Below, piece after piece: positions 1 to 64,000 of a stretch of DNA of 64,000 bases. The translations under genes and the position numbers were made by a program. This DNA is from Marsupella aquatica (lineage: Eukaryota; Plantae; Marchantiophyta), in assembly GCA_973895155.1 (NCBI GenBank), contig OZ316896.1, positions 3,386,738 through 3,450,737 on the forward strand. The letters run 5' to 3'. Each line of letters starts with the position of its first letter. Within the stretch, counting starts at the first letter, position 1. The notes under the pieces were generated by a model. The model worked only from the letters and a program-made list of their open reading frames with translations. It was not told where the DNA came from and made no database searches.

Positions 1-71
1 CGCAACAATGCAAAGCAACAATGGCGGGGGGAAAAATAGAATTGAGCAGCACACATTGGGGCTGGGCAATG

Positions 72-3000
72 TGTGGTGCGTCCCATGGCTCCCTAAACCC
101 AAGAAACCCCCCAGCTCAAGCCGATTCCCGCAGGTTTCGTGCTTGGCGAGGCCGTTTCCGCGGCTTAGCGGCATGGGACGCTGCTAACCTTCTACTACTA
201 CTATTAACATTTTACACACATATACTGGACAGATCCTTCATCGGGTCATGAGATACGTAGCCGGCCTAATATAGGCCTTCCCCTGTCTTCCCCTGTCTTC
301 CCCTCCGTCTTGTTAGATATGTTTGGATTCCGCCGCCGGAATGATCCCCAATAGGCTTGGTTAAGCCGCTAAGACCTCTCTCAGCTCGACACATCCAACT
401 CTCACTCCCCTGCTTACTTTCCTTCCTTCTGTTGATGTGGGCACTCTTCACACAAGTTAATGCGACACACAAATAGCAAAATGACTCATTCTGACTGAGT
501 CATACCATGCACTTGCCATACAAACAGTACATCTCATACACAAGTTCTGCGAACTAAGCCGTGAGGCCAACTCTATTCAGCTCTTAGGCATGAGGAAACA
601 TGAATATACACAAGGGTCACTGTATGACTAACCGAGAGCTTCTCGTACTACTTGATCCCAGCCCGGCTGGTGCAAACTAAAAACTTGCTAAAGAAGAGGC
701 CCTGAGCTCCCCGCTGCCCAGGTACTTATCCTGGTAGTGGATCCGCCATTCTTTGCATCGTAAGCCTAATCTACTTAACAGTAATCTACTTGCCCGAATC
801 TACCTATGTACAGCAAGGCAGGAGCACAAGTGTTGCTCCTACCAGTGGGACCGCAATCCCACTAAGCTAAGTGTCAGGGCCGCTCCTGGTTCTGATCCTA
901 ATCCTAAACGTGGAGATCCGCGCCCGCCCTGCCCACTCACGCCTCCTCCCTCCACGTCCGCCCTCCCTAAAAGGAACGGCGCCCTTGCACCGTCACGACA
1001 CCGGTGGTGGATCCTTAATGGACGCCCCCAACGCTTCCTCCTCAGCCACTGCCGTAGGTTCATTCTCTGACAGATTACCTGCCCTTGACTGAGTCAACTC
1101 TCCATCGGCCTGACTGGGTCCACCTTCGGCTTCAGCCTCGACACCGGCCTCGGCAATACCCACGGCTTCGGCCTCAGCCACTCCCTCGGCTTCGGCCTCC
1201 CCTTCCCCTAGGGTAGTTGGATCCCTAGCCGTGACCCTGTCTGGGGTCGGTGCTGGGTCTACCTCCTTGATCACCACGGCCTGTGAAGTCGTATTACTCC
1301 TTGACCCTGAAGGTTTCCGCTTCTTCTTCGTTGGTGGCTCGGCAGCTGGTCCCTTCCCCTTCCCACTTACTTCCGGCACTGGTGCAGGTGGCGCGGCTTG
1401 TCCTTCGGCAATTACCACCTCTGGTAACTGGTTTGTCCCAACGGGAGATGGACCTGCTGCAGCTAAGCATTTAAATACTGCGGCTTGTTTCTTCAGCCGC
1501 TCTGTTTGGTTGTCGGCCCGCCGCTGTAGGTTCTCCATCTTCCTCGTGATTTCCTCCAACTCCTCTTGGGTTCATCCAGGTCCTTACGTGCCCCCTCCAG
1601 CTCGTTTTTGGCCTCCTCCTGCTCCCTGTGGGCTTCCTCCAATTCCTTCTTCAAGGTAGCCCTCTCCTCCTGGGTTGCTCTTAGCTCCTTGTCGAGCTCT
1701 GCAATGATGACAGACTCCATCTGGTTCATCTTGGCGTAAGTCTATTCGAGCATCTCGTCCTTCTCCCTTAGGTCGGCCTTGAAGCTGGCCGTCAGGGACG
1801 CAAGCTCCTGCTGCAGCGCCATAATCCCTTGATAGGATTTCCCTAACTCGGCCTCCTTCTGCTCAAGGGCTCCGCGGATTTTCTCGAGCTCCCCCTTCAA
1901 CGCCCATTCCTTTCTTTGGGTCTCCGCCATGGCCCGGCTGTTGGTTGTTATGTGGGCCTCCTCTGTATTCTTCAGCTCTCGCTTCCACTTCTCCCTCTCT
2001 TTGATCGTGTCGGCCAACTCTCCCTGCGTCTGAGTCAGTTTATCCTTGATATTCTGATTATCAGCCTGCGCGGTGTCCAACTGCCCCTGCATGATGTTCA
2101 GCTCATGCCGTTTAATCCGCAGTTCATCTTGGGCTTTCTTGGCCGCCCTTAGATCTTCAATCTCGGCTTCCATCCTCCTAAGCCGCCGAATGACCTCATC
2201 CTTCTTGCTTCTCTCTAAAGCCACCGCTTCTTCTAATTGGTGCTTCTCCAACTGCTCCCTATGGAAAAAGGGTCCTACCTCCAACTCCTCTCCAAAGATG
2301 CCGAGCGCAAGTTCCCCACACATCTCACCATACTCCATGGCTCTATTCTTAGCGTAGGTGGAGTAAGTAGAAGTGATCGGCATCGCCCATCGCGGCCTCT
2401 GCTCCCAAGCCGTCTTGCGGATCTCTTCAATCGTGGCTAGAGGTTTGCTTCCTTTTTCGGCTAGCCGCCTGATGTCCTCCGGCCAATCTCCTCCTGGTAA
2501 ATCCTTTTCCCTAGCCAGGGCTGCTTCTTGGTATCAACTTTGGTCTTATTGCCTATCGGCAAGCCAAACACTTCGGCAATTACCTTGGGAGTAAGATAGA
2601 AATCCTTCCCATATATCCTCGTGCAATTGGTCTCGGGTTCCCATGACCCCACGAATTCTAATAGGTCTGACTCCGGTACCTCCGGCTTCAGCCATGGTAA
2701 TCTTACAAAGGCCTCTAAGCCGGATCCGGCCATGAAGCCTTGGTACTTCTTGGTCTGCATGGCCGTAAAGCATGCATCCTCCTCCCGTGCAAAATGTAGT
2801 TGCACCTCCACCGGTAGGGTTGCCGCCCAGCCCTTCCAGGTGTCATCCCTGGTTGGAATGGCCTTGATGGGATCGACCTCCTCCTCTTCAGCTTCTCCCT
2901 GCCTCCTGCTCTGTTGCTCGGCTGGCTTCTTTGGTGCCGCCGACCTCGTTCTTTTTGTCGGGGTGGCTTCATCGTTGACGGCTCCCTTCCTCTTCATCTC

Positions 3001-3727
3001 TGCTGCTGTGGAGGTTTCTCCTAGCACCGTTGCCTGGGTCCACCTTTCCGTGCTACCCTTTAATTCCCAGTGTATGTCATTGCAGTTCTTGATGGCTTCT
3101 CGGATGCCGACGACGTTGTCTTTGCAAAACAGAAGATCGTCAAGTTGATTGGAAGTAGGCGTCCACAGGAACTCGTCCTTGATGAGTTCGCCTCCTAAGA
3201 AAGCCGTCTTCTACAGCTCCCACAATCGAGCGAGCTCCTGCCGTTATCGAGCTGCCCTTTCTGATTCCTCGTCCTCGTAAGTCTTGATGTACTCAGTTGC
3301 CCGTTCGAACAGGCATCCCCAGAAATGTGCCGCTTGATTGACGTTGCTCATACCCTCCTTAGGTCGATCGTCAGTATCTACTCTCTCCCCGAGTGCTTGC
3401 CTAAGCAGCTGACAGTAGTTGGCCTCCCGTAGTCGTCTGCCTAGTTCGTGCTCGCAAATGAGCCACTATCTCCTGCAAGCGCTCCTTACCCCTCTCCTCT
3501 GCCAGTCCTTCTTCCCGTTGATCCTTCCTAGCCGCCGACGCTTAACGCGCCCTAACCCTAATCGAGTTTTCACCCTCAGCGTCCTTACCTCCGGCCTCGG
3601 CCCGGGTTCCATGGTTGCCCCTAATTGTTTATATTTTCCTTGTTTTGTCCCTATACTAAGGTGTTCCTAGGGTGCCTTCCTGCTTTACCCACTTAACTGG
3701 CCGAGTGATTCCTGTCTAGGCATCACA
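72..3727 (-). mobile_element. Solo/chimeric giant gypsy LTR with a ~982-bp internal deletion
   Basis: Starts TGTGGTGCG and ends GGCATCACA like the LTRs at 27242-31866 and 38092-42726. Lacks the segment equivalent to ~29688-30669. Left flank ends CAATG but right flank is GGGAG, so there is no TSD. Confidence 0.93.
993..3611 (-). pseudogene. Disrupted copy of the LTR-encoded large ORF
   Basis: ORF fragments 2461-3027, 1742-2383, 1493-1729 and 993-1559 match the proteins at 28153-31751; broken by in-frame stops and the deletion. Confidence 0.88.
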
Positions 3728-5580
3728 GGGAGCAAAAGATGTCGAGATGATAAAAGAAGTTAAGGAGAAAAAAAGACGTCGAGGAGAGAAAAGATATCGA
3801 GGTGAGAAAAGGATGTTGAGATGATAAAAGAAGTCGAGGAGATAAAATATGTTGAGGAGAGAAAAGATGTCGAGGTGAACAAAAGATGTTGAGGTGATAA
3901 AAGAAATCAAGGAGAGAAAAAGATGTTGAGAAGAGAAAAGATATCAAGAAGACAAAAAATGTAGAGCTAGGTGAGAAACACATGTCCAGGAGAGAAAAGA
4001 TTTTGAGAGAAATAGATGTTGAGATGAGAAAAAAATTGAGGAGAGAAAATATGTTGAGGTGAACAAAAGATGTCAAAGGAGAACAAAAGGTGTTGAGCAA
4101 AAAAAATGTAAAGTAGAGCAAAAGATTTTGAGGTGAGAAAATAAATTTGACAATTTTTCCACCCTTACTTGCGAATGGAAGGGGCAAGATGAAGCCTCTC
4201 CCTTCTCTTTTCCCATACATATCCCGCTTAGTTCCCCTTTCCCCTTGCCTCTTCCCCTCTTCATTTTGCTTCCCAGGCTTTCTTTGGGATGATAAAAGTC
4301 CAATTTTGTAAGATGATTGCGGTGAAAAACCATAGGAATATTTGTCATAGTTTATGGGTGTGAAATCCTCATTATCTTGGCACAATATATATACAAATAT
4401 AAGTATTTGGGGGGATAAAAATCCTAAATTATCCCCCTTTCTCCCATTCTTCTCTTTTCCCCACCTTTTTAACATGTCTATGCTTGAAATTTTTCCCTTA
4501 AATTATTTTGTTTTCCTTTTATCTTCTCCCTCCCCTTTTTTTTCTAAACCCAGCCATTTTCTCTCCAATATCCCATCATCTCTCATGAACACAATTATCA
4601 GTTTTACATTCTAGTACAACCTATAATCATGGTACTTTCAAGTACATTTGTCCTTCTTGAAGGTGTACCTGAGTCTTTTCTCTTTGTGCATGTACTCTAA
4701 GCAAGTGTACGTGAGCCTCTACCATACCAATTAGTGTCAGATAGGAGAGGCAATGTGATAGTGTTGCTTGCATCTAAGAGTGATAAAAAACAATATTTTA
4801 AATGGACAATTAGAATTGGATCCTGCTTTTTTAATTTTTGTGAGTAGACAAAACCCAATAATGGCGGGATAGCATATTACAGAGTTAGATGGAAAGAACC
4901 TCACCATCACTCATGATTCATAAACTAAATGTCGAGGCAACTCATACTGCTGTAGTGTTGTAGCCCAATGCTTGTGTGTTGCACAAAAGATTTCAAGGCG
5001 GGAAAAGATAGCAAGGTGAGGAAAAGAAGTTGAGGTTAGAAAAAGATAATTATCAAGGAGAGAAAAGATGGCAAGGTGAGAACCCGGGTGAGAAAAAGAT
5101 GCAAAGATGAGGAAAATATATCAAGGAGAGAATAGATGTCAAGGGTGAGGAAAAAATGTCTTTGTGAGATAAAGATTCCAAGGTGAGAAAAGATGGCGAG
5201 GTGAGGAAAAGAAGTCGAGGTGAGAAAAATATATCGAGGAGAGAAAAGATGGCAAGGTGAGAACCCGGTGAGAAAAAGATGCAAAGATGAGGAAAAGATG
5301 TCTTGGTGAGATAAAGATGTCAAGTGAGAAAAAGATGGCAAGATGAGAAAAAGATAAGATGTCAAGGTGAGAAAAGATCTTGAGGAGAGAAAAAGATGAT
5401 GACAAGGGGAAAGTTGTCAAGGGTGGGAAGAAAATGTTGTGGTGAGATGAAGATGTCGATGTGAAAAAAGATGTCAATGCAAGGTAAAGACTTTTAAGGA
5501 GAGAGAAATATGAAAAGGCAAGAAAAATCAAGAGAAAAAGGTGTCAAGGCAAGAAAAGATGTCGAGGTGAGGCAAAAACA
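3728..5580. repeat. Degenerate purine-rich minisatellite (~19-bp AAAAGATGTCGAGGTGAGA-like unit) in two blocks, ~3735-4140 and ~4985-5580
   Basis: Many imperfect copies such as aaaagatgtcgaggtga and aaaagatgttgaggtga. Confidence 0.8.
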
Positions 5581-6420
5581 TAATTGTAAGCTTTGCGATA
5601 TAGTTGTTGAGACATTTTATGTGTGATCCCGACCATACAGATTGTGTGGTCATGTTCAATACCCGTGTGTTGCACTTAAGATGTTGTGTAAACGATGTCA
5701 TTGCATAAAAGATGTGGAGAGCGTGAGCTAAATATATAGATGATGGTAATCGAGGCACATGCATTTGCACAACGCTAGGTCTAAGGTGACATCCCCACTC
5801 CTCCTCATGGCCTCCTGGCCCCCCTCCTCCCGCTCTCCTCTTCCAAGGCTGTCCCTTTTCTCTCCTTTTTCCCTCTTATTCCTTACTTAATTTCTTTACT
5901 GTATTTTCATCTCCACTTGCTCCACTTTGTCTCATCCCTTCCACCTAGGTACTTATGGGTGGTAACACAATATATATTTAGCCCCTCACCCATGGGTGCA
6001 TCAATTAATTTCCCCTCCCTACTTTGAACTCTATGGCTTCTAGTCTTGTCCCCTCATAATGGTGTCCCAAGTGCCCCTATCCCAATGACAACACATGGCA
6101 CCCAAGTGCCCCCATCCCAATGACAACACATGGCACTCACAGAGAGCCTATGCCATATCTCCTTATGCCATATCTTTCTCCTAGAGAATCTAAGTGGTAT
6201 ATCAAAATACTTGTTTTGTCTCCTTTGGATACCAAAGTTGTATGGTTGTTCCCGTAACTCAGTCCTTACGGCCAACTTGTAACTTGTTCCATCCGTATTT
6301 TGAGACAACCTATTGTAGTACTTGTTGTCAGTAGTGGAGGATTTGTGGAGGGTTTAATTTGTCTAGATGCCGGAAATAGAGGCATTCATGGAATCTAGTT
6401 TGGCAATTTAAAGTCCATAC

Positions 6421-6930
6421 AAAGCAAAATGAGTGTAGAGAAATTGCTTTACATTAGAAGCTAGAATGTAAGCCAAAATGTGTCAGGTCTAAAGATAATA
6501 ATACAAAACCCTATTTGGAAAGGGCACTTGAGTACATTCTCTTCTAAGTTTTTGACATTGTCTTTGATTCCATCCAAAGCAAAATGAGTGGGGAGAAATT
6601 GCTTTACATTAGAAGCTAAAATGTAAGCCAGAGTGTGTCAGGTCTAAAGATAATAATACAAAACCGTCTTGTCATTAGAAAGGGCACTTGAGTACATTCT
6701 CTTCTAAGTTTTGACAAACGTATAAGAAAAACATACCCACTAGCAGATGAATAGGATAGTTCAGGGTTTTGCCTTCAAAAGAAAGTGCTTGTTCAAAGTG
6801 TTGTTACTATGAAAATGTTATCTGCAGAAAAGACCAGCAAGTGGCCCACTAGCATATGAGTAGGATAGTTCAGGGTTTTGCTTTCAATGAAAGTTCCTGT
6901 TTAAACCGTTGTGGTTGTGAAAATGTTATG
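6421..6930. repeat. Two local tandem duplications (~155-bp and ~110-bp periods)
   Basis: aaagcaaaatgagtg...cttctaagttttgaca at ~6421 and ~6576; cccactagca.atga.taggatagttcagggttttg at ~6736 and ~6845. Confidence 0.75.
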
Positions 6931-8148
6931 AGTTGGAACTTGCACTAATAAATGGTTGCAAGGTAAAAGTAGCATGGGGGAGTAGAATGATCCTGATATG
7001 AAAATGTTATCATTAAAGCATCTCAAAGGCTGGAGTTAACAAGATAAGGCCCTCCCATACCTCCAATATTATAGGAACTGCCGTAAAAGTTAGGGAGTTA
7101 AACTTCAGTTACCAGGAAAGCCCATGGGCTGAACACTTAACCTGTAACTTTCCCACACCTGCACGGAAACTGTTACGTGTGTAGCTAGGAGAATCATTGA
7201 AACGGTCTTTGCATAGAGGATCTCAAATTGGAACATGCTGCTCCACTTGAGAGATTTCTGATTCCCATTGTTTGTCCCTGGCTCCGTGTCGTTAATTTAA
7301 TCGTTATCGGGCGTAACTACATTACGTACTGTAGAAGGACATAACTTTTCATAATGCGTAAAGTTTTCTACCTTGTTCAGATTAAAGTTTGAGGAAGCTT
7401 AGAAAAGAAGTCAACAATCCCCCCTCTGGTAATCACACATCAAAATGTGTTGCATTCATTGAACATCAAAATGTGGCTCTATTCATTGATTGAAAGAAAA
7501 AAAACTAGGGTTATCACACTTTGCAGGGGTGTCATACATAGTATATGTCAGAATTACCGAGACCCCAACAATCCGCAAAGAACAACTTGACCCGAACGCT
7601 GTGAGGAAGCTTCCAAAGCAGGCGGCAGGAGGAGTAAATGTCTTTGCAAAGTTATATTCATGGTGGTAATTCTAAAAGTCCAGCACGTTTTCAGGTTGTA
7701 TAATTCTCCCATCTGGACCCCATCTGGAATCAAGGCCAGATCGACCCCACTGCGATCTGAAAAGAAGTCAATCTGGACGAATTTGTGGCACTGACTGTTT
7801 CATGCATTTCCACTTTAATCACTCTATCACGGTACCACACATTCAACTGTTTCATGGACGACGCGGAGGTGATCGAGATTCCTGACGATATCAGTAATTG
7901 ATGAGGTAGCCTTTGATGAGCCTTTGCGGCATATGTTTTACATTTTTTATGAAACCCAATAACTCGGATCGCAGCAGCCTAGCTTCTCAATCACAGAAAC
8001 TGGAAGATGTAAAGGGTTTGATGGCTAGCCAGGCAAGCTCGCTGGAAGCTAGCCTTGAGTTCTCCAATCCACGATCACACTGCTGTACCCTCAGCACGAA
8101 TGAATGTCACCGCCCAAATAATTATGGAAGCAAGAGGACAGTGGCATT

Positions 8149-8405
8149 TGTCGTTTACCTCTTTTGTTGATCTCCTGTTATCTTGACACCTGTTTTAGTT
8201 TAGACTCTACGCTACCCCAGGCGCGCCCCCACTGGCTTTTCACCTGGAGTTTTTTACTTTTCCCCTTCTGCCTTTTCCGGGGAAAAAATCTTGATGTCCA
8301 TTTTGACATCTATTTGTTCTCTCTCTTGAATGAAAGCAGTACGCATTATTTTCATTCCATCTTTTGTGCAAGAGTTTTTCCTGTCGATCACGACTGTCAA
8401 TCACA
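8149..8405 (+). repeat. Copia 5' LTR (257 bp)
   Basis: TGTCGTTTAC...AATCACA, preceded by GCATT. Confidence 0.93.
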
Positions 8406-8416
8406 GGTTATGGGCC
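8406..8416 (+). promoter_or_regulatory. Primer-binding site for a half-molecule initiator tRNA-Met
   Basis: GGTTATGGGCC abuts the LTR and is complementary to the tRNA-iMet anticodon arm (GGCCCAUAACC), not to the CCA end. Confidence 0.85.
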
Positions 8417-8559
8417 AGTTGAAGTCTACAACACTCTTTCACGACTAATCCGTGCATTCTAGTCAGAGTGATTTCCTGTCACTAAGCAGTAGTTCTTGCT
8501 GGTTTCCGCTAGTTTTTTCTGCATCTGGATCTAGTTTTGCGTCACTATTTTCATACACC

Positions 8560-11500
8560 ATGCCTTCCAATTTCACGGGAGGCTACAACATTCATTTGGT
8601 CCCCCACCTTCTAGGTAGTTCTAACTACAAATCTTGGAAACGTAACATCAGTGCAACTATTCGTGCATCCGGTGTCTGGAAATACATCGATGGCACTGCC
8701 ATTGCTCCTATCCAACGCCCTGCCGAACTTGATTATGTTTTCCAAGAACGACTTGATACTCATGATCTTAAGGAAGCGCAGGCCAGGAATATAATTCTTT
8801 CCACTTGTTCTGAAAGCATTCAGTTCTCCCTCGATCATGCTACAACTGCTTAGGAATGCTGGACTAACCTGGCTGATGCCTTCGCTTCTGAAGGAATTAT
8901 CCAGAAATTTGACGTTTGGGCACATTATGCTAGAATGCTTTATAATGGAGAACCGATAGAAGAATACTGCAATACGTATCGATCAACATTGGAGCGTGTT
9001 CAGAGTGTCGGTATTAAGCTTGATGATGACATCAAACCTTTACATTTTATAAGCAATGTAGAACGTCACTTTTCAAACTGGTCTTTCTCTAAGCGGGAGC
9101 AGATGCGCACTTCACCGAAGACACTTCCATCTCTTGCTGCTCTTATTCGTGACCTTACGGACGAATGTTGGCGATTGAATTTGGAACAGGACAATGCATT
9201 ATCCTCTTCTGTTTTCCAACTCCAGACTACTTCTTCATTTCCTAATCCTCCAGTTGTTTCTCCGTCACCTACCGTATCCTCATCTTCCAAGAAACCTTTG
9301 AAACGTGATACCTGTATTTTCTATAGCATTCCTGGTCATAGAGATGATCGTTGTTTTTACAAACACACACATATCAGGCCTGAAGGCTGGCAACCTCATC
9401 CCAGCATTTTAAAACGATTACAGACCCGTGTCCCTGCTAATCATTCTATACTCAGTGTTGCCTCTTCCTCCGTTCCTTCTGTCTCTACTAATACTCCGAC
9501 ACATCTTCATGATGAAGAGACTGTGGATCTTTTCTCTGGCAACCTCCATGTTGCATTTAATCATCAGTTAACCCCTGGTCTCCATCTTGACGTTTGGATT
9601 GCTGATTCGGGCGCTAGTCATCATTTTTGTAACAATCGCGCTAGTTTCACTACGTACACTCCTGATCCCCTTCCAATCAATACCGGTTCAGGATCTACTA
9701 TTTCCCCTGGTCGAGGCTCAGTCGTCCTTCAAATACAGCAATCTGATGGTTCTTCCAAGGAAACAGAACTTAGTAATGTTCGATACATGCCATCCAGTTT
9801 TCTTAACACCATTTCTGAAGATCTGCTTGAGCAATGCTGTATTTTTTGGAACGGTGAACTTCAAAAGTTCATTCACTCTCCTACCGGTGATGAATTTGCT
9901 ACCATCAAGAAACATAATGGCCTGAAGACTTTCACGATTTTACCAGTTACTCAGTTGGCAATGTCTTCTCATTCACAGTCTGATGATATCAATATTTGGC
10001 ATCGAAGATTGGCACACCTTCATCCGGCTGCCATTCATACTCTTCTTCAACGTCTTCATATTACACTTTCTGATTCTACTCCATTTCGACACTGTGAAGT
10101 ATGTGCTTTGGCCAAGTCTACTCGGATTATTTCATGATTTCCACACGCTCGTGCTACAGCCCCGTTTCAAAAGGTTCATTTCGATCTTTGCGGCAAAATT
10201 TCTACTCCTGGCATTGGTGACAAGCATTATTTTCTTGTCATTACTAATGATTTCTCTCGTAACCGGTGGACCACGACTTTGACTTACAAGAATGAGGCAT
10301 TGGCGCTGATTCAAAAGTTTTTTCAAATGGTAACTACTCAATACAAATCTTCTATTCTTGAAGTCCATCTTGATAATGGTCTTGAATTTGGCGGCAATCA
10401 GCTAAAGGATTTTTTGGAACACCAAGGCGTACACATTTTCAACTCTGCTCCCTATCATCACGAACAGAACGGGATTGCTAAACGCGCCATTGGAGTTATT
10501 TCTGCTAAGGCCCGAGCCATGATGATTGACTCTCATCTTCCCAAATTACTTTGGCCAGAAGCGTTTCTGACGGCAACATACCTTGCTAATCACTCACCTA
10601 CTTCTGTTAATCCTCTATCTGAGCCTCCTGCTTCTCGCCTTGCTACCGTTTTACACCTTCCTTACGTTTTCCGTTTTGACCGGCTTCATGTTTTTGGTGC
10701 CCTTGCCTATGTTCATATTCCTCCTGAGACTCGTCTCCGTGGTGACAAATTTATTGCTCGGGCCAAAAAAGGTTACTTCGTTGGTTATGCCACGGGTCAA
10801 AATTTTTGTATCTGGTTTCCACATAATTCCTCCATTATTCAATCCGCTTATGTGCATTTTGATGAAACATCTGAGCGTGATTCGTGTTTTCAAATTCCTA
10901 AGTCTACAGTTTCTTCTTCCCCTGATTATGTGGAGATTTTTGTCCCTTCTTTTGTTCCCCGACTTATTCGTCCGTCTGATAATCTTGACATTGGAACACC
11001 TCACCAATCACTTCTTCCCATTATTCCTCCTCCTCTTGGTACTCCGCCACTTGAGGAACTACATGCAGATTTGCAGGCCACTCCCGTGATCACCCGTGTT
11101 TCTTCTCGATCCAATAAAGGTGTTCCTCCTGTTCGTTTTCGAGATACATCTGTTATCTCTCAGCCTTCTCAGTTACTTCTACATCAACACCTCCTTATAA
11201 ACACTCCGCCAACTCTCCTTTACTCTTATCATAGTGCATTGTTTTCCACTTTTCCCTCAGATGTTCCCAACACTCACACTCAAGCTATGGCAAGGCCCGA
11301 TGCTGCTCACTGGAGAGAAGCTGAATTACGAGAAATCAATCAGCTCCACAAACTCAAAGTGGCTCATCTAGTACCACTACCTGCTGGTGCTCGTCTGTTA
11401 CCATCCCGATGGGTCTACAATCTTAAGCGTGACGGACTTTACAAAGCACGTTTTGTTGTTCGAGGGGATAAGCAACGTCCTGGAATTGATTACGATTCTA

Positions 11501-12827
11501 CTTTTGCATCTGTTGTCCGGCCTGAGACTTTCCGCACTATTCTGGCACTAGTCACCATGCATAATTATGAGGCTCATAGCTTTGACGTAGTCACGGCTTT
11601 TATCTATGCCTTACTGAAGTCACCGACACCAATATACGTCAGGCCTCCACCTGGATACGAGACATATGATGCTAATGGTGCCATGCTTGTATGGCTACTT
11701 ATTCAAGCTCTTTACGGTCTTCGACAATCTGCTCGAATGTGGTATCATGAGATTGTGGAATATGCCGCTACTTTTGGTTTCATACCACTTCCTTCTGATC
11801 CCTGTGTCCTACAAAATTCTGTTGGGGAGCTAATCGTCCTTTGGGTTGATGATTTAATTTTTGTCTCACCAACCTTATCTGGAATCCATAACATTCGTGA
11901 CAAGCTCACTGCTCGTTATGAACTCAGAGACCTTGGTGAGTTATCTGATTATCTGGGCATGACCATTACCCGAGATCGTTCCCATGGCACTCTACATTTG
12001 GGTCAAGCGCCTTACACTCTTAAGATCCTGCAACGATTTCATCTTGATTCTAGTTTACCTCTTACTTCTCCAAGCACAGGTACTGATGATCTCCATCCAC
12101 ATCTCAAGCGACTGATAATGATAGGCAACGCTATCAATCTATGATTGGCTCCTTGCTTTATCTTGCAGTCTGGACTCGTCCCGACATTGCTGAACGGTGT
12201 TCCAAGCTTGGGCAATTTGCTCATAATCCGGATTTGACTCATGAAAGTGCACTTCGATCAGTTTTTCGATATCTCAATACCACTCGACAGCTGGGCCTCA
12301 CTTTTGGTATCCACGATTTTTCTGGTTTGGAGATCCATTCTTTGGGATTTTCTGGATTTTCCGACGCTTCTTTTGCAGACAATATCTCAGATCGAAAATC
12401 CACTAGCGGCTATCTTTTTAAACTTGGCGATGGCTCTATTTCTTGGAAATCTCGAAAGCAACCGATAACTGCAACGAGTTCTATTGAATCTGAATACTTA
12501 GCTTATTCTCTGGCTTGTAAAGAAGCGGTGTGGCTGCGCCAGTTACTTTTCGACTTACGTTATACTCTGGCTGATGCCCAGCGTGTTATTCTCTATGGTG
12601 ACAACCAACCAGCTATTTCTCTCACATACAATCCCGAGCATCATTTCCGCACTAAGCACATTGGAGTTCAGTGGCATTACATTCGTGAGCAAGTCAAAGA
12701 TGGTGTGATTGAGATGAAATACCTATCTACTGCTCTTATGCCCGCAGATGGTTTCACAAAGCCCCTCCAAGGGCTTAAATTTGCTAGATTCGTAGAGATG
12801 CTAGCTTTACAGTCTTTGCCTTCGTAG
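8560..12827 (+). pseudogene. Copia gag-pol polyprotein, disrupted
   Basis: Gag (NYKSWK...GVWKYIDG), protease WIADSGASHH, GAG-pre-integrase WHRRLAH...CEVC, integrase DNGLEF/EQNGIAKR, RT KARFVVRG/WVDDL, RNase H FSDASFA/DNQPAI. In-frame stops at ~8851 and ~10135; frameshift near 12100-12140. Confidence 0.93.
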
Positions 12828-12860
12828 CAGACATTCGTTTTTCAGAAGATCTGAGGGGTC

Positions 12861-13172
12861 TGTCGTTTACCTCTTTTGTCGATCTCCTGTTATCTTGACA
12901 CCTGTTTTAGTTTAGACTCTACACTACCCTAGGCACGCCCCCACTGGCTTTTCACCTGGAGTTTTTTACTTTTCCCCTTCTGCCTTTTCCGGGGAAAAAA
13001 TCTTGATGTCCATTTTGACATCTATTTGTTCTCTCTCATGAATGAAAGCAGTACGCATTATTTTCATTCCATCTTTTGTGCAAGAGTCTCTCTTGAATGA
13101 AAGCAGTACGCATTATTTTCATTCCATCTTTTGTGCAAGAGTTTTTCCTGTCGATCACGACTGTCAATCGCA
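12861..13172 (+). repeat. Copia 3' LTR (312 bp, with a 55-bp internal tandem duplication)
   Basis: Matches the 5' LTR; tctctc...gcaagag (55 bp) occurs twice; followed by GCATT. Confidence 0.93.
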
Positions 13173-13824
13173 GCATTCTCACACTCTGACTGCTGCTCAA
13201 CTTCCCAGTCCTAGTAATGAACCAACCTGCAAGCCAGTGAACAACTTCTAGCAGAATGACCTCAGATGGACATAATCATAAGCAGTCCTTTCCCTAAACT
13301 ACAGTAGTCGATAGATGCTGTGGAGGACGATAGATACGGAAGGTGGAAGGCGCACGGGGACATAGTTTGAGCCAATCCTACGATGACGAAATTCGGAGAA
13401 CGTCCACGAGCTCTGAACAAAAATCCGCTCGCTGAAAGAATGTTTTTTGTTCACCATTTGATTCGTTCACAGGGTTGTCCTGATGGCACGGCTGGGGTAT
13501 GGTTTCTTGGCCAGGTGTGCCATCAGGGGTATGGTTTCTTGGCCAGGTGCTGGTGTTCACCACTCCCTCACTCCTGCGCAGAGTGGCTTTGAGCTGTTAA
13601 AAAGGAAAGAAAAATATGGACCATCAACGCTAACACACCAACCACTATAATATATGATCCTTCCATTTCTTTCCTAGCATCTTCCTACGAAATGCAATCT
13701 GGGCGGGATTTGTACACTATCCCTAGCTGACCGGGTTTTCCCACTATCCTTCTATCCTGCAATCGGCTGTACTCTTGCTAATTCTTGCCGGGATTCCTGC
13801 CCAAATTTATGTCTTTCCAAGCTC

Positions 13825-13829
<5 letters not shown>

Positions 13830-13874
<45 letters not shown>
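13830..13874. repeat. (CT)n microsatellite
   Basis: About 22 uninterrupted TC units. Confidence 0.95.
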
Positions 13875-13879
<5 letters not shown>

Positions 13880-15209
13880 CTTACTCTTAAATTTAGTGCC
13901 CTGAAATTTCGTCTCTCTTAAATTCCACTTGCAAATTCTTTGGTTCTGCACTTTGGAATCCAATTCAATCCTCTGCCAATTAGTTCCTCGATTGGCTGTC
14001 ATGCATAGTCTCGCGTAGCTGTATTTTTCTTGTTGCTCGTGTTAACTGGCGCTTCTCTATCTGGTTTCTCCGTTATCACATGGTACTCTCTAAACCTCGA
14101 GTCTAGACTACGGCAGGAAACATAAATTTGCACGAATCCAAAATAGTGAGATCATGAAATTGATCGAATTAGCTCTCTGAGTGAGCTAATATTACTTATA
14201 GAGACAACTTGATTGTCATGATGAGTGACATGAAACGGACGTATTGTAGCGTGACGAGAAGAGCAAGATGGTGTAGAATCGCAAATACAGTGTCACTTAG
14301 TTGCGAACAGGAAAGAGCAATCATCGAGTACCCATTACTGGATGAGTATTACAAAACACCCAGAAAATGCTCCCTGCTGCAAGGTCATGTAATGGAATGT
14401 CGAAGCTCGTGGAGCGCGAGTGAATCGAAGAACGGTGGATGATGAAAACGTGATTGCGTAACGAGGCGCATTTGAGGTGAACTCCTACAACATTGTCGAG
14501 CTTAAAGAATTCCTAAGACAAATACACCTGGTACGAGGAGGAGGGATCCAGCGAGCATTGCATGTAATGTGCCCAGATCCTACGGGATGACTGCGCAGGA
14601 GAGAAGAACCCACGAGGATGCACATAGCATTGAATTAGAAAATGGACAGTGATATGTTTGTGTACAAGAAACTTTATTTTGCTTGATCTTTGAGTGAATA
14701 GGTCTGTTCACGAACGCCCTTTGAAGCAATTTTAGTCAGTGTGACCCAGATTGAGCGTTGATTTAAAGTGTGAGTCGAAATGCTAACAAGCAAAGTTTGC
14801 CCGGCCACAGAATTCAGATTTAAGAGAGACGAAAATGTGGCAACCTGATAAAATCGAGTCTAGCACATTTGGTGAACTACTAATCCCATTGATTTTCGTA
14901 CTACAATACACTTGGCACACACAGCACAAACTTGATAAAGAAGAATGATCATACTTTTCAAAATCGGCGACAGAGCATGTACCAAATGTGTACAATAGTG
15001 CGCCTGTGAAAGAGACAAGTCGTTGCGCATCGGGCGAAACCGCTAGCATGTGTACGTAATGGGCGAATCCGCTAGCATGTGTACGTAATGTAATAAGCCC
15101 TACTGTAATTCTACATGTACATCTACCGTATTCGATGTGTTATCTTCTGTCTACCAGTCATATATGTAGAAATGACAAGAACCCCGCCTGTTAGCCATCT
15201 GCAACGACA

Positions 15210-15983
15210 TTAATTAAGGACATTAGAAAATGCGTCCATAACGTCGAACCATGAGCCTATCCTGGAAGCGACTCTCAACCAATTCGTTGGATCGATGCAT
15301 TCTCTAATGATGCGGATGGCCAAAGCCATCAACTTCTCTGCTGTCGACTCTAGTTGTTCGTCGTTCATTGTAGCAATGTTGGGAACAGAGGGTTTGTTCC
15401 CCCTTCGCGCAAAATGTGCAATGAGCTTCTGTTCTAGTTCCTGTAACGACTGGTCTCTCGCCACTTTGTTTCTCCTCTCTCTCACTAATTTATCGCTGAT
15501 AGGAGGAATGTTGACTGCAAATTTTTCATAATCGCCCATGTGGGGTGGAAGCAACGTTCTGTTCTCTTCGAGCCACTCATCGGTTGCATCGGTGAAGAGA
15601 ACAACGAACGCGTCTTCAGCACCCTCGAATATTTTAGCGAACAGCGTCCAAATCACCTTATCCAGTTCAGTCATTCTACTCGCCTTTTGCACGAAGATTA
15701 TGTGGGAGTACGCATCCCTGACCTGCTTGAGAAAGCTTTTCAACTCAAGTTGCGCTTCCTCATGCGACCTGGTTCCGGACTCTGCTTCTCCAAGACCTAT
15801 CGTGTCTACGACAGTCCAACCCCTTCCGGATTTTGTGATGATCTCTGAAGTGCACCCTGTCGGCGCGTCGCTGGCTGGAAACACCATCGGCTGCTCGATT
15901 CCTCCTGTCACAAGGACATTGGCAACAGTGGATTTTCCAGCGCCTGTTCTTCCGAACAGGACCACTCTCCTTTCTGAAGCCAT
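15210..15983 (-). CDS. AIG1/GIMAP-like P-loop GTPase, 257 aa, intronless
   Basis: G1 VVLFGRTGAGKST, G2 GCTS, G3 VVDTIG, AIG1-like IIFV...RMT...KIF...VVLFT segment, amphipathic C-terminus. Confidence 0.88.
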   Translation of the reverse strand: MASERRVVLFGRTGAGKSTVANVLVTGGIEQPMVFPASDAPTGCTSEIITKSGRGWTVVDTIGLGEAESGTRSHEEAQLELKSFLKQVRDAYSHIIFVQKASRMTELDKVIWTLFAKIFEGAEDAFVVLFTDATDEWLEENRTLLPPHMGDYEKFAVNIPPISDKLVRERRNKVARDQSLQELEQKLIAHFARRGNKPSVPNIATMNDEQLESTAEKLMALAIRIIRECIDPTNWLRVASRIGSWFDVMDAFSNVLN

Positions 15984-16006
15984 CGTGGTTCAAGCTGTCC
16001 TGAAGC

Positions 16007-16147
16007 AATTTGTAAGCTTCACAAGACTGAGGCACTAGTTACTCCGACGAATGAAATTTGTAAGCTTCACAAGACTGAGGCACTAGTTACTCCGACGAAT
16101 GAAATTTGTAAGCTTCTCATTCACATTAAGTTACTCCTACGAATGAA
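16007..16147. repeat. 48-bp tandem repeat (two exact copies, one degenerate) upstream of the GTPase gene
   Basis: aatttgtaagcttcacaagactgaggcactagttactccgacgaatga at 16007 and 16055, variant at 16103. Confidence 0.9.
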
Positions 16148-16150
16148 ACC

Positions 16151-16168
16151 TAATGTATATATACATTA
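16151..16168. promoter_or_regulatory. Palindromic TATA-like element, candidate promoter of the minus-strand GTPase
   Basis: taatgtatatatacatta is a perfect 18-bp palindrome ~170 bp upstream of the ATG at 15983. Confidence 0.45.
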
Positions 16169-17330
16169 ACTTTCGCAATCACAAACAGAGTGGACATCTT
16201 GGTCTTTCGCTGCTGTGATCCAAGTCAATATGGAGGTCAGTCCTCGCAGCTGTTCCGAGCCAGGGCTTTCCATCGCGCCCCTACTGTAGATGCTTTGGCT
16301 TGGACGCGGGAATAGACTTTCTACAGCTTGAGAGAATAAACAGTACTCTGATTCCCATATTTGTTGCTCCGGTCAATTAGGACCTTTGAAAAAAAGGGCC
16401 CGAAGAATGTACCCCTACTGGAGAAGGAAGCTTCCAAGCACGCGGCTGGAGCACCGCTATGTTCGTGGAATCAAACATTTTTCTGATTCCCATAATGGGG
16501 TCTCTCCGCTCAATCTAACACGGAAAGGAAAAGAGCCCCCGAGCGGTGTACTACCAGAACCGTAGCCGGGAGCTTCCAAGCACGCGGCAGGAAGAGTAGA
16601 TGCCATTACAAGTCTCACACGTTTTCAAATCGCCTTGTTTAGCTCACTATACCTTCGTCAGCTCCGCTCATGCTGTTTGTGTGTATTTCGTGGATTGATT
16701 CGTTGGTCGATCACGCCTTCAGTATTGAGTCTTGTCCAAGCAACTAACTCTCTGTGATTGGTGCGCGTTTAAATGTTCATTTTCTGGTTTTGTTCCTCGG
16801 TGCGGTGCAACGTGCTGTGTGAAGGCGTGGTGTAGCCTGCTTGAGTACGTTTTCATGGAGTAAGATTTTGGCCAGGACTATTCTCACATGTAAGTGCTGC
16901 TACACGATAGAGGCTACTAGCAATTGTCAGCGAGATGAAAATTTCTGGATCCACTACACTGTTGGACATCCTCAAGTCTCGATCGCTGTTTTGAAGTAAT
17001 TGCTAGTCGGAAAGTTGTTGAGACGGCATATCTGTTTAAATTTGCTCCTTGGTCAGAAGGATCGACAACACTGGGATCTTCGTCTAGGTGCGATATTTGA
17101 AATCAGCCATACGGTCAGCATCATACCCTATTGCCGGCTAGATCAATGTCTTCCCACTGTGAATCTTGAGCTAGTTAGTTGATTTGAAGAGACGCGAATG
17201 TCACATCTTTTTGTAAAGAATAATGTGAACTTTTAATGGTTATTTCTTGCAGCTACTAGGAGGGGCAAACCAACTTAGCGAAGGACCTGAGCACGCCCCA
17301 CACCTGTACTGTGGGGTGAATCAGCATGCC

Positions 17331-18770
17331 ATGGCCTTTGTACCGGTCATCCTGGTTGTCGGAGCTTATAGCAAGTACAAAGCTCATGTCTCAGAGGCCC
17401 TCGCCAAGCGTCATAGTGGAGGGGAAGTTCGAAGGACTGAGGCAGGGGTCGTAAATTATAGGACGGAAGGGAGGCCAGTAGTTGTCGAATCCACATCCTG
17501 GAATGTTAACCGAAAGATCATGGAAGGAAGAAACTTGACAGAAATTGTAGATGATTGGATTTCATCAAATATCTTGAACGAGCTGTTTGGCAAGTTGGTT
17601 TCCGTTGTGTGTGTGATAGATTTAACTTCGCTTCAGCACAAATGTAATCTTTCGAAATCGAAATTGCATAGACGTATATATGCTTGGCTCACTCTGCTGG
17701 CTGATATTTTCCTCAATTGTCGAGCAACGATTACAATAGTTGTGCGAATAAAGGGTAGCGAGAATGTCAGTACCAACACTACGAAGAATAGAATCAGAGA
17801 ACTCCTTGTACAGGACGGATTTGAAGAGAGCAATATTGTTTTTCGTCGGCAAGTACCGAAGGTTGGGGAGGACCCAGAGATCCCCCTGACGCTTTCCGTT
17901 TTGACACCTAGAGAAGAGCTACATATTTCCAACCGGCCTGTCAAACTGATTTTGTTCGGGAGGACGGGCAGCGGCAAGTCAACTCTTGCTCAGATGCTTA
18001 CCCTGCAAAAGCTCGACTCTTGTTCCAACGCTTTTCCTTCCAACTCAGGTGTCGATGGAAAGAGCCTTGGAGTCAAACATGGTCAGGGTAGAGGCTGGTA
18101 CGTTGTTGATACGCCAGGTCTAGGAAAACCGTCAGAAAAACTTAGCTCCACATCCACACATCATCTCGCGATGAAGATGTTTGAAGAGATCCAGTTGACC
18201 CACGGACTTTTCACTCATTTCATATACGTGAAAAAACGAGATCGCTTTGACACGCTGGACGACGAGATCTGGAGGTTCTTTATGCAAATTTTTGGAGAAC
18301 ACATCAAAAGCAACTTCACTGTAGTGATTACTAATTCAGGCCAGGCCTGGGTGGAAACCCACATGGATGCTTTGCGGGAGAGTTTCACCGGTTGCGAAAG
18401 TTTTCTCAGCGCCGACTTCCCGACGATCGAGCCCGACGACAAAGAACTGGAGGAGGAAAACTGCAAGGTGCGAGTGGAATCTCTGAAGCAGCTCGAGGAA
18501 GGTCTTGCTATTCTAGGCAGACATCCGGTGGAATGTAACAAAACTAGACAGGTTTCTAAGACAACTGAGGGCCACGGTTTCCGTGAATCCGTCAGTTCGG
18601 TGAAAGATGCAACGAAACGTGCGGTAGGCAGAGCTCGAACAATTTCGGGGAAAGGTGCAACGAACCGTATGCGAGGCAGAGCTCTTTTTTCTACAGCCAA
18701 AGGCGTCGCAAATACTAATCCACGAGATGGGAACAAATGGAAGAGGATGTTCAAGAGTACTCGTCCCTAA
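17331..18770 (+). CDS. AIG1/GIMAP-like GTPase with an N-terminal degenerate G domain, ~479 aa, intronless
   Basis: First ATG at 17331. C-terminal domain has LILFGRTGSGKST, WYVVDTPG, THFIYV..RDRF, TVVIT. N-terminal half shows a similar strand pattern (VILVVGAYSKYKAHV, VVVEST, VVCVID) without a P-loop. Confidence 0.85.
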   Translation: MAFVPVILVVGAYSKYKAHVSEALAKRHSGGEVRRTEAGVVNYRTEGRPVVVESTSWNVNRKIMEGRNLTEIVDDWISSNILNELFGKLVSVVCVIDLTSLQHKCNLSKSKLHRRIYAWLTLLADIFLNCRATITIVVRIKGSENVSTNTTKNRIRELLVQDGFEESNIVFRRQVPKVGEDPEIPLTLSVLTPREELHISNRPVKLILFGRTGSGKSTLAQMLTLQKLDSCSNAFPSNSGVDGKSLGVKHGQGRGWYVVDTPGLGKPSEKLSSTSTHHLAMKMFEEIQLTHGLFTHFIYVKKRDRFDTLDDEIWRFFMQIFGEHIKSNFTVVITNSGQAWVETHMDALRESFTGCESFLSADFPTIEPDDKELEEENCKVRVESLKQLEEGLAILGRHPVECNKTRQVSKTTEGHGFRESVSSVKDATKRAVGRARTISGKGATNRMRGRALFSTAKGVANTNPRDGNKWKRMFKSTRP

Positions 18771-21700
18771 AACGGTCCCAAGTAGTTGCATTTCTACCTA
18801 TCAGGCCAATTCCCAAACGTAACTTCAAAAACAGTGAGGTCCTCGTGCCTGATTCTTGTAGTGAGTTACTGTCACAAATATTACATACCCCCGTAGTTTT
18901 AGGTTGTCGTCGATGTACCTGGGAATCCTTCAAAGGTCCCAGCTCGGAAGAGCCTTGTAATTAAGAGCACAAATTGGAGATTGTCAGCTGTGTTCCCCCT
19001 ATCCTAGAGGTTTGGGGCCTTTCTGATTTTGTAGGGGCCGTGAGATTTGGTTCTACACAAATGCACACGAAAGGCACGGGTGGCAGATTGTGCACACAAT
19101 AAAAATGTAGAGCTTGCAAAATGTCGGAATCTGAGAGGAATTGTAGATGTTTATCGATGTTTGAAGAGTCTCAGTCTCCTAAAAGTTAACAGCGTTTTAT
19201 CTGAGTAACCAACTACTGGAAACGAAAATTGCCATGACGGTCTTGAAAGGTAGCCAGGGCGCAAGTGATTGCCTCTCAAGGAGCTTTGCAAACGATGTTA
19301 CGCGCATTAAAGTGCTGAATCCCGAGATTTTAACTCTTCAGCACGTTCAAGGGTCAGTGCCGGGACAGTGCAATTGTCGAGCTGGAAATGTAGTAGACCT
19401 TCAGGAAATTGAATGCCTCAAACAATGTCGACCTTCTGCGTGAAATCTGACAGTCTCATTCCCAAAAGTGCGTTAATGAACAAGAACCGTCTGGAACATC
19501 TATAGAATTAATTATGCCTTTTGCGCTTCGGAAATTTCAGATTGCGCGCTGCTATAAGGAAAGCTCAGGTCATGGCAAAGAAGAGATTCAAGCCACGTGA
19601 ACGCAATTAGTCATCCAGCTATTGGAGCCTCTCAAACCACCTCATTCCTGAGCTTTCCCTTTTCCTTGACCAAAATGTTAGGAGGCCGGGTCAAAATGCT
19701 AGGAGACCAGGTTTGTACTTGTCCGATAAATGAGGGATCTGGACCCCTACATCTGACATGTGTCACACCCCATCATCCCGGCCCCCTACCCACACCCTAC
19801 CCCAACCCGGCCCAACCCCAACCCAGCCCCGGCCCAGGCTTGTCCCAACAGGCTTGGGAATATAGGCAAATATACAACACCTCTTTTAGAGCCAACAAAT
19901 GACAAGTTGTAGTGTTGCTCATGTAGGATAACTGCTTGTGTTCGGACAATACAACAACTTGTCAGTCAATTCAAACCCAGATCATAGACCAAAAATATGT
20001 GGTTCCCAAAAAAGTGACGGACTGGGTCACAGACCAAAAATATGTGGTTCTCACAAAAGTTCACCCAAAAATATGTTGTTCTCACAAAAGGTGACCGAGA
20101 GTAACTTTAGCTATCAATGTAGAGAGCAGACGTACCGTTTTCACACAATATGCATGAGTGCCCTTCCAGAATGGTTGGGAGCCCTTCAAGAATTGTCAGA
20201 GACCATTCTAAATGGATTCTGAAATTGTGGGTGCCCAAATTCAAGTCAAGTGATTAAACTCAATTAGTCATATTGAAACCCCAGCACTACAGCAAGCCAG
20301 AACCAGTTTCCACCTGAATTCAGTTCCTCCTCCATTGAGCCAAGCAGTCGTCCAAGCTGTAGCAACTTAACAAAGAACGGTACTCAAACAACCTTGATTA
20401 ATTTGCAGGGATGGTTCCCTTCTCCAGGATGAGCTTAGTTTTGTTCTCTAACAGCTCAGTGAAATCAATGAGAATAAATGATGACTGTAGGTTAGTTTTG
20501 CTAGCTTGAATGTTGGACTTTTTCCTGCTTTCCAAGATGTGATTCTGAACCGTCCATTGGGAAGATACAGCTGCTCTTCACTTTGAGTAGCAGTTATTTG
20601 TTCAACAAAAAAAGCTAAGCCTAGCTTGATGAACCTTAATCTAAGTAGATGGGCTGCATCACAACCTTAAAACCTGATTGCATAACACATTTCAAACCCA
20701 AATTTAACAACTTGGCAAAAATAGCAGGGCTGGTGATGTGAAATGATATTAAAGTTATGATTATCCATCCCAACAAGGGGTCTCCCTAATTGTTGTCAAT
20801 TTTTTCGGTTCAAAAATGGTGTGTTTAAGTTACAATAACAATCCTAAGGGTCTAGACCTTGGTGGTTGCACTACCCAGCATGGTTGCACTACCCAGTATA
20901 TATTTATTAAGTGCTTGGGAGATCACTTCAATCTGCACTTTCTCACATGTGTTGTCATATTACACACACTCCTCATATGCTAAGCCCAGATACCACATGA
21001 TTCACCTGGATAAGTGCAAGAAACTACTTTACATGTTTTCCTTGCTGTAACTGATTAAAGCACATGTGCTATTTTTATGTTTGGTGAGAGCTGACTAATT
21101 GCAAGTATAAACAGTGCAAGTATAAACAGTGCATTCCCTAACTCTTGGGAATACCAAAGTTGAACCTGTGATCATCCGTCGAGGACCAATTTGGATTATC
21201 TCTTGCTCCGGTCCAAGTTTTCTTTGGAATACCTTAGATGATACAGGGATCATGGTTGGTATTCCAGAACAAATTCTAGAATCCTTCAAACCGTCCTAGG
21301 TTGTGAATCTCAAAGATGATCTATCCATGATCACCGTTGGTATTCCAGCACATCTTTCAACCTCCTCGGATCCTTGTTCCTTTGGGGGGAATACCAAATT
21401 TGATCCGGTGATCATCCTTTGCATTCCAATGCGAATTCCTGGTGATTTTGAATCTGGTGTAGGTATTCCTATATCCAATGCTCTCATCACGGACGAGACT
21501 TGCTTTCTCTCTGTTCTAAATTGAACAAATGCTTCCAGGGATCCTAAAGGTGAGCCAATTTGACTTTGTTGACATGGAAAACTGAGTAGACGTCATTTAT
21601 CTGGTTTAGTGGGTGAGACGTAATATGAAGAAATGTCTTTGTCACTTCCCTCTGAATCGGAGTCTTTAATGTCTACTTGGGGCTCCACTTGCTCAGAGGG

Positions 21701-24460
21701 TGGAAGTTTGGCTTGCAAATGAGAAGGAATAAATCTATGAACAACCCCGGGGGAGGATTGGATGGAACTAGCAATGCTTTCTTCTGACTCAGAGCTAGAC
21801 ATGGTTATCATAAACCCTATACAACCAAGGTTTCCCCATAGGATGTGCCTCTACGACTGCTTAAATACTACAAAATTTTCAAAATCTTGAGCGCCCTACA
21901 AATGAAAAATATGAAGGTCCTATGAAAGTGAAGCTCAAAATTTGATGATTGACCATGCTTTTATAGTTTTGGGGTTGTGTTTGCCACATGGCATAGCTTG
22001 ATTGGTTTTCACTAAGAGACAAAATATAGAAATGATCTGGTTTCCAGAATTTTGAGAGCATTATGATCCAGGTATCATGGTTGGGATTATACTCAATGTT
22101 TTGCTTCTAGTGACAAATGGACTGACCAGGTGTTTTGATAGGAGGTTTTTGTGTGTTCGCAATAATTATGATCCGTGTATCACGATTGTAATTCCTCTCA
22201 AGGTTTGGAGGATTGAAAAATAATTTAAAGCATGTTTTTGAAGATGTGTTTTGAGTTTGGGAACCCAATGATCCACTGATCACAGATTGAATTCCCCCCA
22301 TTATTTTATGGGCTAGAAAATTATTTGTATTTTCAATGGGTAGTTTTGTGTATTGGCAACAATCCATGATCCGTGGATCATGGTTGGGATTAGGTTTGAT
22401 GGTTTGAATCGTGCAACAGTGTTGTTTAGTCGTGAGTCTTAGCTTAACCAGAAGTGAGTTAAAGTAACTGACTATGGATGTAACTGCACAGTTGCGTGGT
22501 AGTCCCTAAACCTTGGGTTCACATGACGATCAAATTTGGAGTTTTGGGTATCTTTTAATTCATAAATTATAACTGTTATTTCACTTGAAGAATCCGAGCT
22601 CATCTGAGACCATAATATGTGACTCATTTTGGCTCATGTGACTTCATTGTGACTGAACATATTGTGACCCAGGCTGTGACCCTTGGAGTTGCAAAAGTTG
22701 AGACCAAAAAATAGAAGTCACTATTGATACTGGACATTGCGACTTGCTTGATACCCATTTGTGATTGATCTGTGACTCCATTATGGAGTCTAGCCTTGTT
22801 GATACGTGACTGCAATGTGACTTTAATTAGTCACAGGGTAAATCATGTCCATGACTTACTTGCCCTTAAGAGTGACTAGCTTGTGATCTTTTAGTGTCAC
22901 ATAATAAACCCTAATAAACACAACCATTTGGGTCTCTACATAGTCATGTTTATAAGTAATAAGGTTGAGATGAAATTTAGTGATTGAAGTTGTAACCATG
23001 ACTAATCCAATAATGGATTATAACAATTGTGTAACACTTCATAAGGAGAGATAGTCAATTCATGAGCACTCCACATTACAATACAAAAGAAAATTCATGT
23101 TCATCATCACTTTAGAAGTATAACATATTAAATATATAATAAATAAACTTTATCTCATTTTTTGTACGCGAAGTTAGCATGCTTTATATCCATTGCTCTT
23201 TCTCACAGACTTCACTACACCCCCTTGCAAACAAGAGCCGACCACAAGCTTGAAAGAAGAAAGTTCAATTTTCATAAACCACAAAACCCAGTATGTCAGT
23301 TAGAAACATCAAAATCCAGTATTTCAGCTAGCAATTACAAGTTTCAAACTTCTGAAATAATATTTAGGGTATTTCAGACAAAAATTACAAGCCGTCTTAA
23401 ACATACTGTACAATGGTCACATTAATGGTCTATTTCGACTAGGGCTTAAAAGTAGCTCTCATTGAGAGAGACTCTTCAATAGCATGTAGATTTAAATTTT
23501 TCTAAACTTTAGGCTCTCACTACCATTTCACAACCTTGCTGACGATCGTGTTGACTTGATGGTTCAAAACGTAGTTCTAATCATAACGTAGAATCATGGT
23601 GGATTAGCAAAAATGGATTGCAAGAACTTTATGTTGTGAGAAATCTCTGGAAATGATCCGTTTGAATTGGCTGAAATGGACGGCAGAGAGGTAGCATGGA
23701 GCGATGCTCCGGGCATGGATACGAGGAGGGCACTGTTCATTTGGGCGCGAGAGCATAGCAATCGGACAGACGTAGAAGCACCTTTATACTGACTGGGCAG
23801 CTGTGGTTTAGGTGTTGGACTGGCAAATGTCGAGGATGGGTTCTCAGGTGCTACTTAGCCAATTTCAGGATGCCTTCTCCCTCCACATCCTACAACTTCA
23901 CAGCTCCAAAAAGTGAAAAGGCAACTGTCCTATGTATACACAATAAACATGTGGGAAGAGATGTGAACAACGCTTCCACTTGAAGCAAAGAGAATCAGTC
24001 ATCACTGGGACTGCTGGGAGAGGAATCCGCTTCTAGGAATCTGGTCATTTTTTTGAAAGCGGCTGCTGACTTTAATAGCCTTTTTCTCTCCAAGTGCTTC
24101 TCAATGTAACCAGCAAGATCAGCATTCAGCCCTCTGTCGTAGAGAAATATTTGGAAGTTATTCACCAACTCGTCCTTGCCATTCCTGCATCAAGAGGCGA
24201 GGACCACTAAAGATTCAAGTCCCAAAACTCATCCCTAAGTTCCCAGGCAAAATATGTCAATTTGAATGTACCCGCTTCAGACAGACTTTAGATAACATCA
24301 ATGGCAGCAAGAAACCATTAATGGACGATGCCTACCAAGACATCCTTAGATAAAATCATATTCACCTCTGCATAGGAAAACTTTAGTTTGGGACTGTGAG
24401 GTAGATACCTGTGAGAATTATCAATCTAAACCCTCAAAATCTGATGAAATTCAGACAACA

Positions 24461-24557
24461 GTGGAGGCTCATACAAAGAAATTCAACCAAATATCAAGTG
24501 TACTTCATAAGGATTGACCCCTCAGAAGCACGGATAGTATTTAATCATTGCCTCCAC
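24461..24557 (-). ncRNA. Box C/D snoRNA, U36a-like, copy 1
   Basis: 8-bp terminal stem GTGGAGGC/GCCTCCAC; C box AUGAUUA, D' CUGA, D AUGA; guides complementary to 25S rRNA AAGAAAUUCAACCAA and AAGCGCGGGUA. Confidence 0.85.
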
Positions 24558-24688
24558 GATGTGTAACAAAGAGACGAGGTGACTTCATTTTATGTATTCC
24601 TCGTTTCATTTCAGTACTGCTGAATACCAAAAGATAAGACGAACACCTATACCTACCGGTAGGATCTAAAATGGATCAACCAACTAAA

Positions 24689-24774
24689 GACTCATACAAA
24701 GAAATTCAACCAATATTGAGTATGCTTCATCAGGTTTGAACCCTCAGAAGCGCGGATAGGATGTAATCATCGTC
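24689..24774 (-). ncRNA. Box C/D snoRNA, U36a-like, copy 2
   Basis: gac-GAUGAUUA...UAUCCGCGCUU-CUGA...UGAUGA...UUGGUUGAAUUUCUUUGU-AUGA-gtc. Confidence 0.87.
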
Positions 24775-25250
24775 CTCAGTCTCTCGAACCATCCTACATA
24801 CGAGAATCAGCCAAGAGAGGACAACATAGCTAACAGACATCTCCGCGTCCGAGTAGCAAAGTATTCATCTCTCCTAAGCACACGTCCCTACCGTTCACTA
24901 CCATCCTTCGCGTCAATGTCTTACTGTGTCATCCCATGCATTGTTGATATTCACTAAAGCGCTGCTGGTTTGGTTTTTTGTTCAATCCGTCTGTTAACGC
25001 GCGCTTTTCAAAATGTGTACAACAGTGACCCTAAGCCTATCTCAGTTAATACATTGTCTGAATAGCGGTGTCAACTTGTTTTTTTTTATCGAAACGTCTT
25101 CAACTGTTGACTCCCCTATTAAAATATAAGCCATTAGCTATAATTCATTGAGCCATCGTAAACCGTTCTGTAAATGACTCAGAAACTAACGAATGGTAGA
25201 CTGAGAAAACGATTACTAATTACCACGGAATGAGACATCAATAGGATTGG

Positions 25251-25346
25251 GTGACAACTCATACGAAGAAATTCAACCAATGTGATGATATCTTCATCAG
25301 GTTTGACCCATCAGAAGCGTGGATACAATTTAATCATTGCCTTCAC
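25251..25346 (-). ncRNA. Box C/D snoRNA, U36a-like, copy 3
   Basis: Same boxes; D guide UUGGUUGAAUUUCUUC is a perfect complement of 25S GAAGAAAUUCAACCAA. Confidence 0.85.
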
Positions 25347-28152
25347 AGTCTAGCCTCCAGACATGAAAATAAGATGCAGGTTGGTACAAGGTGAGGGAAT
25401 GCTCTGGTCAAATTTAACCCACAAACAGGCATTTATAGAGTGAACTTCAATCATCCTATGGCCATACATTTGGTACCAAACTCACAGAACAATAACAAAG
25501 TCTTGTACACCTACTTCAAAATGTATGTGGAAGAGGCTTACGAGAAGTATGGGCGGTATATTGTCTGTTCCTTGTCTTCATATTGTAGATCAACTTGGTG
25601 AATGGCAAAACCATCCCAGTAACACTCGCATCTGATTTCGAGAGTGGGAGATACGCCACCTTTCGTGATCAAAATCGTCAGCTGCAACATCTTCGTTCGA
25701 CTCTCCGGGTCTTCACCGACTTCCGGCTTGCGCTGATAATTTTTTCTCACTAGTTGCAGAACACAAGACATAGTGATGTCTTCCAACCCATAAATTCTGG
25801 TCAACGTCATCTCCATCTCTCCAGGTTCGTCCTTCACAATTGTAAACGGTTTGGGTGGTTTCCTCTGTGTGATGTTCTGCAAAACACTTCGACACGACAT
25901 CTATGTCAAACATTTTATCCTACGATAAGGTTTCCAGACACTCTGGAAATAGCTCTAGACATGACAGAAAGCGGGTGACAATCTGCATGAGGTACAGCGG
26001 AAGCAGATGTGCCCAATGGGAAGCACATAACCAAAAAAAACCATATTGTCTCACAAGGCTTGCTCAAAGGGAAAGAAAAAAAGGTCTAGGATTGGCAGAA
26101 TCAGGGAGGATTAATCACAACTAACCAAGATGTCAAGATCCTTCTGGCAACAATAGGCATGAACAAGCTTACGCTGCCTAAGTGCAAAGCAAGTATCACT
26201 TTGTAATATGTGCACTTTAAAATTAGGTTCTAGAAGAATGTCATCCACTGGACCTCAGTATAGTGCACACTTGGACAAACCAAGGAATAATCCCAAAAGA
26301 AACGATGTCTGGACACATAATGATCTTCAGCATCAGAAAAATCCAGCAATAGAACAATGCAGAAGAAAATTTGCCTACATCAACTTACAGATACAAGGCA
26401 GAACTTGGCAGGGAATACCGTAACTCACCAGCAATCGCTTCGTACAGTCTTTGACCTCGCAACGAAACACGTGCAGGAGACCCTCATCTCCTTTGTGCAA
26501 GCCAATATCTACACCTTTTACTGCACAAGAGGCAAAATGTGACTTCTGGACACGCGACGGATACAGAAAACAATCCCTGGTTGCTGTTGTTGCTACTGCT
26601 GTGGGTCCATTCCACGCAAGTTTTGAAGTCTTTGAGCGCTATCTCCTCAATTGTTGTGGCAGCACGACCTTGTCACCCAATGGCTGAGTTATCACTGGCG
26701 ACCACTCTTGAGAACCACTGGCTATTCCATGATTCCCCTGCCCAAAAGCCCGGCTGGAATTTCCACCACAACAACAAAGCCGAACTCCGATCCTCATAGG
26801 GAGAACAGGGAGAACAAGGAGAACAGGGAGGCAACTCACAATGGAGCTAGGTAGCTTGTGATCGAGCAGCTCGCGATTGTAGCAACAACAGATTGAGCAC
26901 ATCGCGATTGTAGCAACAACAATTTGAGCAGTAGGCGATTGAACTCTAGGCAAATGAGCTCCAGGCGATTGGGTGCGTGATTGAGCAGGCAATTGTAACA
27001 ACAGGCAGCAAGCGACTGAACTAAGCAGCATAAGGCAATGGACCTAGGTAGCTCACGAATTGAGCTGAGCAGCAATGTCACCCAACACCTTTCTCTTCTA
27101 GCAATGGAGCTCAAGAGTGAAAGCAATGTCACCCAGACCCTAAACTCTTCACAACAATGGAGCTCAACAACGCAACAATGCAAAGCAACAATGGCGGGGG
27201 GAAAAATAGAATTGAGCAGCACACATTGGGGCTGGGCAATGTGTGGTGCGTCCCATGGCTCCCTAAACCCAAGAAACCCCCCAGCTCAAGCCGATTCCCG
27301 CAGGTTTCGTGCTTGGCGAGGCCGTTTCCGCGGCTTAGCGGCATGGGACGCTGCTAACCTTCTACTACTACTATTAACATTTTACACACATATACTGGAC
27401 AGATCCTTCATCGGGTCATGAGATACGTAGCCGGCCTAATATAGGCCTTCCCCTGTCTTCCCCTCCGTCTTGTTAGATATGTTTGGATTCCGCCGCCGGA
27501 ATGATCCCCAATAGGCTTGGTTAAGCCGCTAAGACCTCTCTCAGCTCGACACATCCAACTCTCACTCCCCTGCTTACTTTCCTTCCTTCTGTTGATGTGG
27601 GCACTCTTCACACAAGTTAATGCGACACACAAATAGCAAAATGACTCATTCTGACTGAGTCATACCATGCACTTGCCATACAAACAGTACATCTCATACA
27701 CAAGTTCTGCGAACTAAGCCGTGAGGCCAACTCTATTCAGCTCTTAGGCATGAGGAAACATGAATATACACAAGGGTCACTGTATGACTAACCGAGAGCT
27801 TCTCGTACTACTTGATCCCAGCCCGGCTGGTGCAAACTAAAAACTTGCTAAAGAAGAGGCCCTGAGCTCCCCGCTGCCCAGGTACTTATCCTGGTAGTGG
27901 ATCCGCCATTCTTTGCATCGTAAGCCTAATCTACTTAACAGTAATCTACTTGCCCGAATCTACCTATGTACAGCAAGGCAGGAGCACAAGTGTTGCTCCT
28001 ACCAGTGGGACCGCAATCCCACTAAGCTAAGTGTCAGGGCCGCTCCTGGTTCTGATCCTAATCCTAAACGTGGAGATCCGCGCCCGCCCTGCCCACTCAC
28101 GCCTCCTCCCTCCACGTCCGCCCTCCCTAAAAGGAACGGCGCCCTTGCACCG

Positions 28153-28719
28153 TCACGACACCGGTGGTGGATCCTTAATGGATGCCCCCAACGCTTCCTC
28201 CTCAGCCACTGCCGTAGGTTCATTCTCTGACAGATTACCTGCCCTTGACTGAGTCAACTCTCCATCGGCCTGACTGGGTCCACCTTCGGCTTCAGCCTCG
28301 ACACCGGCCTCGGCAATACCCACGGCTTTGGCCTCAGCCACTCCCTCGGCTTCGGCCTCCCCTTCCCCTAGGGTAGTTGGATCCCTAGCCGTGACCCTGT
28401 CTGGGGTCGGTGCTGGGTCTACCTCCTTGATCACCACGGCCTGTGAAGTCGTATTACTCCTTGACCCTGAAGGTTTCCGCTTCTTCTTCGTTGGTGGCTC
28501 GGCAGCTGGTCCCTTCCCCTTCCCACTTACTTCCGGCACTGGTGCAGGTGGCGCGGCTTGTCCTTCGGCAATTACCACCCCTGGTAACTGGTTTGTCCCA
28601 ACGGGAGATGGACCTGCTGCAGCTAAGCATTTAAATACTGCGGCTTGTTTCTTCAGCCGCTCTATTTGGTTGTCGGCCCGCCGCTGTAGGTTCTCCATCT
28701 TCCTCGTGATTTCCTCCAA
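28153..28719 (-). CDS. C-terminal continuation of the LTR-encoded ORF in another frame (coiled coil, PPTKKKRK NLS-like motif, acidic EA repeats)
   Basis: Overlaps the end of the 1029-aa ORF; a -1 shift at GATGAACCCAAGAG joins LDE to QEELEEITRKMENL and continues the heptad pattern. No initiating ATG. Confidence 0.6.
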   Translation of the reverse strand: MEEITRKMENLQRRADNQIERLKKQAAVFKCLAAAGPSPVGTNQLPGVVIAEGQAAPPAPVPEVSGKGKGPAAEPPTKKKRKPSGSRSNTTSQAVVIKEVDPAPTPDRVTARDPTTLGEGEAEAEGVAEAKAVGIAEAGVEAEAEGGPSQADGELTQSRAGNLSENEPTAVAEEEALGASIKDPPPVS

Positions 28720-31700
28720 CTCCTCTTGGGTTCATCCAGGTCCTTACGTGCCCCCTCCAGCTCGTTTTTGGCCTCCTCCTGCTCCCTGTGGGCTTCCTCC
28801 AATTCCTTCTTCAAGGTAGCCCTCTCCTCCTGGGTTGCTCTTAGCTCCTTGTCGAGCTCTGCAATGATGACAGACTCCATCTGGTTCATCTTGGCGTAAG
28901 TCTGTTCGAGCATCTCGTCCTTCTCCCTTAGGTCGGCCTTGAAGCTGGCCGTCAGGGACGCAAGCTCCTGCTGCAGCGCCATAATCCCTTGATAGGATTT
29001 CCCTAACTCGACCTCCTTCTGCTCAAGGGCTCCGCGGATTTTCTTGAGCTCCCCTTTCAACGCCCATTCCTTTCTTTGGGTCTCCGCCATGGCCCGGCTG
29101 TTGGCTGTTATGTGGGCCTCCTCTGTATTCTTCAGCTCTCGCTTCCACTTCTCCCTCTCTTTGATCGTGTCGGCCAACTCTCCCTGCGTCTGAGTCAGTT
29201 TATCCTTGATATTCTGATTATCAGCCTGCGCGGTGTCCAACTGCCCCTGCATGATGTTCAGCTCATGCCGTTTAATCCGTAGTTCATCTTGGGCTTTCTT
29301 GGCCGCCCTTAGATCTTCAATCTCGGCTTCCATCCTCCTAAGCCGCCGAATGACCTCGTCCTTCTTGCTTCTCTCTAAAGCCACCGCTTCTTCTAATTGG
29401 TGCTTCTCCAACTGCTCCCTATGGAAAAAGGGTCCTACCTCCAACTCCTCTCCAAAGATGCCGAGCACAAGTTCCCCACACATCTCACCATACTCCATGG
29501 CTCTATTCTTAGCGTAGGTGGAGTAAGTAGAAGTGATCGGCATCGCCCATCGTGGCCTCTGCTCCCAAGCCGTCCTGCGGATCTCTTCAATCGTGGCTAG
29601 AGGTTTGCTTCCTTTTTTGGCTAGCCGCCTGATGTCCTCCGGCCAATCTCCTCCTGGTAAATCCTTTTCCTTAGCCAGGGCGGCCTCCTCCTCCTGCTTG
29701 ATTCGCTCCTGAAATTCCTGCACCGTCTGTTTTATGCCGTCGAAGCTCGGGGGAGCAACATCTGGTGGGGGAGACTCAGGGCTACTCTGCTGGTTGGGGT
29801 CCCCTCGCACTACCCTTGGAAGTGTGGGGACAAACCGGCCACAGGTCCTTACTCCTGGAACGTGATGGTCCGACCCATAGCCGGAATTATCATGGCTGCA
29901 GTCCTCCACTGCCTCCTCTACCTCTTGGACGTCCGGCTTCTCCCTCTCCTCTTCGTCGGTAGGAGCTTCAGGCAATTCTGCCTCAGATTCGGAGCTTGAG
30001 GTTCCCACGTACATTCGAACACCTGGCTTGGATTCCGGCCTGATTCTCGCCTTGTCTCCAGCAAAGGGGTTTTCTCTTGTGAGCCGGTGTAGGCCTACCT
30101 CTGTAGTAGTGTCCTGCATTGTTGCCGTTGCCGTTGTTGTTGCCGATGCCGATTTCTTTTCTTTCTCCAGTAGTTTCAGCAGACTCTGCATGCCTGGTTG
30201 CTGCATCGGCAAGTCTTCCTTCCTGGGCCTAAACACCTGCTCGATCGTAGGACTAACAGGTGGTTGAGGCTTCTCAGCCAACGGCCTCGGCGTTGGAGCT
30301 TCCTCGGGTGCCCTTACCTGCAGGGGAAGTACCGGGGCAAAAGTCTGACCTCTGGCATACCGGCACAACAGCGGCATGTGATAGCCAAGCCGCGACACGC
30401 TCCCCATGCTGATTACCTGCTGCTCCTCCTTTAAGATCTTCTTTAATTGGTTGAGGAGGTACCCGTTGTAGTCCCGGCTTGGGTCTAGCCTTTCTGCCAG
30501 ATAGACTTGTGCCTTGCCGATCTCTGCCCTCGGCAAGTTACAATGCATGGTCACCCGCAAGAAGTCGATCATCTCTCCTATGTGCGGGTTGGTGCAGGTG
30601 TTCCGGAAGAAGCCATTCTTCGTTGATGGCCCGGGGAATGACCGGAACTCCTTGTCAGGCAAGGTCTTCCTGGTATCAACTTTGGTCTTATTGCCTATCG
30701 GCAAGCCAAACACCTCGGCAATTACCTTGGGAGTAAGATAGAAATCCTTCCCATATATCCTCGTGCAATTGGTCTCGGGTTCCCATGACCCCACGAATTC
30801 TAATAGGTCTGACTCCGGTACCTCCGGCTTCAGCCATGGTAATCTTACAAAGGCCTCCAAGCCGGATCCGGCCATGAAGCCTTGGTACTTCTTGGTCTGC
30901 ATGGCCGTAAAGCATGCATCCTCCTCCCGTGCAAAATGTAGTTGCACCTCCACCGGTAGGGTTGCCGCCCAGCCCTTCCAGGTGTCATCCCTGGTTGGAA
31001 TGGCCTTGATGGGATCGACCTCCTCCTCTTCGGCTTCTCCCTGCCTCCTGCTCTGCTGCTCGGCTGGCCTCTTTGGTGCCGCCGACCTCGTTCTTTTTGC
31101 CGGGGTGGCTTCATCGTTGACGGCCCCCTTCCTCTTCATCTCTGCTGCCGTGGAGGTTTCTCCTAGCACCGTTGCCTGGGTCCACCTTTCCGTGCTACCC
31201 TTTAATTCCCAGTGTATGTCGTTGCAGTTCTTGATGGCCTCTCGGATGCCGACGACGCTGTCTTTGCAAAACAGAAGATCGTCGAGTTGATTGGAAGTAG
31301 GCGTCCACAGGAACTCGTCCTTGATGAGTTCGCCTCCTAAGAAAGCCGTCTTCTGCAGCTCCCACAATCGAGCGAGCTCCTGCCGTTCTCGAGCTGCCCT
31401 TTCTGACTCCTCGTCCTCGTAAGTCTTGATGTACTCAGTTGCCCGTTCGAACAGGCATCCCCAGAAATGTGCCACTTGATTGACGTTGCTCATACCCTCC
31501 TTAGGTCGATCGTCGGTATCTATTCTCTCCCCGAGTGCTTGCCTAAGCAACTGACAGTAGTTGGCCTCCCGTAGTCGTCTGCCTAGTTCGTGCTCGCAAA
31601 TGAGCCACCATCTCCTGCAAGCGCTCCTTACCCATCTCCTCTGCCGGTCCTTCTTCCCGTTGATCCTTCCTAGCCGCCGACGCTTAACGCGCCCTAACCC

Positions 31701-31751
31701 TAATCGGGTTTTCACCCTCAGCCTTACCTCCGGCCTCTGCCCGGGTTCCAT
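28662..31751 (-). CDS. LTR-encoded 1029-aa protein: basic N-terminus, plant-mobile/transposon-protein-like domain, long coiled coil
   Basis: Uninterrupted ORF wholly inside the LTR; ATG in gcaaccATGG context; GLEAFV...LLEFVGSW...IYGKDFYLTPKVIAEVFGLP resembles accessory ORFs of plant non-chromoviruses; long E/K/R/L-rich heptad region. Confidence 0.85.
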   Translation of the reverse strand: MEPGQRPEVRLRVKTRLGLGRVKRRRLGRINGKKDRQRRWVRSACRRWWLICEHELGRRLREANYCQLLRQALGERIDTDDRPKEGMSNVNQVAHFWGCLFERATEYIKTYEDEESERAARERQELARLWELQKTAFLGGELIKDEFLWTPTSNQLDDLLFCKDSVVGIREAIKNCNDIHWELKGSTERWTQATVLGETSTAAEMKRKGAVNDEATPAKRTRSAAPKRPAEQQSRRQGEAEEEEVDPIKAIPTRDDTWKGWAATLPVEVQLHFAREEDACFTAMQTKKYQGFMAGSGLEAFVRLPWLKPEVPESDLLEFVGSWEPETNCTRIYGKDFYLTPKVIAEVFGLPIGNKTKVDTRKTLPDKEFRSFPGPSTKNGFFRNTCTNPHIGEMIDFLRVTMHCNLPRAEIGKAQVYLAERLDPSRDYNGYLLNQLKKILKEEQQVISMGSVSRLGYHMPLLCRYARGQTFAPVLPLQVRAPEEAPTPRPLAEKPQPPVSPTIEQVFRPRKEDLPMQQPGMQSLLKLLEKEKKSASATTTATATMQDTTTEVGLHRLTRENPFAGDKARIRPESKPGVRMYVGTSSSESEAELPEAPTDEEEREKPDVQEVEEAVEDCSHDNSGYGSDHHVPGVRTCGRFVPTLPRVVRGDPNQQSSPESPPPDVAPPSFDGIKQTVQEFQERIKQEEEAALAKEKDLPGGDWPEDIRRLAKKGSKPLATIEEIRRTAWEQRPRWAMPITSTYSTYAKNRAMEYGEMCGELVLGIFGEELEVGPFFHREQLEKHQLEEAVALERSKKDEVIRRLRRMEAEIEDLRAAKKAQDELRIKRHELNIMQGQLDTAQADNQNIKDKLTQTQGELADTIKEREKWKRELKNTEEAHITANSRAMAETQRKEWALKGELKKIRGALEQKEVELGKSYQGIMALQQELASLTASFKADLREKDEMLEQTYAKMNQMESVIIAELDKELRATQEERATLKKELEEAHREQEEAKNELEGARKDLDEPKRSWRKSRGRWRTYSGGPTTK

Positions 31752-31854
31752 GGTTGCCCCTAATTGTTTATATTTTCCTTGTTTTGTCCCTATACTAAGG
31801 TGTTCCTAGGGTGCCTTCCTGCTTTACCCACTTAACCGGCCGAGTGATTCCTGT

Positions 31855-34800
31855 CTAGGCATCACATAGCTCCCCACTTAATTGTGAAGCGTCCTCGCGA
31901 ACAACTGCATCTTCGTCCATATAGTATTTCTTGAGGCGGTCATAATGGATGCGAACTGGATATACCTCTCCCGTAATGTTGGCCAATTGTACGGAGCCAT
32001 TGGGGAACATCATGGTTACTCTAAAGGGTCCTAACCAGCGAGTGTAAAGCTTTCCTGGAAACCTACTATACCTACTGTCATAAAGTAGCACAAGATCACC
32101 GGTATGAATACTAACTACTTTTAACCTTTTATCATACTGCTGCTTCATGATATTCTGTCTATATTCTACTCTCTCGGCTGAAATCATTCTCGCTTCCTCT
32201 AAAGCTTCTAACCTATATTCTCGCTCCTTTAGGCTCTCCTCCGCTGAGGCTCTTTCCTCAATTGTAACTTGAAATGTCGGTATCTCAAGTTGCATGGGTA
32301 CCAGGGCTTCTTGTCCAAAGGTTAAGAAGAAGGGTGTATGACCGGTAGTGGATTTATAGGCAAGATTGTAAGCAAAAACAGCAGCAAACAATTTATCATC
32401 CCAATCGAGTTTGTTCTGAGCTACTGTCTTGTTCAATATCTTTCCTATGATTCCGTTTGCTCGTTCTGTCAACCCGTTTGCCTTTGGATGGTAGGGAGTA
32501 GTAGGCCTATGTTTAACTAAATACTGCTCATTTAAACGACTAATTATATCATTCAAAAAATGGGTTCCTCTATCACTAACTAATTCTAGGGGTGCTCCAT
32601 ACCTGGTGAAGATCTGCTCATACATGAATCTAGCCGTAGTAATTGCATCATCCTTCGTTGTTGGTCTGGCCTCTACCCATTTAGTTGCATAATCCGTAGC
32701 CAGGATTATGTACTTGTTCCGTCGAGGGTGGGTCAGTGGTTTCAGAGGTCCAATGTAATCAATACCCCACTTCTCGAATGGTGCCAGAGGTAGAATAGGG
32801 TGCAGTGGATGCCTGGTGGACGCCCTTGGTCCTCCCGCTCGTTGACAAGGATCGCATTGTTTGATAAACTGATAGACATCTTTGTGCAAGGTGGGCCACC
32901 AGTAACCGGCATTTAATATCTTCTTAGACGTGGTTACTGGGGCAAAATGTCCTCCGGCCTCCTCTCCATGCATGGCCCGTAGGACTCGTTTTACCTCTCT
33001 CTTTTCCAAATATCTTTGAATCGTGCCGTTGATTCCATGCTTGTGCAGTATGCCTTTAATGCACTGATACTGTCTGACCTTCCGCACAAAGACTGCGGCT
33101 TGCTCTCGGCTTAACCCTGGCTGTAATCTGGAAGTGCTGAGAAATTGTAAAATCTCAGGGTACCATGTACCAGCTATTTCCACAACGAATAGCTCCTCGT
33201 CGGGGAATCGATCATCGATGCAATCCGTGGCAGGTTTACCTGTGATCCTTGAAAAGAAGTCGGCATTGGCATGTAACTTTCCCGGCTTGATCCTCAGCTC
33301 ATAGTCAAACTCCTGTAATAGCAAAATCCATCTTGCTACTCTGCCTGTAAGGTCCGGCTTATTGACTAGGTACTTCAAACTTTCATGATCAGTATGAAAG
33401 ATTACCTTGTACCCTAGTAAATAATGCCTAAACTTTTTACAAGAATAAATGACTCCTAATGCTTCTCTTTCCGTGGTAGAGTAGTTCCGTTCGGCATCGG
33501 CAAGCTGACGGCTTGCGAAGTATATGGGATGGTCCCTTCCTTTCTCATCCAACTGACTTAGTACTGAGCCAATACAGAAGCCCGAGACATCTACAAAAAC
33601 ATGAAAATCTTTGTTCCAGTCCGGTGCTATCATGACTGGGGCCTCTACTAACATCTGCTTCAATTCTACCACCGCTGTGACTCGTTCGGGTGTGGGTTCG
33701 AAGTCTGCTCCTGCCTTGAGCATATTGGTTAATGGTAAAGCCAGCTTGGCAAAATCCTTGATGAACCGGCGATAGTAACCAATGCATCCCAAGAAGGATC
33801 TTACATCCTTTATGTTCTTAGGTTGCATGATATCTAGCCATACTGCTAGCTTACCTTTGTCAATCTCAATGCCCTTCCTTGATACCTTGTGACCTAGTAG
33901 CACCCCCTCGGTTACTGCAAAAAAACATTTATCTGGGTGTAACTTGAGACCCACCTCTCTACATCTCATGAAGGTTTTCCTGAGGTATTTAGCATGTTTC
34001 GATGCCTTCCCGAATACTGCAAAGTCATCAATGAAGATTTCCATGAACTTTCTCAAGTAATCATGAAAAATGTTCACCATTAATCGTTGGAACATAGCTG
34101 GTGCATTGCAGAGTCCAAATGGCATACGATTGAAGACATAGATCCCCCATTCCGTGATGAAGGCCGTCTTGATTTGGTCTTCCTACCGAATCCTGATTTG
34201 GTTATAACCAGAGTATCCATCCATGAATGAATATAGTTCATGACTGGCTACCATGTCTAGTACCATATCAGTAAACGGTAAAGGAAAATGGTCTTTTAAT
34301 GTTGCTTCATTCAGCTTCCTGTAATCCTGACAAACCCGGATCTTGGGTTTACCATCGGGTCCAGCTTTCTTGGGAACTATCACAATTGGAGACACCCAGT
34401 CTGAATGCAGGACTGGAGTGATGAATCCAGCTTCCACTAGTTTGTCGATTTCTGTTTTGACCAGCAGGGAATACTTCGGGTTCATCCTTCGAATTGGTTG
34501 TCGAAATGATTTGGCTCCTAACATGAGATCAATTCGATGTTCCCCTAGTGTTGGATCTACTCCCTTTAGATCTTGGTGACTCCATGCAAACACATCCTGA
34601 AATTCAATCAATAAGTCACTGATCTCTTTCTCGAGCTCAGGTGCTAGGTTTCTCCCTAAGTTCAGTTCTCTTCCCTCTCCTAAGTCGAGCTTCCAATATT
34701 GCCGTGCTTGGATCATATTTAATCTGCTTCTTCAAATTCGGGTCCAGTTCGGCTTCCAGTCTCTCTAATCTCATACCTCCATAAACTGGGATCTCGGCTG

Positions 34801-35118
34801 GACTAGCCGAGTCGGTCCCTTCCTTGGTGTCCATAGATTGTCCCCTTACCGGTCTATTCGGTTTTGAATTAGTGGTCGGCTCCCCTTCCTGCCTTGGCTC
34901 TGGATCGTGTCTGTCCATCTCATCCACTTCTTGCTCCTGAGAGTTAGGCCGCTGTGCTCTCTCGGCTTCTAATAGGGCCTCAATTTGTTCTGCCCTCGTA
35001 ATCGGCTTGTATGCCGATCCCTTGGTATTTAATTCCTTGCCGATGATCGATGGCGTTGTGGACCCCGTCGGCTCTGCCACAACGCCTGCAGAAAATCCAC
35101 TGTCCCTGCTACTGCTCC
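31855..35118 (-). pseudogene. Gypsy pol (RT, RNase H, integrase), disrupted
   Basis: DVFAWS, WVSPIVIVPKK, CQDYRKLN, MDGYSGYNQI, MPFGLCNAPA, FIDDF, DVSGFCIG, HHCC zinc finger, WGIDYIGP, SDRGTHF. In-frame TAG at 34183-34185; single-base frameshifts near 34690 and 35120. Confidence 0.93.
31867..31880 (-). promoter_or_regulatory. Polypurine tract
   Basis: AAGTGGGGAGCTA directly precedes the TG of the 3' LTR on the minus strand. Confidence 0.7.
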
Positions 35119-38022
35119 CTACTTAGCCGTTTCATCCAATTGGTCTACATCCTTTACTTCCTCCGGAATTGCAGCTAAAAAGGTGGATTCTATTGTAAAG
35201 CAGTCCTCGACCTCTTCGTCTTCTTCTTCCAAGTCACCTTCCATTGGTTCTTGCCATAATCCGCTGGGGGGTACCTCTGGTCCAAAGACACCTTCTTCGG
35301 TTAGGTTAGTGAGGCATTCTAACCAACGTACTTCATCGGCTGACTCCAGTCCACTGTCGTACCCATCTACTTCCCTTATGCTTTTCCTACGGTCATCCTT
35401 AGTGTCCCAGGATACCGTGATAGAGGGGGTCCCGAAAGTGAACTGCTTTTTACCCCAATCTTCTATTACCTCGGCTAGGTACAGCCATGGCCTACCAATC
35501 AATAGCCGGAATGACGTAGGATTTACCGGCTTCATTACTACATAGTTAATGCTAAAGAAGATACCTCCTATCTCTGTCTTGATGCCGGTTAACACTCCCG
35601 TCGGAATGACCTGATATCCATTGGCCATGTTCAACACTCTTCCAGTCATCTCCGGTGTTAGACCCCACCCTTTTGCTGTTGAATCAATCATAATACATAC
35701 CCCTGATCCTCCATCGATGGGTACCCGTAGTAATAATTCTCCTTGAATCATTAATGGTAATGCTGGGACTCCTTGATCTTCTTCTATTATTAGTACGTCG
35801 GATCTGGTTGCTACCTTGGGTAATCTCGGCTTGCCGAGAATAGCCTTCCTTAATTGCTTCCGGAAGTACGGGCTATTTTTCAATAGTTGACCTACTGTTG
35901 CCGAGACTCTAGATTCTAGTACATCTTTAGCCAGGTCATAGGGAACAATCGGCTTCTCTTCTGGTGGTGTTTCCGTCTTGGATTCGGCCAGTTTTGCCAC
36001 GCTAGTCTCCACAGCTGTTGGGTCTTCCGAAGCAAACAATGCTTTTGCTCGTTTTACATCCTTGGCAATGGCTTCGGTATTCTCCAGGGTTTCTAATTCT
36101 CTTAGTTGTTCCTTAACACTAGCCGTAACAGAGGGGTAGAACAACTTAGGATGATCTCGATTGAAGTCGCTATCTTGTGAAGGATTGGTTTCACTGGTGG
36201 GCTCATGGCTTACCTGTATTGCCGGAGCCCTCCCTTCTCCTTCTGTTGATGTTGACGAAGAGTCGATCCTTTCCTCCGTAACCTTCCCTTTATTTTTGGC
36301 CAGCCCATCCCACCTTTCCTTCCTTCTGGTAGATCGAGTAGAGACCCGGTAGCAATCATGATCTAAATCCTCCTCTGAGAAGGTTGATAGGGCTTCGGCC
36401 TCATCATCAGATGGTACGAACTCTGCCTCGGCATCCTCTTGCCATCCTAGTTCGATGTGGTTGATTTGAACTCCTCCGGGGGTAGTACCTGGCGGTAAGA
36501 TCTTGATCGGCAAAAGCTTATGATTTGCGGCCAGGCCTGCCAACCAAGTAGGACATTGCCCTAGCATATGACCTTCCTGTCGGCATCCCATACATAGCTG
36601 AGCTGGTTGTCCATCACCCTGTTTGCATGCATTCGGGCATTCTCTAGCAAAATGGCCAGGTTGACCACAATTATAGCACGCCGCAAATCTTTGCACATTC
36701 GGCCTAGGAGGTACTGACGGGTTCTGAATAATCCGAGGATACATCTCTCCTGGATTGTTCCTTAACCCTGACCATAGAGATGCAGGTCTGTTGGATAGGT
36801 CTCGTGCTCCAGTCTCACTGATGCCGAAAACACTATCAGCGGCATCTCCCAAAAAGTACTCTACTTCTCCCTGACATGGTCTGATCTCGGCCACATGCCG
36901 AACATGATTAGTATTAAGCTTAGGACACGCATCTTTATGGTGTCCGGTTTTATAACATAAGGCACACCATACAGAGCTATCCTCCTGTACTACCTTCTTC
37001 TTTGGTTTTACCTCTGCAATGATAGCCTTAAGTTGCTCGGTAAGGGCTACGATGTTATCTGGTGGCTTAGCCTCCATCTTGACTTTCGTCTTCCCTCTCC
37101 TTCTGCCCTTCCTTTTCCTAGTTTTTTCTTCTTCAGAACTAGAAGATGACTCACTCTTGCTACTCCCACTATCCGAGCTTGACTTATCACTTCTAGACTT
37201 CTTGGGATGTTTCTTCTTCTTATCTTTTTTCTTATGGGGTGATCCCTCCTCTGATGAGGAACTCTCAGACTTAAGCTGTTTCTTCCGGCTTGTGATATCT
37301 GCATTAATGTATAATTGAATATCCTTAATTGCTTCGGCTAAAGTCTCCGGGTTCTCCTTCCTAATTGCAAAACTCATCTTCTGTGGCAAAGCATTCACCA
37401 ACCATTGAAGTTGCATACCTTCAGATGCATTGGTCTTTGTACGTCTTACCAGTTTCTGAAAGCGTTGCAAGAACTTCCTGAAGGATTTGTTCTCCTTGAA
37501 CCGAAGTTGTCCCAACTTCAGCACTGCTAGTTCTGAAGTTCCAATGGGTCGAAACTCCTTAACAAAGAGTGTTTTGAAGATATCCCAGATGGCTTGATCT
37601 TCCACATCTAATGCTCTGTACCAAGGCCTAGCCTCACCCTTGAACAGGCCGGGAAGAATCTGCATCTTGATGGCCGATTCTCCATTTGCTGCAGCGGTTC
37701 CCTCGAAATCATCCAACCATTCGTCCGGATCCTCATCTCCTCTCCCATGAAATGCCTTGTAATGTATGCGCGACCGCTGGCTCAATCTGGTCCCTGGCCT
37801 CTCGTCTGGCCGTGCCTCTGGTTCCCCCATGTCGGTTGGAGACTCACTTCTCCTTACCGACTCTTCTTCTGGTATGTCTTCTTCGACGCCACTTCCAGTT
37901 TCGGAGCTACCAGCTCTTTCTGCCCCTCTCAGTCGCTGTGTATCATGCCACCCGGCGAGCTGCTGCAGTCGAGCTCTCTCCCGTTGAATCACTCTTTCTT
38001 CCCTCGGCGTAAGGTCAGTCAT
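35119..38022 (-). CDS. Gypsy gag-protease (967 aa) with three CCHC zinc knuckles
   Basis: Capsid-like FHGRGDEDPDEWL...GEARPWY; knuckles CALC..GH....C, CYNCGQPGHFAREC, CMGC..GH....C; protease IDGGSG and LLIGRPWL. Confidence 0.92.
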   Translation of the reverse strand: MTDLTPREERVIQRERARLQQLAGWHDTQRLRGAERAGSSETGSGVEEDIPEEESVRRSESPTDMGEPEARPDERPGTRLSQRSRIHYKAFHGRGDEDPDEWLDDFEGTAAANGESAIKMQILPGLFKGEARPWYRALDVEDQAIWDIFKTLFVKEFRPIGTSELAVLKLGQLRFKENKSFRKFLQRFQKLVRRTKTNASEGMQLQWLVNALPQKMSFAIRKENPETLAEAIKDIQLYINADITSRKKQLKSESSSSEEGSPHKKKDKKKKHPKKSRSDKSSSDSGSSKSESSSSSEEEKTRKRKGRRRGKTKVKMEAKPPDNIVALTEQLKAIIAEVKPKKKVVQEDSSVWCALCYKTGHHKDACPKLNTNHVRHVAEIRPCQGEVEYFLGDAADSVFGISETGARDLSNRPASLWSGLRNNPGEMYPRIIQNPSVPPRPNVQRFAACYNCGQPGHFARECPNACKQGDGQPAQLCMGCRQEGHMLGQCPTWLAGLAANHKLLPIKILPPGTTPGGVQINHIELGWQEDAEAEFVPSDDEAEALSTFSEEDLDHDCYRVSTRSTRRKERWDGLAKNKGKVTEERIDSSSTSTEGEGRAPAIQVSHEPTSETNPSQDSDFNRDHPKLFYPSVTASVKEQLRELETLENTEAIAKDVKRAKALFASEDPTAVETSVAKLAESKTETPPEEKPIVPYDLAKDVLESRVSATVGQLLKNSPYFRKQLRKAILGKPRLPKVATRSDVLIIEEDQGVPALPLMIQGELLLRVPIDGGSGVCIMIDSTAKGWGLTPEMTGRVLNMANGYQVIPTGVLTGIKTEIGGIFFSINYVVMKPVNPTSFRLLIGRPWLYLAEVIEDWGKKQFTFGTPSITVSWDTKDDRRKSIREVDGYDSGLESADEVRWLECLTNLTEEGVFGPEVPPSGLWQEPMEGDLEEEDEEVEDCFTIESTFLAAIPEEVKDVDQLDETAK

Positions 38023-38069
38023 TACCTACGCTTCCGTTCTAACTTCATATCTCACGGCTTAAGAAATGC

Positions 38070-38087
38070 CCCCTCCATCTAGCGCCA
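38070..38087 (-). promoter_or_regulatory. Primer-binding site TGGCGCTAGATGGAGGGG
   Basis: Starts with TGG, 4 nt after the CA of the 5' LTR; cognate tRNA not determined. Confidence 0.8.
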
Positions 38088-38091
38088 AAAA

Positions 38092-41000
38092 TGTGGTGCG
38101 TCCCATGGCTCCCTAAACCCAAGAAACCCCCCAGCTCAAGCCGATTCCCGCAGGTTTTGTGCTTGGCGAGGCCGTTTCCGCGGCTTAGCGGCATGGGACG
38201 CTGCTAACCTTCTACTACTACTATTAACATTTTACACACATATACTGGACAGATCCTTCATCGGGTCATGAGATACGTAGCCGGCCTAATATAGGCCTTC
38301 CCCTGTCTTCCCCTGTCTTCCCCTCCGTCTTGTTAGATATGTTTGGATTCCGCCGCCGGAATGATCCCCAATAGGCTTGGTTAAGCCGCTAAGACCTCTC
38401 TCAGCTCGACACATCCAACTCTCACTCCCCTGCTTACTTTCCTTCCTTCTGTTGATGTGGGCACTCTTCACACAAGTTAATGCGACACACAAATAGCAAA
38501 ATGACTCATTCTGACTGAGTCATACCATGCACTTGCCATACAAACAGTACATCTCATACACAAGTTCTGCGAACTAAGCCGTGAGGCCAACTCTATTCAG
38601 CTCTTAGGCATGAGGAAACATGAATATACACAAGGGTCACTGTATGACTAACCGAGAGCTTCTCGTACTACTTGATCCCAGCCCGGCTGGTGCAAACTAA
38701 AAACTTGCTAAAGAAGAGGCCCTGAGCTCCCCGCTGCCCAGGTACTTATCCTGGTAGTGGATCCGCCATTCTTTGCATCGTAAGCCTAATCTACTTAACA
38801 GTAATCTACTTGCCCGAATCTACCTATGTACAGCAAGGCAAGAGCACAAGTGTTGCTCCTACCAGTGGGACCGCAATCCCACTAAGCTAAGTGTCAGGGC
38901 CGCTCCTGGTTCTGATCCTAATCCTAAACGTGGAGATCCGCGCCCGCCCTGCCCACTCACGCCTCCTCCCTCCACGTCCGCCCTCCCTAAAAGGAACGGC
39001 GCCCTTGCACCGTCACGACACCGGTGGTGGATCCTTAATGGACGCCCCCAACGCTTCCTCCTCAGCCACTGCCGTAGGTTCATTCTCTGACAGATTACCT
39101 GCCCTTGACTGAGTCAACTCTCCATCGGCCTGACTGGGTCCACCTTTGGCTTCAGCCTCGACACCGGCCTCGGCAATACCCACGGCTTCGGCCTCAGCCA
39201 CTCCCTCGGCTTCGGCCTCCCCTTCCCCTAGGGTAGTTGGATCCCTAGCCGTGACCCTGTCTGGGGTCGGTGCTGGGTCTACCTCCTTGATCACCACGGC
39301 CTGTGAAGTCGTATTACTCCTTGACCCTGAAGGTTTCCGCTTCTTCTTCGTTGGTGGCTCGGCAGCTGGTCCCTTCCCCTTCCCACTTACTTCCGGCACT
39401 GGTGCAGGTGGCGCGGCTTGTCCTTCGGCAATTACCACCCCTGGTAACTGGTTTGTCCCAACGGGAGATGGACCTGCTGCAGCTAAGCATTTAAATACTG
39501 CGGCTTGTTTCTTCAGCCGCTCTATTTGGTTGTCGGCCCGCCGCTGTAGGTTCTCCATCTTCCTCGTGATTTCCTCCAACTCCTCTTGGGTTCATCCAGG
39601 TCCTTACGTGCCCCCTCCAGCTCGTTTTTGGCCTCCTCCTGCTCCCTGTGGGCTTCCTCCAATTCCTTCTTCAAGGTAGCCCTCTCCTCCTGGGTTGCTC
39701 TTAGCTCCTTGTCGAGCTCTGCAATGATGACAGACTCCATCTGGTTCATCTTGGCGTAAGTCTGTTCGAGCATCTCGTCCTTCTCCCTTAGGTCGGCCTT
39801 GAAGCTGGCCGTCAGGGACGCAAGCTCCTGCTGCAGCGCCATAATCCCTTGATAGGATTTCCCTAACTCGACCTCCTTCTGCTCAAGGGCTCCGCGGATT
39901 TTCTCGAGCTCCCCTTTCAACGCCCATTCCTTTCTTTGGGTCTCCGCCATGGCCCGACTGTTGGCTGTTATGTGGGCCTCCTCTGTATTCTTCAGCTCTC
40001 GCTTCCACTTCTCCCTCTCTTTGATCGTGTCGGCCAACTCTCCCTGCGTCTGAGTCAGTTTATCCTTGATATTCTGATTATCAGCCTGCGCGGTGTCCAA
40101 CTGCCCCTGCATGATGTTCAGCTCATGCCGTTTAATCCGCAGTTCATCTTGGGCTTTCTTGGCCGCCCTTAGATCTTCAATCTCGGCTTCCATCCTCCTA
40201 AGCCGCCGAATGACCTCGTCCTTCTTGCTTCTCTCTAAAGCCACCGCTTCTTCTAATTGGTGCTTCTCCAACTGCTCCCTATGGAAAAAGGGTCCTACCT
40301 CCAACTCCTCTCCAAAGATGCCGAGCACAAGTTCCCCACACATCTCACCATACTCCATGGCTCTATTCTTAGCGTAGGTGGAGTAAGTAGAAGTGATCGG
40401 CATCGCCCATCGTGGCCTCTGCTCCCAAGCCGTCCTGCGGATCTCTTCAATCGTGGCTAGAGGTTTGCTTCCTTTTTTGGCTAGCCGCCTGATGTCCTCC
40501 GGCCAATCTCCTCTTGGTAAATCCTTTTCCTTAGCCAGGGCGGCCTCCTCCTCCTGCTTGATTCGCTTCTGAAATTCCTGCACCGTCTGTTTTATGTCGT
40601 CGAAGCTCGGGGGAGCAACATCTGGTGGGGGAGACTCAGGGCTACTCTGCTGGTTGGGGTCCCCTTGCACTACCCTTGGAAGTGTGGGGACAAACCGGCC
40701 ACAGGTCCTTACTCCTGGAACGTGATGGTCCGACCCATAGCCGGAATTATCATGGCTGTAGTCCTCCACTGCCTCCTCTACCTCTTGGACGTCCGGCTTC
40801 TCCCTCTCCTCTTCGTCGGTAGGAGCTTCAGGCAATTCTGCCTCAGATTCGGAGCTTGAGGTTCCCATGTACATTCGAACACCTGGCTTGGATTCCGGCC
40901 TGATTCTCTCCTTGTCTCCAGCAAAGGGGTTTTCTCTTGTGAGCCGGTGTAGGCCTACCTCTGTAGTAGTGTCCTGCATTGTTGCCGTTGCCGTTGTTGT

Positions 41001-42726
41001 TGCCGATGCCAATTTCTTTCCTTTCTCCAGTAGTTTTAGCAGACTCTGCATGCCTGGTTGCTGCATCGGCAAGTCTTCCTTCCTGGGCCTAAACACCTGC
41101 TCGATCGTAGGACTAACAGGTGGTTGAGGCTTCTCAGCCAACGGCCTCGGCGTTGGAGCTTCCTCGGGTGCCCTTACCTGCAGGGGAAGTACCGGGGCAA
41201 AAGTCTGACCTCTGGCATACCGGCACAACAGCGGCATGTGATAGCCAAGCCGCGACACGCTCCCCATGCTGATTACCTGCTGCTCCTCCTTTAAGATCTT
41301 CTTCAATTGGTTGAGGAGGTACCCGTTGTAGTCCCGGCTTGGGTCTGGCCTTTCTGCCAGATAGACCTGTGCCTTGCCGATCTCTGCCCTCGGCAAGTTA
41401 CAATGCATGGTCACCCGCAAGAAGTCGATCATCTCTCCTATGTGCGGGTTGGTGCAGGTGTTCCGGAAGAAGCCATTCTTTGTTGATGGCCCGGGGAATG
41501 ACCGGAACTCCTTGTCAGGCAAGGTCTTCCTGGTATCAACTTTGGTCTTATTGCCTATCGGCAAGCCAAACACCTCGGCAATTACCTTGGGAGTAAGATA
41601 GAAATCCTTCCCATATATCCTCGTGCAATTGGTCTCGGGTTCCCATGACCCCACGAATTCTAATAGGTCTGACTCCGGTACCTCCGGCTTCAGCCATGGT
41701 AATCTTACAAAGGCCTCCAAGCCGGATCCGGCCATGAAGCCTTGGTACTTCTTGGTCTGCATGGCCGTAAAGCATGCATCCTCCTCCCGTGCAAAATGTA
41801 GTTGCACCTCCACCGGTAGGGTTGCCGCCCAGCCCTTCCAGGTGTCATCCCTGGTTGGAATGGCCTTGATGGGATCGACCTCCTCCTCTTCGGCTTCTCC
41901 CTGCCTCCTGCTCTGCTGCTCGGCTGGCCTCTTTGGTGCCGCCGACCTCGTTCTTTTTGCCGGGGTGGCTTCATCGTTGACGGCCCCCTTCCTCTTCATC
42001 TCTGCTGCCGTGGAGGTTTCTCCTAGCACCGTTGCCTGGGTCCACCTTTCCGTGCTACCCTTTAATTCCCAGTGTATGTCGTTGCAGTTCTTGATGGCCT
42101 CTCGGATGCCGACGACGCTGTCTTTGCAAAACAGAAGATCGTCGAGTTGATTGGAAGTAGGCGTCCACAGGAACTCGTCCTTGATGAGTTCGCCTCCTAA
42201 GAAAGCCGTCTTCTGCAGCTCCCACAATCAAGCGAGCTCCTGCCGTTCTCGAGCTGCCCTTTCTGACTCCTCGTCCTCGTAAGTCTTGATGTACTCAGTT
42301 GCCCGTTCGAACAGGCATCCCCAGAAATGTGCCGCTTGATTGACGTTGCTCATACCCTCCTTAGGTCGATCATCGGTATCTATTCTCTCCCCGAGTGCTT
42401 GCCTAAGCAGCTGACAGTAGTTGGCCTCCCGTAGTCGTCTGCCTAGTTCGTGCTCGCAAATGAGCCACCATCTCCTGCAAGCGCTCCTTACCCCTCTCCT
42501 CTGCCGGTCCTTCTTCCCGTTGATCCTTCCTAGCCGCCGACGCTTAACGCGCCCTAACCCTAATCGGGTTTTCACCCTCAGCCTTACCTCCGGCCTCTGC
42601 CCGGGTTCCATGGTTGCCTCTAATTGTTTATATTTTCCTTGTTTTGTCCCTATACTAAGGTGTTCCTAGGGTGCCTTCCTGCTTTACCCACTTAACCGGC
42701 CGAGTGATTCCTGTCTAGGCATCACA
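38092..42726 (-). repeat. 5' LTR (4635 bp)
   Basis: Direct repeat of 27242-31866, followed on the plus strand by TSD CAATG. Confidence 0.95.
39013..42611 (-). pseudogene. 5'-LTR copy of the large ORF, split by one CGA>TGA nonsense change
   Basis: ORFs 42228-42611 and 39522-42227 are contiguous and in frame; cccacaatca here versus cccacaatcg in the 3' LTR. Confidence 0.9.
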
Positions 42727-44417
42727 CAATGCTCAGCCAGGCTCCACTATCTTTGCTCACAAACTCTGCTCACAAACTCCGCTCACAAACCAATTTCTCA
42801 GACCTCCAGACTAAAGCTCGCAGCAGCCTCAATCCTGAACACATGAGCGCCTGAGCAGCAAGTTGTCAAGCAATGGTCAGGGCAATGGGAGTGCAAATAT
42901 AAGGGGTAGCAGTAAGTCCCCTCACCTCACTCACATGCCAAACACAAAAGCAGGGCCCGGTTGGCCTTGCAGCCCAATGATCCACCTCACACAATAAACT
43001 TCGTGAGACCTCCACAATTGATCGACGACCTTCTACCCTGCCACCAAGCAATGAGCAGCCCGATGATCCACCTTGCTCCCCACTTTGTGAGACCTCCACA
43101 ATGTGCCGACGACCTTGAACCCTGCCACCAAGCAATGAGCTCTCTGCTGTTGACTCCCTCAATGCTCACCCTAAACCTTCAACACTCTCGCCAAGCTATG
43201 GAAAAAAACCGCGATTGCTTCCCTTCTGGGTCGAGGTTTTTTGCTGCGGACAATGGAAGTGAATGCTTGAGGGTTTGCTTCACAAAAGGCCTCACTTTGC
43301 TAGGAAGGACCTGTGCACACTGACTAGACGCCTGAACCCACACTTAGTGGCAGAACTGATGCAAACCCAAACCTACATTGGCCCATTTCCAAAACCCCTA
43401 ACCCCTTTTCCATTGAGGCAAGCCGTTGAGCTTGCTAGTTGCACACACACACACACTGGCTTTAGCAACAAAGGTTAGACCACTAATGAGAGTTAGAGAT
43501 AACTGCAGAGATAACTTTGAAGCCACCCATTTAGATATAAAAATGAGGCCAATTTATATTATATGCATGCCAGTATGGGACCCTAGCTAGTTGGCACATC
43601 TACCATAACATAGTTGAGATTTTTTTTATGTTGTAACACTTGTAAACTTGTGGCATGCATATGCTGTAAACCCTAAAACCCTAAACCCTAGACCAAGTAC
43701 CTTTAATTTACCTTGTATATTACTTACCTTGTATCGCTACGTACTCACACAATATCGCGAGGGCATTTCCTTTAGTCCCACTGACAAATGTGTTTAAAGG
43801 AACTAAGAAAATTAGGATATGCCCCCAAATGGTATGTGTTGGGCGGGGTCAAATGGGATTAGATTGTGGTGTTAAACCCTAAAGTTCTCTTGCATGTATA
43901 AAGCTCTAATGTAGCGGGAGCCACTTAACAAACTTCATTCTTGTTGGTTGAACTTAGTTACAGTTGCAATTTCCACAATAGTTATAGAAATGACTTCCCA
44001 AGAATCAAGAAACTCCAGAATCACCGACCCAATTCTGTTCGACAAGCATAGCTCTCTCCTCTGTGCCGCCCGATCGTCTCTAATGTGATGTAATGCGTCT
44101 GATTGGCAGAGTGGCCGTGAAATTCAGGGTTTTGTAGACCACATCTAACATTTCTGTTAGGGTTTAATTAGTCTTGGGGTTCTTTGGTTAGGGTTTTAAA
44201 TCACCCCCACAAGGTTTAATCAATGAAAGGTGATGGTCACCAAATGTCATCTAGATTGTCAATGGCAATTAGTTTGTGGAGCCTTGTTTTACACCTTTGT
44301 CATTAAACTTATATATGTTTTTTGGCAAAGGTAGTTGGAACTCATTTTCCAGGTCTTGCTTAAGCATTACCTTTGTGTCACCTTTGATGTAAACCAAGTA
44401 AACCTCTTTCGTACTTA

Positions 44418-44565
44418 TTATGCAGGCCTTGATGTCATCTGGTGGGTTTCCTTCATTATGCAGGCCTTGATGTCATGGTGGGTTTTCAAGCCAAAGCCTT
44501 GATGTCATCTGGTGGGTTTCCTTCATTATGCAGGCCTTGATGTCATGGTGGGTTTTCAAGCCAAA
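44418..44565. repeat. Nested tandem repeat (gccttgatgtcat[ct]ggtgggttt units)
   Basis: Four sub-units forming two ~71-bp higher-order copies. Confidence 0.8.
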
Positions 44566-47309
44566 CATTTTTACCGACCCCCATTAGGGGTCCTTTCCAG
44601 AATTCCAGGCTCCACATTGCACCACATCATCATGGCGACATTGGATAAAGTTGTAAGCATGACTTCCCACAACCTCTGAACCAAAACTTAGTTGGTATGA
44701 TGTAACTAACATGACACCCACAAACTTGGAGTCGCATATTTATGAAGGTCTCACACAAGTCACATAGGGGAGGGTCTCAGAATGGGTGGTTTTCTTCTAG
44801 TGATTTTGAATTTGTTGTCAAACATTGTTTGGGCAGGTTACAAAAGTCAATTCGTAAACTAAATCCAAAATTTGATACACGGTATCACTTTTGGTATGTG
44901 AAATGTTAAGCGTACTGTTGCTCATCATAAAAAATTTAGTTTTTGGTCAAAATCTTGATTTTGGAAACAATTGCAAAAATTTATCTAACACATTTTATTT
45001 TTCCAAATGTGAGTATTCTAGTCTATAGTCTCTCGCAAAAGATGACATCCAAATATTTTATTTCCAGATCATTAGTTTAGCTCCCAAAACGTCACTAGGC
45101 GCAATACAAAAACTGATCCATTTCTTAATTTTTTTCAAAAAAGCTTGTTTTAACAAAAAAACATGTTTTGTATCACCATTTTCTGCAAAATCTGAAGAGG
45201 CTTCTCGTTTGGTGGTCACACTTCTCGTTTGGTCTATCAACGTGTTTAAACCTATTAAGATAAACACCTGCATGTATATACTTAGAGTTACTCAATGCAT
45301 AGTATTTATTTGAATGAATGATCTTTTTCGTTGAATGATTCTATATCTTGTCATTAGAATGAATATTAGTTGGACGAAATATTTGATAGTACGATAATGC
45401 CTAGACCAGTACCTGTTCTTCCTCTCCCTAATCCTTTCCTTATTAGAATTCATATACTCCAAAAAGAGAAAATGCGTCAGCATATGATTTTTCACTTTGG
45501 AGAAGCATCTGCCGTGTTAAATTCAATAGAGCCACTTGTGTACCCTTATGTAGTTTATGGGCAGAATTGGGCTTGCACAAGTTTTATCTTGTATTGAGAT
45601 GGATTTCAACAAACCTCCCTCCGATGAACATCCTGTTTCTTTCTCGTTGAGAGATATTTGTTTTGTAACTCGACCCAAGGTAGTTGCCAAGGAGGCAATA
45701 GTCCGTAGGTTTGGAGAAAAGGGTTATGATGTTGTGCTTTCATCCACAGAACCATTCCCTGTGATGTCTGCTACCCAGTCTAGGATAGTAATCATGATCT
45801 TAACTTAAGTTCTCTCTTGACACTAGCAGCCATAGGCCAGGTGCTTCCTCAAGAACCACATTTTCCCCCCAGACAACGCCGAGACCAGAATGGCTCCGAC
45901 TATAGCAACCAACTCTCGTTTCTTGCCCCACTGATGGTCTAGGGGCCAAGTGCCCTTGGAACTCAGCCTCCACAACTACTTGGCCTTGCCTTCCCAACGC
46001 AAGCTCCCTAGCCTTGAGAGACTGAACGCGGCTTGGCTGCTATTTCAACAAGATTTGGCAAACTGTGGGCGAGATAGCCCCTACAAGCCCCGAGAACCTA
46101 TGGCACCCCTAGACCCAGTTGAGTTCAGGAGTATGTATTCATCCTTGAGAGCTTTCTAACGTACGCACCCAAGAAGTCCTTGGGGAAGTCCTCCAACAGA
46201 CTTTCCGTTGGAAAGTTATCGCCAATTTTGTTTGACATTTTCCCTTAGCATCACGACCACCGAGGCTCATGACTTTGGCTTGCCCTTAGCCCCCACCGTT
46301 CCCCTAATATACGCTTCTAGAGACTTGTCATCCCCGGACCAACTTTGGTCCCCAAATTTTGGCCCCCGACCTGGACCCAACCCGCATGTCTGGGCGCGCC
46401 ACCAACTAGCAATGCCCATAACTTTCTAGTTAGGCGTCCGCAAGCAGAGTGCCTTAGCCTGTTGTGATTGGGCCAACCTGGTGCTCATGCCTAGGCCCTC
46501 AGATCCCATCGTCGCCTTGGTCCCCGACCGGCCAAACCCGGATCAGACCATAACTTGCGCCTCAAGTGTCTGTTGCCCATGGATTCAACTCCATTGGCCT
46601 TGGGCCCAAGAGGAGCTCTCACTCAAGCCCTCAGAACTCACAGTCCGTTCAGAGTCAATCTTGAGCCCGACCCTTTCCCCTTGACCCATCCAGCCCTCAA
46701 CTAGTCCAAGTCCTTAGTGTGTGTCACCAGCTTAGCGCCTTGCTTTTGCCAATGCCACGCCCCATTGCCTACAAGTCTCCCCATGCTAAGTCCTCCCCAG
46801 ATGGCCTATCCAGGTCTGGCCCATAAGAGAGCAATGCGTTGGAGTCAGCAATTGTTAAGGTAGTCGAGTTATGCAACTAAATTCATGTTTGATTCAATAT
46901 AATTTCAAAAACATTGATACAATGTCCACAACAAGATCTTTATGTTCTTCTGCAACATCAGAGTGCAATAGCAGTGCACATTGCATATCTCACTCTGCTT
47001 ACACGGAGTTCAGTCAATTATCAGTCACGATAAACCAATCGTTTTTCCAGCAATTATGGCAAGATAGGCTACAAAGACAATGACTGCAAGTTGACTCCAA
47101 TTTTGTTCAAGATTCACAACCAATTTCTAGCTATCAAGGGGGGAGATTCATTCAATGCACTTTTGTCCCAACCTCCATTGGTGATGTTAGATGAAGAATT
47201 CCAACGCTGCCTCAATGAACCCTCCCCCAAGTAGCTTTCATACATTTCATGGAACTACAGGATGAGCTTTTGTTCCAGACCATCGTAATCAGTTTGATCT
47301 CTTCTTGCC

Positions 47310-47620
47310 TTGCACCAGGTCCACTTGCATCTACCAGTAGTGAGGATCAAGTCTCCTCAAGTCATGAAGCTACCTGTTAGGACAGAAACTGGAGGCAAAA
47401 TACCTGGTCAGGGCACCAATAGAAAGAGAGCTGCCAACACCGCCCCAATGAAGAAACCAAAGAAGGCTCAGAAGATTGTGCACTTGAGTGATGAAGAAGG
47501 CAATGGGGAAGATGGAACCTCAGTGAGTAGATGGGTAGACGCAGAAGTCAGCCACCTTATATTGTTCTGCTCAAAAATGGATGAGGAGTGTTCAACGAAT
47601 GCAAAGAAACAACGTCAGGT
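47310..47620 (+). pseudogene. Fragment of a Myb/SANT-like (trihelix-type) DNA-binding protein gene
   Basis: RWVDAEVSHLILFCSKMDEEC..NAKKQ after a basic KKPKK patch; upstream frame is broken. Confidence 0.45.
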
Positions 47621-49484
47621 TCTCTTCATCACTATATTCATTAAAACTGAAATTATAAAGGATATAGGGAAATTTGGCGATTTAAAAACATAGTTTTAGG
47701 CATGAATATTGTAAATTTGGAAGATGAAAAATGAAAATTCAAGCATCATTAAATGTAAATTTGGGGACAAAAAAATGAAATTTTGGGAAAGTAAAATATT
47801 AAATTGGATGATATTAAAAAACATTTGGGTGATAAAAGTGTTCATTTGGTTGGAAAATAGATAGAATCTAGTAATAACATATAAGCTTGGATAGCATCTA
47901 TATTCAAAACATTTAGCTTGAGTAAGATATCTAACTAAGCACCAATACAATGGAATGACTATAGTGTCTAGACAAAGTTAACTAGGATGATATCCAACCT
48001 ACTAGAAGGAATGAAATGGCATCATTTTCTAGAATTAAAATATACTAAGACAAATAAAATAATAATTATAAGAAAGTCCATTCAATAGCTTTGAGAGATC
48101 ATAGAGTATTAATTTGATTGTCTTGTTCTCTCACTTTAGACCAACGCATGGAAATCAACTCGACCCTCTTAATCACAAGTCATTTGAGTGGAGACTTGTA
48201 ACCTACGAGTTCTATCAATCTACTCATCAATTATACCTTCCATGTAAATTTTGAGAGTTTTCAAAACATTCTTAGGAATTGTCAAACCTCTATCCATAAT
48301 ATTTTGTTCTTTAGCACCTGACTTAAACCCATACATTGAAGAATTTGCAAACTGCCAACTTTGAGTAACATTGTCAAACCCAGGATCCAGCTCCCAAGTC
48401 TTAGTGGTTTGAAAGCAACGTTCATATCGAACATCATCCTTTGCATCATGCTTACCATGTTTAGGCCTCCACCATTGTACTTGGAACATAGGAGCATTCC
48501 TAAGAGGAATGCTCTCAACAGACATTGAAGAAGACCCTTCAATATGTTGCAAATCTGTTGAGGGAACCTCATGGTTTGGATCCACACCACCCAAAGCTCG
48601 AACCAACCAGAAACGCCATTTTCCATTTTCCTGTTCCCATTCATCCTCTGGACGTAAAAATACAAAGTGACCTTCTTGAATATCTTGTAGAGGAATCCAA
48701 CGTGCAGGTTCTCGCTCTTGTCGTGCACCAACAAAGGGTGCAGCTTGATCTTCCATCTCTTCCATGTACTCATTTTGAAGGTCCATCATCTCTGGATTTT
48801 GAGAAGGTTCACTTGACGGTTGAGATGTCCCCAAAATCATCTTGTAACCTATGCCATGGTTAGTCTTTGGCCAAAAATTAGTTGTCAATGGCAAATGTCT
48901 TTCCCCCTCCCCTTCTATTGTAAGTTCCTCGGACAGTGCTTGCACAAGATTCTCCCAATATTTGACCAGAGGAAATCTCTCTTTATATGCTGCAGAGGTC
49001 TCATCCTTACAACTTTTCTTCAAGAAATCAATATAGCGATTAAGGAATGGGATGATTTCTCCAGCCTTCTTTTGTACATCCCCAGATATAGGTTTTGCAA
49101 ATGGTTGGCCTTCCGGTAAAATGAGCGCATTTGTGATGGGATTAGTTCTCCAAATGGACCTCCCCATTGTCGGAAGCCAAGGTTGCTTGACATGTGCTTT
49201 ATATTGATACACTGGCACATTATCCCTCATGGAGAAAAGAAATGCCACTGGTTTTGAGTGACCTTCTATCTCTTTCACCTGGAAAGTTTTCAAATACTCC
49301 TTGTAAGATGCAACCTCTTGAATCAATCGTGGTACAGGATGAATGCTTTCACACTCCCAAACCTCAGCCATCAACCCCAAGAGGGAAGCAACCTCTTTGT
49401 ATCTGACCTGTTTGGATACTTGAGAAAATAATGCATCCACGTCTTCATGGGTGTGGCCAACCATGAGGAATGACATTTGCACAG

Positions 49485-51529
49485 TGTAGTATTGCACTAA
49501 GGACATAAATCAACATTTAATGTCCAAAACTCGGTATTCGATCCCATGGAAGAACAAGAAAGGAATGATTTTTTATCATTTAACACTTATGAATGATTAA
49601 GGTAACAAAAACACAGGTTTGAGCCTTTTACTATGATTGCCCAGCAAGGCATAGATTTGAATGTTTGCTTAACATTGTAAATGCAATTAATAAAATGGAA
49701 ACAAATAACAAAACACAATGAAATCTTGAGGTATGATGAGGGAGTCTGGAAAACACCAAGGTAACTTCTCATCAATACTTCATTTGATGTGATTTGGGTG
49801 GTATATCCGTAAGAACATTTTTGGAATGGATTACTGTACTAGGATGATTACTAAAATGCCGTCAACACGTCTCAACTTTTCCTTCCAAAGGTACTCAGAA
49901 GAAACTAGTAATCAATCACTTCGATATCCAGTCGGTACTCTGAGTCACGAATAATAAACACCATCATGATCAAATTGAAGTCACAGGTAATTGGTGAGTA
50001 ACAATCTTTGCATCCGTGCACAAGCAATGTCACGCCAAAAATTATGCATCAAGAACTCAAGAAGATGGGTTGTCACCACTTAAGGAATCTATTCCCTCAT
50101 ACTTCTGAGATTCAACTTCATACAAGTAATTTTACTTCAATGATCTAAACTCTCAATCATTCAGACCAAGGAAGGGAGAAGAATTCCTTTGTATTTGCAA
50201 GCTCCATACCATACGAAAACACACGGAAGCTTTGCAAAGGTGATTACAGTACTGCAGCACATGCCACAGGCACTACTTTATTTCTTCACACTTGAAAATG
50301 ACACAAATTCTACTTCATATAGGCTAGCAAGAACCCAAGGAGACTGAGATACTGAAAGGATATGCCCTTTCATATCTAAAGGGTCTTGAATAAACTTAAT
50401 GACGGTCATCCTTGAAAAGTGAATGGACACTGCTGAAAGTGTCGAAAATGCAGGGGACGCTTCAGAAAGCGTCGAGGTTTGAGCGGACGCTTTGCAAAGC
50501 GTCGGTGTTTGCGGTAAAACTAATAAACAGTGATTTTAATCTAATTTTAACTTCTAAACTAAGAGTTGGAATGAGTTGAAACTTTTCTAGGGTACTCTAC
50601 TACATATAGTCTATATGCTGGCAAAGTTTCAGACTTTTCTGAGACTTCTAAGTGCCTCAAATAAATCGGTAAAAGTGGCGCGGTGTTATAAAAGTGCGAA
50701 AACTGAAAAATTTTCTAAGTGTCGGGAACATAGTGGACGCTTCAGAAAGCGTCCAAAACTACAAATGACTTTTATGGACGCTTCAGAAAGCGTCGGCTGA
50801 ATTTTGAGGTTTTGGTCGCAGCGTCCATTTTCTGGGCTCCGGGCGGGACGCTTCAGTGGGCGTCACAGTGTCGAGGTCACCTTCGGGGTAGCAGACGCTT
50901 CTGTGGGCGTCGCTCCTCATGTGGATTGCAGAGCGTCAGAGTACAACTGGTTGGGTGGTGGACGCTTCAGAAAGCGTCGTGGTCTTTGGGTGGACGCTTC
51001 TCAAAGCGTCCAAAAATACAAAGGACTTTTCTCAAAGCGTCGGCGAAGTCGCGGCTATGTAAAAAAATAGCTAAACTAAAATAATTTTAACTTTCAAACC
51101 ACATGTCGGTTTGAGATGAAACTTTCAAGGATGATTCTACTACGTAACTACTAATGCCTGAAAAATTATGAGACTTTTCTGACCACTTTAGCTATTTAAC
51201 TAAAATAGCAAAGATCGGTTGATTGTGATAATTGCATAGAGAGCTCATTCTTGCTGAAGAAGTGTTTTGGAGTCCGGTTCTTGAATCTTCTAGTCTGCAT
51301 TGCTTCTCCAATGATGTCCAGTCTTCTTTCTTGGTAGCATGTAAAGAGCAAGGATTTATATTGGCGATCCTTGTCCAATATAGGCAATAGCCTCCGATGA
51401 AGCATAACATTAGGTAAAGTGTTCGGTTGATCTAAATTGCTACAAAAGGTAACTAGATTGTACCTTGAGTTAGAAAAAGTTTAAAATTTATAAAATTTCC
51501 ATCATTTCTAACTAATGTACAGCATTACA
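49485..51529. mobile_element. Solo LTR (2045 bp) inserted in the transposase
   Basis: TGTAGTATTGCAC...GTACAGCATTACA, flanked by TSD CACAG (49480-49484, 51530-51534); removing it with one TSD restores the frame exactly. Confidence 0.92.
50455..51042. repeat. Dispersed palindromic motif GACGCTT(CAGA)AAGCGTC, about 8-10 copies inside the solo LTR
   Basis: Copies near 50456, 50486, 50737, 50777, 50847, 50894, 50961 and 50993. Confidence 0.85.
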
Positions 51530-53730
51530 CACAGTTTCAAACACCCCCCTGCTAACAAGCTCAGTGCAAAATGCCATCACATATTGATTTTTGTTATCTT
51601 TCCCTGAATTGTCCATCTGCAACGTTAGGTGCCTTGGTAAGGGCTTGAAAGAGCCCCTAGTAGTCTCAGGATCATCCTTAGAACCAACATCCACTGTGCT
51701 TGACTTTTTAGTCTCCTGACCATCTTCAATGCCTTGAAATCGAACAATTGAAACATTTTTGGGTTCCAAGTAACCGGCCAGAAATGCTTCAAAGTCTAGA
51801 AGGGACTGAAATATTGGCCTAGTTGCATTCCAATTCAATCCCTCAAGAAGGTCTCCAGTTTTGTCTCCTGTGTAATCGTCCAAATCTCGGAGGCATTTGG
51901 CCAAAGATGTCACGGTAAAGTCTGCATCTCCAGGCCAAAGTCCAGTCAAACTGAAATGTGCATACACTCCAGGATCTCTTCCATGGGTTAACATCCCAGT
52001 AAGAGCAATAGGCAAAGGCTGACCACTACCAGAGAGGGATTTTGGAGTGGGGACCAACCTGGGGATCCAAGTCTTGGCTTGATCCATCTTATCGTGAATA
52101 ATGCAAAGATAGTTTTGAGGATCCTTCTTTGCAAGAACCCTATGAGCATAGTAAACATATCTTCTTGACATTTGTTCACGAAGATGTCGCGCTCTTTTCT
52201 CTTCAATCTCTGCACGCTCTTTTTTTCTCTTCTCCCGCATCAATTGATCTTTGAACTCAGTGCAAAATGTGCACTTGGCAAATGCACTTCCCTTGTGAAA
52301 GTCAAAATTATCAAATGAGTTTTTCCAGATGTTGTACATAGTAACTTCAGTAACCTTAGCAAACCCATCTAATTCCATCTTGGTAAACACCTCTTGGAAA
52401 ATCTCCTTCTTAGTAAAACAAGATGGGAGCCGATATTCAATAGTGTCAGTGCCGTTGGACCCACCATAGGGAAGATGTGGCATTGGTTCCCCATTTTGGA
52501 TTAAAATGGACTCCAACAAGGCGCGAGCGTGCAAAGTGCTTGATCGTGTCTTCCGTTGTCCCTGATTTCCATGGAAACCAATTGTGCAACCAGCTTCGTA
52601 TTGATTTTTGTAGTCATAGTACTTTGTTGTACTGAACCCATGCATTTTAATAAATGCATCTTTACAAACCACACGTCCCTTTAGAACAAAAAATCCCTTT
52701 CTCTTGACTTGCTCCTCTCTACACCCAAAGAGACTAAAGATGTGACTTGTTTTGTTGTCACTTGACATTCCATGGTATTTCCTCCTCATTGCCTCTAAGT
52801 CCTCCCTGGGCATGTTCAAGCAACACTTCAGCTTGCAACAACCTTCTCTTTGGATGAAATCAATGGACTCCTCGTTAATTTTCAAAAGTGCCCTCGACTC
52901 CAAATGCCTTTTCTTCCTCTCCTCAAGATCAACTTTTGTCCTCCTAATGAAATTGTATGGTCTTTTTGTAGGTTTACCATCACCATCCGAATCCGGATCG
53001 CCCTTAGTTCGACCCGACTCCATCCACTTCTCTGAAACTTCCTCAAGGATATCCCCAAGAAACCTTTGAGATGAAATCAATAGAAGGGATTTGATTTCCC
53101 ACCTCACCAAGCCAGGGGTACCAACACGGATATTTGGAAATAATCCGGGTTCATTGATATTCACAACAGCAACACCAACATGATCTGCACCAAGAAGTTC
53201 ATCGTCAACGGCACCTGTTTCAAATGGGACCGTGATAACACTTGTTGCAACCTTTCGACAACGAGAAGCGTCATACAAATCAACCTCCTCCGCCATCCAG
53301 TTGGAACGTAGTGTAAAATCTTTTAATGGAAGATCATTGAAAATATTTGAACTACCAAACACGCCAAAATCTCGAAGAGTGCCCTTTCTAGAAACATGCG
53401 CAACATCCCAGATAACCCAGGTATGCAAGGCCTCTGCTATTGTATCAGCTCCAGGGTGCGAGTATGGCAATTTTTGATTTCCCTTAACAATATCAGATAT
53501 TCTTATACTGATGCGACCAACCCCGAGTGTTTCAATATGACAAATATCCATCGGATTTGTCTTGAAAACAACTCCATTTGCAACCAACTGATCAAAAATG
53601 AACATCTGAACTTCATCTCCTTCCTTGAACACGTCCTCTTCAACCCTTGCATCAATTTTGGATTTATCATTTCCAACATCTCCAGCCAAAGAGAAATCAT
53701 CGACATTGTGTGACGCCGATGACATGGTCC

Positions 53731-56066
53731 TTATTCAATAATACAATGGAATTGGTATGCTATGCACAGTAAGTAACTGTGAGACTATAGAAGGATCAAC
53801 GAGATGGCAAGAATAAGGGCAATCATATGTCGCGGGTGGTCGGCGACCGTATCTCTTTCAATGTGTCGCCAAATCCGGATCTATAAAGAGCATTGGAAAG
53901 ATCTGGTCAAGGCGAGTAAAATTGATATAAAACACTCAGGAAACGGAGGTGTATTAAGAAAGATACGGCCTGGTTAGTGTGTCAGGTTAACTTGTGGCCG
54001 GAATTAGCGGGTTTGGCTTTGGTTTTGGGTTAACCTAGGCTTGGCCACGGCTTAGCTTGGGTCAGCTCGGCTTCAGCTTAGGCTTAGCCCAAGTTTGGGT
54101 TAGCCTGACCTCGGGCCCGGGTTAGGATAGGTCAGCTCAGGTTTGGGCTCAGACTAGCAGACTAGCGGCTAGCAGACTAGCAGACTAGCGGCTAGCAGAC
54201 TAGCGGCTCGCAGACTAGCGGCTCCCAGACTAGCGGCTAGCAGACTAGCAGACTAGCGGCTCGCAGACTAGCGGCTCGCAGACTAGCAGACTAGCGGATA
54301 GCAGACTAGCGGACTAGCAAATTAGCCAGAGGCCACGGGTTAGCTCTACTCGGGCTAGATAGGATAGCTTGGTTAGCCAAACTCGGGTTAGCTATGTAAC
54401 TCGGGTTAGCGCAATAGTGCGTACCCCCTCTCGGTTGCGGGGGCATAACTTTCTCTGTATTTGCCCAAATCGGCTATAATTGACCTCATTGGAAAGAGGA
54501 GCTCAAGCCGCTTCCAACTCTGCTACCCACGCAGCAAATGGTTGAATAGAGAAATCGGGAGAGGAGGCGCAAGCTCGCGAAAACCATGGAGGAGGGCCAA
54601 ATCCGAAGTACATAGTCAGTTTGAGATAGAAATAAAGTTGCGAGTTAGGGTTTAGTAGTTAGATATAGTGGCGGCTCTGTTAGGGCTAGGATGGGGTGCC
54701 AACAACGTAGCATCCACCCATTTGGGCTTAGTGTGAGAGTATATAGGGTAGCCCCCCGGTAGAGGTAGGGGGGGACTTCAGTTGTGTGATCTCACGTAGA
54801 CTGAGCATCAGGGAGGAGCTCTGTGCAAGCAAGGCTGGACTTGGACGTCGTGTGTTGGGGAGAGCTAGGTTGTGCTATTACTCAGGGAGTAATCAGCCAA
54901 GCTTCACAGCAACGGTTTGCCAGGTTTGCGAGCTGGATTGTGGCTCTTTCTAGTGGGCAGCACAATTGGGTTCTTTTCCCCCGATACATAGCCTTGGTGA
55001 TAGGCGACATATTGGTGATTGTAAACTGTGGGGAGGATTTTGATTGCATTTACGATGAGCACAGTAGGGAGGCTGAGACACTGATCGAGGTGCAGCAGGA
55101 GGAGCATTTACAGTTCAGTTTGGCAAGGCTACGTGATCCATGGGGAGTCCCGGCCTTTGTCTGGTAGAGAGCACTAAGGGATTTATGGCCAGAGCTGAGC
55201 TTGCAGGGCAAGCATGAGGCCGGGCCTCATTGCAGTCTGGGGTAGATCGCCGTTAGGCCTGGTACCAGCTTTGAAGTCGAGTCAACTATGCATGCGTAAC
55301 TTGACATTCTGAAATGGAGGTGTGAGATCTGTATGTGCCCCCAAGAATGAAGTGCAGTGAAGGAGGTTGAGTTCAGGATTGAGTTTGCAAGGCAAGTACG
55401 GGATTGGTTCGAGTCCAATCTGCCGTCGCAATCTGGAGTGAGCCAGGCTTAGGTTCAGGATTGAGCTTGCATGGCAAGCACGGGGCTTGCGGGGCAAGCA
55501 CGTCGCAATCTGGAGTAGACAACCTTTGGGACTATTGTTCGAATCAAGTGTTCTCAGTGAACTATTGTGCACATCGTTGAAACTAATTGAGTTTTCCTCT
55601 CAGGCCTCATTTCTCTCATGGATGTGTGTGTGTGTGAGACAATCTGAGTGTATGATGGGACTAGCGGCGCCACTGAGAGGTGTACCGGGTGCATTGAAGT
55701 GGGTTGGGTGAGGGCTGTCATAACTCTGATTGCTGGGAGTGGAATGGCAGAGTGGTGGGGCAATGGCTTAGAAGTCCCTAAGCCGGGAATCAGTCAGAGT
55801 CACTAGTTTATGGGTACATTCCGGCGGCGGAATAGAAACATACCTATGGCAGTAAGCATACGTATAGACATATGCGCACCGTAGCGCTAGGCCCTGTGTG
55901 TACGGGCCCGACATGAAGACCCCCTTCTCACCAGAACTATCATGAGTGCAAGAGCTGATTCCCAACCTTGGTCCTTGGGGATTGAGCTTGGGTGATGTGT
56001 GACAGAGTCTTGCTATGATAGTCTGGCGTTAAGGGGATAAACCGGTGTATACCAGCCTTCACAACA
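53731..56066 (+). mobile_element. Truncated LTR retrotransposon remnant: short internal 3' piece plus LTR 53950-56066
   Basis: PPT-like AGGAAACGGAGG then TGTATT...CACAACA; right flank TCCCT, left flank TCC(T). Joining the flanks restores gacatggtccctccgtg and the transposase frame. Confidence 0.7.
54151..54320. repeat. AGACTAGC / GGCTAGC 7-8-bp tandem array
   Basis: About 20 alternating units inside the LTR remnant. Confidence 0.9.
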
Positions 56067-56572
56067 TCCCTCCGTGATCCTCAGGTACAAGGAGATAGTT
56101 TTGGCACCCAATAGTGACAGCTTTGGTGTCAAGACCCAATGTCAACCGCTTGACACATTGATTCTTCGGCGCTGAGTTGATGACCTCAAGTATGCCAATG
56201 CACAATCCCAAATCACGCAGGAGTCAATTGCCTCAGCCAATGTAGAAAATTTGGGCAAAGGAAATGGAAGTTGACGCGATCCATCAAAACACTTTTCGAT
56301 CAATACCCCAATTCGATTGTCCCCTAGACAAATGTTCTGTATAGTATCCTGGGGGTCAACCTTTTGAACTATCCCAATTGCCGTTTCAAATCCATCGATC
56401 ACCAATGACACTTCATCCCCTCGTGTAAAATTGATCATGATAGCGGACTATCTGTATTCAAATAAAGTTAGAAATTGTTAAGTTCCCCATGTTACAATCA
56501 TGTTTCAAAATCTGGACTCTCCTCCAAAAAATATTGTAAAATCACTCAAAACCCTAAATATATTCAAGTCAT

Positions 56573-56895
56573 GTCGGAATTATTTCGACCCTCCTCCAAC
56601 ATTATGTCTTGAAATGATTGAATTGACTAAACATTTACAAGTCGGGTCGGAATTATTTCGACCCTCCTCCAACAATATGTCTTGAAATGATTGAATTGAC
56701 TAAACATTTACAAGTTGGGTCGGAATTATTTCGACCCTCCTCCAACAATATGTCTTAAAATGATTGAATTGACTAAACATTTACAAGTCGGGTCGGAATT
56801 ATTTCGACCCTCCTCCAACAATATGTCTTAAAATGATTTAATTGACTAAACATTGATAAGTTGGGTCGGAATTATTTCGACCCTACTCCAACTAT
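56573..56895. repeat. 73-bp tandem repeat, ~4.5 copies, upstream of the transposase
   Basis: gtcgggtcggaattatttcgaccctcctccaacaatatgtctt.aaatgattgaattgactaaacatttacaa; inverted core aataattccgaccc at ~56998-57011. Confidence 0.92.
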
Positions 56896-58055
56896 TAAGT
56901 TGAAATTATGTCAAAACTATTTGTGAAACTATCTTGCTTATGCTTTTATATACCAATTTAAAATGCTAGTTAAGATGACATAGTCAGGTCGGCACAAAAT
57001 AATTCCGACCCACTTCTAGAAACTATGTTAGTAATCACATAAAGGGGTACAGTAAGTTCTACACATGCTAGACTGTGGATAAAGGTCTAGAATGAGTAAA
57101 ATATATGATCTAGAACCTAATGTGTAAATCTTAATCTAGGTTTGGCTTAAAGGTATTGAATTAGATGTAGTTGAGCTAGTACTTCTAAGATAAATAAATA
57201 AAAACACTAACCTGCTCCGCAATATATCTCTGTCCACCCTTGTACAAGCTAAATGGGTACCTTGGATGCCAGCATTGTAACTCTTAGCACCACAGTGCTC
57301 ACCAGTGCCCTTACTAAACCTTGCATTCAACCATGCGGACCTAAACAAGGCACTCGGACAGAGGAGAGTCAGTGATCGTACCAATCACTATCTAAATGAC
57401 AATGAACCAAAAAATGGATTGTGGGAGGTCTATACTCAGTTTGAGAGGCAAAAAGCCCACATATTACCCAGCACACGAGTGGACACCAACAGATCGGGCA
57501 CGGGTGGATGAGGCACGCACCCAGCACACAAGTAGACATCGGATAGGGTGTCAGCCAATCACTCACGAGTGATAGGTGAGTTGCAAGCACACACCGCTGA
57601 CAGCTCGGAAGTTTAAAATTGGTAGGTGAGTCGCGAGTGGTCGTGAGTGGTCACACCATCGGTGACTCACGATCACATGCACCGAGGAGGGTCTCCATCA
57701 TTGGCGCGCATTGATGCCTCCGTACCCTCTTGGATCCTTGCCTCCTCGGACTCCTCGCTCGCAGGGGGTATAGGAAGGCAGGCCTTGCGCTTGAGGCCTC
57801 ATTTCCTTGCCTCCCTCTTGCCTCCTCTCTCGTCTCCTCACTCCTTGCCTCCCTCTTGCCTCGCTCTAGGGCTTTTGTTTTTGCCTCGCTCTTGGGATTT
57901 GTTTTCTGCCTCGCTCTAAGGCTTTTATTTCCGCCTTGCTCCCTTCCCTTTTGGGTCGCTCCCTCGATCATTGTTTGCCTGTTAGTGCCCTCTTGCAGCC
58001 TGTGGCATTCTCCATTGCTGCCATGTGTCATCTTAAATCTCACTCGCCCCTTACA

Positions 58056-61000
58056 ATGTCTACTTCCTCCAGTTCTGAAGCTTCCACCACCTCCGCCAGT
58101 TCTCAAGAGTCATTGAACTTCAATTATAACTCTCTGTATGAATATGACCGTGAAGACCCGGATGTCCAAAAATTGGTTAACAATGCGTTGGAGGCGTCAA
58201 AGAAAGCCCAGTTAACTTTTCCACGTAAGGCACCACCTGCTTCAACTTCTTGCCTCGCCCTTAGGGCGAGGCAACTTTACTTTAATTTGGATTTCAAACT
58301 TCTTATTAGGAAAATTTCTATATTCCTTTGCAGTCGCCTCGCCCCAAGGTCGAGGCGACGTCTACTTCATTCTAGATTTCTTGTTGCTCCGAAGGCGTAT
58401 TGGACCTTCTATCTTACATTAATAAAGGATCTTTAGCTATATTCTATTTTTTGCCTCGCTCTTGGGGCGAGGCGATGTTGTTTGCATTCCTCAAATGTAG
58501 TCTGCATTCCCAGAAGTTGCCTCGCCCTTGGGGCGAGGCGATGTTATCTGCATTCCTAAATGTTGTCTGCATTCCCAGAAGTTGCCTCGCCCTTGGGGCG
58601 AGGCGATGTCCTCTACATTCCTAAATGTTGTCTGCTTTCCCAGAAGTTGCCTCGCCCTTGGGGCGAGGCGATGTCCTCTGCATTCCTAAATGTTGTCTGC
58701 ATTCCTAAATGTTGTTTGCTTTCCTAGAAGTTGCCTCGCCCCAAGGGCGAGGCGATGTCGTCTGCATTCCTAAATAATGTTTGATTGCTTGGATGAGGTG
58801 GCAGGGCTAATTGCACTAGGAGCAAAGAAGATTTTGCAATCTTCTATTTGTCGCCTCGCCCCAAGGGCGAGGCACCTTGAAAGTTTTCCACATGTCAATG
58901 TTAAAAATATGATGCTGACCATTTTGTTTTCAATGTTTCTTACCAGGAAAAAATCTTGAGAAGCCGGAGTTAAATATTATGGACGAGGATATCAAGGACT
59001 TTGTTTTCCCTGACCAAGATACTCCAGGATTTAGATGGGCACTAGAAGTTGGGGTGTCGGCGGAAGGCAGTCTCTTGATTTGTTTCAAGGGCCTCACAAG
59101 TCAATTGAATGACCGCAAGACAATTGTTACTCTAGGTCCAGTCGTCCTTGTGAACACGGACAACAACCGCAATGCAACGATTATTGTTGAGTCCAATGAG
59201 AAATCTCAATGGATGAGACTTCTAGTGCCAATAAAACTCTACTCGACTTTACTGAATGTTGAGTGGATGGCTCGATTGGAGATAAGCGTAGCTGATATGG
59301 GATTCTTCCCAGATGGAGTAACAATTGATCAGATGTTTGAGAAGACGCGTTCTCAAATAAGTGGAGTTGACCTAGTGTTTGGATTTCTCTACGTAAAGAA
59401 GCACATGCATGACAATGCGGACAGTGTGGACCCTTCGTCTACTTGGATAGTTCAAAGGATGATTGATAAGGCACATTTTTCATACGAGCAAGCAATCGAC
59501 AAGAGTTTCATTTTTTGTCCAGAGTTTCAAGAGGCCGCGTGCCGGACGTGGATTTCAGAGATGAAGAAAAAAGAAGCAAAGCATAAGGCAAAGGAGAGAA
59601 AGAAGACAGTGGAAAGAAGTGCGCAATCAAAGACAGAGAAGAAACGAAAGCTTCAAGAGCCGGTTGTTCAACAAGAGAAACAATCTGGGAGTTCACGCCG
59701 TAAGAAGATGGCTAAAAAAAATGAAGATGATGAGGGCCCCCAAAAAAAGCAGACAAAGAAGGCAAAGGTTGCGAAATCAAAACCAATGTCAGGGTTGACT
59801 TCAAACTTTGTCTTGCATCCAGAGGATGATATGTGTCCGACAGAAGGACCCAAAGAAGATGATGTGCTCAAAGGCCAAGAGGTTTTGCGTAATATTGAGC
59901 AGTATTATACTTTTGGCATCCGCGAAGTTTTTGATATTCCTGTAAAAAGTATTAATCCTCCATTGGCCGTTTTTGTATATCGAATGTTCAATCTTTCGCA
60001 TGCAATGGAGATATCAAAGTCTATGATGAAAAACCCTGGACAGGAACCACAAGTTGCTGATTTGATTCCGTATCGTGAGAGCACTAAACAGTTGCTTCAT
60101 TATGACAACACACCTCAGGATAGGAAAGAGTTTTTGATTGGTGTGAGGAAGCATGAGATCCAATTCCTTGCCATCAGTGGCCAGCATTCTGCAAGAGCTG
60201 CCCAATGGATCCAAGGGTGGGCCGAGACTGACGCCAAGCTGACAGATCTTGCCAACAAACTAAAGTATAGGAAAGCAAGGATCCTATCTGACCTCACTCC
60301 GAAGACAATTTTGGTTGAGCATTCAAGTTTATCGAATGCTGTCAATGATACTATGCAATTTAAGTCTTGTTTTTTAGAGACTATTGTTCATGCACGAAGG
60401 CAGTTTGAGGAGTGCGAGAAACCGCCGCGTCCAGGGATTGGGACCAATCAAAATACAAACAGGAAAAACTATCAGGTACATGTTGGAGCAACGCAAACTA
60501 TTCTTGATCCGCTTTGTTTAAAGATTGTCAATGGTAGAGGTTTGCCTCGCCCCAAGGGCGAGGCTGCCTTTTCTTGTTTTCCTTGGTTAGAAGATTAAAG
60601 CAAATGTTTGCCTCGCCCTCAGGGCGAGGCAACCTAGACTAGTCTCTCTAAGAATAATTCCCTAGTTCCGTTTCAGTCAATTGCGGTTAGATGTAGAGGT
60701 TCGCCACGCCCTTGGGGCGAGGTGGCTTAGCCTGTTTCAAACATAGGTATAAATTTTCTAACATATGCATTGTACCCTGAAACTAATGTCAAGTCCATTG
60801 GATATGCAGGATTGGTTTGCCCTGGCAAAGGTTACAATGGGGAAGTCAAGCCTAAAGAGCATTTATTGGTTACTTTTTGCCGAAGATGAGCTCTTTGAAT
60901 TATGGCGGAACGTGTGTGCAAAATGGTTGAGTGGGAAGCTCCAAGACGGGGCTGGTGGGTATGGAGGGCCAAGACCCCCAAAATTGATCACTCCCGATAC

Positions 61001-63079
61001 CTTTCGATGCTTTGAAGGAGAGATTAGTAGCAAACAGATAATTGAGATCTTGAAGGACGTTGAAGAGGAGCGTGTCTTGCTGAAGAAGGATATCACCAAC
61101 AAATCAGAGCTTGTCGCAATGGGAGACTTGGCCCTTACAATCAAGATAATGTCCAAATTGAGAACAGTCATTATTGGCTATTTCGTGGAAAAGTATCGTG
61201 AGAAGTTTCCTGTTGGCACATCTTGGGAGTCTCTGGTGATATTGTTGCCTTCCTTGAAATCTGAGCTTGAGATGACAAAATTGAGGAGAGCAGCGGGTGA
61301 GGTTTACCTCAACAATTCATTGAAGAAGAATGTGGTCAAGGAGAGTTTCCCACAAAGTCTGATGGTCAGACTAGATGGGTTGTATTGTAAAGAATTTGGT
61401 GGGATTGGTCGTTCTCGCACGGAGCCTTTCTTGACATTTTTAGTGAGAATTTGATGAAGACGACCGTGCCGGAAATGCTACAAGAGCCTTCGCCTTTGTG
61501 TCCTCTTGCCATTGTTGACTTCAGTAGGCTCCGACAACATGTTTGGACCGATGCTGAAATTATTGCATTACTGCAATACATTGTGGATCTTCCAAGAAAT
61601 CCAACAATTGTTGTTGTCATGATTGTGCATCCGGGGCCACTTGCTGCAAACATTTTGAGTGCCCTTAGGAAATTGCAACATGAAAAGGGAATGGACATCC
61701 ACGTCGACTACGGGAGCTATCGACGGAGTGATACACCAGTTCCAGAGGGCTTACTTTTCAGTTGTGGTATGGAGGAGATAATCTTTGCAGGAATCACCAC
61801 TGAGGAGAAATTTGATTGGAAGCAAGTGTTCAGGCCTGGATTTAATTGCCAATTTTCTTACAATTTGGCGATCGACCCTGATTTCCAAGTGGAAGACAAG
61901 ACGGAGAAGCGAGATAAGAATAAGAGTAAGACAAGTAAGGAGACAGAGACTGAGTCAACTTCGGCATTTCACATTGGAGATTTCTTACGAAAGGCTCCCA
62001 TGTTTGAGATGGTGGGAAGTAGAGGTGGCTTTGTGAATATTCACGCTAAGCCAAAATGTATGCTGCAGAGTATTATTGAATTTTTTTCGGCTGAAGGGGA
62101 GACTATACTTGACTTTTTCTCGGGAGGACAGGTTATGAAGGTGTCATTGTTGTGTTTCAGAGAATGCTTTGCGTATTCAGACACTGAGGATGAATATGAT
62201 TTCACTCAGGCATATGGAAGGGTTCTCTGCGAGAAAGTTCCTTCCATAATGAGTGATCGGATGGGCGGTTCCAAATTTGGTAGAGCCCGTGATGGGGTTT
62301 CCGCGCATGTTGGTGCCAAAGAAGGCGTAGACCAGGGCAAAGATGATATTGAGGAAGGAGAATTGGGTCACGACAGGGTCACCCGAAATTTGGATGAACT
62401 TGGAACACAAGTGGTAGGTATTCCCTACTTTGGTGTGGGGTTGGCTGATGTTGTGGGTCGACCTGAGGGTGACCCACCAAGAAATCCCTTTGCCGGTGTA
62501 GAGAATTGGATGCACCAATCGGACCCAGATCTTACATCGTCCACATCGGACGCACATTGGAAGGCAACCGCAGATGGTCTAGGCAATATTGACGCAGTAG
62601 AATTGGGAGAAATGTCAGACATTGCGCTTGCAAAGGAGGATGATCGTCAAGTACCTGAGACCGCTGCAAATGAAGAAGAGAAGGCAGGTGCTTCAAATCC
62701 TCCCCTGTCTCCTCTATATTGCTCATCAGAGACTAAATTGGTTTTTACAAGTGCTTCTACAGGAAGCCCCATAGTATTATCATTTTCACAAAATTCTGGA
62801 TCCGAGATCGGTAGGACTGGATATATGAAAACAGTCCGTCCTGCAACTCATTTTATATGGAGAAATGGACCAAAGGTTGGAATGATAGAATCACTAGACG
62901 ATGCTCCAAAGATAATGGCAAAATCAGATTACAAAAAACTGAACTTGAGACTGAGCCCAGTTTTTGCACCCCCATCCTTTGAAGAGCAACTTCCCAGTGG
63001 TATCAATTCCGAGATACAAAGTGTTCTAGGTGATCAAACAATAGATGAATTTGGGCATTTTAGCATTGGAAATTATTAG
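58056..63079 (+). CDS. Spliced ~1320-aa protein: ParB/Srx-like domain plus degenerate beta-class N4C/N6A DNA methyltransferase domain (exons 58056-58224, 58947-60475, 60810-63079; one T-run frameshift near 61440)
   Basis: Both GT-AG introns join in phase (CCAC|gtaagg...accag|GA; TATCAG|gtacat...atgcag|GAT). Motifs FDIPVKSI, FLAISGQHSARAA, then LAIVDFSR, MEEIIFAG, VNIHAKPKCMLQSIIEFFSAEGETILDFFSGG. Confidence 0.75.
58251..60724. repeat. About 11 hairpin motifs TGCCTCGCCC-NNN-GGGCGAGGC confined to the two introns
   Basis: Copies at ~58251, 58335, 58453, 58518, 58583, 58648, 58732, 58851 (partly in a 65-bp tandem unit) and ~60543, 60609, 60702. Confidence 0.9.
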
Positions 63080-63121
63080 CCCATTCTTTGGTTCTTGGTA
63101 TTTTAATGACAATCTAAGCTT

Positions 63122-64000
63122 TGTTATAACCCATAATATGACTTAACCCTAGTATAGGATAGGTTAACATTAACCCAACCATGTTAACCCTTCTGGACTA
63201 TATAAGTCCTTGGCATAATGGAAGTGAGTGGGGATTATTGACTACTATCATCTTGTGTATTCATAACACGTTATCAGCGCGACTTGCTCAATTACATTTT
63301 TTTTACATGTGCTCCCTCCCCAAAATCTGACAACTCAATAGATCGAGGTCCACACAAAGAAAACAACACAATGTTGTGTGTTTTTTGCTCTAATGGCGAG
63401 AATAACCGCCTAACTACCTCCCGAGAATAGAGAAAACAAGCTTATGATCGAAGAACAAAGAACTGGCCATAGAGCGTCGAGCCTAATCACGAGCGAAGAT
63501 TCTCAACCTTGAACGAAGGAGACAACGCGACGAGACGCGAAAAACAAAATAAAAGACATTGGCGAAAACTGAAAACTTTGAGGACCGCACACAAGGACAT
63601 ACGAACGAACTCCATCGGGGACAATTTGGATGCGATTCAAGGGGCAGATGAGTCCCGTGCCTTGAGCGAAAGGATCGCTATCGTTTCTCTTTCTTTTGGT
63701 TAACTTGATCCATCACAACAGCCGATCGATCGGGCGGGACAAGGCGAAAGTCATAGGCATTTGATACAAAGGAACACCATATATTTATAAGGCCCAAAAT
63801 CAGGCGAAATAGACATGGCGACATTGGAGAAGTTACATTTCCCAACCCTACTAGTAGACGGCAGCAACTACTTGACATGGGCCGTAGATGCGGAAACATA
63901 CTTCGCATCGTTGGAGCTTGAAGATACATTAATCACAGACCAAAATCTGACTCTACAACAGAAGGCCAAGGCCGTGTTCCTTTTGCGCCAGCACTTGGTT
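63122..64000 (+). mobile_element. 5' end of a Bianca-lineage Ty1/copia element (LTR 63122-63268, PBS 63269-63281)
   Basis: TGTTAT...ATAACA 147-bp LTR with TATATAAG, followed by CGTTATCAGCGCG (half-tRNA-Ile-type PBS characteristic of Bianca). Confidence 0.85.
63815..64000 (+). CDS. Bianca-type gag N-terminus (runs off the window)
   Basis: Translates MATLEKLHFPTLLVDGSNYLTWAVDAETYFASLELEDTL...QKAKAVFLLRQHLV, matching the Bianca gag pattern (KL.F..L...G.NYL.W..DAE). Confidence 0.85.
   Translation, partial: MATLEKLHFPTLLVDGSNYLTWAVDAETYFASLELEDTLITDQNLTLQQKAKAVFLLRQHLV

What the first reader, a model, noticed from the sequence alone, without database searches (positions are those of the whole stretch)
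27242..42726. Gypsy retrotransposon whose 4.6-kb LTRs each encode a >1000-aa protein
Seen: TSD, TG..CA ends, PBS and PPT fix the LTRs at 4625 and 4635 bp, 60% of the element. A 1029-codon sense-strand ORF starts 115 bp inside the LTR and, with its continuation, fills ~3.6 kb of it. A TATA-like CCTATATTAGG lies only ~200 bp from the LTR 3' end (~27435-27445), which would put the ORF in U3. Known: extra ORFs of Athila, Ogre, Tat/Retand and SIRE lie in the internal region; LTR-overlapping genes are known from retroviruses (MMTV sag, HIV nef) and are much smaller. Inference: the accessory gene is duplicated at every replication and survives in solo LTRs, which would act as dispersed gene cassettes. 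The protein (transposon-protein-like domain, coiled coil, NLS-like motif, no obvious TM helix) looks nuclear, not env-like, e.g. anti-silencing or targeting.
Basis: partly seen in the sequence, partly recalled or inferred. Interest (0 to 1): 0.86.

Follow-up and report, generated by a model that had tools for sequence, protein, structure and literature searches.

The report
Big accessory gene inside retrotransposon LTRs
This jumping gene, likely from a liverwort, carries a large protein gene under purifying selection inside each of its two 4.6-kb end repeats, whereas several relatives keep the same gene outside them; the protein likely binds DNA to help the element escape host silencing, which is untested.

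The parts
42727..42731 (.). 5-bp target-site duplication (element 5' side)
   Evidence: CATTG in element orientation on both sides
38092..42726 (-). 5' LTR, 4,635 bp, TG..CA
39522..42611 (-). accessory ORF, 5' LTR copy; stop at codon 128, frameshift near 39590
39013..39591 (-). continuation frame of the accessory ORF (192 codons), 5' LTR
38070..38087 (-). primer-binding-site-like sequence (TGG start, 4 nt after the LTR); tRNA not identified
35119..38025 (-). gag (Retrotrans_gag, zf-CCHC) plus a protease-like region (read by eye), ending in a stop
34183..35122 (-). linker and RT N-terminus, broken by frame changes and a stop
31855..34182 (-). RT-RNase H-integrase; no chromodomain and no second RNase H; the stop codon lies 12 nt inside the 3' LTR
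31867..31902 (-). conserved PPT/attachment junction motif; with the LTR's first bases 87% identical over 45 nt to the junction that lies after the ORF in L002
27242..31866 (-). 3' LTR, 4,625 bp, TG..CA
31767..31774 (-). TATA-like AATATAAA at LTR base 93-100; candidate own promoter of the accessory gene (inferred)
28662..31751 (-). accessory ORF, 3' LTR copy: 1,029 codons from the first ATG; likely start Met87 at 31493
30339..31013 (-). conserved globular domain (residues 247-471), weakly Transposase_32/VANC-like
28730..29400 (-). coiled-coil-like region (about residues 790-1010), judged from composition only
28153..28731 (-). continuation frame (192 codons) with NLS-like PTKKKRK, 3' LTR
28115..28140 (-). 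purine tract just after the ORF, resembling by eye the extra tract after pol in L002 and L008; role unknown
27435..27445 (-). TATA-like CCTATATTAGG, candidate promoter for the genomic RNA (inferred)
27237..27241 (.). 5-bp target-site duplication (element 3' side)
72..3727 (-). third LTR of the family with a 982-bp deletion; likely hybrid of an older, independent insertion (LTR 1-1200) and this element's 3' LTR (2182-4635)

Best explanation
This is a young, broken copy of a non-chromovirus Ty3/gypsy family, likely from a liverwort, whose true 4.6-kb LTRs each contain a roughly 1,100-codon accessory gene under purifying selection, and whose product is likely a nuclear, VANC/PMD-like DNA-binding factor that would help the family resist silencing. 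Shown: the LTR boundaries, the frame, selection on it, the same domain after pol in relatives, and a conserved PPT/attachment junction that lies after the gene in outgroup elements (LTRs of 0.5-1 kb) and before it here and in one related clade. Inferred: the gene was an Athila-style internal 3' ORF that entered the LTR when it came to lie downstream of the plus-strand priming/attachment site. If the genomic promoter is the TATA 200 nt from the LTR end, the packaged RNA stays about 11 kb, as with an internal ORF; only the DNA copy grows, and reverse transcription writes the gene into both LTRs. Also inferred: the gene has its own TATA near the LTR start and begins at Met87, so LTRs and solo LTRs would be self-contained cassettes that can supply the protein in trans. 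Odds: architecture real and family-wide 0.9; U3 with own promoter 0.65; anti-silencing function 0.45.
Confidence: 0.5

Rival explanations
1. Same architecture, but the protein is an integration or nuclear-import helper. It binds chromatin or the element's DNA and escorts or aims the integrase, as chromodomains do in chromoviruses.
For: In L043 the same domain and a coiled coil lie in one 1,570-codon frame with RNase H and integrase, and the LTR is only about 540 bp. This lineage has no chromodomain. NLS-like motif.
Against: The fusion is seen in 1 of 8 domain-bearing loci, on a metagenome contig, and may be a lost stop. A DNA-binding fold fits either role. No insertion-site bias could be tested.
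Confidence: 0.22
2. The TATA near the LTR start is the element's main promoter, so the gene lies in R/U5 and is the first cistron of the genomic RNA (like Ogre ORF1), with gag-pol made by splicing or from the second TATA. This concerns layout and is compatible with either function.
For: AATATAAA at LTR base 93-100 is a closer TATA match than CCTATATTAGG. L003 and L005 have TATA boxes with pyrimidine-rich leaders upstream of the ORF.
Against: In outgroups the gene lies 3' of pol, and L002's 1-kb LTR has a TATA-like CCTATAAAT near its 3' end (by eye), so keeping the old promoter is simpler. A 4.5-kb minus-strand strong-stop DNA would be unusual (recalled knowledge).
Confidence: 0.2
3. The protein is env-like or structural (particle or cell-to-cell movement).
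For: It descends from the position of env-like 3' sense ORFs (PMC7264820). Athila-domain proteins are predicted to form coiled-coil oligomers (PMC13547354).
Against: No TM-like segment; no match among viral structures; NLS-like motif.
Confidence: 0.07
4. A local rearrangement or a neutral passenger: the long repeat is a duplication at this locus, or the frame is open by chance.
For: A real LTR-mediated duplication lies next to the element (third LTR). This copy's frames are broken, and 14 of 22 codon differences between its LTRs are non-synonymous or nonsense, as expected after insertion.
Against: TSD, PBS and PPT sit exactly at the long boundaries; other copies share the termini; synonymous excess; homologues at 12-43% identity.
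Confidence: 0.03

Closest known systems
Athila-type 3' extra ORFs of non-chromovirus Ty3/gypsy elements (PF03078 / Transposase_32 PF20167; REXdb PMC6317226; PMC7264820; PMC11728184)
   Same: Non-chromovirus Pol without a second RNase H, 5-bp TSD, a large sense ORF after pol, and a weak indirect link to Transposase_32.
   Different: The ORF lies downstream of the PPT, inside the LTR, in two copies per element. No TM helix. Pol does not group with the angiosperm hits. The review passages read place extra ORFs in the internal region.
VANC anti-silencing proteins of VANDAL DNA transposons and plant mobile domain proteins MAIN/MAIL1 (PMC5735166, PMC13547354, bioRxiv 2024.09.27.615353)
   Same: Top but weak fold match to VANC21-DNA over most of the domain; a conserved globular domain plus variable region and coiled coil.
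   Different: Encoded by a retrotransposon, inside its LTR, in a likely liverwort. No sequence-level match. No target-motif arrays seen. Activity untested.
Ogre and Retrosat2/RIRE3/RIRE8 (long LTRs plus extra ORFs; PMC6431247, PMC3485330)
   Same: LTRs of several kb (Ogre 1.9-6.5 kb; Retrosat2 over 3.2 kb) and an accessory ORF of unknown function.
   Different: In the passages read, their extra ORFs are internal or upstream of gag-pol; here three quarters of the LTR is coding. Ogre has a second RNase H, which is absent here.
MMTV sag, HIV/SIV nef and foamy-virus bel/bet (recalled; not read)
   Same: An accessory gene in or overlapping U3.
   Different: Animal retroviruses, unrelated proteins of a few hundred residues (recalled); here about 1,100-1,200 codons wholly within the LTR.
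Phygy and Selgy (REXdb)
   Same: Non-chromovirus elements of non-seed plants without a second RNase H.
   Different: They have 4-bp TSDs, no extra ORF and lengths of 4.4-10.0 kb.

Membership tests
Ty3/gypsy LTR retrotransposon | Domain order gag-(PR)-RT-RH-INT | tested here: met
   the protease was read by eye and had no Pfam hit
Ty3/gypsy LTR retrotransposon | TG..CA LTRs, TSD, PBS, PPT | tested here: met
Chromovirus | Chromodomain after the integrase | tested here: not met
   no chromodomain hit in Pol at E<=0.1; Pol ends in the LTR
Tat/Ogre/Retand | Additional archaeal-type RNase H | tested here: not met
   a single RNase H region (residues 164-292) followed by the integrase zinc finger at 394; definition
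Phygy | 4-bp NCGN TSD | tested here: not met
   5-bp CATTG
Phygy | No extra ORF, 7.7-10.0 kb | tested here: not met
   15.5 kb with a large extra ORF
Phygy / Selgy | RT-RH-INT clade membership | not testable with these tools
   the REXdb reference FASTA was too large to read; no labelled references in the trees
Selgy | 4-bp TSD, 4.4-6.7 kb | tested here: not met
Athila | No second RNase H, 5-bp TSD | tested here: met
Athila | PBS for tRNA-Asp/Asn/Ala | not tested
   no host tRNA set was available; none in the window
Athila | Pol groups with angiosperm Athila | tested here: inconclusive
   the window groups with a Calypogeia Pol and unnamed rows (99), apart from 8 angiosperm hits (100), whose Athila label is my inference (quick tree)
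Athila | Extra ORF in the internal region between pol and PPT | tested here: not met
   the ORF lies downstream of the PPT junction
Transposase_32 (PF20167) | Score above the Pfam cut-off | tested here: not met
   no hit for the window protein or its 21 aligned homologues; relative L009 21.4 bits vs cut-off 45
VANC / DUF1985 / plant mobile domain fold | Same fold | tested here: inconclusive
   [not shown]
VANC / DUF1985 / plant mobile domain fold | Sequence-specific DNA binding and loss of methylation at the family's own copies | not testable with these tools
   needs experiments
env-like ORF | Transmembrane helix | tested here: not met
   highest 19-residue hydropathy 0.95 (simple scale only)

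The most novel reading that the evidence does not exclude
A bryophyte Ty3/gypsy lineage has turned its LTR into a self-contained cassette (own TATA, about 1,100-codon gene, LTR 3' end) for a VANC-like, sequence-specific anti-silencing protein. Every solo LTR left by the host's deletion of an element would keep supplying the counter-silencing factor in trans, so LTR-LTR recombination would no longer remove the element's weapon. It would be a retrotransposon counterpart of the VANDAL/VANC system. The lineage also shows three states of one gene: internal, integrase-fused and LTR-borne.
Probability: 0.3. Interest if true: 0.87.

Novelty: new variant of a known kind. Interest (0 to 1): 0.68.

Why it matters
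Plant LTRs are treated as non-coding, and the function of plant retrotransposon extra ORFs is an open question (PMC7264820). Here a gene of over 1,000 codons under selection fills three quarters of the LTR. Relatives show the step that put it there: one conserved priming/attachment junction lying before instead of after the gene. That makes three things testable: how LTR length jumps, whether solo LTRs express a protein, and whether retrotransposons have VANC-like anti-silencing. Practically, such LTRs can be annotated as host genes (homologues appear as unnamed Calypogeia proteins; their context is unknown) and can be missed by tools that cap LTR length (recalled knowledge).

Full report
Observation. 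The element lies on the minus strand. Its LTRs are 38092-42726 (5', 4,635 bp) and 27242-31866 (3', 4,625 bp), with 28 substitutions and one 10-nt indel, K2P 0.006; at a recalled rate near 1e-8 per site and year that is about 0.3 million years. Both start TGTGATG and end CACCACA, a CATTG duplication flanks the element, a TGG-started PBS follows the 5' LTR and a purine tract precedes the 3' LTR. The internal 6.2 kb encodes gag, RT, RNase H and integrase in gypsy order, with no chromodomain and no second RNase H, broken by at least two stops and two frame changes. In the 3' LTR a sense frame runs 1,029 codons from base 116, and a second frame of 192 codons continues to base 3711; the 5' LTR copy also has a stop at codon 128. 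The frame change near codon 1008 is in both LTRs, but contigs of runs X1, X2 and X3 differ by a one-base indel there (table 4), so it belongs to this copy's lineage and the two frames are likely one gene. Chance does not give such a frame (about 1e-19).

Is the long LTR a family trait? A third LTR at 72-3727 begins at the same base next to an unrelated flank, and its first 1,200 bases are 2.2% diverged, so that part comes from an independent insertion. Nine runs from 7 studies hold part of the stretch, 5 of them half or more; one may be the source. I laid X1, X2, X3, X6 and X7. Listed contigs join other sequence exactly at 31866, 27242 or 38092: in X6 a 376-nt contig covers 31597-31866 and goes on elsewhere, and X2 has joints 31866-28431, 29803-27242, 30370-27242, 38946-38092 and 31866-30567 (the tables are cut to the best rows). 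Summed contig depth in X1 and X2 is 74,000-554,000 across the element against 500-700 on the left flank, and is not systematically lower over the ORF than over the non-coding LTR end; the tool warns that this is no copy number. Both LTRs share variants at codons 228 and 448 that most other copies lack, as one RNA template predicts.

Selection. Of the 40 variant rows shown (257 more not shown), 39 fall in the ORF and 1 in pol (dropped). Twenty are synonymous against 9.7 expected from the same base changes at random ORF sites (P about 3e-4). Split at codon 86, a split made after seeing the rows and homologue P0126, whose first Met aligns next to Met87: 17 of 27 against 6.9 downstream (P 2e-5), and 3 of 12 against 3.0 upstream. 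The gene therefore likely starts at Met87 and is about 1,110 codons; the TATA-like AATATAAA at LTR base 93-100 would then give a leader of about 250 nt. Differences between the two LTRs (8 synonymous, 14 not) look like decay after insertion.

Relatives. Pol's best named hits are Riccia, Calypogeia and Marchantia (46-66%), above angiosperm hits near 40%, and the window groups with a Calypogeia Pol, so the host is likely a liverwort (inference). Residues 1-480 found 22 homologues, best 42% over 247-471; 3 of the 10 looked up are Calypogeia fissa proteins. A Pol alignment fetched 80 metagenome loci. Of these, 26 extend 1.3 kb or more past the integrase match, and 18 of those 26 hold a sense frame of 250 or more codons there (several are near-duplicates). 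A profile of the window's domain hit 5 of 17 such ORFs, and after one iteration 3 more (L004-L006, E 1e-9 to 4e-7); the reversed control gave none.

How the gene entered the LTR. A motif upstream of the PPT is conserved. Window and L002 share 45 nt at 87% including the LTR's first TGTGATG, but in L002 the junction lies after the ORF and the LTR is about 1.0 kb. A pattern that I wrote from these examples matched 6 of 81 sequences (0.05 per shuffled round): after the ORF in L002 and L009, before it in the window and L004-L006. By eye L007 is 'after' and L003 'before'. In L004 the LTR start after pol is confirmed by 8/8 inverted termini at the PBS end. In L043 the domain is in frame with integrase and the LTR is about 540 bp. 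The outgroup clades have internal ORFs, so the LTR position is derived; one origin for the window and L003-L006 is neither shown nor rejected (74/75; one search was the quick tree). Inference: the gene came to lie downstream of the priming/attachment site. If the genomic promoter stays near the LTR's 3' end, the RNA is no longer than with an internal ORF, and reverse transcription copies the gene into both LTRs.

Comparison and novelty. The element fails defining features of Phygy, Selgy, Tat and chromoviruses, and is Athila-like in Pol make-up but not shown to be Athila (REXdb, PMC6317226: passages and two supplements read whole; Additional files 1 and 3 unreadable). The review of extra ORFs (PMC7264820, parts 1-2 of 3) places them in the internal region. 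Long LTRs are known in Ogre and Retrosat2 (PMC6431247, PMC3485330, passages). PMC12885004 (passages) had nothing on LTR genes. Nine searches listed no description of this layout in plants; retroviral precedents are recalled. The scan's own unchecked notes describe the same layout and a VANC-like fold on other DNA of this genome, including a solo LTR, and smaller LTR ORFs in fungi. I reached the VANC lead, before seeing those notes, and they are not independent support.

Verdict. A real, selected, family-wide gene inside giant LTRs, with relatives that show the internal and integrase-fused states; promoter layout and function untested. New variant of a known kind; interest 0.68.

Noticed in passing
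window 1-3727 and 27171-27241: Bases 1-71 equal 27171-27241, the flank of the element's 3' LTR, while the third LTR's other flank is unrelated. Its LTR part 1-1200 differs 2.2% from the 5' LTR and part 2182-4635 only 0.7%, with 982 bp missing between. This likely marks an unequal crossover between two family LTRs that duplicated the roughly 23.5-kb segment 3728-27241 in tandem.
   Followed up: partly
L043 1-4713: The accessory domain and a coiled coil are in one frame with RNase H-integrase (1,570 codons); the LTR is about 540 bp.
   Followed up: partly
L001, L002, L007, L008, L009, just after pol: Elements with an internal (or undetermined) ORF have a second purine tract right after pol, possibly a central PPT that could seed a shift of the LTR boundary.
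   Followed up: partly
window about 8149-13173, + strand: Ty1/copia element (gag, protease, integrase, RT hits; two in-frame stops and a frame change) with short LTR-like repeats at 8149-8406 and 12861-13173.
   Followed up: no
window 15210-15989 (-) and 17229-18770 (+): Two divergently oriented intronless AIG1-type GTPase ORFs inside the likely duplicated segment.
   Followed up: no
window 48220-53734 (-): Two ORFs with DUF7869, likely a DNA-transposon transposase.
   Followed up: no
window 58919-63079 (+): Three large unnamed ORFs, the last with a weak N6/N4 DNA methylase hit (E 0.003, below cut-off); possibly transposon cargo.
   Followed up: no
[not shown]
   Followed up: no
window 3730-5600, 54150-54330, 56515-56909: Degenerate tandem repeats (18-86, 15-68 and 73 bp units).
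   Followed up: no

Follow-up and report, generated by a model that had tools for sequence, protein, structure and literature searches.

The pairing of a transposase with an accessory protein that bears ParB-like and methyltransferase domains is already known from algae. Sola1-1_Ec32 of Ectocarpus, a Sola1-type DNA transposon of 21.5 kb, is described in the available part of its report as coding, opposite the transposase, for a 1104-aa protein with ParB-like and N4C/N6A methyltransferase domains, for which binding and modification of the element's own sequence were proposed (PMC12477816). For the Plavaka accessory genes PAG2/PAG3 of Bostrychia, the accessible text describes a ParB-like accessory protein adjoining tandem inverted-repeat arrays, again with self-binding proposed; the cassette also includes an N6-adenine methylase-like gene (bioRxiv 2025.02.11.637652). 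These earlier proposals of ParB-methyltransferase accessory genes in algal transposons were made from domain labels alone. In eudicots, the VANDAL elements of the Mutator superfamily carry the accessory protein VANC, whose function has been shown experimentally. As far as the partial sources go, VANDAL resembles the locus described here in being a DNA transposon whose accessory protein is held to act on the sequence of its own element, whereas VANC is unrelated to the protein reported below, and the present element is known from sequence and models alone.

Here we describe a locus of the liverwort Marsupella aquatica, contained in a stretch of 64,000 nucleotides (the window), that extends this kind of accessory gene to land plants. 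As in Sola1-1_Ec32, to which it is likened by description, an accessory gene with ParB-like and N4/N6 methyltransferase domains (gene 2) lies opposite the transposase. The two differ in host, a brown alga there and a liverwort here, and in termini, given as AACCG-CGGTT in the accessible account of the Ectocarpus element, against a left end CACTATATTC (CACTA...) here; moreover, the accessory gene of the liverwort lacks the catalytic motif and its introns are full of palindromes. What is new is the land-plant lineage, the lost motif and the intronic palindromes. The first-pass annotation of this DNA had held Sola elements to be essentially transposase-only, which is contradicted by Sola1-1_Ec32, described as bearing a gene of this kind opposite its transposase (PMC12477816). 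With Bostrychia the locus shares a ParB-like protein beside inverted repeats and methylase-like coding; the Bostrychia elements are described with an EnSpm/Plavaka transposase and with ParB-2OG oxygenase and methylase-SET fusions as separate genes.

The transposase and the left end of the element

The locus is likely a broken copy of a repeated cut-and-paste transposon of the Sola1 type, with the features collected in Table 1. When solo LTR 1 is removed, the 3′ part of the transposase is in frame with the 5′ part, giving an open frame of 1151 aa from 53725 to 48220, and the joined form without this LTR was found in runs X1 and X3. This frame is 35-45% identical over ~1100 aa to 7 long homologs and contains all three acidic motifs, HDKMDQ, QMDNS and GHTHEDVD, which we infer to be the catalytic residues of a DDD transposase. 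The only Pfam label for the protein, found also in its main 5′ part (E 3.9e-16), is DUF7869, which from its motifs we take to be a Sola1-like transposase. Upstream, the frame at 56438-56145 matched P0123 (46% identity, E 4e-26) and P0100 (E 5e-16) by BLASTP and resembles the first of two N-terminal domains that stand in tandem in full-length homologs; the complete transposase is therefore predicted to measure about 1240-1280 aa with its start at 56438, in agreement with the minus-strand protein of ~1270 aa first proposed.

Table 1. Positions of the features of the element and of the insertions within the window.
Feature	Position	Strand	Description
Left terminus (CACTATATTCATTAAAACTG...)	47630..47660	+	3′ of the transposase gene
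Transposase, 3′ part	48220..49484	-	GHTHEDVD motif and C-terminal region; Pfam DUF7869 E 4.6e-20
Solo LTR 1	49485..51529		TG...CA, TSD CACAG; in transposase core, foreign to the element
Transposase, main 5′ part	51535..53725	-	second DUF8039-like domain, Cys-rich region, HDKMDQ and QMDNS motifs
Solo LTR 2	53778..56063		TGTGA...TCACA; in 5′ region of transposase gene, foreign to the element
Transposase start, first DUF8039-like domain	56145..56438	-	98 codons; BLASTP to homolog N-termini
73-bp tandem array	56554..56892		4.6 copies, 94% matches; TRF score 580
25-bp repeats with degenerate GCCTCGC half-sites	57856..57941		upstream of gene 2; family D15
Gene 2 exon 1	58056..58224	+	predicted solely by splice signals and reading frame: ATG, GT donor, phase compatible with exon 2
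Gene 2 intron 1	58225..58946	+	8 palindromes GCCTCGCCC-NNN-GGGCGAGGC
Gene 2 exon 2	58947..60475	+	N-terminal domain, Lys-rich linker, predicted ParB/Srx-fold domain
Gene 2 intron 2	60476..60809	+	3 palindromes: 2 at <=1 mismatch, 1 degenerate
Gene 2 exon 3	60810..63079	+	helical region, predicted beta-class methyltransferase fold without catalytic motif IV, acidic tail
Copia-type LTR retrotransposon, start	63122..64000	+	TGTTAT...; breaks the element 42 bp past the stop codon, foreign to the element

The first reading had also noted two nested LTR insertions: two insertions do lie in the transposase, but they are separate solo LTRs, neither inside the other. Solo LTR 2 has no clean TSD (GTAAC / ACATC) and a depth far above that of both genes, and a paralog contig links 53335 to 56284 through 508 other letters. 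The CpG observed/expected ratio was 0.43 in the transposase, 0.62 in gene 2 and 0.62-0.79 in four neighbouring LTR regions, figures that, with codon use uncontrolled, give no apparent sign of 5mC protection.

The termini had been reported as not found; the left one was located at 47630, a position 590 bp beyond the interval first delimited, and reads CACTATATTCATTAA. A step in depth between 47479 and 47670 was seen in all four runs, contigs of a diverged subfamily start at 47628, and 47630 is the sole site within 42730-64000 to score so high in comparison with the end of a distant transposase family, which was mapped independently, the threshold being the score of the 47630 site itself. Ends near 45200 or 44100 were ruled out, as depth is down to flank level at 46910-47479. 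The left end carries a CACTA motif and the end of the distant family reads CACAT; for a Tnp2-type transposase of CACTA/EnSpm elements (presumably the Transposase_21 family), Pfam returned no such family at E up to 1. The flank adjoining the terminus is TCAT; Sola1 elements are reported, in the parts of the sources available, to have TIRs of 11-1124 bp (PMC10741241) and a 4-bp TSD, AWWT (PMC3845634). No inverted copy of the left terminus (<=3 mismatches in 17 nt) occurs in the window, and there is none between the genes; the right end is outside the window, on the far side of the copia insertion that starts at 63122. This insertion, labelled Bianca in the first reading, had been correctly placed to the right of gene 2, and a contig of run X5 runs beyond 63122 with 158 other letters. 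The copy is dead, because of the two solo LTRs and a frameshift in gene 2; in the history that we propose, it would have been struck later by three LTR elements and one frameshift.

Gene 2, its ParB-like domain and the palindromes

Gene 2 is predicted to encode a protein of 1322 aa and to contain two GT-AG introns, 58225-58946 and 60476-60809. The expected plus-strand spliced gene of ~1320 aa is thus present, though frameshifted by 1 nt near 61437, where other copies are one base longer; since Riccia homologs align across this site, an intron is excluded there. A candidate intron spanning 61367-61443 was considered and rejected, as the frame is lost with every splice choice and homologs align through it. 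The donor position of intron 2 is kept across the family, with [FYW]xV at the corresponding site in 34 of the 43 homolog ORFs whose end comes shortly behind the ParB domain. The start codons, at 56438 (minus) and 58056 (plus), are 1617 bp apart, as expected for the divergent genes ~1.6 kb apart.

The ParB-like domain of the window protein (~59850-60420, motif SGQHS) was modelled with pLDDT 89.5, and its top Foldseek matches were Noc, ParB, PadC and sulfiredoxin. In VIA, the best 8 matches were all of the ParB/Srx type, with a top Z of 7.8 (middling alone; rmsd 3.4, 98 aligned), and the ParB/Srx domain of a homolog reached Z 9.1 (rmsd 2.0, 93 aligned), so that gene 2 is predicted to code for a protein with a ParB/Srx fold. 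With bacterial ParB, Noc and KorB it shares this N-terminal fold, the helical region that comes after it, and palindromes in cis; the nucleotide-binding patch differs, with SGQHS here and the arginine patch G-E-R-R in ParB.

The 73-bp tandem array noted earlier between the genes was recovered at 56554-56892. Its units carry a 9-3-9 palindrome, GGGTCGGAA-TTA-TTTCGACCC, in four good copies and one degenerate, and 116 bp separate the array from the transposase start. The 64-kb window has 14 GC-rich 9-3-9 palindromes, every one of them inside the element, 4 before the transposase and 10 in the introns of gene 2, and both palindrome types share G..TCG-N..-CGA..C; a scan of viral_contigs with the palindrome-pair pattern gave no match. 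The earlier statement that palindromic repeats separate the genes needs correcting: the strong palindromes are situated within the two introns of gene 2, and the space between the genes has only the array and the degenerate half-sites at 57856-57941. These 9-3-9 palindromes are concrete candidate binding sites.

We lean towards a dead Sola1-type copy whose protein, with a ParB fold and a motif-less methyltransferase domain, would bind its own palindromes rather than methylate DNA. The transposase could be the palindrome binder instead. A single element with a dead fold, in which the palindromes serve the transposase or are just small inserted repeats, and in which the accessory protein acts otherwise, for example as a chromatin or transposase partner, would fit an array 116 bp from the transposase start, the upstream 75-bp array of a related family without visible partner, and SGQHS in place of the arginine patch; it appears improbable, however, as gene 2, remote from the known end, holds 10 of the 14 palindromes, as palindromic character is known only for the window array and not for the 75-bp array, and as Bostrychia offers the precedent of a ParB-like protein beside inverted-repeat arrays.

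The methyltransferase-like domain of gene 2

The Pfam family N6_N4_Mtase matched gene 2 at E 0.0027, below the cut-off, whereas a family profile that includes the window protein matched M.RsrI at E 3.3e-05, and the methyltransferase model, which is that of a Riccia homolog and has a pLDDT of roughly 50-70 near motif IV, matched CcrM (Z 13.8, rmsd 4.3, 207 aligned). PDB sequence searches, whether started from the protein alone or from alignments A1 and A5, returned nothing relevant, PHROGs gave only weak methyltransferase matches (E 0.05-0.08) and NCBIfam no match for the domain. The models assign to the family the predicted fold and the motif order of beta-class N4/N6 methyltransferases, in common with M.RsrI, CcrM, M.MboIIA, PvuII, bdelloid N4CMT and Marchantia MpDN4MT1a/b, from which the family differs in the fusion of this fold to a ParB domain.

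The beta-class enzymes carry (D/S)PPY, according to the available parts of two reports (PMC10406627, bioRxiv 2021.02.12.428880), and SPPY/DPPY is described there as holding the target base (PMC10406627). In the gene 2 family, the catalytic motif IV, (D/N/S)PP(Y/F/W), was found in none of the 12 members tested, 11 of them from one genome, and D-[LF]-[TSI] stands where motif IV would likely be. Motif I is DxFSGG in all nine members that reach it, one residue shorter than DFFAGSG of RsrI, and none of these nine has the G-x-G spacing of a SAM-binding motif I. The next strand ends in S/T/R/A/N, with no conserved acid, and the H..K motif X region is retained. Because the catalytic motif is missing in 12/12, the domain is quite probably a catalytically inactive pseudo-enzyme, and the suggestion that gene 2 serves to mark the element's own DNA is not supported. 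An active non-canonical N4C/N6A methyltransferase marking the DNA of a single element would be in line with the retained fold and motif X region and with the conservation, across about 25% identity, of the Asp of the likely motif IV position and of D-x-F-S-G-G; against the missing PP(Y/F/W), the shortened motif I and the lost acid, we regard it as quite improbable.

The enzyme motif is lost in the sequences examined, and yet the gene persists over deep divergence. The idea of a vehicle for the methylases of early land plants is not supported either, as Marchantia MpDN4MT1a/b carry TSPPY, in the part of the report available (bioRxiv 2021.02.12.428880), and the gene 2 family does not, so that this family is no longer an obvious candidate for the origin of active 4mC methylases in plants.

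In the mechanism that we favour, the accessory protein would recognise, parS-style, the 9-3-9 palindromes before the transposase and in its own introns, this recognition would regulate or protect the element, and the dead enzyme fold may serve in dimerisation or in the reading of DNA or methylated bases; judged from the sequence, its chances are about even, and such a role can be tested in a liverwort model. It seems unlikely that early land plants, liverworts included, harbour an old and diverse Sola-type line with ParB-parS self-recognition, in which the protein loads, spreads and shields the element from silencing and the methyltransferase has turned from writer into reader; if true, this would be a second anti-silencing system in plants, unrelated to VANDAL, and a programmable eukaryotic ParB clamp.

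Association of the two genes

In the public run X1, which may be the source of the window or a close sample, six contigs from 47679 to 62576, spanning the terminal region, the transposase, the intergenic DNA and gene 2, have depths of 421-523, against 17-23 for five near-exact flank contigs, contig depth not being equal to copy number. Binned depth is never at flank level between the genes and falls to it just left of 47630. As depth matches from the left end through both genes, these were likely amplified as one unit, and we hold it highly probable that they travel within one pair of termini.

Among the run contigs, neither a second complete copy nor a contig that spans the two genes was found. 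The partner gene was found at none of 41 metagenome loci with related transposases, where 10 kb upstream was covered in 5 loci (4 distinct). Locus L003 has a related transposase and a similar 75-bp array, with no partner gene and no inverted terminus within 10 kb, so that the element ends may be asymmetric and the missing inter-gene terminus weighs less. In Riccia, one of 24 gene-2 models lies <=3 locus tags from any of 41 sampled transposase models (expected 0.26, p 0.23). Two separate repeats, adjoining or nested, a transposase-only element and an independent mobile element with the ParB gene, would be compatible with the 0/41 loci, the Riccia locus-tag figures and the absence of a bridging contig, but are very improbable given the matching X1 depth and continuous cover that extend from the left end into gene 2, the lack of any inter-gene terminus, the head-to-head arrangement of the genes at 1.6 kb and the same layout in Ectocarpus.

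The scans for gene 2 in viral_contigs and metagenome_contigs confirmed no locus, and a long-protein search with P0003 retained none of 4482 candidates at E 0.001. The proposal of a cargo-carrying, repeated DNA transposon is borne out by an accessory gene with predicted ParB and methyltransferase folds, by its high relative depth and by 81 homolog clusters of gene 2; together with at least 24 dispersed models in Riccia sorocarpa, the same figures are at odds with a single-copy syntenic host gene. Identity is 95-96% between Riccia models located on different chromosome-size contigs (P0089/P0098, P0094/P0098), and the Riccia copies fall into three separate groups in a quick tree, from which 35 of 93 domain hits were left out by a coverage/span filter, suggesting that the gene-2 family is mobile in Riccia.

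Extent of the element and its transposase gene

The window is plant-like DNA with many LTR elements, and the nearest named relatives of both the transposase and the gene 2 protein come from liverworts, Calypogeia fissa and Riccia sorocarpa, which points to a probable liverwort host. In four public sequencing runs, contig depth fell to flank level at 46910-47479 and increased sharply by 47670 (from 22-99 to 952 in run X1 and from 260-361 to 22564 in X3), and contigs of a diverged subfamily start at 47628. Independently of the depth data, a distant, AT-rich transposase family is represented by four loci whose sequences diverge directly past ...AAATATGTG; among 42482 30-mers between 42730 and 64000, the reverse complement of this end reached its best score only at 47627-47630, the threshold being the score of that site itself. 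This places the left end of the element at 47630, CACTATATTCATTAA, of which the window contains no inverted copy. The first-pass annotation had found no termini and placed the right end past the copia insertion; the former statement no longer holds for the left end, whereas the latter stood, since the copia element begins at the position tabulated and a run-X5 contig extends beyond it with different sequence, so that the right end lies outside the window. What can be seen of the element measures 11156 bp once the solo LTRs are taken out.

The element sits 11 bp past a likely splice donor in a decayed ORF, which presumably resembles Myb/SANT-like proteins and gave no Pfam match.

Features of the window
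Feature	Position	Strand	Remarks
Third Gypsy LTR copy	1-3727		
Short-LTR copia element	8149-13173		
Two AIG1-type GTPase frames	15210-18770	opposite strands	
MAM33 exon	25541-25900		
Gypsy element	27242-42726		4.6-kb LTRs, 99.2% identical; TSD CAATG
Open frame in Gypsy LTR	28662-31805	minus	1047 aa
Open frame in Gypsy LTR	39522-42227	minus	901 aa
Separate, very abundant repeat left of element	45200-46870		highest depth in depth profile
Decayed ORF	47298-47693	plus	
Element left end	47630		
Transposase	56438 to 48220	minus	interrupted by two solo LTRs
Solo LTR 1	49485-51529		TSD CACAG; cuts transposase
Palindromic repeat of solo LTR 1	50424-51042		GACGCT-N6-AGCGTC, 9 copies
Solo LTR 2	53778-56063		no clean TSD; splits off 98-codon first transposase piece
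GC-rich 9-3-9 palindromes			4 in 73-bp array ahead of transposase; 10 in gene 2 introns
Copia element	from 63122		

With solo LTR 1 removed, the transposase has an uninterrupted frame of 1151 aa starting at 53725, which shares 35-45% identity over about 1100 aa with 7 of the 12 homologs compared; each half matches Pfam DUF7869. The piece split off by solo LTR 2 matches the first member of a tandem pair of N-terminal domains in transposase homologs. Runs X1 and X3 contain the form free of solo LTR 1, and solo LTR 2 is skipped in one paralog contig. From its motifs, we take the element to be probably of Sola1 type. Sola features used for comparison came from two sources (PMC10741241, PMC3845634).

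Gene 2, its protein and the palindromes

As first described, the two genes are divergent and about 1.6 kb apart (1617 bp between starts), and gene 2 is a spliced gene on the plus strand. It has two GT-AG introns and gives 1322 aa. A single frameshift lies near 61437, where other copies have one extra base. Exon 1 is predicted solely from splice signals. The intron 2 donor position is, on sequence comparison, old, because a matching [FYW]xV is found in 34 of 43 homolog ORFs ending shortly past the ParB domain (anchor motif in 52 of 81 matches).

The 225-aa domain ending exon 2 was predicted to fold with a pLDDT of 89.5, and structure comparison of the model showed resemblance to Noc, ParB, PadC, KorB and sulfiredoxin. 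When one mismatch was allowed, a search of the whole 64 kb returned 14 GC-rich 9-3-9 palindromes, all within the element; their two types differ, with G..TCG and CGA..C common to both. Since they adjoin and sit inside the ParB-fold gene, they are suggested to be candidate parS-like sites. Most likely, the accessory protein would bind these sites and thereby regulate or protect the element. That it shields the element from host silencing is a doubtful extension, and a raw, uncontrolled comparison of CpG content gave no shielding signature. Binding of the palindromes by the transposase, ahead of whose gene four of them lie, is unlikely, the other ten being in gene 2 introns.

The C-terminal domain matches Pfam N6_N4_Mtase weakly, a profile of nine family sequences matches M.RsrI (E 3.3e-05), and the model of a Riccia homolog (P0090, mean pLDDT 76.7) resembles beta-class methyltransferases, with CcrM as the top match (Z 13.8, rmsd 4.3, 207 aligned). 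In N4CMT and CcrM, motif IV holds and stacks the target base (PMC10406627). None of the 12 gene 2 family sequences tested, one from the window and 11 from Riccia, has this catalytic (D/N/S)PP(Y/F/W) motif. Their putative motif IV position, placed by motif order and secondary structure at a strand end in the model, reads D-[LF]-[TSI]. Motif I is DxFSGG in all nine sequences reaching it, one residue shorter than in RsrI. Because of the missing motif and the shortened motif I, we infer that this part is a pseudo-enzyme, and the earlier proposal that the protein may mark its own DNA is not supported. An unusual active methylase, for which the fold resemblances could speak, is thus distinctly unlikely; the fold would most likely be retained as a structural or reading module. 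Algae have ParB-linked methylases, and the methylase domains of DIRS1 elements are likely inactive (PMC4738411).

Linkage of the two genes

The feature is real, and linkage of transposase and gene 2 in one element is likely from the window locus and depth, though not universal among related transposases. Depths of 523, 509, 517, 421, 474 and 480 were obtained for six X1 contigs distributed over the terminus region, the transposase, the intergenic DNA and gene 2, against 17-23 in five near-exact flank contigs (such depth does not give copy numbers, and X1 possibly lies close to the window's source), and contig cover between the genes is unbroken. The stretch was found in seven runs from five studies and four organisms, three runs holding at least half its words. 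Gene 2 is no single-copy host gene: its homologs form 81 clusters at 50% identity, also occurring in Calypogeia and Diphasiastrum, and Riccia has at least 24 models, which fall into three groups in a quick tree and include some from different large contigs with 95-96% identity. The matching X1 depth speaks for linkage, and other loci speak against it or are neutral: no partner gene accompanied related metagenome transposases at 41 loci, only 5 (4 distinct) of which include 10 kb upstream; one locus (L003) lacks both a partner and an inverted end over the 10 kb around its transposase; and among 24 Riccia gene 2 models, a single one has any of the 41 transposases sampled within three locus tags (p 0.23). 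Two separate repeats side by side, with which the partnerless loci would agree, are nevertheless highly improbable given the depth and continuous cover. For the single element, the most likely course is that a DDD transposase would have moved the entire unit by cut and paste. No such element in land plants was described in the literature searched, which was incomplete and without Repbase entries; one may exist.

In the distant family (L001-L009, DUF8039+DUF7869), a 75-bp array precedes the transposase, and the element end CACATATTTCATTAA has TAA or AAA as its flank. In another Riccia homolog (P0147, R1sor_025532), the ParB-methyltransferase part runs on into what its source names an FCP1-like domain, hinting at a third passenger gene past the window's right edge.

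Other repeats

Each Gypsy LTR carries a minus-strand open frame, neither with a Pfam match; an ORF this large within an LTR is unusual. The third LTR copy is 98.9% identical to 27171-31866 but has lost about 1 kb internally. The two share 71 bp of flank, so a local duplication is a likelier origin than a fresh insertion.
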